IMG/VR virus record: IMGVR_UViG_3300048582_000136
Coordinates: 9,893 to 73,892 of that record
From: a virus
Length of the DNA stretch: 64,000 nucleotides
Reading direction: 5' to 3' (one strand)
Shown: one piece after another, positions 1 through 64,000 of the stretch
Layout of the letters: each line of letters begins with the position of its first letter
Position numbering within the stretch: position 1 is the stretch's first letter
Program-made: the position numbers and the translations under genes
Notes under the pieces: generated by a model
Databases searched by the model: none
Told to the model about the DNA's origin: nothing
What the model saw: the letters and a program-made list of their open reading frames with translations, nothing else

Positions 1-2
1 TC

Positions 3-416
3 CTTCCCGGAGCCAAGGAGCCTGTCTACTCCACGGCTGGAGCAGCTGGAGCGGATCTCCATGCCTTCCTGCTCGATGGTCCCCTGGTCCTCGTCAGGGG
101 CGCCAGATACCTGGTTCGCACCGGGATCAAGCTGGAGCTTCCCCCCGGTTACGAGGCGCAGATCCGCTCTCGCTCGGGCCTGGCATCCAACCACGGCATC
201 CACGTATTCAATGGTCCTGGCACCATTGACGAGGACTTCCGCGGAGAAGTGCAGGTGCTCCTTCGCAACAGCTCCGGCAAGGACTACACGATCAAGAACG
301 GGGACCGCATTGCCCAGATGGTCATTGCCCCCGTCGTCAGAGGCCTTTTCCGGAACGTGACTCATCTCGTGCCCACCGATCGTGGCGCCGGGGGTTTTGG
401 TTCTTCTGGGGTTTAA
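3..416 (+). CDS. dut: dUTPase (trimeric), 5'-truncated by the window edge
   Basis: Not in the ORF track. Frame 3 reads AGADL, RSRSGLA, GTIDEDFRGE, GDRIAQM and RGAGGFGSSG*, which are the five dUTPase motifs. Confidence 0.95.
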   Translation, partial: LPGAKEPVYSTAGAAGADLHAFLLDGPLVLVRGARYLVRTGIKLELPPGYEAQIRSRSGLASNHGIHVFNGPGTIDEDFRGEVQVLLRNSSGKDYTIKNGDRIAQMVIAPVVRGLFRNVTHLVPTDRGAGGFGSSGV

Positions 417-447
417 CTCCCCTCCCATCTTCCACAGGAACAGCAAC

Positions 448-699
448 ATGTCGCACTTCTTCAACCCTCTTGAGGGAACGGTCCTTCTACGCTCGAAGGG
501 CCTCTACCAAGAAGCCAAGCTCTTCGAAAGTAAAGGGGTTCTCTATGCCCAGTTCGGCAAGGGCTTCTTGAAGCTCCTGAGCCACGAGCGCACCAGCATG
601 GGCGCAGTCAACTGGACCGGCATCTCTGGAAACCTTCTGGTCTCCGAAGATCAAGGCTTCGTTCGCATGCTTTCCATCACCACACCCAAGGCCGCCTGA
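448..699 (+). CDS. hypothetical phage protein
   Basis: ATG at 448 after AGGAA; phage-like codon usage; ends in KAA. Confidence 0.7.
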   Translation: MSHFFNPLEGTVLLRSKGLYQEAKLFESKGVLYAQFGKGFLKLLSHERTSMGAVNWTGISGNLLVSEDQGFVRMLSITTPKAA

Positions 700-701
700 A
701 A

Positions 702-956
702 ATGCATGATGAGAATACCAGTCCGGTGGCAAACGCTCTGCGAAAAGCGGGCTATGTCCCGCTTCCACGCCTCTGGATCAAGGCCGAAGACATGCCCAAG
801 ATCCACAAAATCGCCCACCAGCATCTCCCCGGTGTGCGAGACATCCGCAAAGCTTTCAACGACGACCAGTCGGCCTACAAAGACCAGCCGGCTCCTGATC
901 CCATCTCGGATCGGGAAGCTGCCTGGGCGGCCTACGAGAAGATGCGAGGAGGGTGA
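702..956 (+). CDS. hypothetical phage protein
   Basis: Tightly packed in the operon, 2 nt after the previous stop. Confidence 0.7.
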   Translation: MHDENTSPVANALRKAGYVPLPRLWIKAEDMPKIHKIAHQHLPGVRDIRKAFNDDQSAYKDQPAPDPISDREAAWAAYEKMRGG

Positions 957-959
957 GCC

Positions 960-1433
960 ATGGGTCACATCCCGAAGCTCTTGACTTTCGAGAAAGCAGC
1001 TGAAAACCCAAACCCCACGGAGGATGTGATGGGCGACCGCACCTACTGCAGTCTCTATTGCTACCGAGATACCCCCCTCACCGAAGAGGAAAGCGCCCGG
1101 CTTACCAAAGCTCTCAAAAACGAGCTCCCCTCGGAGATCGAAGACAACTTCGCCGGTTTCCACGAAATCAACTACGGCGAGATGCCTTCTGATATCGGGA
1201 CGCCTCTCGAAGAGATGGGTATCTCCTTCTCGTGGTATCATGGCAACGGCGATAGCTACAATTCCGGAGTCTACATCTTCGATGCTCTGACCCAGGAAAG
1301 TGACAGCTTCAACACCATCGACTCGCAAATCGTCATCACTGTCGACTGCACCCCAGAAGAGCTCGAGCATGCTCGTTCCTGGTATCGTCGGTTCGAAGGC
1401 CGCACTCCCCTTGTGCTTCCGAAGCTGGACTGA
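960..1433 (+). CDS. hypothetical acidic protein
   Basis: GGAGGG SD; packed in the operon. Confidence 0.75.
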   Translation: MGHIPKLLTFEKAAENPNPTEDVMGDRTYCSLYCYRDTPLTEEESARLTKALKNELPSEIEDNFAGFHEINYGEMPSDIGTPLEEMGISFSWYHGNGDSYNSGVYIFDALTQESDSFNTIDSQIVITVDCTPEELEHARSWYRRFEGRTPLVLPKLD

Positions 1434-1435
1434 CC

Positions 1436-1726
1436 ATGTCGATCGATCCCGCCAAGCACACTTTCACCCCCGATCAGATAGATCTGGCAGAAGTCTTCAT
1501 CGATGTGTTCCCGATGATCCGTGAACCTTCGGGAGACTCCCGTATGGTCCAGGGCCTCGAAGAGCCTGCCTTCTACGACGTCATGCTTCGGCCGCACGAC
1601 TGGGACATCACTCAGAACGAGCCCTACGGCGAGTGGGAAAACCTCACCCTGGGACAGGCCAACACCATCGTGGAAGCTCTCGAAGCATTGAACCCAGGCA
1701 TCGAAGTGAACTGGGTAGAAAGCTAA
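1436..1726 (+). CDS. hypothetical acidic protein
   Basis: Packed 2 nt after the previous stop. Confidence 0.75.
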   Translation: MSIDPAKHTFTPDQIDLAEVFIDVFPMIREPSGDSRMVQGLEEPAFYDVMLRPHDWDITQNEPYGEWENLTLGQANTIVEALEALNPGIEVNWVES

Positions 1727-1751
1727 GATTCGGCATCCAATCAGCACCGAA

Positions 1752-1773
1752 GCGGAACCGGAACCGGTTCCGC
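1752..1773. repeat. perfect 9-bp inverted repeat in the att arm region
   Basis: GCGGAACCG-GAAC-CGGTTCCGC. Confidence 0.7.
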
Positions 1774-1790
1774 ATCACACCTACACCAAC

Positions 1791-1803
1791 TAAGTCATTG
1801 ATT
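1791..1803 (-). promoter_or_regulatory. IHF binding site next to the att core
   Basis: The minus strand reads AATCAATGACTTA, a perfect match to WATCAANNNNTTR, 3 nt from the tRNA CCA end. Confidence 0.75.
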
Positions 1804-1806
1804 TTG

Positions 1807-1846
1807 TGGCGCACCCGACAGGATTCGAACCTGTGACCCCTGCCTT
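1807..1846 (-). mobile_element. att-type duplication: 3' half of a tRNA, most likely tRNA-Arg(CCG)
   Basis: Minus strand AA-GGCAG-GGGTC-ACAGG-TTCGAAT-CCTGT-CGGGTGC-G-CCA gives the anticodon-stem 3' strand, variable loop, T-arm, acceptor 3' strand and CCA. No D-arm or 5' acceptor strand is present. Confidence 0.85.
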
Positions 1847-2007
1847 TCGAGGAAGTAATCAAAGCCGTCCGCGGCCATGCCAAACGAGGCAAGGCGCCGG
1901 CCCTCTACCGCAACCCCGACAACCCGCGCCAGACCTGGTCTGGCAAAGGAGAGGCACCTACCTGGTTCACCAAAGCCAAGAACCCGGAAGAGCTTCGGAT
2001 CGACTGA
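1837..2007 (+). pseudogene. hns: H-NS family C-terminal DNA-binding domain, 5'-truncated
   Basis: Frame 1 (not in the track): LPFEEVIKAVRGHAKRGKAPALYRNPDNPRQTWSGKGEAPTWFTKAKNPEELRID*. YRNP..P..TWSGxG..P.W is the H-NS/HvrA signature. There is no ATG/GTG/TTG, and an in-frame TGA lies at 1834. Confidence 0.8.
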
Positions 2008-2037
2008 TTCGATCCACACAAACCCCAGCACTACATC

Positions 2038-2066
2038 AGCCTCGGTTTTCCGGGGCTTTTTCTTTG
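2038..2066 (+). terminator. rho-independent terminator after the hns fragment
   Basis: AGCCTCGG-TTTT-CCGGGGCT followed by TTTTCTTT. Confidence 0.8.
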
Positions 2067-2182
2067 TCTGGTGGTTTCAGATCGACTAGATATTCTCGAT
2101 CTATCAGCACGAAAAAAGTGCTGGATTTCCCCGATCACAGACTGTTATCTGGCCGATGAAGAGCCAGAACTGAGGAAGAGCA

Positions 2183-2389
2183 ATGCCTGCTGACTTCGCT
2201 GATGAAGCACAAGAGATCAACGAGACCTTCCTGGAACTCTCGCTCAAAAAAGTTCCCCGAACGGCCCCACCCTTGTCTGGTTTTTGCCTCCACTGCGAAG
2301 AACCGGTCACCCAACGCCGCTACTGCGACAGCACCTGCCGTGAAGGTCATGAGGCCTCTCAACGTCACACTGCTCGTTTCGCCCCATAA
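2183..2389 (+). CDS. TraR/DksA-like C4 zinc-finger protein
   Basis: N-terminal DFADEA (DxxDxA), then CLHC...CDSTC; GAGGAAG SD. Confidence 0.8.
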   Translation: MPADFADEAQEINETFLELSLKKVPRTAPPLSGFCLHCEEPVTQRRYCDSTCREGHEASQRHTARFAP

Positions 2390-2403
2390 TTTGAAGGCCC
2401 CCC

Positions 2404-3702
2404 ATGCTCCTGAACCAAGGTCAAGAGGCAGCCGCTACGGCTGTCTTGCAGTTTCTCCTATCCAACGAAAAGGAATTCAACATCTCCGGTCCTGCCGGGG
2501 TGGGCAAGACTTTCATGATGCAACACATCATGTCCACGGTTCTGCAATCTTACCAGGATGCCTGCACCCTGCTCGATCGGCCCGCCGTCGACTACCAGAT
2601 CGCTCTCACCGCCACCACCAACAAGGCGGCTGAAGTTCTCTCAGTATCCACCGGCTTTCCGGCTCAAACCATTCACAGCTTCCTCAAGCTGAAGGTCTAC
2701 GACGACTACAAGACTGGCCAGTCTAAGTGTGAACCTACCAAGGACTTTGGTGTTCACACTCGCAAGCTGATCTTCGTCGACGAAGCATCCATGGTGGACC
2801 GAGTCCTTCACGGCTACCTTCACAAAGGCACGGACTCCAGCTGCAAGATCATCTACCTCGGTGATCACTGTCAGCTGGCTCCAGTGATGGAAGACCTCTC
2901 CCTGGTCTACAAGCAACCCAAACCCATCGCTCATCTCACCGAGCCAATGCGGAACGCTGGTCAGCCGGCCCTGGTCGACCTCTGCAGCCGTCTCCGCAAT
3001 GTCGTCGAAACCGGTGTCTTCTTTCAACTGGATCAGGTTCCCGGAGTCGTCGAATACCTGACCCAGGAGCAAGCCGCTGCCTTCGTGGACAGCACCTTCC
3101 GGGTCGAAGATCCCAACAGCCGGATCCTCTGCTACACGAACAATAGGGTGAAAGAATACAACACCTACATCCGGCAGCTCAGAGGCCACCCCGACCACTT
3201 CTCCGTCGGAGAAATTCTCATCAACAACAGCGGTCTCGCTATCGGCAAGACCTTCCTGCGCGTGGAACAGGAGCTCGTCGTCCAGAGTGTCGACACCACC
3301 ATCCACAGTGTCACAATCGACGAAGACGATTCCAATACCGTTCTCCATGTCTACACTATCGTGGCCGGCAACACCGCAGGCAGTCTCGGCATCACCCTTC
3401 ATGTGCCAGCCGATCCTGACCACTTCAAAGAGCTGATGAAGCACTACGCCAGGCAGAAGAACTGGTCGCCTTACTACAAGCTCAAGAACAACTACCCAGA
3501 CCTTCGGCCTCGGGATGCGGCCACTGTCTACAAGGCCCAGGGCAGCACCTATGACTCGGTGCTCCTGGATCTCACTGATATCGGCAAGTGCACCCAGAAC
3601 GACCAGCTCGCCCGGATGCTCTACGTCGCCGTCTCCAGAGCCCGATCCAAGGTCTACCTCTATGGCTCTCTGCCTGCTCGGCTCTTTGCCAAGGCAGCCT
3701 GA
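2404..3702 (+). CDS. SF1 Dda/RecD-like DNA helicase (N4 gp37-like)
   Basis: GPAGVGKT, ATTNKAA, VDEASM, GDHCQL, TVYKAQGST and LYVAVSRA motifs. Confidence 0.95.
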   Translation: MLLNQGQEAAATAVLQFLLSNEKEFNISGPAGVGKTFMMQHIMSTVLQSYQDACTLLDRPAVDYQIALTATTNKAAEVLSVSTGFPAQTIHSFLKLKVYDDYKTGQSKCEPTKDFGVHTRKLIFVDEASMVDRVLHGYLHKGTDSSCKIIYLGDHCQLAPVMEDLSLVYKQPKPIAHLTEPMRNAGQPALVDLCSRLRNVVETGVFFQLDQVPGVVEYLTQEQAAAFVDSTFRVEDPNSRILCYTNNRVKEYNTYIRQLRGHPDHFSVGEILINNSGLAIGKTFLRVEQELVVQSVDTTIHSVTIDEDDSNTVLHVYTIVAGNTAGSLGITLHVPADPDHFKELMKHYARQKNWSPYYKLKNNYPDLRPRDAATVYKAQGSTYDSVLLDLTDIGKCTQNDQLARMLYVAVSRARSKVYLYGSLPARLFAKAA

Positions 3703-3725
3703 CCTTTCATCAAAGGAACGCCCCC

Positions 3726-4265
3726 ATGTTCAACAGCACACCCTATCGTCCACGCCCTCGTGTGGACCCAAACCCCAACCAGGGTTTCGTCGAACACATC
3801 GCCAACCAGTTTCTTCGGGAAGTCTCCGAGGCGACAGAAGAAAAAGGCAGGAACCTAATCTCTCTCAATGACCAGCTCGGTGGTAGCCCCAAAGGCTACA
3901 CCTACGCTGGACTGTCTTTCCTGAGCGATCCCACCCTCCTTGACGACAAGACTCTCTACCTGGATCCAATCCACCCGTCTCTCGAGAAAGACGCCGAAGC
4001 TTTCCATCTGCGCGCCAGCCGTCTGCAAGGCATGCGGACCAAGCTGACTCAGGCTCTCGCAACCATTCTCCAGCGTTGCAACGGCGATGTTCAAACCTTC
4101 CGGGATGCTCTCCCGGATGAACTCGTGAACCTCACACAGCTGGAGTCCTACCCCCGCAATCGGCAGCCCGGCTTTCTCCTGAAAGCCCAGCCGATGCTCG
4201 CTGCGACCTACCGGTCGATCGACGACGCAATCCACTACCACAACCGCTACAGGCTCCTTGACTGA
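3726..4265 (+). CDS. N4 gp38-like conserved hypothetical protein
   Basis: Syntenic between helicase and polymerase; AAGGAA SD before ATG 3726. Confidence 0.75.
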   Translation: MFNSTPYRPRPRVDPNPNQGFVEHIANQFLREVSEATEEKGRNLISLNDQLGGSPKGYTYAGLSFLSDPTLLDDKTLYLDPIHPSLEKDAEAFHLRASRLQGMRTKLTQALATILQRCNGDVQTFRDALPDELVNLTQLESYPRNRQPGFLLKAQPMLAATYRSIDDAIHYHNRYRLLD

Positions 4266-4277
4266 AAGGTCTCTGTC

Positions 4278-6932
4278 TTGAAATACCTGACGTTCAGCGA
4301 CCCGGAACAGACCACCTACGAGATCTGCTTCCTGGTTCCCCAACTCAACCGGGCAGAAATCCTGCGCCACTATGTCGATCCCTACTTCGGTGGAGAGAAA
4401 GACAAGATCCTTGCCTACGACCTCTTCAAGGAAGGCAAGAAGACCCTGGTGGCCAGGCAAAAGGAATACCTCGAAGACCTTCTGCCGGTCCTCATGGATC
4501 TCCAGGTCAAGTATCTGGTGGTCGCTGACGCCGAATACTTCAAGACCCTGACCAAGACCTCATCGGCCGACAAGGAACTCGGCTACGTTCATGAGTGTGT
4601 GGTGGGAGACTTCAAAGTCATCTACTGCCCCAACTTCAGATCGGTTTTCTACAACCCGGACAAGGTCAAGGCAGAGATCCGGGTCGCCCTCTCGGCAGTC
4701 CAGAACCACCGCACCGGCTCCTACGATGCCCCTGGTCTCGGGATCATCAAGTTCGCCGCCTATCCGGACACGGCCGAAGACATCAAGGCCTGGCTCGACA
4801 AGCTCATCGAGATGGACTGCGATCTCACCGCGGACATCGAGGGCTTCGGCCTGAAGCACTACGAGGCCGGGATCGGCACCATCAGCTTCGCCTGGAGCCA
4901 ACACGAAGGCATTGCCTTCCCAGTGGATCTCCACCCCCATTCCCATCTCATCCGCAAGCACCTGAAGGACTTCTTCCTGCGCCACAAACGCAGCATGAAA
5001 TGGCAAAAGATCAACTACGACGTCTACGTCCTGATCTACCAGCTCTTCATGAAGGACCTTCTGGACACTGAAGGCCTTCTCACCGGCCTCGAGGTGATGC
5101 TGCGGAACTGGGACTGCACCCGTCTGATCACCTATCTGGCGACCAACTCCTGCTCGGGGAACCAACTGGGTCTAAAGCAACAGGCCCAGGAGTTTGCCGG
5201 CAACTGGGCGGTCGAGAAGATCACCGACATCCGGAAGATCCCTCTCCCGGACCTCCTTCAATACAATCTCGTGGACAGCCTTTCGACCTGGTATGTCTTC
5301 AACAAGCACTACCCCACGGTGATCAAAGACGAGCAGCTCGAGATCTACGAGACGCTCTTCAAGCCGGCCATGGTCGACATCATCCAGATGCAGCTCACTG
5401 GCATGCCCCTCAACCGGGAGCGTGTCATCGAGGTCAATACCATCCTGCAGGATATCGCAGACGGGGCTGTCCGAGAGATGCAGTCCAGCGTCTGGATCCA
5501 GCGCTTCGAGGAAATGCGCCGCATCGAGTGGCGCGACAAGAAGCACCTCGAGTGGAAGAAGAAGCGGATCGAGCTCCACGAGGTTCCGGTCTGCAAAGAC
5601 ACGACCTTCAACCCCAACTCAAACCCCCAGCTCCAGCGGTTGCTCTATGACCCACAGTTCTTCGGACTGCCGGTCCTGGATCTCACCGACTCCAAGCTGC
5701 CTTCGACCGGTGGGGACACTCTCAAAAAGCTCGTGAACCACACCGACGACCCGGAGATCAAGGCCGTTCTTCTGGCTCTGATCGAATATGCCGCGGTCGA
5801 AATCATCCTGACCAACTTCATGCCGTCCTTCCTGGCGGCACCAGAAGGTCCTGATGGTTGGCATTGGCTCTTTGGCTTCTTCAACCTTGGGGGCACTCTC
5901 TCCGGCCGCCTGTCTTCATCGGAGCCCAACCTTCAGAACATCCCCGCCAACGTCGCCATGAAGCTCTCCGAAGCGCTCCTGGCCAAGTATGGGGAGATCC
6001 TGAAGGACTACCTGGACAAGGGGAAACTGGTCCTGGGCAAGCTCATCAAGAGCTGCTTCGAAGCCCCTCCTGGCTGGTTGTTCTGTGGTCTGGATTTCGC
6101 GTCCCTAGAGGACCGGATTTCCGCTCTGACCACAAAGGATCCCAACAAGCTGAAGGTCTACACCGACGGCTATGATGGCCACTCCTTGCGGGCTTATGCC
6201 TACTTCTCGGAGCACATGCCCGACATCGATCCCACATCGGTGGAGAGCATCAACTCGATCGAGAAGAAGTATAAGCCTTTCCGCCAGGACTCCAAGGCAC
6301 CCACTTTCGCGCTGACTTATCAGGGCACATATATGACCCTGATGAACAACTGCGGTTTCACCGAAGAACTCGCGAAACTGATTGAAAAGCGCTATCATGA
6401 GATGTACGTCATCTCGGATAAGTGGGTTCAAGATCGCCTCGATCTTGCCGCGAAAACAGGGTATGTGACGGCCGCATTCGGCCTTAGAGTTCGCACACCT
6501 TTGCTGCATCAGGTGATCCGGGGAACCAGCCGGACACCCTTTGAAGCTGAGGCCGAAGGAAGAACCGCGGGCAACGCTCTCGGGCAATCCTGGTGTCTCC
6601 TCAACAGTCGTGCCGGCTCCGAGTTCATGGGCCGAGTCCGCAAGGAGAAGCATCGCCTCAACATCCGCCCCTGTGCTCAAATCCACGATGCCGGTTACTT
6701 TCTGATCAGAGATGATCTCGCAGCCCTGGCATACACAAACGAGCACCTCGTCAAGGCCGTCCAGTGGCAGGAACATCCCGACATCCAGCACGACGAAGTC
6801 AAGCTGGGGGGTGAGCTGTCGATCTTCTATCCCACCTGGGCAGTCGAGATGAACGTCCCCAACGGAGCCAAGGAAGAGGATATCCAACTCCTCGCCCAGA
6901 AGCACGTCGAAAGATTTGGGTTGGCCGCCTGA
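4278..6932 (+). CDS. family A DNA polymerase with 3'-5' exonuclease (N4 gp39-like)
   Basis: ExoI ADIEG; SGRLSSSEPNLQNIP; motif A DFASLEDR; motif B RQDSKAPTFALTYQG; motif C QIHDA. Confidence 0.97.
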   Translation: MKYLTFSDPEQTTYEICFLVPQLNRAEILRHYVDPYFGGEKDKILAYDLFKEGKKTLVARQKEYLEDLLPVLMDLQVKYLVVADAEYFKTLTKTSSADKELGYVHECVVGDFKVIYCPNFRSVFYNPDKVKAEIRVALSAVQNHRTGSYDAPGLGIIKFAAYPDTAEDIKAWLDKLIEMDCDLTADIEGFGLKHYEAGIGTISFAWSQHEGIAFPVDLHPHSHLIRKHLKDFFLRHKRSMKWQKINYDVYVLIYQLFMKDLLDTEGLLTGLEVMLRNWDCTRLITYLATNSCSGNQLGLKQQAQEFAGNWAVEKITDIRKIPLPDLLQYNLVDSLSTWYVFNKHYPTVIKDEQLEIYETLFKPAMVDIIQMQLTGMPLNRERVIEVNTILQDIADGAVREMQSSVWIQRFEEMRRIEWRDKKHLEWKKKRIELHEVPVCKDTTFNPNSNPQLQRLLYDPQFFGLPVLDLTDSKLPSTGGDTLKKLVNHTDDPEIKAVLLALIEYAAVEIILTNFMPSFLAAPEGPDGWHWLFGFFNLGGTLSGRLSSSEPNLQNIPANVAMKLSEALLAKYGEILKDYLDKGKLVLGKLIKSCFEAPPGWLFCGLDFASLEDRISALTTKDPNKLKVYTDGYDGHSLRAYAYFSEHMPDIDPTSVESINSIEKKYKPFRQDSKAPTFALTYQGTYMTLMNNCGFTEELAKLIEKRYHEMYVISDKWVQDRLDLAAKTGYVTAAFGLRVRTPLLHQVIRGTSRTPFEAEAEGRTAGNALGQSWCLLNSRAGSEFMGRVRKEKHRLNIRPCAQIHDAGYFLIRDDLAALAYTNEHLVKAVQWQEHPDIQHDEVKLGGELSIFYPTWAVEMNVPNGAKEEDIQLLAQKHVERFGLAA

Positions 6933-6975
6933 CGGCCACCTACTCAACTTCCTCATACATCAAGGATTCCTACCA

Positions 6976-7272
6976 ATGTCGGCCAGCCGTCTGCACACCT
7001 ATCTCACCACCGCCACCCTGGTTTACGTCCGTGACGGCCAAACCAAGCAGCGGGACATGAACCAGATCGTCGCTGTCGAAGAGCGGCGGATCGACCTTCG
7101 CACGCTCGATGCTGCGAAGAACACGCTCATCCAGCGCCTGAACCAAGAAATGGATGTGCCCCGCGAAGACGTAAAAGACTTCGTCTTCACCAACTTCTCA
7201 TACCTCGGCCACATGTCGGAGCGCGAGTTTCAAGGCAAGACCGTGAAAGCAGCCGATCCCCTTCATTCGTGA
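6976..7272 (+). CDS. N4 gp40/41-like hypothetical protein
   Basis: Synteny; C-terminal NFSYLGHMSEREF; AAGGA SD. Confidence 0.7.
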   Translation: MSASRLHTYLTTATLVYVRDGQTKQRDMNQIVAVEERRIDLRTLDAAKNTLIQRLNQEMDVPREDVKDFVFTNFSYLGHMSEREFQGKTVKAADPLHS

Positions 7273-7311
7273 AGGTGGGTTTTTTCGGTTCTTTGAACCA
7301 GCGAGGACATC

Positions 7312-8313
7312 ATGAACCAGATTACAAACAACAGCGGCTTCGGCCTGGCCATGGCCGTCTGGCTGGCCCATGACGAATACGATGCCGGAGAGAATCTCTT
7401 CCCCGGCAAGCCTGTGCTCTCCGTCACATCGCTTCTGAAGCCAACTCGGCAACTCATCCTGAGCAACCGGGTTCCCCCTTCCCAGCGGACCTCGGATGTA
7501 GCTGACCTCATCGCCTCTCGCTATGGGCATGCCATTCACGATTCTATCGAGACTGCCTGGCGGACTGGCTACAGGGAATCTCTGAAGAAACTGGGCCATC
7601 CTCAGAAGATGATCGACCGGATCGTCATCAACCCGACCGATGCCATGCTCAAGGCCAACCCGGATCTTCTGCCAGTCTACCTAGAGCAACGCTTCTACCG
7701 GGAGTTCGACGGGGTCGTCATCTCGGGCAAGTTCGATGCGATCATCGACGGCGAGGTCAACGACATCAAGACCACCTCGGCCTACACCTGGGTCCACAAT
7801 CGCAAGGATGATGACTACCAGCTGCAGGGCTCGCTCTACCGCTGGATCAATCCTGACAAGGTTACCTCCGACGTCATGCGGATCCAGCACGTCTTCACCG
7901 ACTGGCAACGGGCTCAGGCCAAGATCAACCCGGCCTACCCACAGAACCGCGTCTCCGAGAAGACCATCAAGCTCCTCTCCCTCAAGGAGACCGAGCAATG
8001 GCTCCGGGCAAAGTTCGCCGAGCTCCGAGCCAACGACATGCTCCCGGAAGACCAGATGATCCGCTGTTCCGACAAGGATCTCTGGCGCTCTGAGCCTGAG
8101 TTCAAATACTACGCCGACCCCACCAAAGCGAGCCAAGGTGGCCGGTCGACGAAGAACTTCGACACCCTCGTCGCCGCCAATGCCTACTGCGCCAAGCAGG
8201 GCAAAGGCGTCGTCGTCACCATCCCCTCGAAGGTCAAGGCCTGCTCATACTGCCCGGCATTCGACCTTTGCAGCCAACAGAAAGAGTATGCGGACGATCA
8301 TGAAAGATCTTGA
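7312..8313 (+). CDS. PD-(D/E)XK (Cas4/RecB-like) nuclease (N4 gp42-like)
   Basis: LEQR...ISGKFD...DIKTT, QGSLY and C-terminal CSYC...C cluster. Confidence 0.88.
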   Translation: MNQITNNSGFGLAMAVWLAHDEYDAGENLFPGKPVLSVTSLLKPTRQLILSNRVPPSQRTSDVADLIASRYGHAIHDSIETAWRTGYRESLKKLGHPQKMIDRIVINPTDAMLKANPDLLPVYLEQRFYREFDGVVISGKFDAIIDGEVNDIKTTSAYTWVHNRKDDDYQLQGSLYRWINPDKVTSDVMRIQHVFTDWQRAQAKINPAYPQNRVSEKTIKLLSLKETEQWLRAKFAELRANDMLPEDQMIRCSDKDLWRSEPEFKYYADPTKASQGGRSTKNFDTLVAANAYCAKQGKGVVVTIPSKVKACSYCPAFDLCSQQKEYADDHERS

Positions 8314-10447
8314 CCAGATCCCCCACCACCCGGCGATCGAAGCTCTGGTGGACACCCTCTGCAGCAAGACCCAAAACAGCGACCGGAGCTTCTTCCGTAT
8401 CGTCGCTGCCTACTTCCTGGCCAAGATGGCGGCATCCATGCGAGCCAAGATCCTGACCAAGGACCGGGGCGAGATTCCAGTGAACGTCTATGCCGTGGCT
8501 CTGGCCACTTCGGGCTTCGGCAAAGGCCATTCGGTCAACATCCTGGAGACCGATTTCCTGGGCAAGTTCCGCAAGCGCTTCATGGAAGACACCTTCCCGC
8601 TGATCGCTGACGATCACCTCTGGAAGCGTGCCATCGAAATGGCCGCAACCCTCAGCACCCCGGAAGCTGATGAGAAAGAGAAGCTCGACAAGGAGTTCCA
8701 GCGTCTCGGTGCCCTGGCTTTCTCCTTCGACTCTGGCACTCCGGCCGCCATCAAGCAAATGCGCCAGAAGCTCCTCATGGCCAACATCGGCGCCATCAAT
8801 TTCCAGATGGACGAGATCGGCTCCAACCTGTCGAAGAACGAGGACGTGCTCGATCTCTACCTCGAGCTCTACGACCAGGGTATCGTCAAACAGAAGCTGA
8901 CAAAGAACACCAACGAGAATCAGCGCGGCGAAGAGATCGAAGGGAAGACGCCCACCAATGCGCTTCTCTTCGGGACGCCGGCCAAGCTTCTCGATGGGGG
9001 TCCGATCGAGGACCTTTTCTACAGCTTCCTCGACACAGGCTATGCCCGTCGCTGCATCTTCGGCTGGGGCGTCTACAAGCGAGCTGATGACACCAGAACC
9101 GCGGCCGAAATCTACGCCCAGCGGATCCAACCCCAGATCGCTGCCACGGCTAACGTCTGGGCAGACCACTTCGAGCTCCTGGCCGATCCGGTCAAGTTCG
9201 ACTGGAAGATGGAAGTCGACGATCCCGTCGGCATCGAGCTTCTCGACTACAAGATGACCTGTGAGCGTCTGGCCGACAAGTTGCCGGAGCATGAGGAGAT
9301 CCGCAAAGCGGAGCTCTCTCACCGCTACTTCAAGGCCCTGAAGCTTGCCGGCGCCTTCGCCTTTGTCGAAGAGAGCCCGGAAGTCACCATGGATCACCTC
9401 TACTCAGCTATCAAGCTCGTTGAGGAATCCGGCCTGGCCTTCGACAAGATGATGACCCGTGAGAAGAACTACGTTCGCCTCGCCAAATACATCGCGTCGG
9501 TGAAGACAGACCTCACCCAAGCGGACATCCAGGAAGCCCTGCCCTTCTTCAAGGGCTCGACTGGTCACCGCAACGACATGATGAACCTGGCGGCGAGCTG
9601 GGGCTACAAGCGTCACATCATCATCCGGAAGACCTTCAACGACGGGATCGAATTCTACTCCGGGGAGACCCTGGAAGAGACCGATACCAACAAGATCCGT
9701 ATCTCCTGGTCGGATCACTTCGCCTACAACTACCAGACCGAAGAAGCCCCGTTCGACCAGCTCCACAAAATGACCCAAGCTCAGGGTCTTCACTGGGCAA
9801 ACCACGGCTTCCAAGGTGGTCATCGGTCAGAAGAGAAAACCATTCCTGGCTTCAATCTTCTGGCGATCGATGTCGATGGAGGCGTCTCTCTCTCCACGGT
9901 TCATGACCTGATGAAAGACTATCAGTTCATGACCTATACCACCAAGCGCCACAACGATCAGGAGAACCGCTTCCGACTGATGCTCCCGATCAACTATGTG
10001 CTGCACCTCGACCACGAGGACTACAAGCAGTTCATGAACAACGTGATGCTGTGGCTCCCCTTCAAGACCGACGAGTCTGCCAACCAGCGGTCGAAAAAGT
10101 GGGAAACCTTCCCTGGCACCTACCACTACAATCTCCAGGGAGAGATCTTCGACTGCCTGCCGTTCATCCCCAAGACCTCGAAGAACGAGAGCTACCAGCG
10201 GGACATGAAGCCCCTGGAATCCCTCGACAACCTCGAGCGTTGGTTTGCCCAGCACATTGCCTCGGGCAACCGCAACAACCAGATGCTCCGCTATGCTATG
10301 GCTCTGGCTGACAGCGGGATGAACTTCATCGAGATCGAACGAAGTGTTCTCAGCTTCAATGCGCGGCTCAACAGCCCGCTCGACTCTGAAGAACTCCGCA
10401 ATACCGTTCTCGTATCAGTGGCGAAGAAGCTCGCAAAAGCAGCTTGA
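8300..10447 (+). CDS. DNA primase-like protein with P-loop and PriCT C-terminus (N4 gp43-like)
   Basis: ATSGFGKGHS, MDEIGS, DVDGG, RFRLMLP and GNRNNQML motifs; synteny. Confidence 0.88.
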   Translation: MKDLDQIPHHPAIEALVDTLCSKTQNSDRSFFRIVAAYFLAKMAASMRAKILTKDRGEIPVNVYAVALATSGFGKGHSVNILETDFLGKFRKRFMEDTFPLIADDHLWKRAIEMAATLSTPEADEKEKLDKEFQRLGALAFSFDSGTPAAIKQMRQKLLMANIGAINFQMDEIGSNLSKNEDVLDLYLELYDQGIVKQKLTKNTNENQRGEEIEGKTPTNALLFGTPAKLLDGGPIEDLFYSFLDTGYARRCIFGWGVYKRADDTRTAAEIYAQRIQPQIAATANVWADHFELLADPVKFDWKMEVDDPVGIELLDYKMTCERLADKLPEHEEIRKAELSHRYFKALKLAGAFAFVEESPEVTMDHLYSAIKLVEESGLAFDKMMTREKNYVRLAKYIASVKTDLTQADIQEALPFFKGSTGHRNDMMNLAASWGYKRHIIIRKTFNDGIEFYSGETLEETDTNKIRISWSDHFAYNYQTEEAPFDQLHKMTQAQGLHWANHGFQGGHRSEEKTIPGFNLLAIDVDGGVSLSTVHDLMKDYQFMTYTTKRHNDQENRFRLMLPINYVLHLDHEDYKQFMNNVMLWLPFKTDESANQRSKKWETFPGTYHYNLQGEIFDCLPFIPKTSKNESYQRDMKPLESLDNLERWFAQHIASGNRNNQMLRYAMALADSGMNFIEIERSVLSFNARLNSPLDSEELRNTVLVSVAKKLAKAA

Positions 10448-10571
10448 TCTAGTCCAAAGATCATGTAGAAAAAGATCTCCGGTCACCGACCGGGGATCAA
10501 CCCCGATCCTGATTCGTTTTCTTGGGTCTTGAACCCACAACAATGATCCCCCGGATCATAGAGGAGACCCC

Positions 10572-11300
10572 ATGTCTGATGCTATCAACGATCAGCTCGT
10601 CCTGATCGCTGGAGAAAGCGCCACTGGCAAATCCGCCAGTCTCGCCAATCTTCCGAACCAAGAGAAAGTGATGTATCTGAACTGCGAAGCCGGCAAGCGC
10701 CTGCCCTTTCGCAACAAGTTCAAGAACTTCACCATCACGGACCCTTACCAGGTCCACGAAGCTTTCGATCACGCCAAGGGCAATCCCGCCTACGACGTCA
10801 TCGTCATCGATACTCTGACCTTTCTCCTCGACATGTTCGAGACGCAGTATGTCCTGCCCTCGACCAATACCATGCAGGCCTGGGGAGCCTACGGTCAGTA
10901 TTTCAAGATCCTCATGCAGGAAAAAGTCGCCAGCTCGGACAAGTCGGTGATCATCCTGGCTCACACTCGGGCAGAGCTCGACGAGAAAGCCATGGAGATG
11001 AAGGTGTCCGTCCCCGTTAAGGGGGCGCTCAAGAACAACGGCGTCGAAGCCTATTTCTCGACCGTCGTTGCGACAAAAAAGGTCTCGCTCAAGGATCTGG
11101 AATCCTACCAGTCCGATCTCCTGCACATCACTGAGCAAGACCAAATGCTTGGATACAAGCACGTTTTCCAGACCCAGCTGACCAAAGGCACCATCGGTGA
11201 ACGCATCCGTTCTCCCATGGGCATGTTCAGCCGGGCGGAGACCTACATGGACAACGACTGCGGACTGCTCCTGAAGCATCTCCGCGAATACTACGCTTGA
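10572..11300 (+). CDS. Sak4-like AAA ssDNA-annealing ATPase (N4 gp44-like)
   Basis: GESATGKS Walker A, VIVIDTLT Walker B, ILAH; GAGGAG SD. Confidence 0.9.
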   Translation: MSDAINDQLVLIAGESATGKSASLANLPNQEKVMYLNCEAGKRLPFRNKFKNFTITDPYQVHEAFDHAKGNPAYDVIVIDTLTFLLDMFETQYVLPSTNTMQAWGAYGQYFKILMQEKVASSDKSVIILAHTRAELDEKAMEMKVSVPVKGALKNNGVEAYFSTVVATKKVSLKDLESYQSDLLHITEQDQMLGYKHVFQTQLTKGTIGERIRSPMGMFSRAETYMDNDCGLLLKHLREYYA

Positions 11301-11313
11301 GGAAGGAATCCCT

Positions 11314-12057
11314 ATGAGCAAGCTTTTCGGAAATCTGAACACCGAGGGTGCGGAAAAAGTCGTCGATCGTGTCGGCGGCGGTGGCACCGTCCCGACCGGT
11401 ATCCACACCGGCACCATCAAGGCAGCCTATGCTGGCAAGTCGGACGGCGGCGCCAACTCGATCACCATTCTCGCCGATCTCGGCGGCCGTGAGCTTCGTG
11501 TCACCGAATGGGTCACGAACAAGGCCGGCCAGAACACCTGGCAGGACAAGCAGGACAAGACCAAGAAGCACCTGCTCCCTGGCTTCATCACGGTCAACGA
11601 CCTCTGCCTGCTTCTGGCCGACGCTGAGCTGAGCGACATGGACTTCGAGGAGAAGGTCCTGAAGCTCTACGACTACGACGCCAAGAAGGAGATCCCGACC
11701 AACGTTCAAGTCATCGCCGGCCTCACCGGGAAACCGGTCACCCTCGCTGTCGTCGAACAAATCGTCGACAAGACGAAGAAGAACGAAGCCACCGGGGAAT
11801 ACGAGCCCACGGGTGAAACCCGCAACGAGAACATCATCGAAAAGGTGCTCCACTCGGACATGCGGACGGTGACCGAGATCCGTGAGGGTGTCACCGAAGC
11901 TGGCTGGGCTCCCAAGTGGCTCGAAAAGAACGCCGGCAAGACCCGCAACAAGGCCAAGGGTGCAGACGGCAAGACCGGTGCTCCTGGCGGCCGTGGAGCG
12001 CCTGCTGCAGGTGGGACGAGCCAGGCTCCGAAGTCCTCGCTTTTCGGCGCCAAGTGA
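11314..12057 (+). CDS. ssb: single-stranded DNA-binding protein / late transcription activator (N4 gp45-like)
   Basis: Synteny; LPGF and TGETRNEN motifs; G/A/K-rich tail ending KSSLFGAK. Confidence 0.88.
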   Translation: MSKLFGNLNTEGAEKVVDRVGGGGTVPTGIHTGTIKAAYAGKSDGGANSITILADLGGRELRVTEWVTNKAGQNTWQDKQDKTKKHLLPGFITVNDLCLLLADAELSDMDFEEKVLKLYDYDAKKEIPTNVQVIAGLTGKPVTLAVVEQIVDKTKKNEATGEYEPTGETRNENIIEKVLHSDMRTVTEIREGVTEAGWAPKWLEKNAGKTRNKAKGADGKTGAPGGRGAPAAGGTSQAPKSSLFGAK

Positions 12058-12539
12058 TCGTCGGCATCGATCCTGGATTGAGTGGGGCTATTGCCCTGCT
12101 CAATCCTACCACCAGGGAAGTGGAGATCCACGACATGCCGCTCGTTGCCTCAAAAGCAGGGCGGTCTGAAACGGATCTCCACAATCTGGCTCGTCTCCTC
12201 GTCCCACGAGGAGTGTTCAACATCGCCATCCTGGAACAGGTGCATGCCATGCCCAAGCAAGGCTCTGCATCGACCTTCCGGTTTGGCCAAAACTACGGGG
12301 CCTGTCAGATGGCCATATCTGGTCACGGCTACGACGTGCGCGATGTCACCCCGCAATCCTGGAAGAAACACTTCCGTCTTGGCTCCGATGGCAATGCCAG
12401 CCGAGCCCTCGCCATGCAGCGCTTTCCCTCTCTTGCGGAAGCCCTGAAGCGTGTCAAAGACCACAACCGCGCAGAGGCGGTCCTTCTGGCTCTCTATGGC
12501 CTGGAGGTCGTCTACCCGACCTACCTACCCCATTCTTGA
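12054..12539 (+). CDS. RuvC-like Holliday junction resolvase
   Basis: GTG overlaps the ssb stop; IVGIDPGLSGA, ILEQV, TPQSWK and HNRAEAVLLA motifs. Confidence 0.9.
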   Translation: MIVGIDPGLSGAIALLNPTTREVEIHDMPLVASKAGRSETDLHNLARLLVPRGVFNIAILEQVHAMPKQGSASTFRFGQNYGACQMAISGHGYDVRDVTPQSWKKHFRLGSDGNASRALAMQRFPSLAEALKRVKDHNRAEAVLLALYGLEVVYPTYLPHS

Positions 12540-12550
12540 GGAATTCTCCG

Positions 12551-13030
12551 ATGCAGATCATCTTCGACGAAGACGACATCAAGGCGGCTCTGACCGCTCA
12601 CGCCACCTCCATGGTCACCATCAAGGACGACATGGAAATCACCATCGACATGAAGGCTGGCCGCGGTGAGAACGGCTACAGCGCCACGCTGAACATCCAG
12701 CCGAAACCGGCTCCGGTTGTTACCAAGATCACCACTCGTGGAACCAAAGCAGCTGCTACCCCGGCTGCTGAGCCCACCCCTGTTCCTGCCGTTTCGCCGG
12801 CCAAAGCGCTCTTCTCGAAGCCGACTCCGGTTGCAGTCGAAGCTACCCCTGAGCCAGTCCCTGAAGAGGCTCCAGAAGCCGCCAACGACGTGATCCCGGC
12901 TGGCATCTCGACCGGCGAAGACCGTGGTGAGCAGGAAGACGCCATCTCGGCCGACGTCGATGCCATTCCCGATGAGACTCCTGCTGAGAAGCCGAAGTCG
13001 ATCTTCAACTTCGCCAAGACCGGGGCGTAA
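12551..13030 (+). CDS. N4 gp47-like protein with P/A/E-rich linker
   Basis: GAGGAA SD; conserved-looking N-terminus with KAGRGENGYSA; synteny. Confidence 0.75.
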   Translation: MQIIFDEDDIKAALTAHATSMVTIKDDMEITIDMKAGRGENGYSATLNIQPKPAPVVTKITTRGTKAAATPAAEPTPVPAVSPAKALFSKPTPVAVEATPEPVPEEAPEAANDVIPAGISTGEDRGEQEDAISADVDAIPDETPAEKPKSIFNFAKTGA

Positions 13031-13197
13031 TGGACCTGATCAAGGCAGCTCTCTTCGGGGCTGTCTTGATTGCCGGAGTGGTCATGCTCCCGGTCATCAT
13101 TGCAGCTCTCACCTTCCTTGTCGGATATGCGATTCTGGTTGCAATCATTTGGTTTGTCTTCCAGATCGTGAAAGAGGAGCCAAAGCCTCCTGACTAG
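13030..13197 (+). CDS. small membrane protein
   Basis: MDLIKAALFGAVLIAGVVMLPVIIAALTFLVGYAILVAIIWFVFQIVKEEPKPPD*; TAATG overlap; below the track cutoff. Confidence 0.7.
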   Translation: MDLIKAALFGAVLIAGVVMLPVIIAALTFLVGYAILVAIIWFVFQIVKEEPKPPD

Positions 13198-13286
13198 ACC
13201 GGTGCCACTCCTTCACCGGTTTCCGGGCCTCTCTCCTTCCACGGGAGAGGCCCATCCTTCCCCCAATACAAATCGGAAATGCACCC

Positions 13287-13460
13287 ATGAGTGGTTGGAC
13301 CGTCGCTTTCATTCTCTACCTGATCCCTCTCCTGGTCAGCCTCGTCTCGAACAAGTCCAAGACGGTTCGGGATCCTGACCTGTGGGAAGCTATCCTTTGG
13401 CCGCCCCTCATGCTTATCGGAGCCGTAGTGCTCTACCTCGAAAACCGGAAAAACTCATGA
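13287..13460 (+). CDS. small two-TM membrane protein
   Basis: MSGWTVAFILYLIPLLVSL...AILWPPLMLIGAVVLYL; ATGA overlap with the next gene. Confidence 0.65.
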   Translation: MSGWTVAFILYLIPLLVSLVSNKSKTVRDPDLWEAILWPPLMLIGAVVLYLENRKNS

Positions 13461-13855
13461 GCACTCCCATCACTGTGCTCATGGGGACACCCATCTACTC
13501 CTGGAACAAGAAAGAAGTTTGGGCTTACTGGGCTGACAACTGCACTACCAATAGTCGCTATGTCCTTTTCAGAACAGTGCGCCAGTTTCTTGGTGATGAC
13601 GAGCCTTCTCGCCAACCCGAAGTCTGCTGGAATGGCTCCATCTGGACTGTTGGTCCAGATACCACCCAAGCAGATCTTCATGACAGTCCACTCTTCTTCA
13701 TCAACCCCATGCAGGGGCCTCAAGCTCGGCTAGCAGCCATTCGCACGCTCAAAAATGACCCCAACTTCATGCGCTACTTTCAGCTACAGACAGATGGAAT
13801 AGACGCCTACGAGAGGTTTGCCGAAGCCAGAGCCAAAGATTCTGTCCCTTTCTGA
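13457..13855 (+). CDS. hypothetical protein
   Basis: ATGA coupling; ends abutting the convergent vRNAP stop. Confidence 0.65.
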   Translation: MSTPITVLMGTPIYSWNKKEVWAYWADNCTTNSRYVLFRTVRQFLGDDEPSRQPEVCWNGSIWTVGPDTTQADLHDSPLFFINPMQGPQARLAAIRTLKNDPNFMRYFQLQTDGIDAYERFAEARAKDSVPF

Positions 13856-16800
13856 TCAGTTCATCAAGTTAACCCAGGGATGCAGGCTAGGCGCATTGAA
13901 CGCCATGCCTGGTCCGATGGAATAGCCCAGACGACCATCAGCCGTCACTGACAAGAGGTTGTCCTCGATCGGCGAACCAAGGCTCAGACCCGGCACTTCC
14001 GGCATGATCGGATTGCCCAGCGTCAGCATCAGAGCCCGGAACGGGTGGTTGATGATGTGCTGCCGCGCGATCTTGATCGACCGGAGCTTGAAGGCCGGGA
14101 ACCAAACCAGACCCATCGCATCAGCATAGCTCCGCGTCCTGCCGGGCAGAAGGTTGTAGTTCACAAATTCTTCCGTGATCCCCTGGATCGCCTCGTCCTT
14201 CGACTTGCCCTGAACCCGCAGGTGATCGTAAAGAACACCCTTGGCCAGGAAGTCCCCATACTGCATGGCCCGAGCCATGCCTTGGAATAGAGCCGTGTCC
14301 CTGGTTATAAAGGCATAGCGGCCAAAGTTCCCAAGCTTCGCCGGAACCTTGTCCATCAGACCCTGGATGTATTCCGCGTATTTACCGCTCGTCAGAGCAG
14401 CATCCGCATCGGTCACACCCTCGGAAATCGAGGCAAATTCCCCTGCCTCGATGAGATCCCAGATCGACATCCGACGGTTGGCATCCTCGATCGACTTCAG
14501 CTCCGCCTGCAGCCGGCGCACTGCGTCGGGGTTGTTACGTTGGGCGGTGAGCTCGGCCTCGATGTCGATCCGGCGCTTCTCGTGCTTCTGATACTTGGTG
14601 ATCTCCAGGAGCTTGGTCTGGTAGCCCTGATACATCTCCCTGACCCCGACACCGTGCATGGCGAGCTGCAGGAAGTTCGAAGCCATGTTGGCCATCGGGA
14701 TCACGATCGACCGCACCACGATAGTCGACTTGACCACCGAAACCCCAGCCTGGATCGCTTTCTCCGACGTCGCCAGAACCTTGAAGGCATTGTCTCCGAA
14801 GACCGCCGTGGTGACCTTCCTGAAGCCTTCCTGCATCTCAGGGCGCATCCTCGAGATCCCGGTCCAGGGATCAGTGATCGAAGCTGCCCGGTAGCCCACA
14901 GCGTTGTTCAGCATGTCCTTGCGGATCGGGAACCCATCATCCCCGAAGACTTCCTTGATGTAGGCCCTGAGATCATTCGGCACCATCTCCCAGCTGTCGA
15001 TGTGAACCTTATCTTGGCTCTGGGAGAGATCCACAAACTCGCTGGCCTTGGTTCCCTTGTCCCGGTCCCAGACCTTCTTCAGGTTGTCGATGAGGGTCTT
15101 GTTGAACTCCTGACCCAGCTCCTCTTCAGCCTGCCGGCCACGCCAGGCTCCGAGCATCTCGCCCATGTGGGTGTTCCGCTCCAGCATAGCCAGCGCGTGA
15201 GGGGCAATATGGCGTTCGTAGGCCACCACCTGACCCTTGGCATCATAGACGGGCAGAAGAGCCTCTACAGGCCCTTTCTGGACGTTCCTGAGCCGCTGCT
15301 GGATTATGCTCAAATATTTCCCCGAGATAACCCCTGCCGTGGCTCCAGTGACCGTCCTGCCAGTCCTGGGATCGATCCCCGCAGCCGACTGCTGGATCGT
15401 CTGCATGACACCCTGAGTATAAGTGCCGTTGCCGGACACCGTCGAGAAGTAGTAGCCCTTCTTGCCCGACTCCACGCCAGCACCCTTGTAGTCACCCATT
15501 CGGGTGTAACCCTGGGCCACCAGGCTATCGTGCTCGCTGTCATCCCGAACCAGAAGAGACACCCCATCAGCCCGCTCCGAAGGGATGTAGCCCTTGTAGT
15601 GGTTGAACCTTGCCGCATCGGTCTGGATCTTGGCTTGTTCGTCCTGGGCTGTGGCCCAGAGGTAGCCTGTCAGGAAATCGATACCTTCAGCTTCGGTATC
15701 AGCCAGAAGAGCAACCCGGTTGATGTCGTCCTGCCCCACATTCTCCAGCGCGTAGAGGGTGGTCAGGATGTCGATCAGCTCGATGACGGCCGCATCATCC
15801 GTGCCTTTGCCGTTCTCGCCCATCAGGGCTGCAATGGCATTGGCGTTTCGCAGAAGGTTGTTGTTGGTCACCTCTCCGTTGACCATGAACTTCGCCAGCT
15901 CCTTGGCCTTGCGGAAAAAGGCGGCATGCGACCGGTGAGAGGCCTTCAGCTCGTCTTCCCGCTGCTGGATCTCCTGAGCCAGATAGGCCTTGTCAGTGAC
16001 GAGCTTTCGCACGTCGGCGCCGGAGTAATACGCCCGCAGAGAACCCGCATCAGTCTTGCCCCAAACCAGATGCAAGGACGACCACTCTTCCGAGCTCAGC
16101 TCTCTGGTGAATTTCTCAGCGATCAGTCGGGGAACTTCTTCCCGGTAGTCCTGGCGCATGGCAGAGACCGCGGCTTTCACCTTGTTCACCAGACCCAAGA
16201 CACCACGGTTCTCGTCGGTGATGCCGATGACTTCATTCATCAACTCTACCAGAGCCGTCGGAACCTTCTGAGCCTGATTGCCCATGCTCACCAGAGCGCT
16301 GCCCATGGCTTTGCCGCGGTTGTTATCGATTAGGGCTGCCACGATCGCAGCACCGTTACGGATGCTGGTCTTGATGGCGTTGCGTTGTTGGCCGAGGCTT
16401 TTCTGTGCCTCGTTGTCTGCCCATTGTCCGAGGCGCTCACCTGCCTTGGAGAGGAACTCTGCCGACTTGGCATCCAGCTTGTCTGCGAAGCCCTGGGTCT
16501 GCTTCTCGATCCAGAGCCTGTCGTCCTTGTCAATTTCCGAGAGAACCAAAGACAGCCGGTCCAGGGCATCTTTCGTGCTCCTGGATCCAAGACCAGACCC
16601 ACTGGCCGCCGTTGCCAGAGTATCGAGGCCAGAGTTGGCCACCGATGTCAGGAACTCGTCCATGCTCCCAAACGAGACCTGACGATCTTTCGGCAGCTCG
16701 ATACGATCCAGAACCTTACGGAACTCAGGATCCACTTGGCTCAAAGCCAGGAAGGATGCGAGAAGGTTCGACCGCCCTTCAGGGTCGGTCTCATATCCGT

Positions 16801-19800
16801 ATTTCCCCAAAAGCATGTCAAACCGGGACTGAGCCCTCAAAGCCCCATCCGGATAACCTTCAAAGTCCTTCGGCGTTAGCTGCTTGGTCACATGGCTGTA
16901 TATCCGCTGGGCCTGCACCAGAGCCCGGTTGTCCATCTTCATCGACGAGGCCAAGGCTACCTGGATCTGACGAAAAGCAGACTTCTGCTGTGGGTCCATG
17001 TCGAACCCGTAGCCGATGAAGAAGTTGACCGACTGGTCTGCATTGGCTCGAACCGTGATCTCTTCACCCGGTTTGGTCGCCACGCTCATCGGATCAAAGT
17101 GGCTTTTGACCTTGGTCTCGAACCGCTCCATCAGGGCTTGGATCCTGAGATCTACCGGAGCTCCTGTGGTCTGGTTCATCACTGAGCCAGCCGGAAGCTG
17201 CACTCGGGTATCCCCATTCAACACAGCTCCCGTGTTCAGAAGGATGTTCGAGAACATGTCGATCTTCTGGGTGGCCGGCAGACCCAAAAGCTTCCGGATC
17301 CAGGCGGTAGCCTTGAAGACCAACTGACGCAGAGGAGTCCGGACCTTCGTCTTCCGCATCACTTCGATCAGGTTCTGGTTCGACAGGGTCCAGGCCATGA
17401 ACTCGTTAAGGGCAATGGCCTTGCCCAGAGCATCACCCTGCATCAGGGCATCTGCGATCTGGCGCTGCACGACCTGTGCCACGTTCAGAACCGCCCCGTC
17501 TTCCTGCTCGAGATCCCGACGCAAGGTCCGGCTGAAGTCCATGTCCAGGAACTGGTTCATCATGGCTTCGAGGTTCTGGATCGCAGCCTGCTGCACCTCA
17601 TCAAGGCTCGAAGGATCAGCATAGCCCTGGTAGACCACTTCGAGGGTGGCCGTGTGCAAAGCTTCGTGCAGGACGGTTTCCCCTGCCATGTTGGCGATGT
17701 AGACCACCCGGTTGTTGATGTCGGTTTGGCCTTTGTCTATCGCCGCTGTCCCGATCATGTCGGGATAGGTTTCGTTTCTGTAGGCGGTCAGCTCTTCGCT
17801 GGAGCCAAAGAGAAAGGTGAAGTCTGGCAGCGTCTTCTGGATCATCGCCATGACGTCACGGGCTTCTTTCGTCACCCCTTCTGACTGCATCATTTTGGCC
17901 ATCGCCTTCGCAGTCATGCGGGTGATAGGCCTATACCCCATCTCAACCCCAAACCGCTTAACCTTCTGGGCAAACCCATCCGAAGCCGGTTCCACACTCG
18001 GTTGAGCCAGCTCATCCTGCCGCTTGTCGGTGAGCTTCCTGAGCTCTTCTTCATAACGGAAGTTCAGCCAGTCGACGAGCTTGGTGTCGTAGTTCGGGTC
18101 ACCCGGATCCGCATCGAAGACTTCGCCGTCGTTGTTGTGTGGTGCCCGACCAGACGCCATGTGGTCCATCGAAAACTCGATCGACTTCATCACGTTCTTT
18201 CGGGCCTGCACTTCCCGAGCGATCTGGTTCAGCTCACCACTGAGCTGGCTTGCCACCTGAGTCATGGCCTTGACCAGACCATCGGGAGCCACCTCTTCCA
18301 GACCCATCGTCTTGGCGATCTCCATGAGAGCAGCCGAATCCTTGATGTCCGCGAAGGGTCCGCTCTTCCCTTGGCGGGTAAAGTCCGCAAAGCTATCAGC
18401 CAGGTCCTTCGGCCCGTTGTCGTTCATCCAGGCATCGGCGACAGCCTTGTTGATCTTCTGCGAGATCGTGGTGATCCCATCGGCCGGCATTTCGAGACCG
18501 TCGAAGACGGCCAGCACACGGAGATCCGGGTCTTCTGACAGGAAGTAGTTGACCATCATCATCGCGTCACCACGAGAGATCGTCATCATGGCTGCTGCAG
18601 CCACACCCGCATCGGTTGGTTCGGGAAGTCTTGTGCTTTCCCCATATTTGCCATCCAGGCTCCGGGTGAAGCTGTAGGAGGATTTGACACTTTCCGAACC
18701 CGACAGGTTCAGGTGGTTCTCGTTCGAGTCAGCCGGTTCGATCACAGCCCCGAAGCGGGACATTCTGCGGTAGACCTCGTTGTAGTCATCCTGGCTCAGG
18801 AACTCGCCCTTCTCCAGCTTACCTGAAGCCCACTGACTATCCCGCAGCTCCCGCACGGCTTGCCGGAAGTGGGCGATCATCGTCTGCGACTGGATCTGGG
18901 TAGCCCGCTGCAAGACAGCGTTCACTTCCAGCGGGTTGGCCATCACCTGCCCGATCCCAGACCGCATCGGGTTGATCAGGATTTGGCGCAGGTTGTGAGA
19001 GAACATCTCCCGGTTTGCCGCATCAAGGACGAAGTCCTTTGGCCGACGCAGCTTCAAAGGCGCCTTCTTGCCTTTCGACGTCTTGTCGGTCGTGTAGAAC
19101 CGGTCTTCCTTCTTGTTGTAGAGCACACGGCTCGAGGCCAGCACCATCAGATCCTGGATCACCGTGCCGTATCCTGCCATGCCCGGCAGATCCTCCAGAC
19201 CAAGGTTCTGGTTACCGGTCTCTGCCCGCTTCATCTCAAGCTCGGTGAGGCGTTCGTAGAAGGCTTCCAAGAGGGCTCCGGCCACCTTGTCGGCGATACC
19301 ATTCGCACCTGAACCATAGACGGTCACGGTCAGAGGGTTCTTCAGAAGGCCCCGCTTGATCGTCAGCTCACCAGTCGCCTCATTGTAGGAGAAGTCCCCA
19401 GAGAAGGCATTGAGGAACCGCAGCATGGCGTCAGCGTGCTGCTCCCCACCCTTTGCCTTCATCTCGCCGATCTTGGCCTTGAGGAACACTTCGGCCCCCA
19501 TGGCGGCGATGTTGTAGAGGTCCTTGTCCGCCTTGTTGTTCTGGAACTGGTCGTTCAAGGTGCGATCCCGGCGACCCAGGAAGAACCCGCCACGGGCAAA
19601 GTTCTTCAATTCGGCAACCGTGAATTTCCCCTTCGAGTGGTTCACCAAGGCAGCCATCGGACCATCAGTCTTGCCGTCGGCTTCGAGCGACAGGAAGTGC
19701 CGGAAGTTCGACCGGGCTCCAGCTTCGTTGGATCCCATCGCAGCCTGGTATTGAGCCACAGCCAGAAGCGAGTGGATCAGTTTCTCATTGCCGCCACCGG

Positions 19801-22800
19801 CCTTCTTCACCTCTGCTGCAAAAGCCTGACCCTGTTCCGGGGTCATGGTGCCCGTGCGGACGAACTCCACTAGAGCATCGACAGCACCGCTGTATTTCGT
19901 CATGAAAGCAGCTTCGGTGTCAGCCGCGGTCTTGGCGTGCTTGTAGGCCGGATCAGCTTGTCCCGGCTCTTCGTAGACCAACTCGGTCTTCACCAGCCCG
20001 GAGGACTGGGCGACGGTGAGCCAGAAGAGATGACGGTGCTCCGTGTTGTCGAGATCGAGAACCGACTCCGTCGAAGCCCAAGCTTCCCGCATTGTCTTGT
20101 TGGCTTGCGGGTTGAAGCCGTCCTGGTGGATCCGCTCGTTCGATACCGCATAGACGTCGAAATGGGTCACCACCTCGTCAGGGTTCTTGCCGGCCTTTGC
20201 CGCATGAGCCTCGAGACGGATGTTGTGTGCCACCACACCCTCCCAGCTCTTCTGCAGCTGGGTGTTCCGGCCTTCGACCGACAGCCGGTGCTCGGTGTTC
20301 ATCAGGTCGGGGATTACCTTCTGGAATCCCATCAGGTCCATCCATGCGTCCTGACCAATGCCCTGCATCAGGTTCACAAAGGGGGTGTTGCGGTAGAACT
20401 TCTGTTCCTGGTGCCGACGCAGAGCTTTCTGCATCTTGGCTCCCAGACGACCGATCATGTTGCGTTTTTGCTTGGCCCGCACTTTGGCGGGCGGCTCGTC
20501 GAAGTAGTAAGGTTTCTCATCCTGCTCGAGGAAGTTTTCCTTCAGGAATGACCGGGCATAGGTGAGCTTCTTCAGACGCTCGTCCGTGTTCGGGTGCGAG
20601 GTCTTGATCGCAATCGCCGTCACGGTCTTGCCTTCACGCTCGATCTCGATCGGGCTTTCTTCGGTCAGCTTGTCCCGCATCAGCGAAAGGAGATCCGAAG
20701 CCAGACCTTGAGCAATGCCGAGGCTGTCCGTCATCGGGGCATCCCCGTTGATCTGGGCGCCCCAGAACTCCATGATCTCCCGAGCCAGGCTCTCCACTGC
20801 CAGCGAGCCAGAGACAGCATTCCGGCTGGCCTGCATCATCTCGTGGGTCACAGCACTCTCAGGTACGCCGAACATCTTGGCGACGTCTTCCGCATCGGGA
20901 AGCTTGGCTGGGTTGGCGTGCATGACCCAATGCAGAGCAGCCAGAGCCGCAGTCTGCAGAAGGGTCGGATCGAATTCCCCAGTGTTCTCGTCCACCAGGT
21001 TCAGGCTTCGAGCCGTGTCGATCTTGGTGAAGTCCTTTTCGCCATAGGCCAGGGCTTCAAGCGGGCTCAGGATCTCTGCCTTTTCCTCTCCCGGCTTCTT
21101 CACTGCCTTCAGGGTCTGTTGGCGCTCCATGAGCTTGTCGTTCATGCCCTGAACCAAGGCACGAACCTCTTTCTCGAGGAGGTCCTGGAAGGCTTCCTTC
21201 TGGTCTTCGGTCAGATCGTAATCAACCTTCAACTCTTCCGGCCGGCGCAGGACATCTAGAACCGTCTCGATAGGGCTGCCAGATGTAATGAGCTCCGACT
21301 TCGTCGTGTCGATCGTGTAGGCCCGGACGAACCGGGCCACACCTTTGGCCGATTTCACGAGGTTGGTAAAAGGGTTTCCTCGAACTCTTCCAGATCCCTC
21401 AGATCCTGCATCAGCCGCAGGCTCCGTTCCAACATCTTCCTCGACACTCGCTCCTGCTTCTTCCTGATCCGCCTCGTCACGCGCCTCGTCGTTTCCTTCA
21501 GAGCTTCCGCGATCTTCTCGCGCTTCTTCTTGAGGAGCCGCTTGCGCTTCTTCAGCTGCCGCTTCAAGAACCTGTCCATTTACCAGGGGAGCTCCTTGCC
21601 CAGAGGTTCCTTGTCCGACTTCTCCACTCGGGGTGTCGGAGGTGACTTCGGCTTCTCGGACTCCGACTCCGTAGTTTTCGAGGAGCTTTTCGGCGAAGTA
21701 GGTGCTGACATTTGGGACAATCTCCGCGAGTTTCTCAGGGTTCTTCAGGTAGAGAGCCAGAAGATCTGCGAAGATCTCCTCGTCCCTTTCCTGTCCTTCA
21801 TAGGTCAACGCATAGTTCTTCAGGAACTTGTGCAGGACATGCTTGGTGTTCTGGATGAGGTCAGCGATTTCCTTTCCTACCGGAGTGCGAGGGTTATACC
21901 ACTTTTGAGTGTGCGAGAGGCCAGCATTGCCACCATACTCGAGATCGTAAAGATCCACGTCGAGAAGGTGAGCCAGCTCATGCATGATCGTATGCCGATC
22001 CTGCTGGGTCTCGGTCCCGTTCATGATCCGCTTGATGACGTTTTCATGCAGGGAAATCAGGCGGTTCTCGACATTCATCGAACCAAGGGCTTCGCCCTCA
22101 CCGCTGAAGCTTCGCCATCCCATGACCACATCTGTGGCCCAGTTGCTAAAGTCGAACGAGGCTTCGATGATGGTCTTGATGAGACCGTTCACAGCCGCCT
22201 CTTCGGCCGTGGACATCGGCCGGCGCACATAGGACACACCATCGATCTCGAGGGTATCCGTGCCTTCTTCCAGCGCCTTTTCGATCACGGGCTCTGCCTC
22301 GGCTTGTGGCCGGGGGGTCGGTGCTGCATCTGGGTTCTTGGTCGGACGGGTGGGTCGAACCGGTGCCGGTTCTTGTGTGGGTTCGGGCTCCGATACAGTC
22401 TCGGTTGCTACCGCGGTCTGGTTGGAGATCCGACCATCTGCTGCCACACGCTGGATCGCACCTGCCTGAACCACAGAGCTCAGGCTGCGAGCCAGGGTCT
22501 CGTAGATATCAGCCACGGTCTGGGCATCGTTCACGATGGCCTTACCAGTGATCAGCGAGTTCTTCGACCCGGCGTTGACGTAAAGGCTTCCTGCCCCTTC
22601 ATCGGTGCTCTCGATCCAGCGACCACCATCCCAGGTGCGGTAGCTCACCTTGTTGTTTTGCCCCGGACGTTTCGTCAGGGACTCGTTAGCGGCCGACACC
22701 TTGTTCTGCATATGCTCGGCGAAGTTCCGCAGGTTGTCCATCAGGCTCTGGGCCTTGGCCTTGTTTCCTGCTCGTGCAGCCGAAAGGATCTTTCCCACAT

Positions 22801-25072
22801 GGTCCTTGAGACCATACTGGTTCAGGTCGTTCTGCTTGCCGGCCGACAGCACCATGTTCCGCACGGAGCCAACGGAAGCACGACCCTCTTCCACCTGCAG
22901 ATCCCGCGTCAGCTGGAGCTTCGTCTCATCAAGGTCGAAGTAGAGTTCCGAAATCTGTGCGGCTGCTTCCAGACGGAGCCTCGTCGACTCCTCGAGCTGG
23001 AGACGCCCACTGGTTGCCTGGTTCAGGATCTTGCGGACATAGGTCGGATCCACCCCGGTCGGGTTGGTATAAGCCAGCTGAACCACCTTGCCGACGGCAG
23101 CCTGCACTTCCGGGCTGCCAGCGTTCTCGTCCGTGATCTCGGGCAGGACACCCAGATCATCCTGGGTCAGCGTCGGGGCGATCTCCATCGCACGTTTGAA
23201 GATCGGGCTGCTCTGGATCGTATCCAGCTGCTCCCGCATCTGTTCGATTTCCATCCGGTATTCTGCCGGCAGCTGGGCCAGGTCAGCATCCTTCACAGCC
23301 TCGTAGAGCGCTGCCTGGTCGTTGAGCCAGAGAATGGCATCCTTGCGGGTCTGGGGATCGATCGATCCACTGGTCACTGCTTTCAGAACCGCATCTGTTG
23401 CCAGCACTCGAGGCGCCGAAGCTCCTTCAGCCAGACGCTCGTCACCCGGAGCGAACATCTTACGAACGCTTTCCGGGGTCTGGTCGATCTCGTCCTGTCC
23501 GAGGTCCAGTGCCCGACCCAGTTGGGTCACGAAATCGGCAACCGGAGCCGGAGTAGGTTTCGCTTCTGTAGCACCCTCAGAAACGACAGGTGTTGCGATC
23601 TTTTCGCGCAGTTCCGTCATCGAGGTCTGAGCGGTTTCAGCCGCTTGAGTAACCGCGGCTTTGCCCACCGGGGAAGCTGCATCACGCTTTGCATTTAGCG
23701 CTTCCACTCGGCTGTTCACAGCACCGACCACTGCATTGCCGGTTGCCTTTGCCGTCCCCACCAGAGCCTCTCTGGCAAGGCCCGGAGCCTTCACTGCAGC
23801 GGTGACACCAGCGCCTCCAAACGCACCCAGCGCAGCCCCTTCAGCCACGCCTTCAGAGAGCTCTTGCTCGTCATTGGCGAAGGTCTGGATCCCGAGGTTC
23901 TGGTTGAACGTCCCAGTGCCTTCCTGGAATCCTTCTTCGAGCACCTGCTTGCCGATGTCAGCCAGACCTTCCTTGAAGGATCCAACCGAGGTAGGCGAGA
24001 CTTCAAAACGCTCCACCACCTTACCTGCAGCGGCCGCCAGAGGCGCCTGCACCACAGCCGCCATCATCCCGGCGTCAGTAGCAATCTCGATAGAAGCTTC
24101 TTCGTGGCTCATGCCACTGTCGATTAGACGACGGTAATCTTCAGAACCTGCATAAAGCTGTTCCGGGCTCATCTCCATGACCCGGTTCGTGGCACCTACA
24201 TAAGCAGCTCCCGACTCTCCCAGAGCCACAGCAGCCGGCACAGCGACCTTGGCCAGTTTTGTGCCTTTGCTGACACCCTGTGCTACCTTGGCAAGGCCCG
24301 CAGACGGAACCAAAGAACCAATGTTCTGTGCCACAAAGTCGCCTGCCAGAGCGGGATCCGAAGCCACACGGGACACTGCATCACCGGCACTCTTGCCCCA
24401 GAGCTTTGCCGTCTCCCAAGCCGGGGAAGCACCTGCTGCCACAGCCTCGTCGTATTCAGCCTGGTTGTCAGCCTGATCCAGACTGCCCATGAGCTGGTTG
24501 GCTTCCGAGAACCGCTGGAAAGTCGGAGACTTTTGTTCTTCGATCCATTCGCTTCCCTTGTCGACCAGCCCGGATACAGCCGCACCAGCCCGATCGTTGA
24601 TCACTCCTGTGCCCAGAGCAGCGATCGAGCCTGCCAGGTTCCAGGCGCCTTGTCCAACGGCCAGAGCCGTGTCTCCGATCACCTCGTTGTCCGAACGGGT
24701 CTGTGCCAGATCCATGCCGAAATCACGTTCAGCATCAAGCAGCCGGCCACGGTTCCTTGCCACTTCAGATCCGTATTTCAGAACCACTTCACCGTAGGGA
24801 AGCGTCCGGAGATCCTGTAGCATTTCGTTGTCGGCCAGACGGTTGCCATTGCGCTGAGCTGCGGCATAAGTCCGAAGGGTGGCATCATCTGCCATCACCA
24901 GCTTCTTGGCTTCGCTGGCCGCCGTCACCGCAGCTTTCTTCTCTTCACTCTTGGTGGGAGGAGTTGCCACAGGCGAACCAAAGCTCGCCAGCTGGTCTGA
25001 CATCTTCGGCTTTCCGAACTCCTCGATCGCAACCGGGAAGAAGGATGTCGGGGAGAGCCGCGGATCAGCCAT
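13856..25072 (-). CDS. virion-encapsidated RNA polymerase (N4 gp50 vRNAP)
   Basis: 3738 aa; motif A EADGKTDG, motif B RGLLKNPLTVTVYGSG, motif C VFDG; no Cys seen. Confidence 0.97.
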   Translation of the reverse strand: MADPRLSPTSFFPVAIEEFGKPKMSDQLASFGSPVATPPTKSEEKKAAVTAASEAKKLVMADDATLRTYAAAQRNGNRLADNEMLQDLRTLPYGEVVLKYGSEVARNRGRLLDAERDFGMDLAQTRSDNEVIGDTALAVGQGAWNLAGSIAALGTGVINDRAGAAVSGLVDKGSEWIEEQKSPTFQRFSEANQLMGSLDQADNQAEYDEAVAAGASPAWETAKLWGKSAGDAVSRVASDPALAGDFVAQNIGSLVPSAGLAKVAQGVSKGTKLAKVAVPAAVALGESGAAYVGATNRVMEMSPEQLYAGSEDYRRLIDSGMSHEEASIEIATDAGMMAAVVQAPLAAAAGKVVERFEVSPTSVGSFKEGLADIGKQVLEEGFQEGTGTFNQNLGIQTFANDEQELSEGVAEGAALGAFGGAGVTAAVKAPGLAREALVGTAKATGNAVVGAVNSRVEALNAKRDAASPVGKAAVTQAAETAQTSMTELREKIATPVVSEGATEAKPTPAPVADFVTQLGRALDLGQDEIDQTPESVRKMFAPGDERLAEGASAPRVLATDAVLKAVTSGSIDPQTRKDAILWLNDQAALYEAVKDADLAQLPAEYRMEIEQMREQLDTIQSSPIFKRAMEIAPTLTQDDLGVLPEITDENAGSPEVQAAVGKVVQLAYTNPTGVDPTYVRKILNQATSGRLQLEESTRLRLEAAAQISELYFDLDETKLQLTRDLQVEEGRASVGSVRNMVLSAGKQNDLNQYGLKDHVGKILSAARAGNKAKAQSLMDNLRNFAEHMQNKVSAANESLTKRPGQNNKVSYRTWDGGRWIESTDEGAGSLYVNAGSKNSLITGKAIVNDAQTVADIYETLARSLSSVVQAGAIQRVAADGRISNQTAVATETVSEPEPTQEPAPVRPTRPTKNPDAAPTPRPQAEAEPVIEKALEEGTDTLEIDGVSYVRRPMSTAEEAAVNGLIKTIIEASFDFSNWATDVVMGWRSFSGEGEALGSMNVENRLISLHENVIKRIMNGTETQQDRHTIMHELAHLLDVDLYDLEYGGNAGLSHTQKWYNPRTPVGKEIADLIQNTKHVLHKFLKNYALTYEGQERDEEIFADLLALYLKNPEKLAEIVPNVSTYFAEKLLENYGVGVREAEVTSDTPSGEVGQGTSGQGAPLVNGQVLEAAAEEAQAAPQEEAREDRGSSEGNDEARDEADQEEAGASVEEDVGTEPAADAGSEGSGRVRGNPFTNLVKSAKGVARFVRAYTIDTTKSELITSGSPIETVLDVLRRPEELKVDYDLTEDQKEAFQDLLEKEVRALVQGMNDKLMERQQTLKAVKKPGEEKAEILSPLEALAYGEKDFTKIDTARSLNLVDENTGEFDPTLLQTAALAALHWVMHANPAKLPDAEDVAKMFGVPESAVTHEMMQASRNAVSGSLAVESLAREIMEFWGAQINGDAPMTDSLGIAQGLASDLLSLMRDKLTEESPIEIEREGKTVTAIAIKTSHPNTDERLKKLTYARSFLKENFLEQDEKPYYFDEPPAKVRAKQKRNMIGRLGAKMQKALRRHQEQKFYRNTPFVNLMQGIGQDAWMDLMGFQKVIPDLMNTEHRLSVEGRNTQLQKSWEGVVAHNIRLEAHAAKAGKNPDEVVTHFDVYAVSNERIHQDGFNPQANKTMREAWASTESVLDLDNTEHRHLFWLTVAQSSGLVKTELVYEEPGQADPAYKHAKTAADTEAAFMTKYSGAVDALVEFVRTGTMTPEQGQAFAAEVKKAGGGNEKLIHSLLAVAQYQAAMGSNEAGARSNFRHFLSLEADGKTDGPMAALVNHSKGKFTVAELKNFARGGFFLGRRDRTLNDQFQNNKADKDLYNIAAMGAEVFLKAKIGEMKAKGGEQHADAMLRFLNAFSGDFSYNEATGELTIKRGLLKNPLTVTVYGSGANGIADKVAGALLEAFYERLTELEMKRAETGNQNLGLEDLPGMAGYGTVIQDLMVLASSRVLYNKKEDRFYTTDKTSKGKKAPLKLRRPKDFVLDAANREMFSHNLRQILINPMRSGIGQVMANPLEVNAVLQRATQIQSQTMIAHFRQAVRELRDSQWASGKLEKGEFLSQDDYNEVYRRMSRFGAVIEPADSNENHLNLSGSESVKSSYSFTRSLDGKYGESTRLPEPTDAGVAAAAMMTISRGDAMMMVNYFLSEDPDLRVLAVFDGLEMPADGITTISQKINKAVADAWMNDNGPKDLADSFADFTRQGKSGPFADIKDSAALMEIAKTMGLEEVAPDGLVKAMTQVASQLSGELNQIAREVQARKNVMKSIEFSMDHMASGRAPHNNDGEVFDADPGDPNYDTKLVDWLNFRYEEELRKLTDKRQDELAQPSVEPASDGFAQKVKRFGVEMGYRPITRMTAKAMAKMMQSEGVTKEARDVMAMIQKTLPDFTFLFGSSEELTAYRNETYPDMIGTAAIDKGQTDINNRVVYIANMAGETVLHEALHTATLEVVYQGYADPSSLDEVQQAAIQNLEAMMNQFLDMDFSRTLRRDLEQEDGAVLNVAQVVQRQIADALMQGDALGKAIALNEFMAWTLSNQNLIEVMRKTKVRTPLRQLVFKATAWIRKLLGLPATQKIDMFSNILLNTGAVLNGDTRVQLPAGSVMNQTTGAPVDLRIQALMERFETKVKSHFDPMSVATKPGEEITVRANADQSVNFFIGYGFDMDPQQKSAFRQIQVALASSMKMDNRALVQAQRIYSHVTKQLTPKDFEGYPDGALRAQSRFDMLLGKYGYETDPEGRSNLLASFLALSQVDPEFRKVLDRIELPKDRQVSFGSMDEFLTSVANSGLDTLATAASGSGLGSRSTKDALDRLSLVLSEIDKDDRLWIEKQTQGFADKLDAKSAEFLSKAGERLGQWADNEAQKSLGQQRNAIKTSIRNGAAIVAALIDNNRGKAMGSALVSMGNQAQKVPTALVELMNEVIGITDENRGVLGLVNKVKAAVSAMRQDYREEVPRLIAEKFTRELSSEEWSSLHLVWGKTDAGSLRAYYSGADVRKLVTDKAYLAQEIQQREDELKASHRSHAAFFRKAKELAKFMVNGEVTNNNLLRNANAIAALMGENGKGTDDAAVIELIDILTTLYALENVGQDDINRVALLADTEAEGIDFLTGYLWATAQDEQAKIQTDAARFNHYKGYIPSERADGVSLLVRDDSEHDSLVAQGYTRMGDYKGAGVESGKKGYYFSTVSGNGTYTQGVMQTIQQSAAGIDPRTGRTVTGATAGVISGKYLSIIQQRLRNVQKGPVEALLPVYDAKGQVVAYERHIAPHALAMLERNTHMGEMLGAWRGRQAEEELGQEFNKTLIDNLKKVWDRDKGTKASEFVDLSQSQDKVHIDSWEMVPNDLRAYIKEVFGDDGFPIRKDMLNNAVGYRAASITDPWTGISRMRPEMQEGFRKVTTAVFGDNAFKVLATSEKAIQAGVSVVKSTIVVRSIVIPMANMASNFLQLAMHGVGVREMYQGYQTKLLEITKYQKHEKRRIDIEAELTAQRNNPDAVRRLQAELKSIEDANRRMSIWDLIEAGEFASISEGVTDADAALTSGKYAEYIQGLMDKVPAKLGNFGRYAFITRDTALFQGMARAMQYGDFLAKGVLYDHLRVQGKSKDEAIQGITEEFVNYNLLPGRTRSYADAMGLVWFPAFKLRSIKIARQHIINHPFRALMLTLGNPIMPEVPGLSLGSPIEDNLLSVTADGRLGYSIGPGMAFNAPSLHPWVNLMN

Positions 25073-25091
25073 ATTTTTCCTCAGATAATGC

Positions 25092-25115
25092 GGGGAAACC
25101 TATCAAGGTTTCCCC
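25092..25115. repeat. hairpin between gp51-like and vRNAP genes
   Basis: GGGGAAACCT-ATCA-AGGTTTCCCC. Confidence 0.55.
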
Positions 25116-25153
25116 AGACTATCGGAGGGATATCACACAAAGATCAGTTTGAT

Positions 25154-27310
25154 CTAGGGCCTATTCGCATATTCAGCATCTGCCCGAACAGCTTGCTCAA
25201 GAAGCATTTCAAGCGCCCTGATCTGTTCCGGCGATCCACCCTGCTCTTTCAAGGTATCTACAGCCGTTGTCAGAATTCGCACCTGCGTTTCCGGCGATGC
25301 TTTCGACAGTCCGGCCAGATCGATACCACCTTCAGTAGCCACTTGGAGAGCGTCGTCCACCACCTTCATCGCAGCTTGACGAATGGCCGTTTCCGGACCG
25401 CCCGGTGCAGCCGTGGTTGGTTGGGTTGTGGGTTGGGTCGAAGTCGTGTTGGGCTTTTCGCCCTTGTCTGACTTTGCCGGCTCATCCTTCTTTCCGAAAC
25501 TGTATCCGCGCTCCACTGTCAGAGCGGCTTCCACCAGCTTCGCAGCCTTGGCTTCCCACTTCGCCGCAGCTTCTTCATCACCGCGATCAAGTGCACGAGC
25601 CTGAGCCTGGTTCACCTTGGCCAGATCGGTGCGAAGGCTTTCCGCAGCCGCCTTGGCTTCGTTGATCTCCGACAGCTTCTCAGAGCCGTTTCGCTTCTGC
25701 TCCGGCGTCAAGTAGGACTTTACCAGCTCCATTGCCGTGTCGGTGTTGACGTAGGTGTTCCCCCACTTCTCACCACCCGGCAGAACTCCACTCACCCAGC
25801 CAGCGTATTCCGCACTCTCATAGAGCACAGCTGCAGCTTCACCAGGAGAAATGGTGATCCCTTCTTCTTTGGCTTGGCGCACCACCGTATTGATGGCATC
25901 CGTAGCCCAACCTTTACCATCTTCGGTCGTGTTTCCCAGGTTCTCAGCCAGCTTCACAGCCGGATCGGTGCCGTAGTCATCGGCCGTCGATTGGATCCGA
26001 ATGGTAGGGTTGTTCTTGGTAGTGTCAGCCACCACCATGTCCAGCTGATCCAGGCTGCGCGAGGCATCAGCCATACCTGGAATGGCACTGGCTTTCAGCG
26101 GATCGTAGGTTGTCGCAAAGGCATTCTGTACCGCAGGATCGTTCTGTGCCGCCAGAACCGCCGCAGCTTTCACATCATCCGAAGCATCTGACTGATTGAT
26201 GAGACCAGCCACATCTTCGGGAAGGTCAGCACCCTTGGCAGCTTCACGAGCCAGATCCAAACCTGCCTGAGCGACAGCCTTCTGAACGTCTGCCTCGTAG
26301 TCCGCCTCACGGGCTCGACCAACGTTGTAGCCTTCTTGCTCTTGCGCCCGAGCATCGTCGGACTGGGGATCCCAGAAGTCCATGCCGAGAAGGTTGTTCT
26401 CGGGAACCAGATCGGCAACACCAGTTCTTCCCAGACCCTTCCCACCATGCTTTGCAGCGTAGTCAGACAGGCTCGTTCCAAAGCTGTCAGCAGGGTTATA
26501 CTGGCCCCCACTTTCAACATACCGTATGGCTCCACCAGCACCACCAAGGTGACCCATGGCGACGAGCGCACCCATGTCCAGGGTCTGACCATTCACGACA
26601 GCCCCCACATAGGGTGCAAGCTTGTTCTCGAGGTCCGCGAAGTGCCAGTCTTCCGCCGCAAGTTGGGCAGCACGCCCTTCAGGCGTATCGGATCCAAACT
26701 GGTCGAAGGTCATGCCGGCAGGGATCACCCCTGCATTGACCGCATCTGCAAACCGGTCTTGGCCAAATTGGACTCGACCCACATGACCACGCTTCCCACC
26801 AGAACCAACTTCGTTGTTTCTGGCTCCAAAGTTTCCACCGCTTTCCGTGCCGATCAGCGAAGCACGGTAGCCTCCTTCTTTGGCGGCCAACAGATCTCCC
26901 ACCAAAGCCGCTTCCTGATCTTCACGAGCAATCCTGCGACCAAAATCAGTTTGAGCCCGGCCGTCCGCATTGCGGGTGGCGTTATTGTTGATCCGGGTAG
27001 TATCGAAGCCCATACCCTTGCCCATGAGACCCAAATAGGCTTCACGAGTTTCAGCGTTCATGTCTTCCGGACGCAACACCGACCCGATCTGAGACAAGGC
27101 GCCGGCAACATCTCCGGAGCCTTGGATCCCCGCCAAAATGGGAAGAGCCGCTGCAGAGCGACGGTCCATCTGGTCTTGACGGGCATTCCGGAACGCACTG
27201 GCGATCCCTGTCCCACCATTACCGATTTGGGTCGCCGCAGCGTTCAGGATGTCCGCAGCACGGCCGACATCAGGCGCATCAACGTTCTGCCATGTGAGAC
27301 GACCGGCCAT
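25154..27310 (-). CDS. ejection protein with lysozyme-like (transglycosylase) domain (N4 gp51-like)
   Basis: N-terminal LTWQNVDAPD; LIGTESGGNF...GRVQFG...AMGHLGG...GTSLSDY; no Cys. Confidence 0.85.
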   Translation of the reverse strand: MAGRLTWQNVDAPDVGRAADILNAAATQIGNGGTGIASAFRNARQDQMDRRSAAALPILAGIQGSGDVAGALSQIGSVLRPEDMNAETREAYLGLMGKGMGFDTTRINNNATRNADGRAQTDFGRRIAREDQEAALVGDLLAAKEGGYRASLIGTESGGNFGARNNEVGSGGKRGHVGRVQFGQDRFADAVNAGVIPAGMTFDQFGSDTPEGRAAQLAAEDWHFADLENKLAPYVGAVVNGQTLDMGALVAMGHLGGAGGAIRYVESGGQYNPADSFGTSLSDYAAKHGGKGLGRTGVADLVPENNLLGMDFWDPQSDDARAQEQEGYNVGRAREADYEADVQKAVAQAGLDLAREAAKGADLPEDVAGLINQSDASDDVKAAAVLAAQNDPAVQNAFATTYDPLKASAIPGMADASRSLDQLDMVVADTTKNNPTIRIQSTADDYGTDPAVKLAENLGNTTEDGKGWATDAINTVVRQAKEEGITISPGEAAAVLYESAEYAGWVSGVLPGGEKWGNTYVNTDTAMELVKSYLTPEQKRNGSEKLSEINEAKAAAESLRTDLAKVNQAQARALDRGDEEAAAKWEAKAAKLVEAALTVERGYSFGKKDEPAKSDKGEKPNTTSTQPTTQPTTAAPGGPETAIRQAAMKVVDDALQVATEGGIDLAGLSKASPETQVRILTTAVDTLKEQGGSPEQIRALEMLLEQAVRADAEYANRP

Positions 27311-27312
27311 GC

Positions 27313-27837
27313 TTAGCCCCTTCCTCTTCCGCGAGACGCGGGCATGTTGAGTTGGTTTTCAGCCATGTATTGGTCAGCGTAACCAGCCTCACGACCCTCA
27401 GTCACAGCCCGAGCGTTGATCCGGTCACGGAGAGCCGTGTTGTAGGATTGGGTCTGGTTGGTTAGGTTCGTCCGATAGGCTTCTTTCGAGAAGGCCAGCT
27501 GATCCTTGGCGAGACCCAGGCTCTTCAGGCCGATGTAAAGCTGACCCAAACCCGAAAGACCTTCAGCGATCGTTCCGAAGTTGCTCAGCATATTACCGAA
27601 GCCACCACCCGGTGTAGCTGTAGCACCAGCTGCCGGAGTTGCTCCGGGCGCCGTAGGAGGCATATAGCTGGAAGGAGCACCTGCCGACATTGGTGCACCG
27701 TAGGTCATGCCAGGCCCAGGAGTCGGAGCAACGGGAGGAGCGACTACCCCATTCCCGAACTGCCCGATCTCCGAACCGATGTTATAGGCCGCAGCTCCTC
27801 CAGGAGCCATCTGCCCAAAAGTCAGGTTTGGATACAT
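27313..27837 (-). CDS. small virion/ejection protein (N4 gp52-like)
   Basis: LAKDQLAFSK...NQTQSYNTALRDRINAR; synteny. Confidence 0.85.
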   Translation of the reverse strand: MYPNLTFGQMAPGGAAAYNIGSEIGQFGNGVVAPPVAPTPGPGMTYGAPMSAGAPSSYMPPTAPGATPAAGATATPGGGFGNMLSNFGTIAEGLSGLGQLYIGLKSLGLAKDQLAFSKEAYRTNLTNQTQSYNTALRDRINARAVTEGREAGYADQYMAENQLNMPASRGRGRG

Positions 27838-27846
27838 TTTCTACTC

Positions 27847-30018
27847 CTACGCAATCTTGTTCTCGAGCATCAGGTTGAGATCTGCGAAATCTTCGATCAT
27901 CGCTATGCTCAGATCAATCAGATCCGAACCGGTCATCAGAGTTCGCTTGAGAAACGCATCACGAGATTCCGCGGGGTAGAACCGACTTTGCGCTTGTGTG
28001 AACATTAGCGGATCAATGGCTCCACCGCCAGCCCCAAGAAGCTCCAGAGCTTTTTTGTTCAGCTCCTCGAGATCGTCTTTGTATTTCTCTCCAGCCTCAC
28101 CCAAAGCAATCTGGATCTGGCCGATTTCCGCGTTGAGCCATTTAGACACTGTATCGACGGCAGTGTTCATAAGTGTCATCAGGTTGTCGATCCGCATCAT
28201 CGATCCCCAGTCGATCGTGAAGCCCATACCTGCCGTGAAGTTGGCAAACGCCTGGAACGCCAGGAAGCTGAAAATCGCTGCCACAACAGCTCCCAACTCC
28301 TCCCCGAAGATGCCAGTCGAAAGGCCTTCAATCGACATCATCAGGCCGATCGCCCCCAGAGCATTCAACGTGGCTCCCAGGATGATTGCAGTCACTCCAG
28401 AGAGGCCGGCCGAGGTCCCCACGTTCAAGGCCGTTCCAAAGAGCCCTGAAGCGCCTGGGAAGATGAATGAGATCGCAATCGAGATCAGGATCGACAAGAG
28501 GATCTTGAAGATCCCCCGCTCGTACCACCGAACTTTCACCACCTTGTAGCAGTTGAAAACCACATGCCTGTTCGACAGAGCCAGCTGGTTGGCTTGGATC
28601 AGCGGCAGCTTTCTCAAGGTCGGGTAGTGCAATGGGACAATGAAACCTTCTTCGTCATCCCCACTCAGGGCATCAGACGTCGACAGATAAACTGCCTGTG
28701 CCCTGTAAACGTAGTTCCTATGAACCATCCCATACAAGTCCAACACCTTGTAGGTGTTTGAATCTGTTTGCCAAAACAGCCTCGAATGCGGGATTTCATA
28801 GGGGTTTTTGAAATAGTTGAAGATGCTGGTATCGCCTGGGACAACTCCACTTTGAACGTTGATCGCCGGCCGATCCACGAACCAAAGGTCTCCCTTCTTC
28901 GCCCCGACTTTTCCCACCCCACTGTAGAGCGTTTCGTCAATCGTGACCCAGTTGATCCGGATGTCATGATCGATGAAAGCGTTGTCCCCGGTGATCCTCA
29001 GTTCAGAGTTTGGAGGCTCGGCTCGAAACGTCAGGTCAAACGTAGTCCCCGTTTCGTGGGGCAACGAACCACCGCACCAGGTCTTGAACGACGCTGGGGA
29101 GTAGCTCTGGGTGTCTGCCAGGGTCTTGAAGAATTCGTAAAGGTAGCGAAGACCACACTTCTCTTGTGTGGTTATCTCAACCCCAAACATGACGCTAGCG
29201 AAGTCGATGTCATCCACGTTGGGGTTATCTTCGATCTCCCCGAGTATGGTCGAAATCGACTCTCCCATCACCTTTTTGTAGGCTCGAGAGATCGTGTCGT
29301 AATCGTCTGCAAAATCTGCATGATCGATCGGTTTGTTGTTGATCCTCAATGGGATGAACGGAAAAAAGGTTTCCTCGTCTGTCCCCCCAACATAGAGGAC
29401 ATCCAAAACCGAGTTTCCTGATCCAACCCGGTACAGGAAGATCCGCGGCATCCCATCTTCAGGGTCATCCCCGTCTGCCACCTTTCGGTAGTAGCAGACG
29501 ATGTAGTTCGCGTTCCTCACATACCCCGTAGCCACTACCGTTTCGGTCGACAGATCCTCATAGGTGATTACCATCGAGTTCGTGCTCGAAACGTAATCCA
29601 CCACCCAGGCCGTATTCAGGTCGGACGGGGTCGTCAGCATGATGTGCTGTTGTGCCCAGATCTCGATATCTGCAGACAGGACTTTGGCCTGGTCAATTAC
29701 CAGGTAGAAGCCGGCTTCGGTGGGCAGGTAAGGTTCGACGACGCTTTCGTCGACATCCGCCTCCACTCCGAGGCGCCCTGCCACCTTGCCCTGATCGTAG
29801 TGGTTCTTGGTCCACCTGAACCAAGCACGTTGATCCATCGTGGGGCCATTGAGCTGGGTGTCGACAATCCGCTCACCAAGACCAATTTTTTTCTCGTTCA
29901 AAAGCACATGCCGAGAAACGGTAGATTTCAGGACACTAACTCGGTCTGCTACAGGCCCTGCCATGTTGTAGGCGACCGAGGAGACGTAGACCACTTTCTT
30001 GTCACTGAAGAGGCTCAT
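27847..30018 (-). CDS. virion structural protein (N4 gp53-like)
   Basis: YVSSVAYNMAG, FFPFIPLR, FIVPLH and VFNCY...WY motifs; C-terminal hydrophobic segments. Confidence 0.85.
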   Translation of the reverse strand: MSLFSDKKVVYVSSVAYNMAGPVADRVSVLKSTVSRHVLLNEKKIGLGERIVDTQLNGPTMDQRAWFRWTKNHYDQGKVAGRLGVEADVDESVVEPYLPTEAGFYLVIDQAKVLSADIEIWAQQHIMLTTPSDLNTAWVVDYVSSTNSMVITYEDLSTETVVATGYVRNANYIVCYYRKVADGDDPEDGMPRIFLYRVGSGNSVLDVLYVGGTDEETFFPFIPLRINNKPIDHADFADDYDTISRAYKKVMGESISTILGEIEDNPNVDDIDFASVMFGVEITTQEKCGLRYLYEFFKTLADTQSYSPASFKTWCGGSLPHETGTTFDLTFRAEPPNSELRITGDNAFIDHDIRINWVTIDETLYSGVGKVGAKKGDLWFVDRPAINVQSGVVPGDTSIFNYFKNPYEIPHSRLFWQTDSNTYKVLDLYGMVHRNYVYRAQAVYLSTSDALSGDDEEGFIVPLHYPTLRKLPLIQANQLALSNRHVVFNCYKVVKVRWYERGIFKILLSILISIAISFIFPGASGLFGTALNVGTSAGLSGVTAIILGATLNALGAIGLMMSIEGLSTGIFGEELGAVVAAIFSFLAFQAFANFTAGMGFTIDWGSMMRIDNLMTLMNTAVDTVSKWLNAEIGQIQIALGEAGEKYKDDLEELNKKALELLGAGGGAIDPLMFTQAQSRFYPAESRDAFLKRTLMTGSDLIDLSIAMIEDFADLNLMLENKIA

Positions 30019-30056
30019 GGTGTTTGGGGAGCCATTGGCTCCCCTACTCTCCTGTA

Positions 30057-30896
30057 TTACGGCGCCAGAACGCCAAGGTCCGTGAGCACCTCGTTCACAC
30101 CTTCCTGGATCTTCGTGTTCGTGAAGACCGTAGGTGCCGTCAGACCCTCGTCGATCGTCTTCTGGGCAATCCAGCTGTCGCTCAGAAGCTTCACGCCTTT
30201 GTATTTGGCGTCCTTGATGTAGCTGTCGATCTGTTGCGTGATCAGGTCTTTTTGCTTTTTCACCATGCCGTTGACCGGTGTGGTTCCATCGCTCAAAGTA
30301 TCCCTGGTCTGTGCCCGGACACCTTCCAGCTGCTCTTCGACCAGCGCCTTCTGGGCATAGGTGGTTTCGTATTTGGCGACCTCGTTGGCCACCTGCAGCT
30401 GGATCAGCACATACTGCGCCTCCAGGATCTCCGCCTGAGACTGTGCAGCCACCAACTGGGCCTTGGCCGTCTCCAGAGCCAGACGAGCCGTGACAGCCTC
30501 AATCTCGGCTTTCCGTGCCTGGAGCTGAACCAAGACGGCTGACCACTTCGACTGGTCCTTCTGCAGCAAGAACTGCAGACCGGTCGACAAGGCCGCCGTC
30601 GTCATCTCGATGTAGGCCTTGGTGTATTGGTCACCCGAGATGCGGTTCTTCTGGAACTGCTCGGCAAGGTGTTCCTTGATCGAGGACATCACCTTGTCAA
30701 AAGTGCCGCTGCCCCCAACAGAGCCCGTGGTCAGCTCATCGATCGTCAATGCCGCAATGTTGTCGTAAAGCGGGTTGCCGGTCTCAGGCGGAATGTTGAA
30801 CTCTTCGCCGCCCAGATCAACCGTGGGGATGGTGATATCCACCCCCAAGGTCGACATCATGTTCTGGGCGACTGTTTCTGCGGGCAGCGGCGGCAT
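30057..30896 (-). CDS. tail/structural protein (N4 gp54-like)
   Basis: GSGTFDKVM...RISGDQY...WIAQKTIDEG; synteny. Confidence 0.85.
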   Translation of the reverse strand: MPPLPAETVAQNMMSTLGVDITIPTVDLGGEEFNIPPETGNPLYDNIAALTIDELTTGSVGGSGTFDKVMSSIKEHLAEQFQKNRISGDQYTKAYIEMTTAALSTGLQFLLQKDQSKWSAVLVQLQARKAEIEAVTARLALETAKAQLVAAQSQAEILEAQYVLIQLQVANEVAKYETTYAQKALVEEQLEGVRAQTRDTLSDGTTPVNGMVKKQKDLITQQIDSYIKDAKYKGVKLLSDSWIAQKTIDEGLTAPTVFTNTKIQEGVNEVLTDLGVLAP

Positions 30897-30899
30897 GGG

Positions 30900-31502
30900 T
30901 TACACTCCCACTCGTTCGGCCGCGGCCTGCTTCAGAGCCAGCTCGGCGAGCTCTTCCGGCGTCAGCGGATCCAGAACCACGATGTTGTATTCCGGAGCCA
31001 TACGGCGGATGATTTCCACCTTGCCGTTCTTTTCTTTCGACCGGATATCCTGGTACTGGCGTTGGATCAGATCGTCATACAGCACCTTCGGGATGTGGTA
31101 GCCGTTGTCGGTCTCTTCGCCGAAGGGAATGAACTTCTGCACCTTGCCGATGTACTTGTTGGCGACGGTGATGATCTCGCCCTTGAGATCCCGTTTGTCA
31201 GGGTTCAGGTTGTAGATCTTGCACCGAACCAGAGCCATGCTTTCCTTGATCAGGTGCGTGCGAAGCTCCTGTTCTTTCTCGGCTTTGGTCTTCTCACGGA
31301 TTGGCCCGACAGAAGTTGGATCTTCGGTTTCCGTTTCGCTGACACCATTCAGCTTGTCATTGACCTTCTTGCGAAGGCTCTCGAGACCAATGTTGTTGCC
31401 ATGGCTGATGCCGAGCATCTTGGCTCGTTCTTTCAGCACAGCCAGCTCTTCAGTGGGGTTCGATTCCGTTTCGGTGTTCGGGTCTTGGATTTGCTCGCTC
31501 AT
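30900..31502 (-). CDS. N4 gp55-like protein
   Basis: LKERAKMLGI...LNPDKRDLKGEIITVAN...LDPLTPEEL motifs. Confidence 0.85.
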   Translation of the reverse strand: MSEQIQDPNTETESNPTEELAVLKERAKMLGISHGNNIGLESLRKKVNDKLNGVSETETEDPTSVGPIREKTKAEKEQELRTHLIKESMALVRCKIYNLNPDKRDLKGEIITVANKYIGKVQKFIPFGEETDNGYHIPKVLYDDLIQRQYQDIRSKEKNGKVEIIRRMAPEYNIVVLDPLTPEELAELALKQAAAERVGV

Positions 31503-31543
31503 CGAGTTCCTGCTTCTTCTGCTCTAGGTTTCAAGGGTAGGTA

Positions 31544-31569
31544 GGAGGGGGGAATGTATCCCCCCCTCC
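31544..31569 (-). terminator. strong hairpin after the major capsid gene
   Basis: GGAGGGGGGA...TCCCCCCCTCC; no clear U-tract. Confidence 0.5.
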
Positions 31570-31584
31570 CAGGTCGCATCAGGC

Positions 31585-33006
31585 TCACATACGAGCGACG
31601 GTGCGGATCGTGGCCAGGCGTTCCGGGCGCATGATCAGGGTGCCGTAGTACCACTTGATCGAGCTGAAGCCCTTCTCGCCGAACGGATCGTCACGGTCAG
31701 CCGTGGCTTCACCAGGCATCTTGGTGATGATCTTGAACTTCGTGGTCTTGCCGTCGGTCTGGAAACCGATGGTGGTGAAGCTCTCGGCACCGACGACGAG
31801 CATCGGGAACACCGAGTAGCGATCGTTTTCGGCGTAGTAGCCCGCGTTGGTTCCGACTTCGGCACCAGCACCGGCCCAGTGCAGCATCTCGGGAACCACG
31901 ATGATGCGGAACTGGTCGACGGTCCCGATCTCGCCGTTCATGATCGTGGTGGCATCAGCATACTGGTGCACCGGAATGAACGCCGGGTTGTTGTGGTAGT
32001 CCTTCATGCGCTTGACGGTCGACTCGAGCTCCGAGCCGATGTACATCACGCGACCCGAGTTGATCGTCTTGGTGTCGATCATGCGGGAACCGGTGATGAC
32101 CTTGGTCTGCTTCGGCGTCCGGTTGTCGTTCAGGATGGTGGCCAGACGGGCCAGGTCATCGTAGTCGACTTCCGAGATCGTGCCTTCACCGGTCACGGTA
32201 GCGTTCGAGGTGGCAGCGCCGGCATAGACCGTCACACCAGCACCCTGCAGCAGATCGATCTGCAGCACGGCTTCAGTCAGCTGGGTTGCACCCTGAACCA
32301 TCTCGCGCGACAGGTGCTCGTAGAGCATTTCGTCCGTGTCGAAATCGAAGGATTCCTGGGTGAACTCGGTGAAGAGACCGAACTTCGCGATCGAGCCAGT
32401 GCGCTCGACACGGGTGAAGCCAACACGGTTCACACGACCACCGTCTTCGGTCAGAAGCGGGAGACGCGAGGTGATCGTGCCGACGTCCTTGGACGAGCCG
32501 TAGAGGTTCGCGTGGCCAGGCTTCGCAACGGCACCGAGATTCAGAGCCAGAACGGCATCTTTCTCGACAGCCGAAGCGTAGCGGGCCGAAGTGCCACCCA
32601 CCAGGGTGATGGTCGCAAGACCCGCACCACCGGAGTTGTCAGCGCCGGCCGTGGCGACAAGCGTCGAACCCACGTTGGCGTTGATGGCGGTAACCGCAGT
32701 GGCTTTGGTGGCGTTGGCAATCGCCATCACAGTCCGCGGGAAGGAGACGAACCAGTTGGTCGCCAGGATCGTGGCGCCCGAAGCATCGAGGCCCTGGTCC
32801 GAGACGTTCCGGCTGTCGAGCAGCGGAATGTACTGGTACACCTTGATCGACTTGCCGTAGTGCTTGGGCATGGCAATCACGTCAGCAAGCTGCGTGAAGT
32901 ACATGTCCTTCTTGGCGTCGATGATGGCCTTCTTCTGGTAGAAGAAGGTGTTAAACTGCGGACCGATGTCCGACGGGGTGCCCGGAGGCTTGTTGTAGTG
33001 CTGCAT
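31585..33006 (-). CDS. major capsid protein (N4 gp56-like)
   Basis: [39 protein letters not shown] and SSIKWYYG motifs. Confidence 0.96.
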
Positions 33007-33029
33007 GCTCTTTCCTCAGTCTTTTCTCT

Positions 33030-34223
33030 TTACAGCCTCTTCGCGAGGGCTGCGTTTTTCTCGAAATCCTCATCCGATAGGGAGAGGGGGTTGAAGTCCT
33101 GGACGGCGGCCTTCTTGGGCACCGTGCTGGTGGGGGAAGCAGCCTTGGCCTTGTCGTTGTTGCTCACCGTGGACTTCGGGATCGCCGGGCGGGTTTCCAG
33201 AACTCGGCTTGGCTGGTTCACAGCTGCCGGTTTCGGGGTAAGCAGGCCTTGGGCGTCCAACTCCTTGCCGACGGCAAGGTAAGCGTGAATGAACGGTTGT
33301 CCGACAGGGAGTGCACCAAGCATCTTCCGCCGATCAATCTCGTCCGAAACCTTTTGGTAGATTCCAGACTGCCTTTGCTCATGCATCAGCCGAAGGAGAT
33401 TCGGATCGGTGTAGAGCGCCTTCTTGCTCTCGGCGTCCCAGGTCCGGTTGACGGCGACAACGGTATCCTGACCTGCTTGGTCGAGCATCAGCTCATCAAG
33501 CGTGGTCTGGAAAGCGATCTCGGCGTCAGAGACCTTGTGATTGCCCGGCGTGTAGCGCGGCTCGACTGAGGTATCGATCTCCAGGGGATCGACACCACTT
33601 TCCTTGATGAACTTCTGGATCGCTGCAGGGTTCTTCTTATCCAGATCGATCAGATAAGTAAGCTTGCCCTCGTCCAGAAGGTTATTGTTCTCCAGCATCT
33701 TTAGCAGCTTGAGACTCGGCTGCAAAGCCTGAAGTTTCTTCGTATAGTTCGCACCCATTTGCATGAGGCGAACAACTTCATCGACCGACTGAACCTGGAT
33801 GTCTTTCCCGTTCGCTTTGATCGGTCCCATCACCCGGTCGTAGAAGGCCTTCAGATCGACGTCGGTCTTTCCTTCGGACTTCTCTGTCTCGGGCTTGTCC
33901 TCGCTTTTGCCTGGCTCATCTGCCTTGACATCAGCTTCGGGTTTGTCTTCTCCGGCCGGGGCTGTCGTCGTGGTTCCTGCTCCCGCAGGAACCTCTCCTC
34001 CGGCGTCCCCGTCCGGGGCAACACCGTCATCAGCACCAGCGAGAACATCAGCCTCCGAACCAACAGGAGCATCGGCCGCTTCTCCCTCATTTTCCGGCTC
34101 GGTAGGCTTCTCTTCTGTATCAGGCTCTTCAGCCGCAGACTCCACTTGAGGAGCCACAGCAAAGCCCATCACCTCTTCATCAGAGAGATTGGCCAGCTGG
34201 TCTTCGGTGAGAGTGGTGCTCAT
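33030..34223 (-). CDS. N4 gp57-like protein (probable scaffold)
   Basis: Acidic N-terminus; KANGK...LMQMGANYTKK; ends LSDEDF. Confidence 0.85.
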   Translation of the reverse strand: MSTTLTEDQLANLSDEEVMGFAVAPQVESAAEEPDTEEKPTEPENEGEAADAPVGSEADVLAGADDGVAPDGDAGGEVPAGAGTTTTAPAGEDKPEADVKADEPGKSEDKPETEKSEGKTDVDLKAFYDRVMGPIKANGKDIQVQSVDEVVRLMQMGANYTKKLQALQPSLKLLKMLENNNLLDEGKLTYLIDLDKKNPAAIQKFIKESGVDPLEIDTSVEPRYTPGNHKVSDAEIAFQTTLDELMLDQAGQDTVVAVNRTWDAESKKALYTDPNLLRLMHEQRQSGIYQKVSDEIDRRKMLGALPVGQPFIHAYLAVGKELDAQGLLTPKPAAVNQPSRVLETRPAIPKSTVSNNDKAKAASPTSTVPKKAAVQDFNPLSLSDEDFEKNAALAKRL

Positions 34224-34567
34224 TCAAGCACCCCTGCTTCTTCACCACGGATCTCGTCGAGGGTTTCACGGGCTTCCTCGATTTCACGTTCTGCCAGGTC
34301 ACCCATTTGAATGGCTGTGGACAGGTAGCGGCGGAAGGCGCCGATGCCCATCATATCGTTCCAGACGTGCTTGTGGTTTTCACCCAGGCTCGGGTGCGAG
34401 ATCAGGTTGGCGAGACGGGCGGCTTCCTTCTCGAAATAGCCTTCAAGCACGAGGGCCTTGAAATCGGGGTTGTCGGCAAGCCGGCGAGCCATAGAGGCAC
34501 GCTCGACCATCTTCTGGGCTTCTTCGATGGAGAGTTCGATCTGCTCGATGTCGTTCTGCTGAGACAC
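34220..34567 (-). CDS. N4 gp58-like protein
   Basis: NPDFKALVLEGYFEKEAARL; synteny. Confidence 0.85.
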   Translation of the reverse strand: MSQQNDIEQIELSIEEAQKMVERASMARRLADNPDFKALVLEGYFEKEAARLANLISHPSLGENHKHVWNDMMGIGAFRRYLSTAIQMGDLAEREIEEARETLDEIRGEEAGVLE

Positions 34568-34630
34568 GATGTTTCCTCAGTTCTTTTCTGGTGTGTCTGG
34601 CCAAATCTGGCTTCGATAGGTTTCTCGGAT

Positions 34631-36775
34631 TTACCTGTTGTTGGCGGCCGAGAGGGCGTTCCACCCGACAGCAGCCTCAACGCTGCCAGGTGCCTCACCT
34701 TCCTTTTTCGGCTTGGTGAGGGCCTTCGTGATTTCGAGATCCTGGTTGGCCTGAGCCTGACCAGCCACCCGGTCCATGTCCCGAGCGTGCTTGGTTCCCG
34801 TTTCCTGTTCGACGTAGTCGAGGTCCTTGATATCTGCGTCCGAAGAGTGCTTCCTTGCAGCAGCCCGACGTTCTTCAGCTCGAGCCCGGATCTCGTCGAT
34901 TTCAGCTTCAAGCTTAGCGAGCTCGAGCTTCTTGATGGCTTCCATGTGTGGATCCGGCTGGGGCTGGTAGTTCTCCAGCTTGTGTGCCAGCTCTGGCATG
35001 CGCTTCAGATCCGCAATTTCAGCCAGGATCATTTGGCGCATGACGGGATCCATGTCGGGACCGATGGTCTGGAGCATAAAGCCCAGATCCTGAGCACGGG
35101 CTTCGTCAACTTCTGCCGTAGCAATATCGACTTCGAGGTCAAAATTGCCTTTGAGGTCTTCCCGACGAATGGTGATGAATTTCGAGTTTGTCACTCGAAT
35201 GACTTCTTCCTCGCTGAGGAAGACGGCGTTCATCGCCACGATCTTGGTGCCGATCTCCACTACGCCTTGAGCCAGGCGCTGTAGGATGTCCATTTCCCGC
35301 TTTGAGGCTGCGTCCAGCATGCCTCTGATGCCGGCCGCCACATCGCCGTAAGCATCCCCGGAGAGGCCACCAGTGAAGCTCTTTACCCCGGTCAGGGCTT
35401 CAGCTTCCTGGTTCTGCAGAGTCATCATCGTGACCGCGGAGTTCGGGATCTCCGGATACTGGTGCATGTAGATCGCCAGACGGGGATCCCCTGCACCAGG
35501 GTTGAACTCGTAGTCGAGGCCTCTCTCGAACCGACGCTTGTTCACCACATCAAGGAAGTTCTTGGCCACGCCTTGTTGTGAGTTAGCCGATCGAGCCAGA
35601 AGGTCGATCATGCCTCGGGTGACGGCTCCCAGTATCGCCTGGTTGTCTTCCAGCACCTCGGCATCAGGTTCCCCGAGAAGAGAACGTTTCACCGGCAGGT
35701 ATGGTACAACGACGAAAGGAACCTTCTCGTCCGGGAAAGGGTTCTCCTCCATCCGGATCATCGTGTCACCGATCCAGGTGGCTACGATCGGTTTCAGGCT
35801 TTCGTTACCCTCGACGTCGTAAAAGCCCCAGTATTCATAAGCGATGACTCGTTTGCGAAGATCATCGTTGAAGTTGAAATTGGACTCCGTCTGGGTCTTG
35901 TGATCCGGGGTTCCCAGGATGGTGTTGCCCGACCAGTTGACCGCATTGAGGTTCTTGTAGCGGCCGTCCTTCATCAAGTCAGCCTTCGAGGTTTCGAAGC
36001 TGATCACAACGAACTTGGCCTTGGAAAGGTCACCTTCGCAGGACGGATCGACGTAGAAGTTGCTCGGATCTATGATCGAGACAGTCGGGTGGTTTGCCAC
36101 CACCTCTTCCTCGTCGACTTCCTCTTCGCCGACCATATCGGCGATCACCGGCATCCCGGTTTCCAGGAAGTAGTCAACAGCTGCCCGCAGCTCTTCCGGC
36201 AGACTTAGGTATCCGTTCGGATCAGCCTCTTTCTGTTGAAGGGCCTGTTGCAGGACTTGCTCCTGCTCCGGCATATCCATGGTCCGATACTGAAACACCG
36301 GAACCATCTTCTTGATCATCCGGGTTACACGGTTCCAACCAACCCGCACAATCACCGAGCCTTCGTCGACAGCAGTGCGAACATACTGGTTGATGAAAGC
36401 GACCGAGTTCAGCTTGGTGCGGAACTGCCAGTTGAGGAGGATCTGGTTCTGCTCAGCACTGGCCGTGTCTTCAAAGGTCATCGGCGAAATCTTGAAGAGC
36501 TTCTTGCTCGACAGAAACGGGCTCGACAAAGCCGAATAGCGCCACTCTGCCTGGCGCCGGATCAGCTTCGGTTGAACGTTGGATCTGCCTTCGACTTTCT
36601 TCGGGCGAGCCTTGCCAGTCACATCCCGCAGGCTATTCCAATGAAGGACCTTCTGGACATGGGAATCATGAGCCTGTTTGGACCCTTCAAAGTCCTCCTT
36701 CAGCTTCATAACCGAAGGCTCTTTTGCCCACTCTGTCAGTGGCTTTGCGCCAGGCAGTCCAACTTCAGTTGACAT
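34631..36775 (-). CDS. portal protein (N4 gp59-like)
   Basis: PKLIRRQAEWRYSALS, AYEYWG, ENPFPD and EAEALTGVKSF motifs. Confidence 0.95.
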   Translation of the reverse strand: MSTEVGLPGAKPLTEWAKEPSVMKLKEDFEGSKQAHDSHVQKVLHWNSLRDVTGKARPKKVEGRSNVQPKLIRRQAEWRYSALSSPFLSSKKLFKISPMTFEDTASAEQNQILLNWQFRTKLNSVAFINQYVRTAVDEGSVIVRVGWNRVTRMIKKMVPVFQYRTMDMPEQEQVLQQALQQKEADPNGYLSLPEELRAAVDYFLETGMPVIADMVGEEEVDEEEVVANHPTVSIIDPSNFYVDPSCEGDLSKAKFVVISFETSKADLMKDGRYKNLNAVNWSGNTILGTPDHKTQTESNFNFNDDLRKRVIAYEYWGFYDVEGNESLKPIVATWIGDTMIRMEENPFPDEKVPFVVVPYLPVKRSLLGEPDAEVLEDNQAILGAVTRGMIDLLARSANSQQGVAKNFLDVVNKRRFERGLDYEFNPGAGDPRLAIYMHQYPEIPNSAVTMMTLQNQEAEALTGVKSFTGGLSGDAYGDVAAGIRGMLDAASKREMDILQRLAQGVVEIGTKIVAMNAVFLSEEEVIRVTNSKFITIRREDLKGNFDLEVDIATAEVDEARAQDLGFMLQTIGPDMDPVMRQMILAEIADLKRMPELAHKLENYQPQPDPHMEAIKKLELAKLEAEIDEIRARAEERRAAARKHSSDADIKDLDYVEQETGTKHARDMDRVAGQAQANQDLEITKALTKPKKEGEAPGSVEAAVGWNALSAANNR

Positions 36776-37028
36776 TCAGACCCTCGTCTTTGCACCGCTG
36801 GACCGCCATGCAGATCGTGGTCAGCTTGTTGTTGGCTCGGCGCAGGGCGAAAGTGTTCGAGACATGAGCTTCAGCCAGTTGTCCCACTGTCTTCAGGGAA
36901 CCAGTGGCTTCAGGCTCGGGCTCGAACACCTCGTCAGGTAGGGCTTCAAGGGGCCGGAGATCCTGCCCGCAAGCGCTCAAGGCTACGAACGACATCAGCA
37001 GAAAGCAGATCCGAATAGCCCTGAGCAT
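36765..37028 (-). CDS. o-spanin (Rz1-like lipoprotein)
   Basis: MLRAIRICFLLMSFVALSAC carries the lipobox LSA|C; overlaps the 3' end of the i-spanin gene. Confidence 0.8.
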   Translation of the reverse strand: MLRAIRICFLLMSFVALSACGQDLRPLEALPDEVFEPEPEATGSLKTVGQLAEAHVSNTFALRRANNKLTTICMAVQRCKDEGLNVN

Positions 37029-37248
37029 CCCGAAGATCGTTCCTGATATCATCCTGATCCTTATCTAGGATCGCATTAGCCTTTCTCAGTTGTTCCGTCA
37101 ATGCCATTGCGGCGCGGATGTTCTTGATATCTTCCGTCAGACTCTTGTTCTGATCAGCCAGATCTTGAGCACGGATCGTAATCAATCCAGCATAGCCAAC
37201 CAGAACCAGAACCAACCCCAGCGGTAGGAGCCTGAAAAACTGCATCAT
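36946..37248 (-). CDS. i-spanin (Rz-like)
   Basis: N-terminal TM helix then a coiled coil; directly after the endolysin. Confidence 0.8.
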   Translation of the reverse strand: MMQFFRLLPLGLVLVLVGYAGLITIRAQDLADQNKSLTEDIKNIRAAMALTEQLRKANAILDKDQDDIRNDLRDAQGYSDLLSADVVRSLERLRAGSPAP

Positions 37249-37700
37249 AGCCAGTCCCTATCCTCCACCTTGAACCCTGGGCAAAGCTTGTTGGCGTAGT
37301 CGTTGTGGCCGGTGACCCACTTGATCCCCGGCAAACTAGCAATGAGCTTTTTCACTCCTTGACGCTGCGCGGCCGTGTAGAAATCTTCGAACCGGCCCAT
37401 CTTCGTGATCGTCTTCACATTGATCATACAGATCCCGATCGTACCTCGGTTCCGTTCGACGCAATGAGCTCCAATCTGGTTGAAGGTCCTGCCCTGGATC
37501 CAGCTCCCATCGGGGTGCACTAGGACATGGTAGCCGATCATCTTGAAGCCTCGATCCCGGCGATGCCAGAGATCAATCTCCGATCTCATTTCCTTCAAGG
37601 TCTTTCCCTTCCACCAATCTCCTGGTGTGGCGGGGGTATGAAGGATCACCTCATTCACGAGGTAGCCGGCATTCCCTTGTCGGATCTGTTCCATTTTCAT
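37245..37700 (-). CDS. endolysin, N-acetylmuramoyl-L-alanine amidase (T7 lysozyme-like)
   Basis: ILHT, IGYH, GAHC and GHNDYANKLCPGF zinc ligands. Confidence 0.93.
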   Translation of the reverse strand: MKMEQIRQGNAGYLVNEVILHTPATPGDWWKGKTLKEMRSEIDLWHRRDRGFKMIGYHVLVHPDGSWIQGRTFNQIGAHCVERNRGTIGICMINVKTITKMGRFEDFYTAAQRQGVKKLIASLPGIKWVTGHNDYANKLCPGFKVEDRDWL

Positions 37701-37849
37701 AGCCCGGAAACCCCTGTGATGTGGGAAGTGTGATCAGACCCATCTGATTGGCTCTGATCCGTGTGCGTGAGAAATGCCAGAAGCAGGCTGATTATCAAGA
37801 TCACCAAATATCTCTTCGAGTACCGAAGGGAGTCTTTAAGATTTTCCAT
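37697..37849 (-). CDS. small single-TM protein in the lysis cassette
   Basis: MENLKDSLRYSKRYLVILIISLLLAFLT...; GGAGGA SD. Confidence 0.55.
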   Translation of the reverse strand: MENLKDSLRYSKRYLVILIISLLLAFLTHTDQSQSDGSDHTSHITGVSGL

Positions 37850-38144
37850 CGGTGGTTCCTCCCATCCGGTTTTGAATAAGCTCTTTGATGAAGGCCCTGT
37901 CCGAAACCAAAGCCGTCCCGACATCCAAAAGGATCATGCCGAAAGCCATGATACCGACTGTTGCAATGTTTTCGGAAACAGAGAACCAGCGAGCAGCGTC
38001 TCCGGAAAGGCCCACAGCAAGCGCTGCACTGGCCAAGGTTTTTCCAGTACGTTTCACTATGGGTTCTCTTTCTGCATCGCGTGTCGCGATGTAGAGGACC
38101 ATGCCCAAGAGCACGAACCAGTATTCTATCGGTTTACTCATCAT
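37836..38144 (-). CDS. holin
   Basis: 102 aa, about three hydrophobic segments, upstream of the endolysin. Confidence 0.75.
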   Translation of the reverse strand: MMSKPIEYWFVLLGMVLYIATRDAEREPIVKRTGKTLASAALAVGLSGDAARWFSVSENIATVGIMAFGMILLDVGTALVSDRAFIKELIQNRMGGTTDGKS

Positions 38145-38291
38145 CGCCGTTCATCTGCTCCTTGGCTCTTCAGCATTTCATTTCTCTTTCTCTCAGTATT
38201 TGAAGAACGCGCCCGAAAAGAACGTGAGCGGATCAGTCATTACTGTCGTACTGCCACTACGGAAACTAGACATCCTGAGATGTTGTGCACA

Positions 38292-40022
38292 TCAAAGCTC
38301 CGTTATTGTGTAAAAGGAACTGGGCGCAATGTTGTTTTCCCCGTCCGCCTTCATCCAAGCTTCGGAAACGTAGTCATTGCGCGCCCAGGCATACTGGTAA
38401 TAGCCCTCGCCTTGTTCGTTGCCTGCGGTGTCGGAACCGTTGATCGTGAATTCCATGTTGGACCCGGTGCCAGATGGCCGCGCGGAAATCGTGTTGTCGG
38501 TGGCGGCAAGCGCGCCGTCTTTGAACAGCCGCCGCTGCGTTGTGCCGTTGTGCTGCGACGCCACCCGGAAGGTGTCCTTGTAGGCAGGGTCATAGGTCGA
38601 TTCCAGCCAAGTGTCGGTGCTGTTCCACAGCGCCAGACGGTTGCTGGACGTGCGATAAGCAGTTGTCGCACGTTGGCTGGAGCTGGTCCCGTTCGACATG
38701 GAGAAGAAAGCTTGCTGGAGGTCGCCGGTCAATTCGACCCAATGGACGGTTAGGCCTGCCGACCATACGGTAGACATCGGGTAGCGTTCCCAACTCGTCT
38801 GGTAGTGAAGCCGCCCAAAGTCAGCCAGCGCGTCCACCTTTTCCAAGACGGTCAGGTCGCCGTCGCCGTCCATGTGGTAAAGCTTGCCCGTGCTGGGGAC
38901 GTAGGACAGGCCCTCGCCATCACCGCCTTGCGGGTTGACAAATTCATTGTCTAGCGCGACATCGACCACCCCGGTCTTGGAGACTTTCGTGATGCGGTTA
39001 TTGTTCGTCGAAAGCAGTATCTCACCGTCAACGAAGGTGATGCCGTTCATCAGCGGGACGGTCGTGCTCAGAGAGACTGCCCCGAGATAGTTTCCGGACG
39101 TATCCCACTGCATCAGGCTGGTGCCGTCCGTGTAGTCCACGCCCCAGATCGTGCCGGTGTCCGGGTCTTGCGCGATGCCTGCGACGGCGCGGTTCTGGGC
39201 AGAGACGTTGTAGTAGCGATCAAGCGCCAGCGTCGTCAGGTTGAAAACGCAGAGATACTCCTTGTAGGTCCCGACGAAGGGATATTCTTGGATCGGAACC
39301 CAGAGTTCGCCTGCAATGATGCAGCCATCGCTGGTGTGGTTCAGCGCGGTCACGCCGGTTGCGGTTTTCATATCGCCTACCGGGTCAAGGTTGGACGCGA
39401 GAACCGTGGTCGGTGAAGCCACTGTTGCGCGGCGGAGGCCGTTGGTGTCGATCGTGATGAGGTTGCCGGATGCGTCCACGGCAACGCCTTGTTCTGGTGT
39501 GCCGGTCAATCCGCCGTAGTAATCGACCCGCTTCCACTCTGAAAATGCCGTGCTGACCGCGTTGCGGGTAAACGAATTGCCCGTGCGGTTGTCCGTCTGC
39601 GGATAGACGATGACCACCTCATAATCCGACCAGACCGCGTTGCGCCCGTTGGTATCGGTGACGGCAAGGGCAACCTCGGACGGGCCAAGAAGCTTGATGA
39701 TGACATCGTTGTTCGATGCGGTCAGCAGCGTGGTTTTGGTGAACATGCGCCCGAGTTCGCGGGCCTTGTTAATGTAGGTGACATCGTGCGGGATCATCGT
39801 CACCCCGTCGGCAGCATAAGCGCGGATATTGCCGCCGTCGCTGCGAACATCCGTCCAGAAGCTGGCAGGCATCCCCGAGAGGTCGATCATCAGCGGAAAG
39901 TCGGTCAAGTCTGCTGTGACCTCGCCCGAGGCCACGCGAACCTGATATTCGCCACCGACAAAAGCGCCAGTGTCCTTGTCGATCGAAGCGGCAATGATGC
40001 CAGAGAGAAGAGGGTGCGCCAT
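38292..40022 (-). CDS. receptor-binding/fibre-tip protein (DUF2341-like N-terminus, beta-propeller-like middle, LamG-like C-terminus)
   Basis: LTDFPLMIDL...FW..V.SDGGNIR; repeated G(I/V/L)AxD/GLSY blades; LFKDGAL near the C-terminus. Confidence 0.7.
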   Translation of the reverse strand: MAHPLLSGIIAASIDKDTGAFVGGEYQVRVASGEVTADLTDFPLMIDLSGMPASFWTDVRSDGGNIRAYAADGVTMIPHDVTYINKARELGRMFTKTTLLTASNNDVIIKLLGPSEVALAVTDTNGRNAVWSDYEVVIVYPQTDNRTGNSFTRNAVSTAFSEWKRVDYYGGLTGTPEQGVAVDASGNLITIDTNGLRRATVASPTTVLASNLDPVGDMKTATGVTALNHTSDGCIIAGELWVPIQEYPFVGTYKEYLCVFNLTTLALDRYYNVSAQNRAVAGIAQDPDTGTIWGVDYTDGTSLMQWDTSGNYLGAVSLSTTVPLMNGITFVDGEILLSTNNNRITKVSKTGVVDVALDNEFVNPQGGDGEGLSYVPSTGKLYHMDGDGDLTVLEKVDALADFGRLHYQTSWERYPMSTVWSAGLTVHWVELTGDLQQAFFSMSNGTSSSQRATTAYRTSSNRLALWNSTDTWLESTYDPAYKDTFRVASQHNGTTQRRLFKDGALAATDNTISARPSGTGSNMEFTINGSDTAGNEQGEGYYQYAWARNDYVSEAWMKADGENNIAPSSFYTITEL

Positions 40023-41155
40023 CAGACAAGCTCCAGATCGCCGGTCAGATCCCAAGTGTCCGTCGCGACCTTGATCAGCGCGCCGGTCGATCCCGTCTTG
40101 CGAAGCTTCAGGGTTTCGGCGGTGTTGATCGTCACGCCGCCCGAGGCAACGAATGTGATCTGCCCAGCGCCCGCCTGCCGGACCTGAATGACCGTTCCGA
40201 CCGGAAACGCCACCGAGGCATTCGTCGGGACCGTCAGATCAACTGCGCTGCCCGATGTCATGCGGATGTATTTGCCCGCGTCGGTCAGGAGGAGGTTATA
40301 GGCCCCGGCCTGCGTGTTCAGTTCGACCAGCCTGGGATCTGCCCAAGTGCCATCAGCGCGCAGGTAGTTCACCGTACCGCCACCAGAGGCCGGCGTAACC
40401 CCATTGAGAGATGTGGTGAAGGTGTTAAGCAGCGTAGTAATCTGTGCCCCGGTCAGGTCAGTGATACCCCCGCCACTCAGGCGTCCCACCACCCGATCTT
40501 GCCCAACAACGATGTCTTCTGGATCGCCGCTTCCGGCTGACGCCCTACCTTTCAGCGTGCGCCCCGCCATGTCGGCCAGCTTTGTGTTGTCGATCGCATT
40601 GGCTGCAACCGTCCCTGCACCACCCGAAGCAGCAAAGGTAACATCACCTGAACCAAACGCAGGAAGTCTTCCTGTTGGAAGGGTTCCTACAACCAAGTCA
40701 CTAGCCGAGCCACTGAAAGCTACAGCGGCAATATCTGCCACCCATTTGCCAAGCTTTGCAAATGCTCCAAGAATTGTGTCGGAAGCGCTCAATGAAACCC
40801 TGGATTCAGAGGCGGAATAACCACTCAGACTGGTTGCTCGTGTAGCCATCCCAAAGTCTGTTATCTCTGTCGAATCGTGGTTGTGAGCCACGGCAGGAAA
40901 TACACTGGGTTTTGAAAGGATATCATCCCAGTCTACACCAGTAGGACCACCACCAGGCCCACTTTCGATCAAAACCAACAGCCCTGCGTAGTTTTCAGCC
41001 GAAATCAAGCCTGCATTTTCAGCAGTTGCCAAAGGCAAGAAAGTTCCATCACCCGTGGATGATGCAAGCCAGCGGGTTTGTGGGTCGTATTTTAGACTCG
41101 TAAAGGGACCTGGATCCCAGTTGCTCGGCGGATTGATTGACGGAACACGCTTCAT
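40022..41155 (-). CDS. tail fibre/appendage protein
   Basis: WDDILSKPS and YLRADGTW fibre motifs; C-terminal AFPVGTVI.V.QAGAGQIT...DTWDLTGDL adaptor domain. Confidence 0.8.
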   Translation of the reverse strand: MKRVPSINPPSNWDPGPFTSLKYDPQTRWLASSTGDGTFLPLATAENAGLISAENYAGLLVLIESGPGGGPTGVDWDDILSKPSVFPAVAHNHDSTEITDFGMATRATSLSGYSASESRVSLSASDTILGAFAKLGKWVADIAAVAFSGSASDLVVGTLPTGRLPAFGSGDVTFAASGGAGTVAANAIDNTKLADMAGRTLKGRASAGSGDPEDIVVGQDRVVGRLSGGGITDLTGAQITTLLNTFTTSLNGVTPASGGGTVNYLRADGTWADPRLVELNTQAGAYNLLLTDAGKYIRMTSGSAVDLTVPTNASVAFPVGTVIQVRQAGAGQITFVASGGVTINTAETLKLRKTGSTGALIKVATDTWDLTGDLELV

Positions 41156-41234
41156 TTTATTGTCCTTGTGTGCTCGATTGGGTCGCTTTTGTTGGTGTCC
41201 ACGTCCTGCTCCTGTGTCTTGCGGGGGGTCATGG

Positions 41235-44138
41235 TCAAAGCCCAGCCGTCAGCAGGTAGGCCATATGCCAGCGGTTGTCGGTTGCCGTGGCCCCGACCAT
41301 TGCCTCTATTCGCTGAGCGAGCGTTGTTGTGCTGGTCGGGATGTTCGTGGTGAGGGAGCCTTCCGCGACAAAGCGTGTATCGGTGCGGCGCACCATGTAG
41401 CGGACAAAAGCGGAGTTTGCAGGCGCGTAGAAGCAATACTCATAGGCCGCTGTTGCGGACGGCACAGGGAAGTTGGCCCCGAGGTTTACCGGTGTCCCCG
41501 CCGTTCCGGATGCGTAATAGACGCGAAGGGTGGTGTCAGCAGTCTGAGCCCCAATAAGAAGGCATTGTGTCAGAGCGTTGTTTAGTGTGGTTGAAACCGC
41601 ACTGGTTCCAAGCATACCGGCGCGAACAGCCCCAGACGTGGCCCCCATCAGCGGGAAACGGACATGGCCCGCGTTGAAGAACCCGTTGACGTTGGTGGTG
41701 TCACCTCTGCGGTAATAGGTGGTAACAGTCCGAATGCTCGTTGTGCCGTTTGCAGCGTTGTTTGTCCCTTGGGTAAACCCCCAATATTCAAACGGAGAGC
41801 TGTTGGCTGGAGCATTTGTCGACAGGGTTGCGGTTGTCGTTGACAGAGGGTAGCCGATCACGGCGATAGAGGTTGTGGTGTTCGGCAGGAAGATGTGACC
41901 CGCACGACCGGGCTGATACACGTCGAAGCTTTGCGAAACCAGCCGCCACCGAGATAGGGTAGCATCGTATCGAAGCTGAATGCTCTCAGTCGGCAAAAGC
42001 CATATAGAGCCGAAGGCCCGGAAGTTAAACCTGTTCGCCGCCGTGCTGGCCGTGCTTTCATTCTCAAGGCAGATGACGAAGGTACTGTCGTTGAACAGCG
42101 TGACGAATTGGTCGGTCGCCCCTGCCGCAATGCCGGTAATGAAGCTGTTGGTTGTCGGCTGCGCCTTGATCGTGCCGGTGCCAGCGTCAAAGCCCGAAGG
42201 TGCCCAGTTGGCTTGGTCCGTTCCTGGTGCCGCCGTTACAAGGCCGTTGATGGTCAGGACAGCGGAAGAGGTGCCGGTTGCCCGTGCGCCAAGGCCGACG
42301 ACATTCAGCGTCGCAAGGCCTGTGGTGACGTTGACGCCCTCGTCTTGCAGGGTGATCGGCGATCCGCCGCCAGCCGCCGCCCAGGTTCCATCGGCGCGCA
42401 GGAAGTTCGTCGTCCCGCCACCGGATGCAGGCGCAAGCCCGGCCTGCGTCGAGTTGAACGCGGTCAGGGTCGCATCGGTGCCGGTGTCGCTGGTGACGGT
42501 GCTGGTGGCCGCGTCCCATGCGAGGTTGGTGGCACCACCGCCGCCCGAGGCGTTCAACGTCGTGCCCGACATGGTGAGGTTTGTGCCAAGCGTGATGGCC
42601 GCAATGTCGCCGGTCGATCCGCGCCCGAGAAGCTGCGAAGCGCCAATCGCGACTTCACCCACGTTGCCAGTGGTGGCCGCAGCGCGGGCAAGGACGATAT
42701 TCGCGCCGACGTTGGCGATCTTGTTCAGCGCAACAGCGTTGTTTGAGATTTGCGCGCCGACAACCTGCGCCGCGACAATATCACCGGCCACGCGGCCCAA
42801 GACCGTGTTGGTCGGGATGTTCAGATCAGTCGGGTCGGCGGTCGAAGCCGTCGCGTTTACCTTGACGGTATTGGCCGCCATGTTGGCCAGCTTGGTGTTG
42901 TCCACCGCGTCAGCGGCGATGGTCAGGGCAGTGCCGCCCGCCGTCTTGGTCACGTCGCCGGTAAAGGCCGAGGTGCGGATACTGCCCGTGCCACTGAACT
43001 CGATGCCGCCTGTGACCGTGATGGCTTCCGGGTCGCCCGTGGCCGCTGTGTCGCGCCCGATCAGCGTATCGGTGGCGATGTCTGCCATCTTAGCGAAACT
43101 GACGGCATTGTTCGCGATGGTGCCCGCGCCGCCGCCCGAGGCAAACGACACATCGCCCGAACCGAAGGACGGAAGCCGCGCCGCCGGAAGCGTGCCAGCG
43201 CCAAGGTCGGACGCGCTGCCAGAGGTGGCGACAGCGGCAAGGCCCGACACATCCCCCGCAGCGATGGACAACAGCGTCTTGACCTGTGCTGCCGTCAAGG
43301 CAATCGGGGTTGCAGGTGATCCGGTGTTGTTCCCGATGATGGTGGACGCCGCAAGGTTGGCCATCTTGGACAGCGTGACCGCGCCCGCCGTGATGGTCGT
43401 CGCGCCGTCCCCGACCGACGTGACATCGCCGGTATGATTCGGGTGGGCGTAGTTGTTCGCGCCCGTGGCGATGCTGTCCAGCTTGGTCTTGTCGGCGCCG
43501 GACATGAAGCCCGCGACCGAAGTGGTGGCCGCCGGGTGCAGCGTGCCGCCGGCCCGAGTTCCGTGCGCCGTATCGTCAAACCGCGCGGCAGGCAGAGTGC
43601 CCGCCGACAGATCGCTGGCGCTTCCCGACGTAGCGACCGCGGCCAGCCCGGAAACGTCTCCGGCGACAATCGCCAACAGTGTCTTGGCCTGTGCCGGGGT
43701 CAGCGCCTCTGGATCGCCCGTACCGGTCGTCACGCGGCCGAGAATGGTGCTGGTAGCCAAGTCGGCCATCTTCGACAACGTGACTACGTTGTTGTCGATC
43801 GTCCACGTCGCGCCCGAACCGCTGACCGTGATGTCGCCCTTGTCGCCGTCAGACACGCCACCGCCGCCTGCCGGTTGCCAGGACGTGTCATAATCCGTCG
43901 CACTGTTCTTCGTCAAAATATGTCCGGTTGTACCACCGGCCGGTACACTCTTGCCCGGAACCAAAATGATACTTTCGTATTCCGCCACCAAAAAACTGAT
44001 CTCATCGAGCTTCTCGTGGATATTGAGAATTTTTTCGATGTTGTCCCCGACCACCTTTACGGTGTCGTAAGCAGTGCCCACAAACCGATTTACGTTTGTC
44101 GGATCACTTTCTTTTACTGAAGACGGAGCCCTTTTCAT
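41235..44138 (-). CDS. long tail fibre protein with internal repeats
   Basis: N4-type N-terminus (FVGTAYDTVKVV); repeated VTLSKMA and AAVATSGSASDL units; FLRADGTW. Confidence 0.85.
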   Translation of the reverse strand: MKRAPSSVKESDPTNVNRFVGTAYDTVKVVGDNIEKILNIHEKLDEISFLVAEYESIILVPGKSVPAGGTTGHILTKNSATDYDTSWQPAGGGGVSDGDKGDITVSGSGATWTIDNNVVTLSKMADLATSTILGRVTTGTGDPEALTPAQAKTLLAIVAGDVSGLAAVATSGSASDLSAGTLPAARFDDTAHGTRAGGTLHPAATTSVAGFMSGADKTKLDSIATGANNYAHPNHTGDVTSVGDGATTITAGAVTLSKMANLAASTIIGNNTGSPATPIALTAAQVKTLLSIAAGDVSGLAAVATSGSASDLGAGTLPAARLPSFGSGDVSFASGGGAGTIANNAVSFAKMADIATDTLIGRDTAATGDPEAITVTGGIEFSGTGSIRTSAFTGDVTKTAGGTALTIAADAVDNTKLANMAANTVKVNATASTADPTDLNIPTNTVLGRVAGDIVAAQVVGAQISNNAVALNKIANVGANIVLARAAATTGNVGEVAIGASQLLGRGSTGDIAAITLGTNLTMSGTTLNASGGGGATNLAWDAATSTVTSDTGTDATLTAFNSTQAGLAPASGGGTTNFLRADGTWAAAGGGSPITLQDEGVNVTTGLATLNVVGLGARATGTSSAVLTINGLVTAAPGTDQANWAPSGFDAGTGTIKAQPTTNSFITGIAAGATDQFVTLFNDSTFVICLENESTASTAANRFNFRAFGSIWLLPTESIQLRYDATLSRWRLVSQSFDVYQPGRAGHIFLPNTTTSIAVIGYPLSTTTATLSTNAPANSSPFEYWGFTQGTNNAANGTTSIRTVTTYYRRGDTTNVNGFFNAGHVRFPLMGATSGAVRAGMLGTSAVSTTLNNALTQCLLIGAQTADTTLRVYYASGTAGTPVNLGANFPVPSATAAYEYCFYAPANSAFVRYMVRRTDTRFVAEGSLTTNIPTSTTTLAQRIEAMVGATATDNRWHMAYLLTAGL

Positions 44139-44833
44139 TTCCAGCCCCGCATTTCAAGCTTGGTGCTGGTTTCGGGAATGCTCGTCGATACAAGGTCTTT
44201 TTCTAGCACCTCAGCGCAGACCGCTTCGAACATCGCGTAATGCTCGGCCGCCTTTACAGAATGCTCCTGTCCGTTCATCGGCGACATGATCTTGTGCGCG
44301 ACGTAGGCTTCCAGAGCCGGATGAAGAATCTCCGGCAAATCGATTTCAGCAGTCAGGTCTTCATACGTCAGACGAACATGCTTCGCCTGATACATGACGA
44401 AATATGTGTTTCCCTGGGTGGGTTCGGTGATCTGCAACGTTGTTGGGTTTGGGGTGTATATCTTCCCGAGACCACTGGGATCGTTCAGAACCAGCTGACA
44501 ACCGCCTTCGTCGAAGACACTCAGAATTCTGATCACGTCTTCTTCAAACGGTTCCGCAAGGGAATCGCTGATATATTTTTGAGGAACGATCGCAGGATCA
44601 GTATCCGCAAAAATCTTCTTCAGTTGGTATAAAGTGATCGTATCGTAAGTCCGAACCTGGACTTCTTTTTCCTGAAGAATGAACTTTCCATGAAGAGCTG
44701 TCAGCCCTTGATTGATTGCTCGGCACACCTTTTCCTGATGCTCAAAGGGAATGAAGCCAGAGCCCTCTCCACCCACTTGAAGGTTGGACAGGACTCCCAG
44801 CGAAAGGTCTTTGTAGAGCTCTTCGAGCGTCAT
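44135..44833 (-). CDS. head-tail adaptor (N4 gp67-like, 30 kDa)
   Basis: LSLGVLSNL, INQGLTALH, IDLP...AL..YVA and ends KLEMRGWK. Confidence 0.85.
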   Translation of the reverse strand: MTLEELYKDLSLGVLSNLQVGGEGSGFIPFEHQEKVCRAINQGLTALHGKFILQEKEVQVRTYDTITLYQLKKIFADTDPAIVPQKYISDSLAEPFEEDVIRILSVFDEGGCQLVLNDPSGLGKIYTPNPTTLQITEPTQGNTYFVMYQAKHVRLTYEDLTAEIDLPEILHPALEAYVAHKIMSPMNGQEHSVKAAEHYAMFEAVCAEVLEKDLVSTSIPETSTKLEMRGWK

Positions 44834-44849
44834 CGTCGCATCCCGTTTT

Positions 44850-46481
44850 TCAGACGATGTAGGAGCTAATGCCACCTACCCCGCCATCATCTTTGTCATC
44901 CACATCCCAGTGATCGTCTTTACGAGTCACGGGGGTATCCTCGGTTGGCTTCCAGGGCGTCATGTGCATCAGCATCGAGATCGTATCGAGGCAATCGTCC
45001 TTGCCTTTCAGCCCGTTCACCGTTGCCAGGCTGATCTGGCTCATGAACTCGACCATGATCTTGCTGGTCCTCATCTCGGTCGGGAAATACATCTTCCCGG
45101 CCTTGAACAGTGGAACCACCAGGTTGAAACGGCTGAGCTTATTCGTCGTCGGCCGGATCCCTGGCTTCCCCTTCTCCAACGCGAAACTGAACCAGATGTT
45201 GCGGTTCATTTGTTCTTGCTGGAGCCACTGGATGAAGGCGCCCTGTTGGCCAGTGATTTCCACACCTACCTGTTGGGGGCGATACTCGGATACCAGTCGG
45301 AAGAGAGCATCGATCGACTTGTCCATGGTCTGGCGTTCACAGACGCCGTCGACCCAGAACCAGTCCCCATTCGCGTTATACGCCCAGACCGAGATGACCG
45401 AAAAGTCAGCCGTTTCCTTGTCCGAGGTCGCGAAATCGGTTGTGATATAGAAGTTGAACCTACCTCGATTGTTTAGCAGACTCGGTCGGGAATACCAGCG
45501 GATTTCTTCTTCCTGGATCAAACGCTCATCAGCCGAAGAGATCCGCAGCATCAGTTCCTGGTTGAAAGCCGAAAGCTTTCCGGACATGGCCGAGACTTCA
45601 TATTGTTCTTTCACAAAGTCATAGGAGAACCGGTCTTCCCAGGCTCCACGAAACTCTTCCCTTGTGCAGGGAAAGCGCTCACAGATCGGCCAGACGTTCA
45701 CATCCCAGGCCCCGGATTCCACCGCCTCGTAGAGGATGTCATCCTTGTTGAAAGGGGTGCCGTTGAAGATGATCTTCCGACGGGTCGGATCGAGCGCGTA
45801 GTCCACACCCTTGTAGACCGTGTCCTTAATCGCCTGCATGGCGGCCTTGGACTTTGCATCGTCATCCGACAAGAGGTCATCAAGCACACAGAGCGGGGGA
45901 CGTTTCCCAAAGATCTTCGTCCCGCGGATACCGGTCTTAGCCCCAAACAGCTTAACGCCGAACCGGCCACCTTCCTTGTTCTTGAACTCGAAATAGTTGT
46001 CGGTGAAGCTTGCTTCTTCGATCCATTCCTGCAGCCACTCGGAGTTGTGGTAGCGGTATTCAATGTTCTTCCGCAGACTCTTGCAGCCGTTGTCCATCGA
46101 GTCCGAGATGTAGATCATGGCATCGACCTTGCCGAAGCCATCAATCTCCCCGAAGACCGCCAGGTAGAGCACCAGGTATTCCGCCATCAAGGTGGTCTTG
46201 GCCATCCCTCGGGCGCAGAGGTTCGCCACCCTGGTTCGCTTGCCCTGGATCTTGTCGAGCATCTTTAGGTGCACGACTGGCGTCTTGTGGCTTTCGCCTT
46301 GGGCTCCGTTCACCAGCTTGATGAAGTTCATGAACTTCAGGGCAAACGTCGACGGCACATAGCTGCCGTCGTTCAGGCTCGAGTAGTCAACCCCGTCCAA
46401 CCATGCGTCGACGGTCTGCTTCTCGTAGCCAAGGTAAAATTCTGCCTTGGCTGCCTCGACAGGGTTGACAAAGGGGGTCAC
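44850..46481 (-). CDS. terL: terminase large subunit (N4 gp68-like)
   Basis: CARGMAKTT, GAKTGIRG, VLDDL, NGTP, TTDFA and DDCLDT motifs. Confidence 0.96.
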   Translation of the reverse strand: MTPFVNPVEAAKAEFYLGYEKQTVDAWLDGVDYSSLNDGSYVPSTFALKFMNFIKLVNGAQGESHKTPVVHLKMLDKIQGKRTRVANLCARGMAKTTLMAEYLVLYLAVFGEIDGFGKVDAMIYISDSMDNGCKSLRKNIEYRYHNSEWLQEWIEEASFTDNYFEFKNKEGGRFGVKLFGAKTGIRGTKIFGKRPPLCVLDDLLSDDDAKSKAAMQAIKDTVYKGVDYALDPTRRKIIFNGTPFNKDDILYEAVESGAWDVNVWPICERFPCTREEFRGAWEDRFSYDFVKEQYEVSAMSGKLSAFNQELMLRISSADERLIQEEEIRWYSRPSLLNNRGRFNFYITTDFATSDKETADFSVISVWAYNANGDWFWVDGVCERQTMDKSIDALFRLVSEYRPQQVGVEITGQQGAFIQWLQQEQMNRNIWFSFALEKGKPGIRPTTNKLSRFNLVVPLFKAGKMYFPTEMRTSKIMVEFMSQISLATVNGLKGKDDCLDTISMLMHMTPWKPTEDTPVTRKDDHWDVDDKDDGGVGGISSYIV

Positions 46482-46843
46482 TTACCTTGTGCCCCCAGGC
46501 GATCGTCGGTGCCCACGCCACGCTCTTCGTAGGCGATCAGGAAGGCGATGCAGCAGCCTGCGTGCCAGAGATGAGACCGGCCGGTTTCCTGATCCAAGGA
46601 ACCAAAGATAAAGCTCTCCGTGGTTGGACCTTTGCCACCCCACCAGCACCACATGTGTCGCATCAGAGCGCCGAACACACGGCCCCAGCTCATGCCTTTT
46701 TCCCAATTCCGATCGGCATACTTGTTGGCGCCAAACGTCAGGATCTCGCCAACGGCGAAGACGAGTTCCGGGGGGATGAGGTCCAGCCGAACCTTGCCTG
46801 AATCCAGTTTGGTGCCCTCGGGAAGGGTGCTACCATCTGCCAT
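46478..46843 (-). CDS. dATP/dGTP diphosphohydrolase-like protein (DUF5664)
   Basis: KLDSGKVRLDLIP...FGANKYADRNWEKG...ALMRH...DQETGRSHLWHA..CIAFL. Confidence 0.85.
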   Translation of the reverse strand: MADGSTLPEGTKLDSGKVRLDLIPPELVFAVGEILTFGANKYADRNWEKGMSWGRVFGALMRHMWCWWGGKGPTTESFIFGSLDQETGRSHLWHAGCCIAFLIAYEERGVGTDDRLGAQGK

Positions 46844-46844
46844 T

Positions 46845-47984
46845 CTAGTGTCCTCGATAAGTGTTTCTGAGGTTGGAGGTAATCCGCCCGATCTCGCCCC
46901 AGCTCTTGTGGACGGTCATCGCCGTCAGGGTTCCTCGGGAGAACAGCCCTTTGGTCTTGGCCCAGATGTTGGGCCTGTGTAGGGTCTGGAATTGCTCGGC
47001 GATGCAACCGACCAGCTCCTGCTTCTTTCCGTGATGGAAGTGTGCCGTCATGATGATCCGGTGCATCTTTGCGGCCGCCCATGCGTCAGCGAATTGATCT
47101 GCCCAGACATCCTTCAGGCCAGCCCAGTTGAGGGTGTCGCCATGGTGCGGGAAGGCCGCACACTCGCCCCAGGAGATCACCCGATACTCGTCTTCGGTGA
47201 TGACGAAGGTCACACGGTCGTTCAGTTCGAAGTGTGCCTGTAGAGCCAGCGCCACAGCCATGTAGGCGGTCGGATCGTGGTTGCCTTTGATGAAGTGCAC
47301 CTCGACCGTCTGGTGCGTCTCGAGGAGCCGGTAGACCGCTCTCCGCATCAGGCGAATGGCAACCCGTGTGTTCGTCAGGTGTTGGTGCTTGATGACGTCC
47401 AGAGGGTTCCCGGAGTTGGGTGTCACCCCTTTGTGGTCGTTGGCTTCGAGCAAATCTCCGAGCTCGATCAAGACCGCATGCGAGGCACGAGGCAAACGAG
47501 TGACCACATCGTCGAAGGCCTGATTGAACTCTTCTTCATTCTTGGGGTCTCCGTAGTGGCCGCCAATATGGAGGTCGGCCAAAGCGATCCAATTCGCCAG
47601 ATCCGCATCCGCATGTTCCCGTCCTGGAACCAAGGAGATCGGGAGCAGCCGAGGGATGTCGTCGAGGCTTTCAATCACTGCATCGGCGAAGCTGATCTTC
47701 TCATCCGTGTCCCCGATCATAAAGTAGAGCGAGCTTCCGGATCCGTATTTGTCCTTGTCCAAGAGCCAACCGGAATGGAGCGATCCGAGGTCTGTCAGCC
47801 CTTTTTCTGTCAGCCGGCGTAGAAGTTCCGGATCAAGGCTTGCTCGTTTCTTGGCTGATGCAATTCGCCGTTGTACTGCTCTCCGATTCATGTTGAGAGC
47901 CCTGGCAATCTGCCTTTGGCTCATTCCCTGGTCGAGCTGTTCTTGAATCAACCGCTCTTCTTCTTCGAAGGTTCTACCTGACAT
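46845..47984 (-). CDS. calcineurin-like metallophosphoesterase with N-terminal HTH
   Basis: GMSQRQIARALNMNRRAVQR (HTH); ADLHIG, LGDLLE, GNHD, HHGD and AHFHH. Confidence 0.85.
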   Translation of the reverse strand: MSGRTFEEEERLIQEQLDQGMSQRQIARALNMNRRAVQRRIASAKKRASLDPELLRRLTEKGLTDLGSLHSGWLLDKDKYGSGSSLYFMIGDTDEKISFADAVIESLDDIPRLLPISLVPGREHADADLANWIALADLHIGGHYGDPKNEEEFNQAFDDVVTRLPRASHAVLIELGDLLEANDHKGVTPNSGNPLDVIKHQHLTNTRVAIRLMRRAVYRLLETHQTVEVHFIKGNHDPTAYMAVALALQAHFELNDRVTFVITEDEYRVISWGECAAFPHHGDTLNWAGLKDVWADQFADAWAAAKMHRIIMTAHFHHGKKQELVGCIAEQFQTLHRPNIWAKTKGLFSRGTLTAMTVHKSWGEIGRITSNLRNTYRGH

Positions 47985-48002
47985 CTCGCCTCTTCATCAT
48001 GC

Positions 48003-48686
48003 TCAATTTGTGTCTGTGAGCACTTCAGCATCGACGATGGATTGATGTGCGATCTCTTTGGTTTTCATGCCGGCCTGGATCAGATCCTTCTGCATTTCGG
48101 CCATCTTTCCCAACTGTTCCCGCAGCTCGTTCAGTCCCGAGTTGTCGGCCATGTTGAGATTCAGCTGCACCGCGGCAGCCTCGGGTTTTTTGAGGTGGTT
48201 CAAGAGGGAGTCCGCGGCTTTTTGTTGCACGTCTTCCCGCTTGGCATGTTTCATCAGCCAGACCTGTTTGTTGATCGCAGCCTGGTAGACGTCCTGATTC
48301 AGAACCCAGATCGGGATCAGGGATTGCTCCAGGATGATGTTCACCAGCTTGTTCTTGGCGAACGCAGCGACGTAAGCGCTAATGTCTTTATCCGTTGCAC
48401 CCCGAGCGACCAGCGTCTGGTAGCGGGCCGGGAAGGTCCTGACGTAGGACTCCTGGTTCGAGTAGCCCATCATCTTGAAGCTGACGTAGGCTACCGCGTT
48501 GACGTAGTCCTCGACCTTGAACTTTCCCTCTTTCAGGACCGCGGTGTAGGACAGAAGGTTGTCCCGAACGGTTCGGGCAATTTCTTCATCCGTGCAGATC
48601 CCGTTCAGGGTATCGACCAGCTCTTGCGACACGGCTGACTTCAGGGAAGCAGGTAGCGCAGTCTGCACTTCAGCTTGAGTCAGCAT
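48003..48686 (-). CDS. terS: terminase small subunit (N4 gp69-like)
   Basis: SYTAVLKEGKFK..DY.NAV.YVS.K.MG, KNKLVN and AADSLLNHLK motifs. Confidence 0.88.
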   Translation of the reverse strand: MLTQAEVQTALPASLKSAVSQELVDTLNGICTDEEIARTVRDNLLSYTAVLKEGKFKVEDYVNAVAYVSFKMMGYSNQESYVRTFPARYQTLVARGATDKDISAYVAAFAKNKLVNIILEQSLIPIWVLNQDVYQAAINKQVWLMKHAKREDVQQKAADSLLNHLKKPEAAAVQLNLNMADNSGLNELREQLGKMAEMQKDLIQAGMKTKEIAHQSIVDAEVLTDTN

Positions 48687-48731
48687 GATGGTCTTTAGGT
48701 TTCCCGGACTTACAACTTAAATCCTCCCTAC

Positions 48732-48747
48732 AGATCAACGTTGATCT
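48732..48747. promoter_or_regulatory. perfect 16-bp palindrome (operator-like) in the divergent region
   Basis: AGATCAACGTTGATCT. Confidence 0.55.
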
Positions 48748-48762
48748 TTGCAAGAAATCTAT

Positions 48763-48790
48763 TTGACAACCAGTTCAGGATCACGCTAAT
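48763..48790 (+). promoter_or_regulatory. host sigma70-type promoter
   Basis: TTGACA-N16-GCTAAT, with an alphaproteobacterial-like -10 element. Confidence 0.6.
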
Positions 48791-48818
48791 CCGAATCTAA
48801 GAATCGGAAATCGATCGA

Positions 48819-48992
48819 GCAGACATACTTCAATCGACCACCAGGCAGGTTGTCATGGGCCTGGTCTCCAAACGAGTGTCCGCTCGTTTTCCTGGTGGTC
48901 GTTTCGAGCGTGGCTACGCTGAAGCAGACAGCGACTGACCAGGTTTTCGGGGCTTCTCCTGGGAGTGCCACGCTCGACTGAATCCCCTCTGC
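48819..48992 (+). ncRNA. candidate structured RNA with two tandem three-way junctions
   Basis: Two perfect 11-bp stems (48835-45/48891-901 and 48904-14/48967-77), each enclosing two hairpins. G-U pairs favour the + strand. Confidence 0.6.
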
Positions 48993-49003
48993 CCAGGACC
49001 CAA

Positions 49004-49510
49004 ATGAGCAACACACCAAGACTGACCAAGGCCCAACGCAAGATCGAGGCACTGGTCAAAGGCTGGATCTACATCGACATGTTCCACCTCAGCATTCCGG
49101 TATTTATCAGCGACGTGGATCGTGTGGCCTGGCTCTCCCACCACCAGATGGAGTTCAGCACTCTGGATCCGGACAAGAAGGTCGCAGCCATTGCCGGCTG
49201 GGCTTCGGATCCCGAAGGATGCCGTTGCATTTACATGGTCTTGCCACTGGGAGTCACCTCAGCCACCTGGGCGCATGAAGCCTCACATGTCGTGGATTTC
49301 GTCATCGAATACCTGGGGCTGGATCCAGGGCTCGAAGGCACCGAGGCTAGGGCTTACATGCTCGGCCACATCTTCTCCTCCATCGAGGACATCATGAAGC
49401 CACTTATAGCTTCTCAACCGGAGGTCTCAACAAATGAGAAACCCCGTCCTATCACTCCTGCTCCTATTGTCCCTATGTGCTCCTGCGCACGCGGAACCAC
49501 CTGGAGGTAG
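49004..49510 (+). CDS. HEXXH zincin-like metallopeptidase
   Basis: TWAHEASHVVD followed by TEARAY, giving a third-ligand Glu. Confidence 0.75.
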   Translation: MSNTPRLTKAQRKIEALVKGWIYIDMFHLSIPVFISDVDRVAWLSHHQMEFSTLDPDKKVAAIAGWASDPEGCRCIYMVLPLGVTSATWAHEASHVVDFVIEYLGLDPGLEGTEARAYMLGHIFSSIEDIMKPLIASQPEVSTNEKPRPITPAPIVPMCSCARGTTWR

Positions 49511-49802
49511 CTCCTGCTACCCCCAAGACAAAATCTCAATCCGTGATGACGGCCACGGCCGAGCAATCGTTAGCTTCTACAATTCGGAAGCCAAGTGTTC
49601 GACCAGAGACATTGACGAAATGCACACCAGCGCCAATGGCATTGTTGTCCGGGTGATCATTCATCCGAACCAACCTGATGCAAGGGACGCTGAGCGTTTC
49701 ACCGTCATCCCCCAAGGACCAGGCATGTTCGCCGATCCACCTACGTTGGATGTGCCAGATGGCGAAACCCAAGAAATCTACGTCCAAGGAGGGATGTCAT
49801 GA
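49434..49802 (+). CDS. secreted/periplasmic protein
   Basis: Signal peptide MRNPVLSLLLLLSLCAPAHA|E; GGAGG SD. Confidence 0.75.
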   Translation: MRNPVLSLLLLLSLCAPAHAEPPGGSSCYPQDKISIRDDGHGRAIVSFYNSEAKCSTRDIDEMHTSANGIVVRVIIHPNQPDARDAERFTVIPQGPGMFADPPTLDVPDGETQEIYVQGGMS

Positions 49803-49900
49803 ACGCTTTTGAAGCTGTTCTACTGATGGTGTTTTCTGGGAGCTTCTTTGCCTCAGTTTTGGTAATTGCAGCCCTGATCATTTCAGGTCGCGAGGACTGA
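49799..49900 (+). CDS. 33-aa single-TM peptide
   Basis: MNAFEAVLLMVFSGSFFASVLVIAALIISGRED*; ATGA overlap. Confidence 0.55.
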   Translation: MNAFEAVLLMVFSGSFFASVLVIAALIISGRED

Positions 49901-49988
49901 TCTCATGCACCTGAGCCTCTACCCAATCGAAGATCTTCGAGTCGAAATCGCACGTCGCGAAATCAAGTTCCAACCAAGGAGTACCCGA

Positions 49989-50315
49989 ATGAACCAAGTG
50001 ATGACACCCGCAGAGGTCGAAACCGCCCTGGCCAACAAGCCCTGGGCCGGCCAACGTGTCACTCCCGAACAGCTAGAGGAAGAGATCATCGACGAGGCCT
50101 ACCATGTCTTTCCCGGAAGCACGGTAACCGTCTGTCTTCTCTTTCTCCGCAACGGTTTCAGCGTCACCGGTGAAAGCGCCTGTGCTGTGCCCTCGAACTT
50201 CGATCCCGAGATTGGCAAGGGACTTGCCCGAGCCAATGCGAAGCAGAAGCTCTGGTCCCACCTGGCCTTCCGTCTGCGTGACAGGATCACCCAGGAAGAG
50301 ATCGCCCAGATCTGA
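49989..50315 (+). CDS. Phage Gp49/Gp66 family protein (Acb4-like)
   Basis: RVTP..L...TVC.L.LRNGFSVTGESAC..P.NFDPEIG..LA..NA..KLW; AAGGAG SD. Confidence 0.85.
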   Translation: MNQVMTPAEVETALANKPWAGQRVTPEQLEEEIIDEAYHVFPGSTVTVCLLFLRNGFSVTGESACAVPSNFDPEIGKGLARANAKQKLWSHLAFRLRDRITQEEIAQI

Positions 50316-50337
50316 TCCTACAGTCCCATAATGAATC

Positions 50338-50365
50338 GACCCCCGCTTTTGGCGGGGGTCTTTTT
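50338..50365 (+). terminator. rho-independent terminator between convergent units
   Basis: GACCCCCGC-TTTTG-GCGGGGGTC-TTTTT. Confidence 0.85.
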
Positions 50366-50763
50366 CATCCCAGGATCTTGCCGACCAGGAGCTTCATCGC
50401 GATTTCGATGACCCATCGCTCGCGCACCAAGGTCAGGTCGTCTGCCACTTCTTCTGCCCATTCCGGTCGACCATTCTCGATCCAGCCATAGGTCTGGTGC
50501 CAGAGCACCGCATGGCCGGCGCCTGTGTCTTTGACCTTGGTTCTCCAGATCTCGGCCGCACCAGTCACCAGAGCTAGCCACACACGCAGCATGCTTTTGC
50601 CTTCGGCCAGCCACAGGGCGGTGATCGCGAAGTCGTCACAGTCGCCGTGCATCCCACCAGCTTCGCGCCAGATGACACGGAAACTGTCGATCGCTTTATC
50701 AGACCTGTAGACGAAGCGCTTGGCGAAGTCTTCCATGTCCTCGTGGTAGTATCTGCTCATCAC
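50365..50763 (-). CDS. transglutaminase-like cysteine peptidase
   Basis: GDCDDFA ... GHAVL ... WIEN. Confidence 0.75.
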   Translation of the reverse strand: MMSRYYHEDMEDFAKRFVYRSDKAIDSFRVIWREAGGMHGDCDDFAITALWLAEGKSMLRVWLALVTGAAEIWRTKVKDTGAGHAVLWHQTYGWIENGRPEWAEEVADDLTLVRERWVIEIAMKLLVGKILG

Positions 50764-52532
50764 TGGAATCCATACATTCTGATCCGTCCGCTGGCAGCGT
50801 TTCCAGAGGAAAAGATGAACCGCAGAGCAGTCGTATCTTCCCGCAGAACCCTAACTCCCGAAGACTTGATCGAGTTACAATTCCCACTTGTATTGTCGAA
50901 GGATCCTTCGAATTCGATACGGGTCTTGGCTCCGCCGTTCCCTGCGCTGAACATCTTCAAAGTCCCCGTAACACCATCTTCTGTTGACGCACTTCCGACA
51001 GATGCGTTGGTCAGTTGGATCAAGGATGCTGTTGCATCTTGTGTTCCAGGGTTCAATCCACCCGAAGACAAGCCTTGAACAGCATACTCATAGTCACTCG
51101 CACCTGCAGCATAGGTTGCCCCACCATCCGTCGAAGTCCTGACAGCCAAAGCAACGCCATCCGTCACAGGCTTTACGTTGTCCAACTCCCACTCGTAGTA
51201 ACGATACAAGGAGTTATCGAACTCCGGAAAAGACACGCTGGATTGGTTGCTGATCGTCTTGTCTGCCAACAGGATTCGCCCAGTCCGGGGCACCCAATCC
51301 ATCCCCGTACCGTCTTCGTTTACAACCTGGATATATCCAGGCAGACCCGGTTCGAAAGGAGTTATAGTCGCGCCCCAATGGGTCGTTGCCCTCTGCTCAA
51401 ACCTTGCCGTGCTCCTCCGAGGCAACAGGATTGGATCTCCTGCTGCCAAAAGGTTGATGATCACCCCCGTCTGGGGATACACCCACACAGGGTTGAACGC
51501 CCGGTTGTGGATCGTCAGAATCCTACCGTTCTCTCCCGAAACCGTGTTCGGAAGGGTAACCCCCGACGGGTCAGCATCCGCTGTCTGAATGAACACCAAC
51601 CGGTCGGTCGCAGCAATCTGCCCCTGCCCCCTTGCATTGGTTCCAGCCGTGAAGCTGGTTTGGGTCGTTCCCCCCAGGAAATGCCGGCCGGCACCATTGA
51701 TCGTATACAGTGCCATTGCCGCGGCACCGGTAAAGTAAGCTGCCTTGTCACTCGCAGGGCTCAGCCCCGCCAATGCCTCCAGGATCTGGCTGAACTCCTG
51801 GACATCAGATCCCAGCACCAAACCCAGGTTGGCTCTGAACGCAGCCGCCACCCCTGTATACTCCGAGCCGGCATTTGCTGCTTCCACGTCACCGGCCCCA
51901 GCGCCTGCAGCACCTTTCGATGCCCAGACCTCCCAATACACATCTCCTAGATCATCCAGGAACACGGTCGAAGTGTGGGGAACCAAACAGAAGTAAGTCG
52001 AGCCCCCTTCTTGAACCAAGTCCGCAAAGACATAGTTCGTTGCCGCAGCCCAAGGACCTCTCCGACGGGGAACCAAGGAAGCCTCAGCCAGGACCCCGTC
52101 CAAAGCAACTTCAGCCTCATCTCTTGCATCTTCGGCCGCATCTCGTGCAGCCTCTGCCCCAACCCTCGCTGCCACCGCTTGGTTCGCATACCCCAGCATA
52201 GCGTCGACCTGGACATCCCCAGGCAACACCTCCGGTGCTTGAGCCAAGAGCTGCGTGAAGCTCAGGGTCTCTTCTTCCGGGACAAACACCATGAACTTGT
52301 GCGTGTCTCCGCCTTTGGCGGTCAGGCTCACCTGATACCTTCCAGGGTAGAGCCCAATGGTCCCCACACCCATGCTGTTGGTTACCAGGCTCACTTCATC
52401 AGGAACCACCACTGCAGTTCCCGCATCCAGGATCGTCCCATGAACCTTTGCGGATCGACGGAAACTTACCTTTGCTTCACCTTGCAGAACACCATCAGGT
52501 GTCCTGAATTCTCCCGAAATCTGGCACAGCAT
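50760..52532 (-). CDS. additional tail fibre/spike (Stf-like N-terminus, CBM-like module)
   Basis: QISG..RTPDG...LYPGRYQV; WAAATNY...LVQEGGSTYFCLVPHTS; RANLGL.LGSDVQ; beta-rich C-terminus. Confidence 0.8.
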   Translation of the reverse strand: MLCQISGEFRTPDGVLQGEAKVSFRRSAKVHGTILDAGTAVVVPDEVSLVTNSMGVGTIGLYPGRYQVSLTAKGGDTHKFMVFVPEEETLSFTQLLAQAPEVLPGDVQVDAMLGYANQAVAARVGAEAARDAAEDARDEAEVALDGVLAEASLVPRRRGPWAAATNYVFADLVQEGGSTYFCLVPHTSTVFLDDLGDVYWEVWASKGAAGAGAGDVEAANAGSEYTGVAAAFRANLGLVLGSDVQEFSQILEALAGLSPASDKAAYFTGAAAMALYTINGAGRHFLGGTTQTSFTAGTNARGQGQIAATDRLVFIQTADADPSGVTLPNTVSGENGRILTIHNRAFNPVWVYPQTGVIINLLAAGDPILLPRRSTARFEQRATTHWGATITPFEPGLPGYIQVVNEDGTGMDWVPRTGRILLADKTISNQSSVSFPEFDNSLYRYYEWELDNVKPVTDGVALAVRTSTDGGATYAAGASDYEYAVQGLSSGGLNPGTQDATASLIQLTNASVGSASTEDGVTGTLKMFSAGNGGAKTRIEFEGSFDNTSGNCNSIKSSGVRVLREDTTALRFIFSSGNAASGRIRMYGFQ

Positions 52533-52639
52533 CGGCTCAATCTCTCCATCTGATCCTTCGGATCAGATACCCATATCTACTCGATCCGTCAACCCGATCA
52601 GGTCCGATCGCGATATGGCAAAATTGTGGCCAAATTTTT

Positions 52640-52720
52640 TCAGAAGAGCATTTTGTAGTAGAGGTGGTGGTTTAGGGGTAGGGGTGGACTAACACTCCAA
52701 CACACTAACACCCCCCCCCC
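52640..52720. other. probable genome terminus / terminal-repeat region
   Basis: Strand switch, G-rich then CA-rich tract (CTAACAC twice) and C10, just before the first vRNAP promoter. Confidence 0.55.
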
Positions 52721-52734
52721 ATTCGTGTTCCTTT

Positions 52735-52754
52735 GCTGCTCCGCAGCTGGCTGG
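52735..52754 (+). promoter_or_regulatory. vRNAP hairpin promoter Pe1
   Basis: GCTGC-TCC-GCAGC then TGGCTGG; the template strand reads GC-GGA-GC, as in N4 early promoters. Confidence 0.88.
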
Positions 52755-52782
52755 ATATCCCCACCAACCATGGAGCTTCATC

Positions 52783-53118
52783 ATGTCCACCTCTGTCATC
52801 GCCTCTGGCCGTCAGTCCGTCTCCTCTGTCTTCAACGTCATCACCGCCTCGGCAGGAAGCGTGCTCTCCATTCTCGAGGCCACCACCAACGCATCCGAGG
52901 TCCTCGTCCACAAGTCCCGCGTCCTTCAGCAAGGCGCCCTCGTCCAGGCCCAAGCTGACATCGTCCACCAGCGTGGCGACATCATCCGTCAGTCGGCCCT
53001 CAAGACCGTCACCGCTCAGGAAGAGATCCACAAGCGTCTGTTCCCCGGAACCAAGTTCGATGCTCCTGCTGCATTCGCTGCTGCCCTCAAGGAAATCGAA
53101 GACGCTCTGCAACCCTAA
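52783..53118 (+). CDS. early protein (gp1-like)
   Basis: First ORF after Pe1; GGAG SD. Confidence 0.75.
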   Translation: MSTSVIASGRQSVSSVFNVITASAGSVLSILEATTNASEVLVHKSRVLQQGALVQAQADIVHQRGDIIRQSALKTVTAQEEIHKRLFPGTKFDAPAAFAAALKEIEDALQP

Positions 53119-53193
53119 AGAGCCCCTAAACCCCAAGCCTCAGCGCTTGGGGCCAAGGCTTCTCCAACGATAGCACTGATAGGTGCTCTCAGC

Positions 53194-53213
53194 CCTGCTC
53201 CGCAGGTGTCTGG
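53194..53213 (+). promoter_or_regulatory. vRNAP hairpin promoter Pe2
   Basis: CCTGC-TCC-GCAGG then TGTCTGG. Confidence 0.85.
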
Positions 53214-53243
53214 AATCCATCCTCACATCTGTGGAGTCACACC

Positions 53244-53468
53244 ATGTTCATCGACACCCAAACCGAATACGAAAAAGCTCGTAAGCAGCTGCGCCATGTG
53301 ATCAGGGAGCTGAACGCAACCGAGGAACTCCTGTCCTATCGGGAGCATCTCGGCTTCGACACGACCGAACAGATCCAAGAGATCCGGTCCCTCAACGCCC
53401 AGCATGATCGTCTCGTCTACGCCATGAGCGAATTCGAGATCGAGACTATCTACCCCTGTAACTTCTGA
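53244..53468 (+). CDS. early hypothetical protein
   Basis: GGAG SD; follows Pe2. Confidence 0.75.
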   Translation: MFIDTQTEYEKARKQLRHVIRELNATEELLSYREHLGFDTTEQIQEIRSLNAQHDRLVYAMSEFEIETIYPCNF

Positions 53469-53484
53469 ACCAAGGAGAACAACC

Positions 53485-53709
53485 ATGGTCGAGTCCCTAA
53501 CCTATAGCGTCTCCCAACCTACTCGTGAGTGGGAATGGGATGACGCAACCAAAACCCGTCTGATCTCAGTCGATGGGGAATACGAGGTCACCCAAGATCT
53601 GACCTATGGATACTGGTCGCTCTGGACGACTGAAGGCACCTACATCGATTCACACCAAGTGCCACACGCCCTCGTAATGTTGGTTGAACCCAAGGAGAAC
53701 AAACCGTGA
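53485..53709 (+). CDS. early hypothetical protein
   Basis: AAGGAG SD. Confidence 0.75.
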   Translation: MVESLTYSVSQPTREWEWDDATKTRLISVDGEYEVTQDLTYGYWSLWTTEGTYIDSHQVPHALVMLVEPKENKP

Positions 53710-53852
53710 ACCCCAAGACCCTCGATGCAGGTCCCTCGCTCGAGGGCTTCCTCGCATATCTCGCTGATTCAGCGGGAGATGTCTTCGTGCTCTACGTCAT
53801 TGGCGTAGTGGCAACCGCCTATCTCGCTCGCTACCTCAGCAAGCGGATCTGA
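53706..53852 (+). CDS. early small TM protein
   Basis: GTG start with AAGGAG SD; VFVLYVIGVVATAYLA. Confidence 0.6.
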   Translation: MNPKTLDAGPSLEGFLAYLADSAGDVFVLYVIGVVATAYLARYLSKRI

Positions 53853-53945
53853 TCATGGACCTCGCTCTCATGATCTTCATCGGAACAGTCTACTCCGCTG
53901 GTGGAGTGGGCTTCATCTTCGGCTATTTCGCAGGAAGGAACCGCT

Positions 53946-54104
53946 ATGCCCGAAGGACTTCTCGCCCAAGAATACCTGACGCTCTTCGAACAAACCGCTC
54001 CGTTCGATGAGTTCCAGAACTTCGGGATTGATCCCGATCGCGATGAACTCTTCGACGATTTCGATGACGAGGAGGACCTGTCCCAACTCGATCTCGATGA
54101 CTGA
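53946..54104 (+). CDS. very acidic early protein (possible DNA mimic)
   Basis: 52 aa, 19 D/E against 1 R; AGGAAGGA SD. Confidence 0.7.
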   Translation: MPEGLLAQEYLTLFEQTAPFDEFQNFGIDPDRDELFDDFDDEEDLSQLDLDD

Positions 54105-54110
54105 ACCAAG

Positions 54111-54142
54111 AGCCTGATCCCACAGTTGGGGTCGGGCTTTTG
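54111..54142 (+). terminator. rho-independent terminator
   Basis: AGCCTGATCCCA-CAGT-TGGGGTCGGGCT-TTT. Confidence 0.75.
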
Positions 54143-54157
54143 TCTTCTGTCCCGATG

Positions 54158-54177
54158 GCTGCTCCGCAGCTGGTTGG
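54158..54177 (+). promoter_or_regulatory. vRNAP hairpin promoter Pe3
   Basis: GCTGC-TCC-GCAGC then TGGTTGG. Confidence 0.88.
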
Positions 54178-54235
54178 GGTGCCGGGTGGAAGCCGGTGCC
54201 CTGTGTTCTGAACCCATGATCCAAGGAGATCTCTC

Positions 54236-54667
54236 ATGACTGCTTTCAACTTTCCGTCTGCCCAGGCTGCCAAGACCGAGACCGCTGCTCGTCAGGGCTC
54301 GACCAACAAGCGGGATCTGCCGCCTGCCGAATACTGGCTGAACGTCGGCATCACGCTGACCCTGCCGGTCGGTGAGAACGGCGCCGACGAAGAGGTGTTC
54401 ATCTCGCTCGGTGGTGTCGCTCTGGACTCGATCGAGCCGGTGTCGGTGCGCTCGAACTCGACCGATCGGTGGGCGACCATCGCCGCGGCGAAGAACGAGG
54501 TGCTGGCCATCCTGAAGGCAGACACTGCCACGCTGGACAAGGGCCAGGCTGCTGTTCATCCGATGCTGCAGGTTGAAGCCCGTCGTGTCGGCGAAGCTGC
54601 TGTTGCAGCCGCTCCGGCGAACGTCGTCTCGCTCGTGGCCAAAGCCATGGGCAAGGCTGCTGCCTGA
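54236..54667 (+). CDS. N4 gp2-like ssDNA-binding activator of RNAPII
   Basis: AEYWLNVG...FISL.G.ALD; sits behind its own early promoter. Confidence 0.8.
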   Translation: MTAFNFPSAQAAKTETAARQGSTNKRDLPPAEYWLNVGITLTLPVGENGADEEVFISLGGVALDSIEPVSVRSNSTDRWATIAAAKNEVLAILKADTATLDKGQAAVHPMLQVEARRVGEAAVAAAPANVVSLVAKAMGKAAA

Positions 54668-54677
54668 CCTTCAGACC

Positions 54678-54707
54678 ATGTGCCCCTCGGGAAACCGGGG
54701 GGCATGT
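54678..54707 (+). terminator. hairpin/terminator after gp2
   Basis: ATGTGCCCCTCGG-GAAA-CCGGGGGGCATGT. Confidence 0.65.
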
Positions 54708-54792
54708 TGGCCAGATCAGATAGTCCAAAAACCTAAAGGGTAAAACCCTCAGATCATCCTTGATCTTACCTAAAGATAGTCTAAAGGATATC

Positions 54793-54812
54793 CCCGCTCC
54801 GCGGGTGGTTGG
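54793..54812 (+). promoter_or_regulatory. vRNAP hairpin promoter Pe4
   Basis: CCCGC-TCC-GCGGG then TGGTTGG. Confidence 0.85.
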
Positions 54813-54880
54813 TGTTGGTCTTTGTGGCTGATGTCGCTCCGATACAAAGTTGAAATCTACCACTGAAAGTAGGAATCATC

Positions 54881-55075
54881 ATGAAGAATCCTCTCATCAC
54901 TGGTGACCTTGAGTTCCTCGAATCCCAAACAATGACCATCCTTGATGATGATCAGTTCCTCTCTTGGAACGAGCTCATCGAGCGGGGCGATCTCGTCGAC
55001 GAGGATCCTCATCGTGATCTCAAGAAGAGTGCCAGATCGAAGGCTGCTCGCAAGCAATGGAGAAAACAGAAATGA
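54881..55075 (+). CDS. hypothetical protein
   Basis: AGGA SD; first ORF after Pe4. Confidence 0.7.
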   Translation: MKNPLITGDLEFLESQTMTILDDDQFLSWNELIERGDLVDEDPHRDLKKSARSKAARKQWRKQK

Positions 55076-55230
55076 TCGTCTACATCGTGCACTGCTGCTA
55101 TCCCGACGGATCTTTCGCAGGGATCGTTGGCGCCTTTTCCGACTACAAGAAAGCCCGAGTAGAGTTGACCAGCCTGAAGGCAACCCAGCCTGACTGCACT
55201 TTCACCCCCACCCATTGTGGAGTCCAATGA
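55072..55230 (+). CDS. hypothetical protein
   Basis: MIVYIVHCCYPDGSFAGIVGAFSDYKKA...; ATGA overlaps at both ends. Confidence 0.6.
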   Translation: MIVYIVHCCYPDGSFAGIVGAFSDYKKARVELTSLKATQPDCTFTPTHCGVQ

Positions 55231-55451
55231 TGAGCATAGAAAATGGGACTTTCTCAAAAGCATACCTGAACACCCTTCGAGACGGGCAACCACAACAGGT
55301 CTCTCTCATCCATACCAAATGCTGGATTCATCCAGAAGCTGTCGTAGTGACTCACTACGAGACGGAAGATAAACATCCAGACTCCAAAAGAACCATCGTT
55401 CTCAACCCCAACACGTTCGTCAGCTTTATTGGGATTGGGTTTGCCAAATGA
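55227..55451 (+). CDS. hypothetical protein
   Basis: ATGA coupling. Confidence 0.6.
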   Translation: MMSIENGTFSKAYLNTLRDGQPQQVSLIHTKCWIHPEAVVVTHYETEDKHPDSKRTIVLNPNTFVSFIGIGFAK

Positions 55452-55975
55452 CCAAGCGTGCATACGCCGGCATCGGATCCAGGGAGACCCCTGACAGCAT
55501 GTTGGAGATGATGACCGAGGCTGCCAGGCAACTGGAAGACGCTGGTCTCATTCTCAGATCAGGTGCTGCCAAAGGTGCAGATACAGCCTTCGAAAAAGGT
55601 GTCTATCTGTGGCCGAACAAGCAGATCTTTCTGCCCTGGATAGGCTTCAATGGACGGCATCTCTACCATCCGGGAACCTATCGCCTGCATGGAGAGATCG
55701 AGGAAAAAGCCAGGGAAATAGCTGCAAAGCATCACCCTAACTGGGCAGCCTGCAATGGCACAGCCCAGCTCTTCCACACCAGGAACGTTGCCCAGGTCCT
55801 CGGACCCAACCTCGATGAGCCTGCCCTCTTCGTTCTCTGCTGGACCCCAGGTGGGAAAGGCGGAGGAGGAACAGGTCAGGCTATCCGCATCGCAAAAACC
55901 TATGACGTCCCTATCTTCGATATGGGCGCCATGACCCTCATCGACATCGCAGAACGCATCCAACAACTCCTCTGA
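55448..55975 (+). CDS. SLOG/DprA-like nucleotide-binding protein
   Basis: YAGIGSRETP, LRSGAAKGAD, RN..QV.G and GGGTGQAIRIA motifs. Confidence 0.85.
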   Translation: MTKRAYAGIGSRETPDSMLEMMTEAARQLEDAGLILRSGAAKGADTAFEKGVYLWPNKQIFLPWIGFNGRHLYHPGTYRLHGEIEEKAREIAAKHHPNWAACNGTAQLFHTRNVAQVLGPNLDEPALFVLCWTPGGKGGGGTGQAIRIAKTYDVPIFDMGAMTLIDIAERIQQLL

Positions 55976-55989
55976 AAGGAACCAGAATC

Positions 55990-56379
55990 ATGGCCAAAAT
56001 CACTTCCGTCGAAGGCGTCTCCAACGGCTACATCGCTACCAATGATTGGTACGAAAAAACCATCCACACCAGCCTGACCGATCTCGCCAACCACTACGAG
56101 GGCGACCACAAAACTGATCCAATGCACCTCGAGCCCAACATGTTCGACTTCGTCCACGCTCTTGTCGCAGCAAGAGATGGGCGCAAGATCGACGCGATCA
56201 AACTGGTCCGTACCATGTTCGGTCCAGCTTTCCGAATCTCCCTCAAGGGAGCCAAGGAGATGGTCGAAGCGATCCAGGATCAGATGAATCGTCAGACCAG
56301 CACCTACTGCAAGCAGGATGGAGATGGAGGCACCCTCGGAGAGATCCTGCAAGAGCAACTGAACAGGGTCGGTCGCTGA
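55990..56379 (+). CDS. protein with ribosomal bL12 (L7/L12) C-terminal-like domain
   Basis: KIDAIKLVRTMFG...SLKGAKEMVE resembles the L7/L12 motif KI.VIK.VR...GL.L.EAK.LVE. Confidence 0.72.
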   Translation: MAKITSVEGVSNGYIATNDWYEKTIHTSLTDLANHYEGDHKTDPMHLEPNMFDFVHALVAARDGRKIDAIKLVRTMFGPAFRISLKGAKEMVEAIQDQMNRQTSTYCKQDGDGGTLGEILQEQLNRVGR

Positions 56380-56606
56380 TGGCCCTTTTCACCATCTACG
56401 TCACCAGGGACGCAAGCGTCACCTACAAGACACAAGTCGAGGCACACAGCCTCGACCAGATTACCAGCCAGATGGGAAAGCACGGCTATGCCGGCGACAT
56501 CATCGGAGACTGGGAACAGGCTGAAGTTTCCACCTACGACAACGTCGAACGCTACGTCGTGGAGGACTCGGCCGGAAACGAAATCTTCAAACAAGATCGG
56601 AGCTGA
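56379..56606 (+). CDS. small acidic protein
   Basis: Packed ORF. Confidence 0.7.
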   Translation: MALFTIYVTRDASVTYKTQVEAHSLDQITSQMGKHGYAGDIIGDWEQAEVSTYDNVERYVVEDSAGNEIFKQDRS

Positions 56607-56608
56607 TC

Positions 56609-56983
56609 ATGAACACCTTCACCGCACAGGAACTCTTCGACAAGGCCTACCTGGGTATCATCGCCCAGGGAAGGCCTGCCATGACCGATACCAAAGGCTG
56701 CGCCTATCGCACGACAGACGGCCTCAAATGTGCTGTCGGCTTCATCATCGATGATGAGACAGCCAGGATCTGGGACAAGTTTGGGTCGATAGAAGACGTC
56801 CAAGAGGGTCTTCTTTCTCTTGAAGAAAGGCTCCCCGAATGGGCTGAAACCCATTTCGACATGCTTGTCGAGATGCAGACCATCCACGATTACTGCTCCT
56901 ATGTGGAGCAAGAATTCATCTCTTACTACAAATACGAGATGAGTAAGGTCGCTGAAAAGTATGGCCTCAAGGTGCCTACCTGA
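56609..56983 (+). CDS. hypothetical protein
   Basis: QG.PA...CAYR..DG.KCAVG..I...Q.IHD phage motif. Confidence 0.75.
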   Translation: MNTFTAQELFDKAYLGIIAQGRPAMTDTKGCAYRTTDGLKCAVGFIIDDETARIWDKFGSIEDVQEGLLSLEERLPEWAETHFDMLVEMQTIHDYCSYVEQEFISYYKYEMSKVAEKYGLKVPT

Positions 56984-56984
56984 C

Positions 56985-57368
56985 ATGCCTCTGCTCTACC
57001 AGCAATACATCTTCCGATCGGATCTCCAAAGGAACCGATCGGTCACTTACGTCTTCGGAGACAACGTCGAGAGAAAAGGCTACGGAGGCCAAGCCAAGCA
57101 CATGCGAGGCGAGCCCAATGCCATTGGTGTGGTGACCAAATGGAAACCCACCATGGAACCGGATGCCTTCTTCTCGGACACCTCCTTCGCAACAGCCATC
57201 GAGATCATGCAAGTGGATCTCGCCCAGATCCACAAGCGTCTTCAACAGAAGCAGATAGTCATCTGGCCTCTCGATGGCATCGGCACCGGGCTCAGCATGC
57301 TTCCCATCAAAGCCCCCAGGATCTGGGCGGAACTTGAAGCTGCTCGGAGCCATTTCGAAACCCTCTGA
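56985..57368 (+). CDS. Macro-like domain protein
   Basis: YVFGDN...GYGGQA...NAIG..TK...P.DGIGTGL. Confidence 0.65.
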   Translation: MPLLYQQYIFRSDLQRNRSVTYVFGDNVERKGYGGQAKHMRGEPNAIGVVTKWKPTMEPDAFFSDTSFATAIEIMQVDLAQIHKRLQQKQIVIWPLDGIGTGLSMLPIKAPRIWAELEAARSHFETL

Positions 57369-57384
57369 ACCAAGGAGCCACAGC

Positions 57385-57588
57385 ATGTGGACATTCATCT
57401 GGAAACCGGATGACCGCGGATACGTCCGGTCAGACGCCCATTTCAATTGGGAAAGTGCTTTGAAACAATTCAAGCGCTTTTCCCTGGGAGATCTCCCCGA
57501 TCACATCTTCTACCGTGATCCTATCACTGAAGAAGTTGAGGAAGTCACCATCCTCAGCTTCATCGCCAAGGTCATCGCACACCCCTGA
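57385..57588 (+). CDS. hypothetical protein
   Basis: AAGGAG SD before ATG 57385. Confidence 0.7.
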   Translation: MWTFIWKPDDRGYVRSDAHFNWESALKQFKRFSLGDLPDHIFYRDPITEEVEEVTILSFIAKVIAHP

Positions 57589-57604
57589 ACCAAGGAGAAA
57601 CCCC

Positions 57605-57811
57605 ATGGCTTTCGTCTACTACCAGAAGGATTCCTATGGCCGGTGGGGTTTCCACCTTTCGGCCGAGCGTCCTGAAACCCGCACTGCTGAAGGTGTTCGG
57701 CGTCCAATCTCACAGGTCACAGAGCTCCCACCGGAGCATGTAAAGCTGACCTTCAACCAGCTCAGAGAGATCTATCCCCTGATCTCGATGAGCCAGATGA
57801 TCCCGAGATAA
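57605..57811 (+). CDS. hypothetical protein
   Basis: AAGGAG SD before ATG 57605. Confidence 0.7.
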   Translation: MAFVYYQKDSYGRWGFHLSAERPETRTAEGVRRPISQVTELPPEHVKLTFNQLREIYPLISMSQMIPR

Positions 57812-57813
57812 TC

Positions 57814-57990
57814 ATGAAGAAATTGGAAATCGAGCGCATGCAGCGTCTCGAAGAAATGGAGCTCCGTCAACGTGAGGAGATCCGTCAACTCAAGGATCGC
57901 CTCGAGCAATCCATCCAGGCAAACATCAAGCTCATTGGAGCCAACGAAGCCCTAACAGAACTCATCGTTCGTCTCAAGAAAGGAGACTGA
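57814..57990 (+). CDS. small coiled-coil protein
   Basis: MKKLEIERMQRLEEMELRQREEIRQLKDRLE...; packed. Confidence 0.6.
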   Translation: MKKLEIERMQRLEEMELRQREEIRQLKDRLEQSIQANIKLIGANEALTELIVRLKKGD

Positions 57991-57991
57991 A

Positions 57992-58183
57992 ATGCTCAAG
58001 CTCACCTTCGTCAACTACGATGCCGTCGATGGCATGACTGAAATCGAATGCGATCGTGTCTCTGTCATCCCAATCATGACCTGGTATGGTGGCTACCATG
58101 CCGGCGACAACTATGAGGTCATAATCGACGGAGAGAAGATCCTTACGGATCACAACGGCCTCCCTCTCAACTGGGAGGAGTGA
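57992..58183 (+). CDS. hypothetical protein
   Basis: AAGGAG SD. Confidence 0.7.
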   Translation: MLKLTFVNYDAVDGMTEIECDRVSVIPIMTWYGGYHAGDNYEVIIDGEKILTDHNGLPLNWEE

Positions 58184-58187
58184 TCTC

Positions 58188-58454
58188 ATGAAGTCTTACA
58201 CCATGACAGTGGCAGCCACCGTCAGCTGCTATGGCACCATCCAGATAGATGCCGAGAATGACGAAGATGCTTTGGCCCAGATCAAGGCCAAGGTGGAGGA
58301 AGACACCCTTTGGGACACGCTCAAACCCGAGTGGGAATCCACCGATGATCACCGGATCGTTGCCATGGATGAAGACATCACCAACAGGTATCTGATCGAA
58401 GACGTCCACTTCGACAGCCCCGAATGGAACAAACTCTTCGGGGAGAAAACCTGA
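58188..58454 (+). CDS. small acidic protein
   Basis: GGAGGAG SD. Confidence 0.72.
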   Translation: MKSYTMTVAATVSCYGTIQIDAENDEDALAQIKAKVEEDTLWDTLKPEWESTDDHRIVAMDEDITNRYLIEDVHFDSPEWNKLFGEKT

Positions 58455-58456
58455 TC

Positions 58457-58690
58457 ATGCACCAGGCCTGCAAAGAGACCCTCTACAAACTGGGATGGTA
58501 TCAGCTCAAACCACCTGCCGTGACCACAGGCGGATGGACTGACAAGGACTGGATAAACCACATCTCAGCCTGCAACGGCTGGCTCCCCAACGGGGGCCGC
58601 AAACCCCACTTCATGCCAGCATGGCTGCGAAAGAAAGGCGTTCGCCTTGTCGATCCCCGCTTCTACGACGCCGGCACCATCCTCAACTAG
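58457..58690 (+). CDS. hypothetical protein
   Basis: Packed ORF, Trp-rich. Confidence 0.65.
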   Translation: MHQACKETLYKLGWYQLKPPAVTTGGWTDKDWINHISACNGWLPNGGRKPHFMPAWLRKKGVRLVDPRFYDAGTILN

Positions 58691-58699
58691 GAGCCACAT

Positions 58700-59521
58700 A
58701 TGGACCTCGCAAACCAACTGGAGCTCGAGCAGCTCTACAACAAGAACCAGCTCCTGCCCCGCATGCGGAAGGAGTTCATGGACGAACAGCTCCTCAAGGT
58801 CTGTGTCGACCAGGAGATCCCCTATCCCTTCGCCCTAGATCTCCTCGCCCAGATAGCCCTGCATCGCAGGGCGAACGTGGAGACCATGGTCGGGCTTTTG
58901 GCCTACCACTTCAAGGATCAGGCTGATCCCTATCAGGCCTGTGCCGACATGCTCTGGAAATGTGTGCAGCTCGATTTCCTCGACTGGCACATCATGGCCG
59001 AGCAATTCGTGGTGCGCTACGACGTCAGCGAAGAAGCCAAGGTGGAGCTGGAGCGTTTCCAGTATCCACTACCCTTCGTCGTTCCACCCATGCACCTCAA
59101 GAAGAACATCCAAACCGGCTACTACGCCGAGATGGGGAGTTCGGTGATCCTGAAACAGAGTGCTCCCGACAACGATGTCTGTCTGGAGCACCTCAACCGG
59201 CTCAACCGGATGAAGCTCCGGATCAACAGCGACACTGCCAGGATGGTAAAGAACCAGTGGAAGAAGCTCGATCGGCCGAAGACCGGCGAGACCCAGGAAG
59301 ACTACGAGAGGCGCCTCAAGGCCTTCGAGAAGTATGATCGGGTCAGCCGAGACGTCATGGAAGCCATCTGCATGACGGACGACAAGGCAGGCTTCTGGCT
59401 CACCCACCGCTACGACAAGCGGGGGAGAACCTATGCTCAAGGTCACCACGTCCAGTATCAGGGCACACCCTGGAACAAGGCCGTAGTCGAGTTCTACCAC
59501 AAGGAGCTCGTTCAGTCATGA
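58700..59521 (+). CDS. RNA polymerase II subunit 1 (N4 gp15, RNAP1)
   Basis: Q.ELE.LYNKNQLLPR, QYPLP and LTHRYDKRGRTYAQG motifs. Confidence 0.93.
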   Translation: MDLANQLELEQLYNKNQLLPRMRKEFMDEQLLKVCVDQEIPYPFALDLLAQIALHRRANVETMVGLLAYHFKDQADPYQACADMLWKCVQLDFLDWHIMAEQFVVRYDVSEEAKVELERFQYPLPFVVPPMHLKKNIQTGYYAEMGSSVILKQSAPDNDVCLEHLNRLNRMKLRINSDTARMVKNQWKKLDRPKTGETQEDYERRLKAFEKYDRVSRDVMEAICMTDDKAGFWLTHRYDKRGRTYAQGHHVQYQGTPWNKAVVEFYHKELVQS

Positions 59522-59679
59522 GTGTCAACTATGACAAATACAAAGCGATGAGCCAAGAGCAACTGCAAAAGGCCATCAACGAAAGAACAGTGACCCTGGC
59601 CTACCTCAACTGGCTGGGGATCACTGGCCCAGGAAAACAGCTTCAAGAGATCGCCCAAACCCAAGGAGTGAACCAATGA
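59518..59679 (+). CDS. hypothetical protein
   Basis: ATGA overlap with the RNAP1 stop. Confidence 0.55.
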   Translation: MSVNYDKYKAMSQEQLQKAINERTVTLAYLNWLGITGPGKQLQEIAQTQGVNQ

Positions 59680-59954
59680 CCACGAATCCCCAAAAGCTTT
59701 GGAAACTCACCCGCACAGAATACGAAGGTCAATGCACGGGCTTCAGTAGATAAATCATCTGGCTTGCTGTCTTTACCAAGAAACCAGATCTGAAGACCCT
59801 GGCCCCATACATCGGCAAGTTCCTGTCTGATGATATGGGCGAAGCTATCGCACAGGTCCAGAACCTGATCGACAAAGGAGCCGTCGAGCTACAGGGTTAC
59901 GACTTCGAACTCGACCACTTTGAAACCGACACCCCACTTCATAAGGATGAATGA
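59676..59954 (+). pseudogene. hypothetical gene with an internal in-frame TAA (59751-59753)
   Basis: AAGGAG SD and ATGA overlaps at both ends; the frame continues 66 codons past the TAA. Confidence 0.65.
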
Positions 59955-60142
59955 CAATGCCCAAATACACCGTCTACGGCCAAGAGGTCATTCACTACCG
60001 AGCCGAGGTTTCTGCCAAGAACCTCGATGCTCTCTACGAGAAACTATCTGCCATGAACGACGAGGAGATCGGCTACGTCGAGTATGACGGATCTCCTGTC
60101 GAAGTCACCTCAGTCGAGCTTGATGGGGAGAAGGTGGCATGA
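59951..60142 (+). CDS. small acidic protein
   Basis: Packed ORF. Confidence 0.7.
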   Translation: MTMPKYTVYGQEVIHYRAEVSAKNLDALYEKLSAMNDEEIGYVEYDGSPVEVTSVELDGEKVA

Positions 60143-60360
60143 GCTATGTTCTCAACTCAAATAAACGAGCTAACTTCTTCGGGCTCGGATCCCAACTCAA
60201 TCCTCAACTAGGAGCTCTGTTCCAGAACCCTATGATCCTAACAGAAGAGATCCTCAATGAGGAAATCAAGACAGCCATGTTGCTCAGTGACCAAGAGACC
60301 GCTCGCTACGAGCGTTACATTGGCAACCTGCAAGAGCTTAAATTCAGCCTCTTCGGATGA
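60139..60360 (+). CDS. hypothetical protein
   Basis: ATGA overlap. Confidence 0.6.
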   Translation: MSYVLNSNKRANFFGLGSQLNPQLGALFQNPMILTEEILNEEIKTAMLLSDQETARYERYIGNLQELKFSLFG

Positions 60361-60629
60361 AAAAGCCTGTCCCTAGAAAGCCTCAGAAGCCAACGAGAGA
60401 GGTCAAGCACCGGGTCACCAATCCCAGGGCTGCCTTCGCGCTTCAGGCTGACATGATCACCGAACAAGAATACGAGGCGATCCTTACCAGGAACGCCTCG
60501 CTCGAACAGGGAACCAAAGAGATCATGAATCTCAATGCTCCCCTTCCCAACTTCCCGACCGGCACCAAGCAGACGCTTTATGCCGGCCGGGGAACCATCG
60601 TCACCGCGAGGAACTTCCTCGAACTCTAA
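60357..60629 (+). CDS. hypothetical protein
   Basis: ATGA overlap. Confidence 0.6.
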   Translation: MKKPVPRKPQKPTREVKHRVTNPRAAFALQADMITEQEYEAILTRNASLEQGTKEIMNLNAPLPNFPTGTKQTLYAGRGTIVTARNFLEL

Positions 60630-60656
60630 CTCCCCTTCCATTGAAAGGACTCCCTC

Positions 60657-61874
60657 ATGCAGACCTTCACGGGCCTGGATTACCTCCGCATGGACATCGC
60701 TTCGAACTTCGGGCTCGACAAGCTCGACTGGGACAAGCGCCTGGAATGGACTACCCAGCACGAAGGTTGCCTTGAGGACATGCTCCCCAAGGCTGAGACC
60801 CCTGCCCTCTACTACGCCGCTGTGCAGGCCTACCGTGCCACCCAGCGTGGTGAGCCCACAGGCTATCCCATCAGCCTTGATGCTGCCTCTTCGGGGCTGC
60901 AGCTCCTGGCTGTTCTGATCGGCTGTGAAGCCTCTGCCAAGCTCTGTGGCGTGGTCTCCACCGGTCACCGGGAAGATGCCTACACGGTCATCTATCAGGC
61001 CATGTGTGGAAAGCTGAACCAGGAAGATGACACCATCGCAGGCGGCATCACTCGTGCCGACTGCAAGCAGGCAATCATGACGGCGCTCTATGGCTCTACC
61101 GCGGTCCCCAAGCGGGTCTTCGGTGAAACCGAACAGCTCGCTGTCTTCTTCAAGACCATGGAGTCTCTGGCTCCAGGCGCTTGGGATCTGAACCAGGCGT
61201 TGCAGGCTCTCTGGCAGCCTGGTGCCCTCTCCCATGACTGGGTGCTTCCAGACAACTTCCACGTCCATGTTCCTGTCATGACGGCTGTCACCAAGACCGT
61301 TCAGTTCCAGAACAAACCGGTCAAGGTGACAGTCAAGGAGAACCTTGGAACCAAGGAAGGCAGAAGCCTTGGCCCGAACATCGTTCACTCTATCGACGGG
61401 ATGATCGTGCGCGAGATCCATGCTCGCTGCGACTACGACAAGGACATGGTGGAAAAGGTTTATGCCATGCTCCTGGCTGGACCCAAGGGCAAACAGTGCT
61501 TCATGGTCGAAGAACGTGATCACCTGGTCAAGAAACTCTGGGATCACTATCTGGCTTCGGGCTTTCTCTCTGCTCGAATCCTTTCCTACCTAAGCCCCCA
61601 AAACCTTCACCTGGTCGACAAGAGCAAGATCGTCGATCTGGTCTGCAGCCTGCCAGAGCTGCCGTTCAAGGTTATGTCGATCCATGACTGCTTCCGAGTG
61701 CACCCGAACTACGGCAACGACATTCGGCGCCAATACAACCAGGTGCTCTCGGAAATCGCTGGCTCGAACCTCTTGAGCTACATCGCTTCACAGATCGTGG
61801 GCTACACTCTGCCGGCCAACAAGCTGGGAGACATCTCGGCCAAGATCCTCGAGGCGGACTACGCTCTCTGCTGA
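60657..61874 (+). CDS. RNA polymerase II subunit 2 (N4 gp16, RNAP2)
   Basis: DAASSGLQ (motif A), R.DCKQAIMTALYG (motif B), NIVHSIDG and IHDCF (motif C). Confidence 0.96.
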   Translation: MQTFTGLDYLRMDIASNFGLDKLDWDKRLEWTTQHEGCLEDMLPKAETPALYYAAVQAYRATQRGEPTGYPISLDAASSGLQLLAVLIGCEASAKLCGVVSTGHREDAYTVIYQAMCGKLNQEDDTIAGGITRADCKQAIMTALYGSTAVPKRVFGETEQLAVFFKTMESLAPGAWDLNQALQALWQPGALSHDWVLPDNFHVHVPVMTAVTKTVQFQNKPVKVTVKENLGTKEGRSLGPNIVHSIDGMIVREIHARCDYDKDMVEKVYAMLLAGPKGKQCFMVEERDHLVKKLWDHYLASGFLSARILSYLSPQNLHLVDKSKIVDLVCSLPELPFKVMSIHDCFRVHPNYGNDIRRQYNQVLSEIAGSNLLSYIASQIVGYTLPANKLGDISAKILEADYALC

Positions 61875-61877
61875 ACC

Positions 61878-61915
61878 AATCCCCTCGGACCTTAGGGTCC
61901 GGGGGGTTATTTTTT
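61878..61915 (+). terminator. rho-independent terminator after RNAP2
   Basis: CCCCTCGGACC-TTAG-GGTCCGGGGGG-TTATTTTTT. Confidence 0.85.
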
Positions 61916-62087
61916 CAGCATCTCTCTGGCTCTCTCTCCTTATCTATACCTCTCGTCTCTCTCATCTCTCTAAGAGATGAAAGGGGATTTTCGTGTGAAG
62001 ATCAGAGCCGTTTCGGGAAGGACAGATCTAGCCAAGATCAATCCGATGTGCAAGAAAGATTTTCACGAAGCACCACAAGGATAGACC

Positions 62088-62273
62088 ATGATCAGGTTCT
62101 ACTACGTCGACCGAGTCACGAAGCAAATTTTCGTCTTCGATAGAAAACCAGAATCTACCAAATTCGAATACCTTGGCGAATCCAATCACCCGAACAGCCG
62201 AGCCCAGGCCGGAATGTTCCTTCGCAACGAGTCTGGCTACCAGATCATCCACAACCCGGTCGATCCCTCATAG
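62088..62273 (+). CDS. hypothetical protein
   Basis: AAGGA SD. Confidence 0.7.
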   Translation: MIRFYYVDRVTKQIFVFDRKPESTKFEYLGESNHPNSRAQAGMFLRNESGYQIIHNPVDPS

Positions 62274-62303
62274 GATCCACCACGGTTGTGGTTTTTTGGT
62301 TTT

Positions 62304-62527
62304 CCGAAGATCAAGCGGATCACGCCTTGCTTTTTGTCTTGATCTTTGGTTCCACATCACGACACGATTCGCGGTAGATGTACCGCAAAACGAGCCGGCG
62401 TCATCCGGCATTGCCTATAGGCCAAAAGCCGATAGATCAGACTCTGGGGAGCGGTTCCGAAGGTTTCAGCGAGCACAACCCAGTGGGTTGTTTTGTCTGT
62501 CGCGTCCCGCTCTTGCCGGAGCGGGAC
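62304..62527 (+). ncRNA. candidate structured non-coding element
   Basis: At least six hairpins/stems in about 220 nt of non-coding DNA. Confidence 0.45.
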
Positions 62528-62555
62528 ACACACCCCAACCAAAGAGTCCCCATAC

Positions 62556-62738
62556 ATGAAAGCAATTCTCATCATCGTCATCACCACTGCTGGTGGCAGT
62601 GTCACCAGCGAGCAGATCGAGTTTCCCAGCGTGGAAACCTGCACGCAGGCGATCGGCCGTCAAACCGGCTTTGAAGAGATCTATCCTGCCGTCCAGGAGT
62701 TCTGTGTTCTTGTTCCTAAGGAGATCCACAATGATTGA
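62556..62738 (+). CDS. small exported-type protein
   Basis: MKAILIIVITT...EFPSVETC.QA...FCV. Confidence 0.6.
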   Translation: MKAILIIVITTAGGSVTSEQIEFPSVETCTQAIGRQTGFEEIYPAVQEFCVLVPKEIHND

Positions 62739-62828
62739 CCTACTGCAAACCATCGACACCGGTCTTCAGATCGGCTTCTTTTTGGCAGCCATTCTTCTCC
62801 CCATCCTTCTTGTTTTTCGGTGGTTCCA

Positions 62829-63248
62829 ATGACTAACCAACCTGACATCAGCCCCGAGGGCGTGGCGAAGATGCTGGACGGCCTCGAAAACGGCGGCTGG
62901 TATGGCGAAGATCGCTTTAACTCTTGGACGCGGGAAGCCGTGCCAGCCCTCGCCGCCCGGCTGGCAGAGGTGGAGGCGGAAGCAGGCAAGATGCTTGCCG
63001 AAGCTGATAGCGAATACAATCGCAAGACCAATGCCATGATTGCCCGTCATGCTAAAGCTCTCGGTGCGCTAAAACACCGCGCCGAAACCGCAGAGGCTGC
63101 GCTGGCACAAGTCGCCGCCCTTGACGACAATGCGGAATGCTGCGGTCACGGCGTAAACGATGGCTGCAACCCGCCCGAGTGCTGCGGATGCCCCGACTAT
63201 GGGCTTGATCGCGCACAGCGCATCGCCCTACAGGAGAAAACGCCATGA
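62829..63248 (+). CDS. modular coiled-coil accessory protein
   Basis: ALAARLAEVEAE module and Cys-rich ECCG...PECCGCP; codon usage differs from the core. Confidence 0.7.
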   Translation: MTNQPDISPEGVAKMLDGLENGGWYGEDRFNSWTREAVPALAARLAEVEAEAGKMLAEADSEYNRKTNAMIARHAKALGALKHRAETAEAALAQVAALDDNAECCGHGVNDGCNPPECCGCPDYGLDRAQRIALQEKTP

Positions 63249-63874
63249 CTGACCCCAACCTCACCGCGCCGGAGGCCATGGCGAAGATACTGAAAAAACT
63301 AAGGATGATGCCAACCTATTCTGGCGATCCCAAAGGTCCGCATTGGCTTCCTGATGTTGCCGCCGACATGCTGGAAGCCCTCGCCGCCCGGCTTGCAGAG
63401 GTGGAGGCGGAACGGGTCAAGCTGAATATGCGGGCCAGCAATGCGGAACGGATGCTGACCGCCGCCGAGGCTGCGCTTGCAGCAACGTGTCAACGCGAAG
63501 CTGCCTCAATCGCCCGGTGGGAGGCCAAACTTGCCGCGTCCGCGGTGTCAATTCCGACAGAGCCTGGAGGGTTCGTTGGCGACGTATGGTTCGGCCATCC
63601 GACAAAACGGACGCTCGGAACGCACAAATGGTCTGGGTCAGAGTGGGTGGAGTTACCTTCTGAGCTTGACAGTGTTTTGCAGCTTTTATCGGAAGCCCGA
63701 CAGAAGCTTGCCGCATCAGAGGCGCGGGTGAAACGGCTGCGGGAGGCGCTGACCCTTGCAGCGAACAGACTGCAACGCGAAGCAGTTAACTATACGCCGA
63801 ACAGCACAGGATTTTTCCAAGTTAGCGAATATGCCGACGACGCCCGCGCCGCCCTTGAGGAGACCAAACCATGA
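63245..63874 (+). CDS. modular coiled-coil accessory protein (paralog)
   Basis: Same ALAARLAEVEAE module; ends ARAALEETKP. Confidence 0.72.
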   Translation: MTDPNLTAPEAMAKILKKLRMMPTYSGDPKGPHWLPDVAADMLEALAARLAEVEAERVKLNMRASNAERMLTAAEAALAATCQREAASIARWEAKLAASAVSIPTEPGGFVGDVWFGHPTKRTLGTHKWSGSEWVELPSELDSVLQLLSEARQKLAASEARVKRLREALTLAANRLQREAVNYTPNSTGFFQVSEYADDARAALEETKP

Positions 63875-64000
63875 CCGCGCCGGATTTCATTTGGGCTTGG
63901 AAGGAAGATCAAGGAGACGTGTGGACAGGTGAATGGGCGCCTGTCGGCGATAAGAATGCTCCATACGAGGCGCAAGAGTTCGTCCGCCGCGACCCCGCCG
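63871..64000 (+). CDS. hypothetical protein, 3'-truncated by the window edge
   Basis: MTAPDFIWAW...EFVRRDP; GAGGAG SD. Confidence 0.6.
   Translation, partial: MTAPDFIWAWKEDQGDVWTGEWAPVGDKNAPYEAQEFVRRDPA

What the first reader, a model, noticed from the sequence alone, without database searches (positions are those of the whole stretch)
48819..49003. Double three-way-junction RNA whose loops match a site beside the downstream RBS: candidate new RNA switch (C4/CI-like)
Seen: unit 1 (67 nt) is stem CGACCACCAGG/CCTGGTGGTCG enclosing CAGGTT/GGCCTG and AAACGAGT/GCTCGTTT. Two nt later, unit 2 (74 nt) is stem TCGAGCGTGGC/GCCACGCTCGA enclosing CGCTG/CAGCG and CCAGG/CCTGG. A basal helix (GCAGA..TTCA 48819-32 with TGAA..TCTGC 48979-92) can close both. 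Unit-2 loops GCAGA and GGGGCTTC are complementary (one mismatch) to the contiguous GAATCCCC-TCTGC (48980-92), just before AGGA...ATG. AGCAGACA occurs twice (48818, 48923), so these pairings compete, and TCCTGGG can also pair with CCCAGGA over the RBS. Known: P1 C4 and P4 CI immunity RNAs are ~77-79-nt branched RNAs processed from a leader, whose unpaired segments bind targets in the same transcript; ImmA-type antirepressors are HEXXH proteases. Inference: an RNA-controlled switch gating an HEXXH protease and counter-defence cassette. A riboswitch or a packaging-related RNA near terS are alternatives.
Basis: partly seen in the sequence, partly recalled or inferred. Interest (0 to 1): 0.8.

Follow-up and report, generated by a model that had tools for sequence, protein, structure and literature searches.

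The report
Conserved structured leader RNA, N4-like phages
A roughly 160-base folded RNA (a long hairpin followed by a three-armed junction) lies in front of a small anti-defence gene cassette in a few uncultivated N4-like phages; it is conserved with compensating base changes and matches no catalogued RNA family, but its function is still unknown.

Summary
The two stem-enclosed units at 48835-48901 and 48904-48977 are the minimum-energy fold. Four other metagenomic N4-like phages carry the same architecture at the same place, between the gp69 packaging gene and a rightward cassette.

A model built from the window alone recovers all four relatives. 96% of pair cells are standard pairs, against 32-42% in slid controls. 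14 of 32 pairs show changes on both sides. G-U pairs outnumber A-C pairs 11 to 1, and sense-strand z-scores are better, so the RNA is in the sense of the downstream gene.

Rfam 15, ARAGORN, 29 other N4-like genomes and host-genome scans give nothing. This is an uncatalogued motif restricted to a small clade.

The basal helix, the GCAGA/TCTGC pairing, the AGCAGACA duplicate and the anti-RBS pairing are specific to the window. Only the CGGGG loop and the downstream CCCC tract are invariant. Membership of the C4/CI family is not supported.

The most likely role is a cis-acting 5' leader for a cassette made of an HEXXH protein and an Acb4-family sponge. It probably acts through a loop-to-tail pseudoknot beside the ribosome-binding site. 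That mechanism is inferred, not shown. Earlier notes of this scan describe the plain N4 gp69/gp70 promoter spacer, but not this RNA.

The parts
48751..48768 (+). Conserved promoter-like box CAAGAAA-N5-TTGACA (-35 hexamer at 48763-48768). A weak -10 candidate lies 17-18 bp downstream, which predicts a transcription start near 48800.
   Evidence: CAAGA.A-N5-TTGAC is invariant in all five element-bearing loci while the flanks diverge. Among 48 other N4-like gp69 loci checked it occurs only in L031 and L032, which also carry the element. The strict sigma-70 scan finds no full promoter because the -10 is poor. Promoter function is inferred.
48814..48824 (+). Conserved 5' box ATCGAGCAGAC at about +12 to +24 of the predicted transcript. 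Its first six bases repeat the start of the P2 5' arm (TCGAGC).
   Evidence: ATCGAGCAGA is present in the window, L022, L004 and L032 but not in L005. In L032 it can pair 8/8 with the P2 3' arm (read from the sequence). Its role is unknown.
48835..48901 (+). Unit 1: a long hairpin with an 11-bp stem, CGACCACCAGG/CCTGGTGGTCG. In the window it encloses two small hairpins.
   Evidence: MFE. All five sequences keep a 9-12 bp stem with different sequence around a CCAUC/GAUGG core. 7 of 11 pairs show changes on both sides. The inner hairpins are not conserved.
48904..48977 (+). Unit 2: a three-way junction. The closing helix P2 is 48904-14 with 48967-77. The arms are P2a (48917-33) and P2b (48939-62).
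   Evidence: RNAalifold on a sequence-only MAFFT alignment predicts P2 and P2a with covariation. The CM-fitted alignment gives 98-100% of cells paired in P2 and P2a and 91% in P2b. Model R1 scores 75-84 bits in the five members.
48944..48957 (+). P2b loop with the invariant CGGGG (48948-52), consensus GKUUKCGGGG.
   Evidence: Invariant in five of five sequences. It is complementary to downstream C-tracts.
48984..48987 (+). Invariant CCCC tract, 7 nt after P2 and 7 nt before the Shine-Dalgarno. It is the candidate pseudoknot partner of the CGGGG loop.
   Evidence: CCCC sits in the same alignment columns in all five sequences. The loop-tail duplex beats composition-matched shuffled tails in L032 (p 0.008), L022 (0.011) and L004 (0.046), but not in the window or L005 (0.32).
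48995..49006 (+). Shine-Dalgarno AGGA (48995-98) and start codon ATG (49004-06) of the first cassette gene.
   Evidence: Sequence. The ORF frame was checked. Predicted unpaired probability of the SD region is about 0.5.
49004..49510 (+). 168-aa HEXXH-motif protein of unknown function, the first gene after the leader.
   Evidence: It has six homologues in the 5.8-billion-protein set, all of unknown function. There is no Pfam hit and only phrog_1365 of unknown function. The AF2 model has pLDDT 85, with no informative fold match. An Atlas lead to Peptidase_M78 is weak, at 0.84.
49905..50315 (+). Acb4-family (PF13876, Phage_gp49_66) gene, the last gene of the cassette.
   Evidence: Pfam E = 3.5e-22. 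PF13876 is the Acb4 anti-CBASS sponge family according to bioRxiv 10.1101/2024.12.30.630793. Homologues follow the HEXXH gene in L022 and L004.
50338..50360 (.). Strong hairpin that closes the cassette. It is followed by a T-run, and so terminator-like, on the + strand only.
   Evidence: Terminator scan: 10-bp stem with 8 G-C pairs, followed by TTTTT on the + strand.

Best explanation
This is a previously uncatalogued, clade-restricted structured RNA that forms the roughly 200-nt 5' leader of a rightward accessory cassette (HEXXH protein, variable genes, Acb4-family sponge). The cassette sits opposite the late packaging operon of a small group of N4-like phages.

The proposed course is as follows. 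Transcription starts from a conserved host-type promoter box (CAAGAAA-N5-TTGACA). The RNA folds into a long hairpin (unit 1) followed two bases later by a three-way junction (unit 2). The invariant CGGGG loop of arm P2b probably pairs with an invariant CCCC tract that lies 3-8 nt after the junction and just upstream of the Shine-Dalgarno. The resulting pseudoknot would set how readily ribosomes load on the first gene, how long the mRNA lasts, or both.

Shown: the fold, its conservation with compensatory changes, its strand, its position, and its absence from Rfam and from other N4-like phages. Inferred: the promoter and transcription start, the pseudoknot, and any regulatory effect.
For: Fold: the MFE reproduces the units, and the core z-score is -3.3.

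Homologues: four syntenic loci lie between gp69 and the HEXXH-gene position.

Covariation: RNAalifold on a MAFFT alignment gives 7 of 21 pairs with double changes. A model built from the window alone finds all four relatives at full length. On that alignment 96% of cells are paired against 32-42% in slid controls, 14 of 32 pairs have changes on both sides, and 0 of 500 shuffles reach the observed values.

Strand: 11 G-U cells against 1 A-C cell. Sense z-scores run from -1.5 to -3.8, and antisense from +0.4 to -3.3.

Promoter box: invariant in all five, and seen only in element bearers.

Leader rather than terminated sRNA: no T-run follows P2, and the SD and ATG follow within 18-27 nt in the window.

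Loop and tail: CGGGG and CCCC are invariant, and the duplex beats shuffled tails in three of five sequences.

Cassette content.
Against: There are only five sequences, and the main pair count uses an alignment fitted to the model.

The pseudoknot pairs never vary, so they carry no covariation, and the duplex is not better than chance in the window or in L005.

The predicted SD accessibility is about 0.5 in every sequence, so no clear on/off fold is seen.

In L032 the RNA is not followed by the HEXXH gene within the 325 nt before the contig ends. Conversely, L112 has an HEXXH homologue without the RNA. The RNA-gene link is therefore not obligatory.

No transcription data exist, and no sequencing run could be listed. 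The -10 element is poor.
Confidence: 0.55

Rival explanations
1. C4/CI-like processed antisense RNA. One or both units are cut out of the leader as a 65-80-nt stable RNA, whose loops pair with sites in the same transcript to block translation or cause termination of the cassette.
For: The branched units are 67 and 74 nt and lie in a leader. One loop (CGGGG) is complementary to a conserved tract next to the RBS in all five sequences.
Against: No Rfam model, C4-type or other, reaches E <= 10. The second loop-target pair (GCAGA/TCTGC) and the competing AGCAGACA copies exist only in the window. The phage is N4-like with a virion RNA polymerase and has no immunity region. No antirepressor or Peptidase_M78 signature is found downstream. 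Processing could not be tested.
Confidence: 0.1
2. Riboswitch or protein-binding aptamer. The three-way junction, with its invariant loop and junction bases (GKUUKCGGGG, GRAGUG), binds a small molecule or a phage or host protein. Binding changes the loop-tail pseudoknot and with it the expression of the anti-defence cassette.
For: The junction is about 74 nt, the size and topology of known junction-type aptamers. The invariant unpaired bases are concentrated in one loop and one junction strand. A pseudoknot partner lies beside the SD. Alternative folds of similar energy appear in L022 and L004.
Against: No Rfam riboswitch hit was found. Five sequences are too few to define an aptamer core. The downstream genes are not metabolic or transport genes for any obvious ligand. 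The element is confined to one small phage clade.
Confidence: 0.12
3. Stand-alone non-coding RNA whose job is unrelated to the gene that follows. Examples would be a decoy or scaffold RNA acting on host or phage factors, or an RNA tied to the divergent packaging operon.
For: In L032 the element is kept, with its promoter box, although no HEXXH gene follows within the 325 nt available and a convergent ORF appears instead. The HEXXH gene also occurs without the RNA in L112. Other N4-like phages make abundant late sRNAs from an intergenic locus (LUZ7; PMC9163698).
Against: No intrinsic terminator follows the structure in any member. In four of five members an SD and start codon follow within about 20-45 nt. 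The L032 contig ends too early to judge. The LUZ7 sRNA locus lies at a different genome position, and no homology was shown.
Confidence: 0.1
4. DNA-level element. The inverted repeats act in DNA, for example as a cruciform or protein-binding site for packaging, as a replication origin, or as an N4-type hairpin promoter.
For: The element lies beside the terS-like gp69 and terL genes. N4-like polymerases use DNA hairpin promoters (PMC9163698). Inverted repeats are compatible with either strand.
Against: 11 G-U pairs against 1 A-C pair, together with the sense/antisense z-score asymmetry, indicate a single-stranded RNA of one polarity. The stems are 9-12 bp with 20-50-nt loops and a branched junction, unlike the >=4-bp stem and 3-nt loop of early promoters. 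Helix sequences drift freely while pairing is kept, which does not fit a sequence-specific protein site.
Confidence: 0.05

Closest known systems
P1 C4 and P4 CI immunity RNAs (the C4 antisense RNA family; my recollection is that Rfam holds it as RF01695)
   Same: A branched RNA of about 70 nt lies in the leader of the transcript it could regulate. A loop is complementary to a site near the ribosome-binding site of the downstream gene.
   Different: There is no sequence or structure match. Only one of the two proposed loop-target pairs is conserved. The phage is a lytic N4-like phage, not a P1/P4-type prophage, and has no icd/ant-type target gene. Processing is untested.
The gp69/gp70 divergent promoter spacer of coliphage N4 (EF056009.1, 68,895-69,054), described in earlier notes of this scan as a two-way host-type promoter with a short leader hairpin
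   Same: The genomic position is the same: between the first late packaging gene (gp69) and a small rightward gene set. It also has a host-type promoter-like box.
   Different: The N4 spacer is 160 nt and has no three-way junction. Model R1 finds nothing in N4, ort11, Zuri or 26 other N4-like genomes. The promoter box of this clade is absent from 46 of 48 other loci.
Junction-type cis-regulatory leaders with a loop-to-tail pseudoknot next to the SD. Examples from my own knowledge are the purine riboswitch class (three-way junction) and the phage T4 gene 32 leader pseudoknot.
   Same: A three-way junction of about 74 nt has conserved unpaired bases. A potential pseudoknot lies adjacent to the translation start region.
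   Different: No ligand or protein partner is known, no Rfam match was found, and the conserved bases differ from those of any known class.
LUZ7 late intergenic sRNA locus (Putzeys et al. 2022, PMC9163698)
   Same: It is a structured non-coding transcription unit in an N4-like phage, and its function is unknown.
   Different: It lies at a different genome position (between LUZ7 orf69 and orf70). No sequence or structure relation was tested or seen.

Membership tests
C4/CI antisense immunity RNA | Match to the family's covariance model | tested here: not met
   cmscan of 48650-49100 against all 4227 Rfam 15 models at E <= 10 returned only three unrelated chance hits. The whole window had no hit at gathering score.
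C4/CI antisense immunity RNA | Two unpaired segments complementary to two target sites in the same transcript at the RBS of the regulated gene | tested here: inconclusive
   One pair (CGGGG loop with CCCC tract) is conserved in five of five sequences but never varies. The second pair (GCAGA with TCTGC) exists only in the window.
C4/CI antisense immunity RNA | Excised from the leader as a stable RNA of about 77 nt | not testable with these tools
   No RNA data exist, and the look-up of sequencing runs listed no run.
C4/CI antisense immunity RNA | Lies in the immunity region of a temperate P1/P4-type element, upstream of icd/ant-type genes | tested here: not met
   The genome is N4-like, with a 3738-aa virion RNAP, N4-type terL and gp69. 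The downstream protein has no Pfam family.
Any Rfam 15 family (riboswitches, phi29 pRNA, tRNA-like elements and others) | Score at or above the gathering threshold | tested here: not met
   No hit in the 64-kb window.
tRNA or tRNA-like gene | Cloverleaf recognised by ARAGORN | tested here: not met
   No tRNA or tmRNA in the window.
N4-type hairpin promoter (vRNAP early or LUZ7-type middle) | Short DNA hairpin with a stem of about 4-7 bp and a 3-4-nt loop, 13-15 bp upstream of the transcription start | tested here: not met
   The stems here are 9-12 bp with loops of 20-50 nt, plus a branched junction. The promoter definition is from PMC9163698.
Riboswitch (generic) | Conserved aptamer core, ligand-dependent alternative fold, gene association that points to a ligand | tested here: inconclusive
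   Invariant loop and junction bases and alternative folds are present. There are only five sequences, and no ligand is suggested by the downstream genes.

The most novel reading that the evidence does not exclude
The three-way junction is an aptamer that senses a signal of the host's anti-phage immunity, for example a CBASS- or Thoeris-type signalling nucleotide, or a host or phage protein. Through the CGGGG/CCCC pseudoknot beside the RBS it would switch on the cassette behind it, which encodes nucleotide-sponge-type counter-defence proteins (Acb4-family, and Tad2-like in L022). It would then be a phage RNA sensor that couples counter-defence expression to immune activation.
Probability: 0.05. 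Interest if true: 0.9.

Novelty: new variant of a known kind. Interest (0 to 1): 0.5.

Why it matters
This is a validated, uncatalogued structured RNA with real covariation, placed directly in front of genes of the Acb4 and Tad2 counter-defence families. How phages time or tune the expression of immune-evasion genes is poorly known, so an RNA element dedicated to such a cassette is a concrete and testable entry point. It would also add a new motif to RNA family catalogues. If it proves to be only a stabilising or translation-tuning leader of a small clade of uncultivated phages, the interest is modest.

Tried and rejected
- The contigs encoding homologues P0002-P0006, including a 72-kb one, could not be fetched. 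This is the main limit on the covariation test.
- **Sequencing runs:** The look-up of sequencing runs listed no run and no RNA holder. That is no evidence either way, and read laying was therefore not used.
- **Cultured phages:** blastn of the region and tblastn of the HEXXH protein against the phages collection found no match.
- **First searches of viral contigs:** an exact stem pattern found nothing. Searches with the single gp69 protein and with the first HEXXH alignment also found nothing.
- **Motif scans:** degenerate motif scans of viral contigs yielded L022 and L032 plus chance hits, including a coding-gene family of 11 loci.
- **Prokaryote genomes:** the protein-alignment scan found no relative, and the strict-pattern scan gave 5 chance hits scoring 10-14 bits. 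No host-genome copy was found.
- **MAFFT on unit 1:** it could not align unit 1 by structure. This was solved with a covariance model built from the window.
- **HEXXH protein:** Pfam, PDB sequence search, Foldseek and VIA-align gave no informative match. The ESM Atlas gave only viral hypothetical clusters and a weak Peptidase_M78 lead.
- **N4 replication origin:** I had the idea, from memory, that the N4 replication origin lies in this region. The literature search did not support it, and I dropped it to a low-probability rival.
- **Rejected on structure or Rfam grounds:** tRNA-like, phi29 pRNA-like and N4 hairpin-promoter readings.

Full report
**Context.** The window is bases 9893-73892 of a 73.9-kb IMG/VR virus record. 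It is an N4-like (Schitoviridae-type) phage. It has a 3738-aa virion RNA polymerase at 13856-25072 (-) and an N4-type large terminase at 44850-46481 (-), 69% identical to N4 gp68. It also has a gp69 homologue at 48003-48686 (-) that matches phrog_2109. The finding lies in the 317-nt divergent spacer between gp69 and a + strand ORF that starts at 49004. This is the position of the gp69/gp70 spacer of N4. The + strand unit runs to a strong terminator at 50338-50360. It encodes a 168-aa HEXXH-motif protein, small ORFs and an Acb4-family PF13876 protein. PF13876 is the Acb4 anti-CBASS sponge family according to bioRxiv 10.1101/2024.12.30.630793.

**Observation.** RNAfold gives exactly the two units plus the basal helix as the MFE. 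The z-score is -2.2 for 201 nt and -3.3 for the 160-nt core. Rfam 15 has no hit at gathering score in the window and nothing meaningful at E <= 10 in the region. ARAGORN finds no tRNA.

**Relatives.** The HEXXH protein has only five homologues among 5.8 billion proteins. Scans with protein alignments and DNA motifs gave four independent syntenic loci:
- L004 and L005, from metagenomes
- L022 (also held as L031 and L111) and L032 (also held as L119), from IMG/VR

In all four the gp69 gene lies divergently upstream. L004, L005 and L022 have the HEXXH ORF downstream. L032 does not, within the 325 nt before its contig ends.

**Conservation of the fold.** Unit 1 is a 9-12 bp stem in every sequence, and its sequence differs:
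- window: CGACCACCAGG
- L022: GUCCAUCGG
- L005: GGUUCAUCACAG
- L004: CCAUCACACACG
- L032: GCGCAUCCUUGG, with two G-U pairs

The unit 1 stems share a CCAUC/GAUGG core. Unit 2 keeps its closing helix (GAGYGYGG.../...YGCUC) with compensatory and wobble changes. P2a varies in length from 5 to 13 bp. P2b is a short arm carrying the invariant loop GKUUKCGGGG.

RNAalifold on a plain MAFFT alignment of unit 2 predicts P2 and P2a, with 7 of 21 pairs changed on both sides. A covariance model built from the window sequence alone (R2) recovers all four relatives over its full length, at 18.6 to 73 bits. On that alignment:
- 96% of 150 pair cells are standard pairs, against 32-42% when partners are slid by 1-3 columns
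- 14 of 32 pairs show changes on both sides
- 0 of 500 column shuffles reach the observed values

The alignment is fitted to the model, which inflates the percentage paired. However, the separate MFE folds of the window, L022, L032 and L005 reproduce unit 1 and the junction independently.

**Strand.** There are 11 G-U cells against 1 A-C cell. Sense-strand z-scores are -3.3, -2.3, -1.5, -3.6 and -3.8. Antisense z-scores are -3.3, -0.2, +0.4, -1.9 and -2.2. The RNA is therefore in the sense of the downstream cassette.

**Upstream region.** The block CAAGA.A-N5-TTGAC is invariant in all five sequences, amid divergent flanks. It is absent from 46 of 48 other N4-like gp69 loci, and the two exceptions are L031 and L032, which also carry the element. 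The -10 region is poor. That fits what is reported for host-polymerase promoters of N4-like phages (PMC9163698, PMC4496689). An 11-nt box, ATCGAGCAGAC, follows in four of the five.

**What is not conserved.** The following are found only in the window:
- the GCAGA/TCTGC loop-target pair
- the duplicated AGCAGACA
- the internal hairpins of unit 1
- the TCCTGGG/CCCAGGA pairing over the RBS

**What remains of the loop-target idea.** The CGGGG loop and a CCCC tract placed 3-8 nt after P2 are both invariant. Extended complementarity reaches 8 bp in L032 (UUGCGGGG with CCCCGCAA) and 8 bp in L022 (CGGGGCUU with AAGCCCCG, at a second tract abutting the SD). It is 6 bp in L004 and L005 and 7 of 8 in the window. 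Against composition-matched shuffled tails the duplex gives p = 0.008, 0.011 and 0.046 in L032, L022 and L004, but 0.32 in the window and in L005. Because the core pairs never vary there is no covariation. The pseudoknot is plausible but not shown. Predicted SD accessibility is about 0.5 everywhere.

**Distribution.** Model R1 (unit 2 plus tail) scores 75-84 bits in the five members. It finds nothing in the following:
- 80 other gp69 loci
- 29 complete or near-complete N4-like genomes, including N4, ort11 and Zuri
- L112, which holds an HEXXH homologue in another context
- the chance pattern hits in prokaryote genomes

It is single-copy in its own genome.

**Downstream genes.**
- The HEXXH protein has a confident AF2 model (pLDDT 85), but no Pfam, PDB-sequence, Foldseek or VIA-align match that says anything about function. 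In L022 its first His is Tyr. 'ImmA-type protease' remains a guess.
- An Acb4-family gene follows it in the window, L022 and L004.
- L022 also carries a Tad2-like gene, PF11195.

The counter-defence character of the cassette is therefore reasonably supported.

**Interpretation.** The best-supported reading is a new, clade-restricted structured 5' leader RNA of an anti-defence cassette. A probable loop-tail pseudoknot lies next to the ribosome-binding site. Its effect on translation or stability is inferred. Rival readings are a C4-like processed RNA, a riboswitch or protein-binding aptamer, a stand-alone ncRNA (prompted by L032), and a DNA-level element, which the G-U evidence makes unlikely. 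Membership of the C4/CI family fails the tests that could be run.

Earlier notes of this scan describe the simpler N4 gp69/gp70 two-way promoter spacer on other genomes. They do not describe this RNA, and model R1 finds nothing in N4 itself.

Noticed in passing
window 48733-48746: A perfect 14-bp palindrome GATCAACGTTGATC lies just upstream of the conserved promoter box, with two GATC sites. L022 has GATCAACGCTGATC at the same place, and GGATCAACGA recurs in the L004 and L005 spacers. It could be an operator or a Dam-methylation-sensitive site for the divergent promoters.
   Followed up: no
L022 2110-2574 (-): In this relative the HEXXH motif of the first cassette protein reads YEASH, so the first His is lost, while the rest of the protein is well conserved. 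This argues against an obligatory zinc-protease activity for the family.
   Followed up: partly
L022 1547-2131 (-) and 1194-1550 (-); L004 about 3629-3910 (+): The cassette behind the RNA carries a Tad2-like (PF11195) gene and an Acb4-family (PF13876) gene in L022, and an Acb4-family gene in L004. The cassette content varies but keeps pointing to nucleotide-signal sponges.
   Followed up: partly
window 46478-47984 (-): Two genes are inserted between gp69 and terL: a dATP/dGTP diphosphohydrolase N-terminal-domain gene (PF18909) and an HTH plus metallophosphoesterase or exonuclease-like gene (phrog_704). In L022, gp69 is followed directly by terL.
   Followed up: no
window 50365-52532 (-): A 590-aa fibre-like gene and an overlapping 132-aa gene form a separate leftward unit directly after the cassette terminator. 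The + strand cassette is therefore an island inside leftward late genes.
   Followed up: no
L032 1-325 (sense strand of the element): Here the RNA and its promoter box are kept, but no HEXXH gene follows. A convergent ORF of at least 94 aa, open at the contig end, occupies the space, and it has no homologue in any locus fetched.
   Followed up: partly
L005 3541-3547 with 3631-3637: In L005 an upstream CGCUC box can pair with the P2 5' arm and extend the unit 1 helix, and the full-length MFE uses this pairing. In the other four sequences an upstream UCGAGC box mimics the P2 5' arm instead. Either arrangement offers a competitor to P2, but the evidence is weak.
   Followed up: partly
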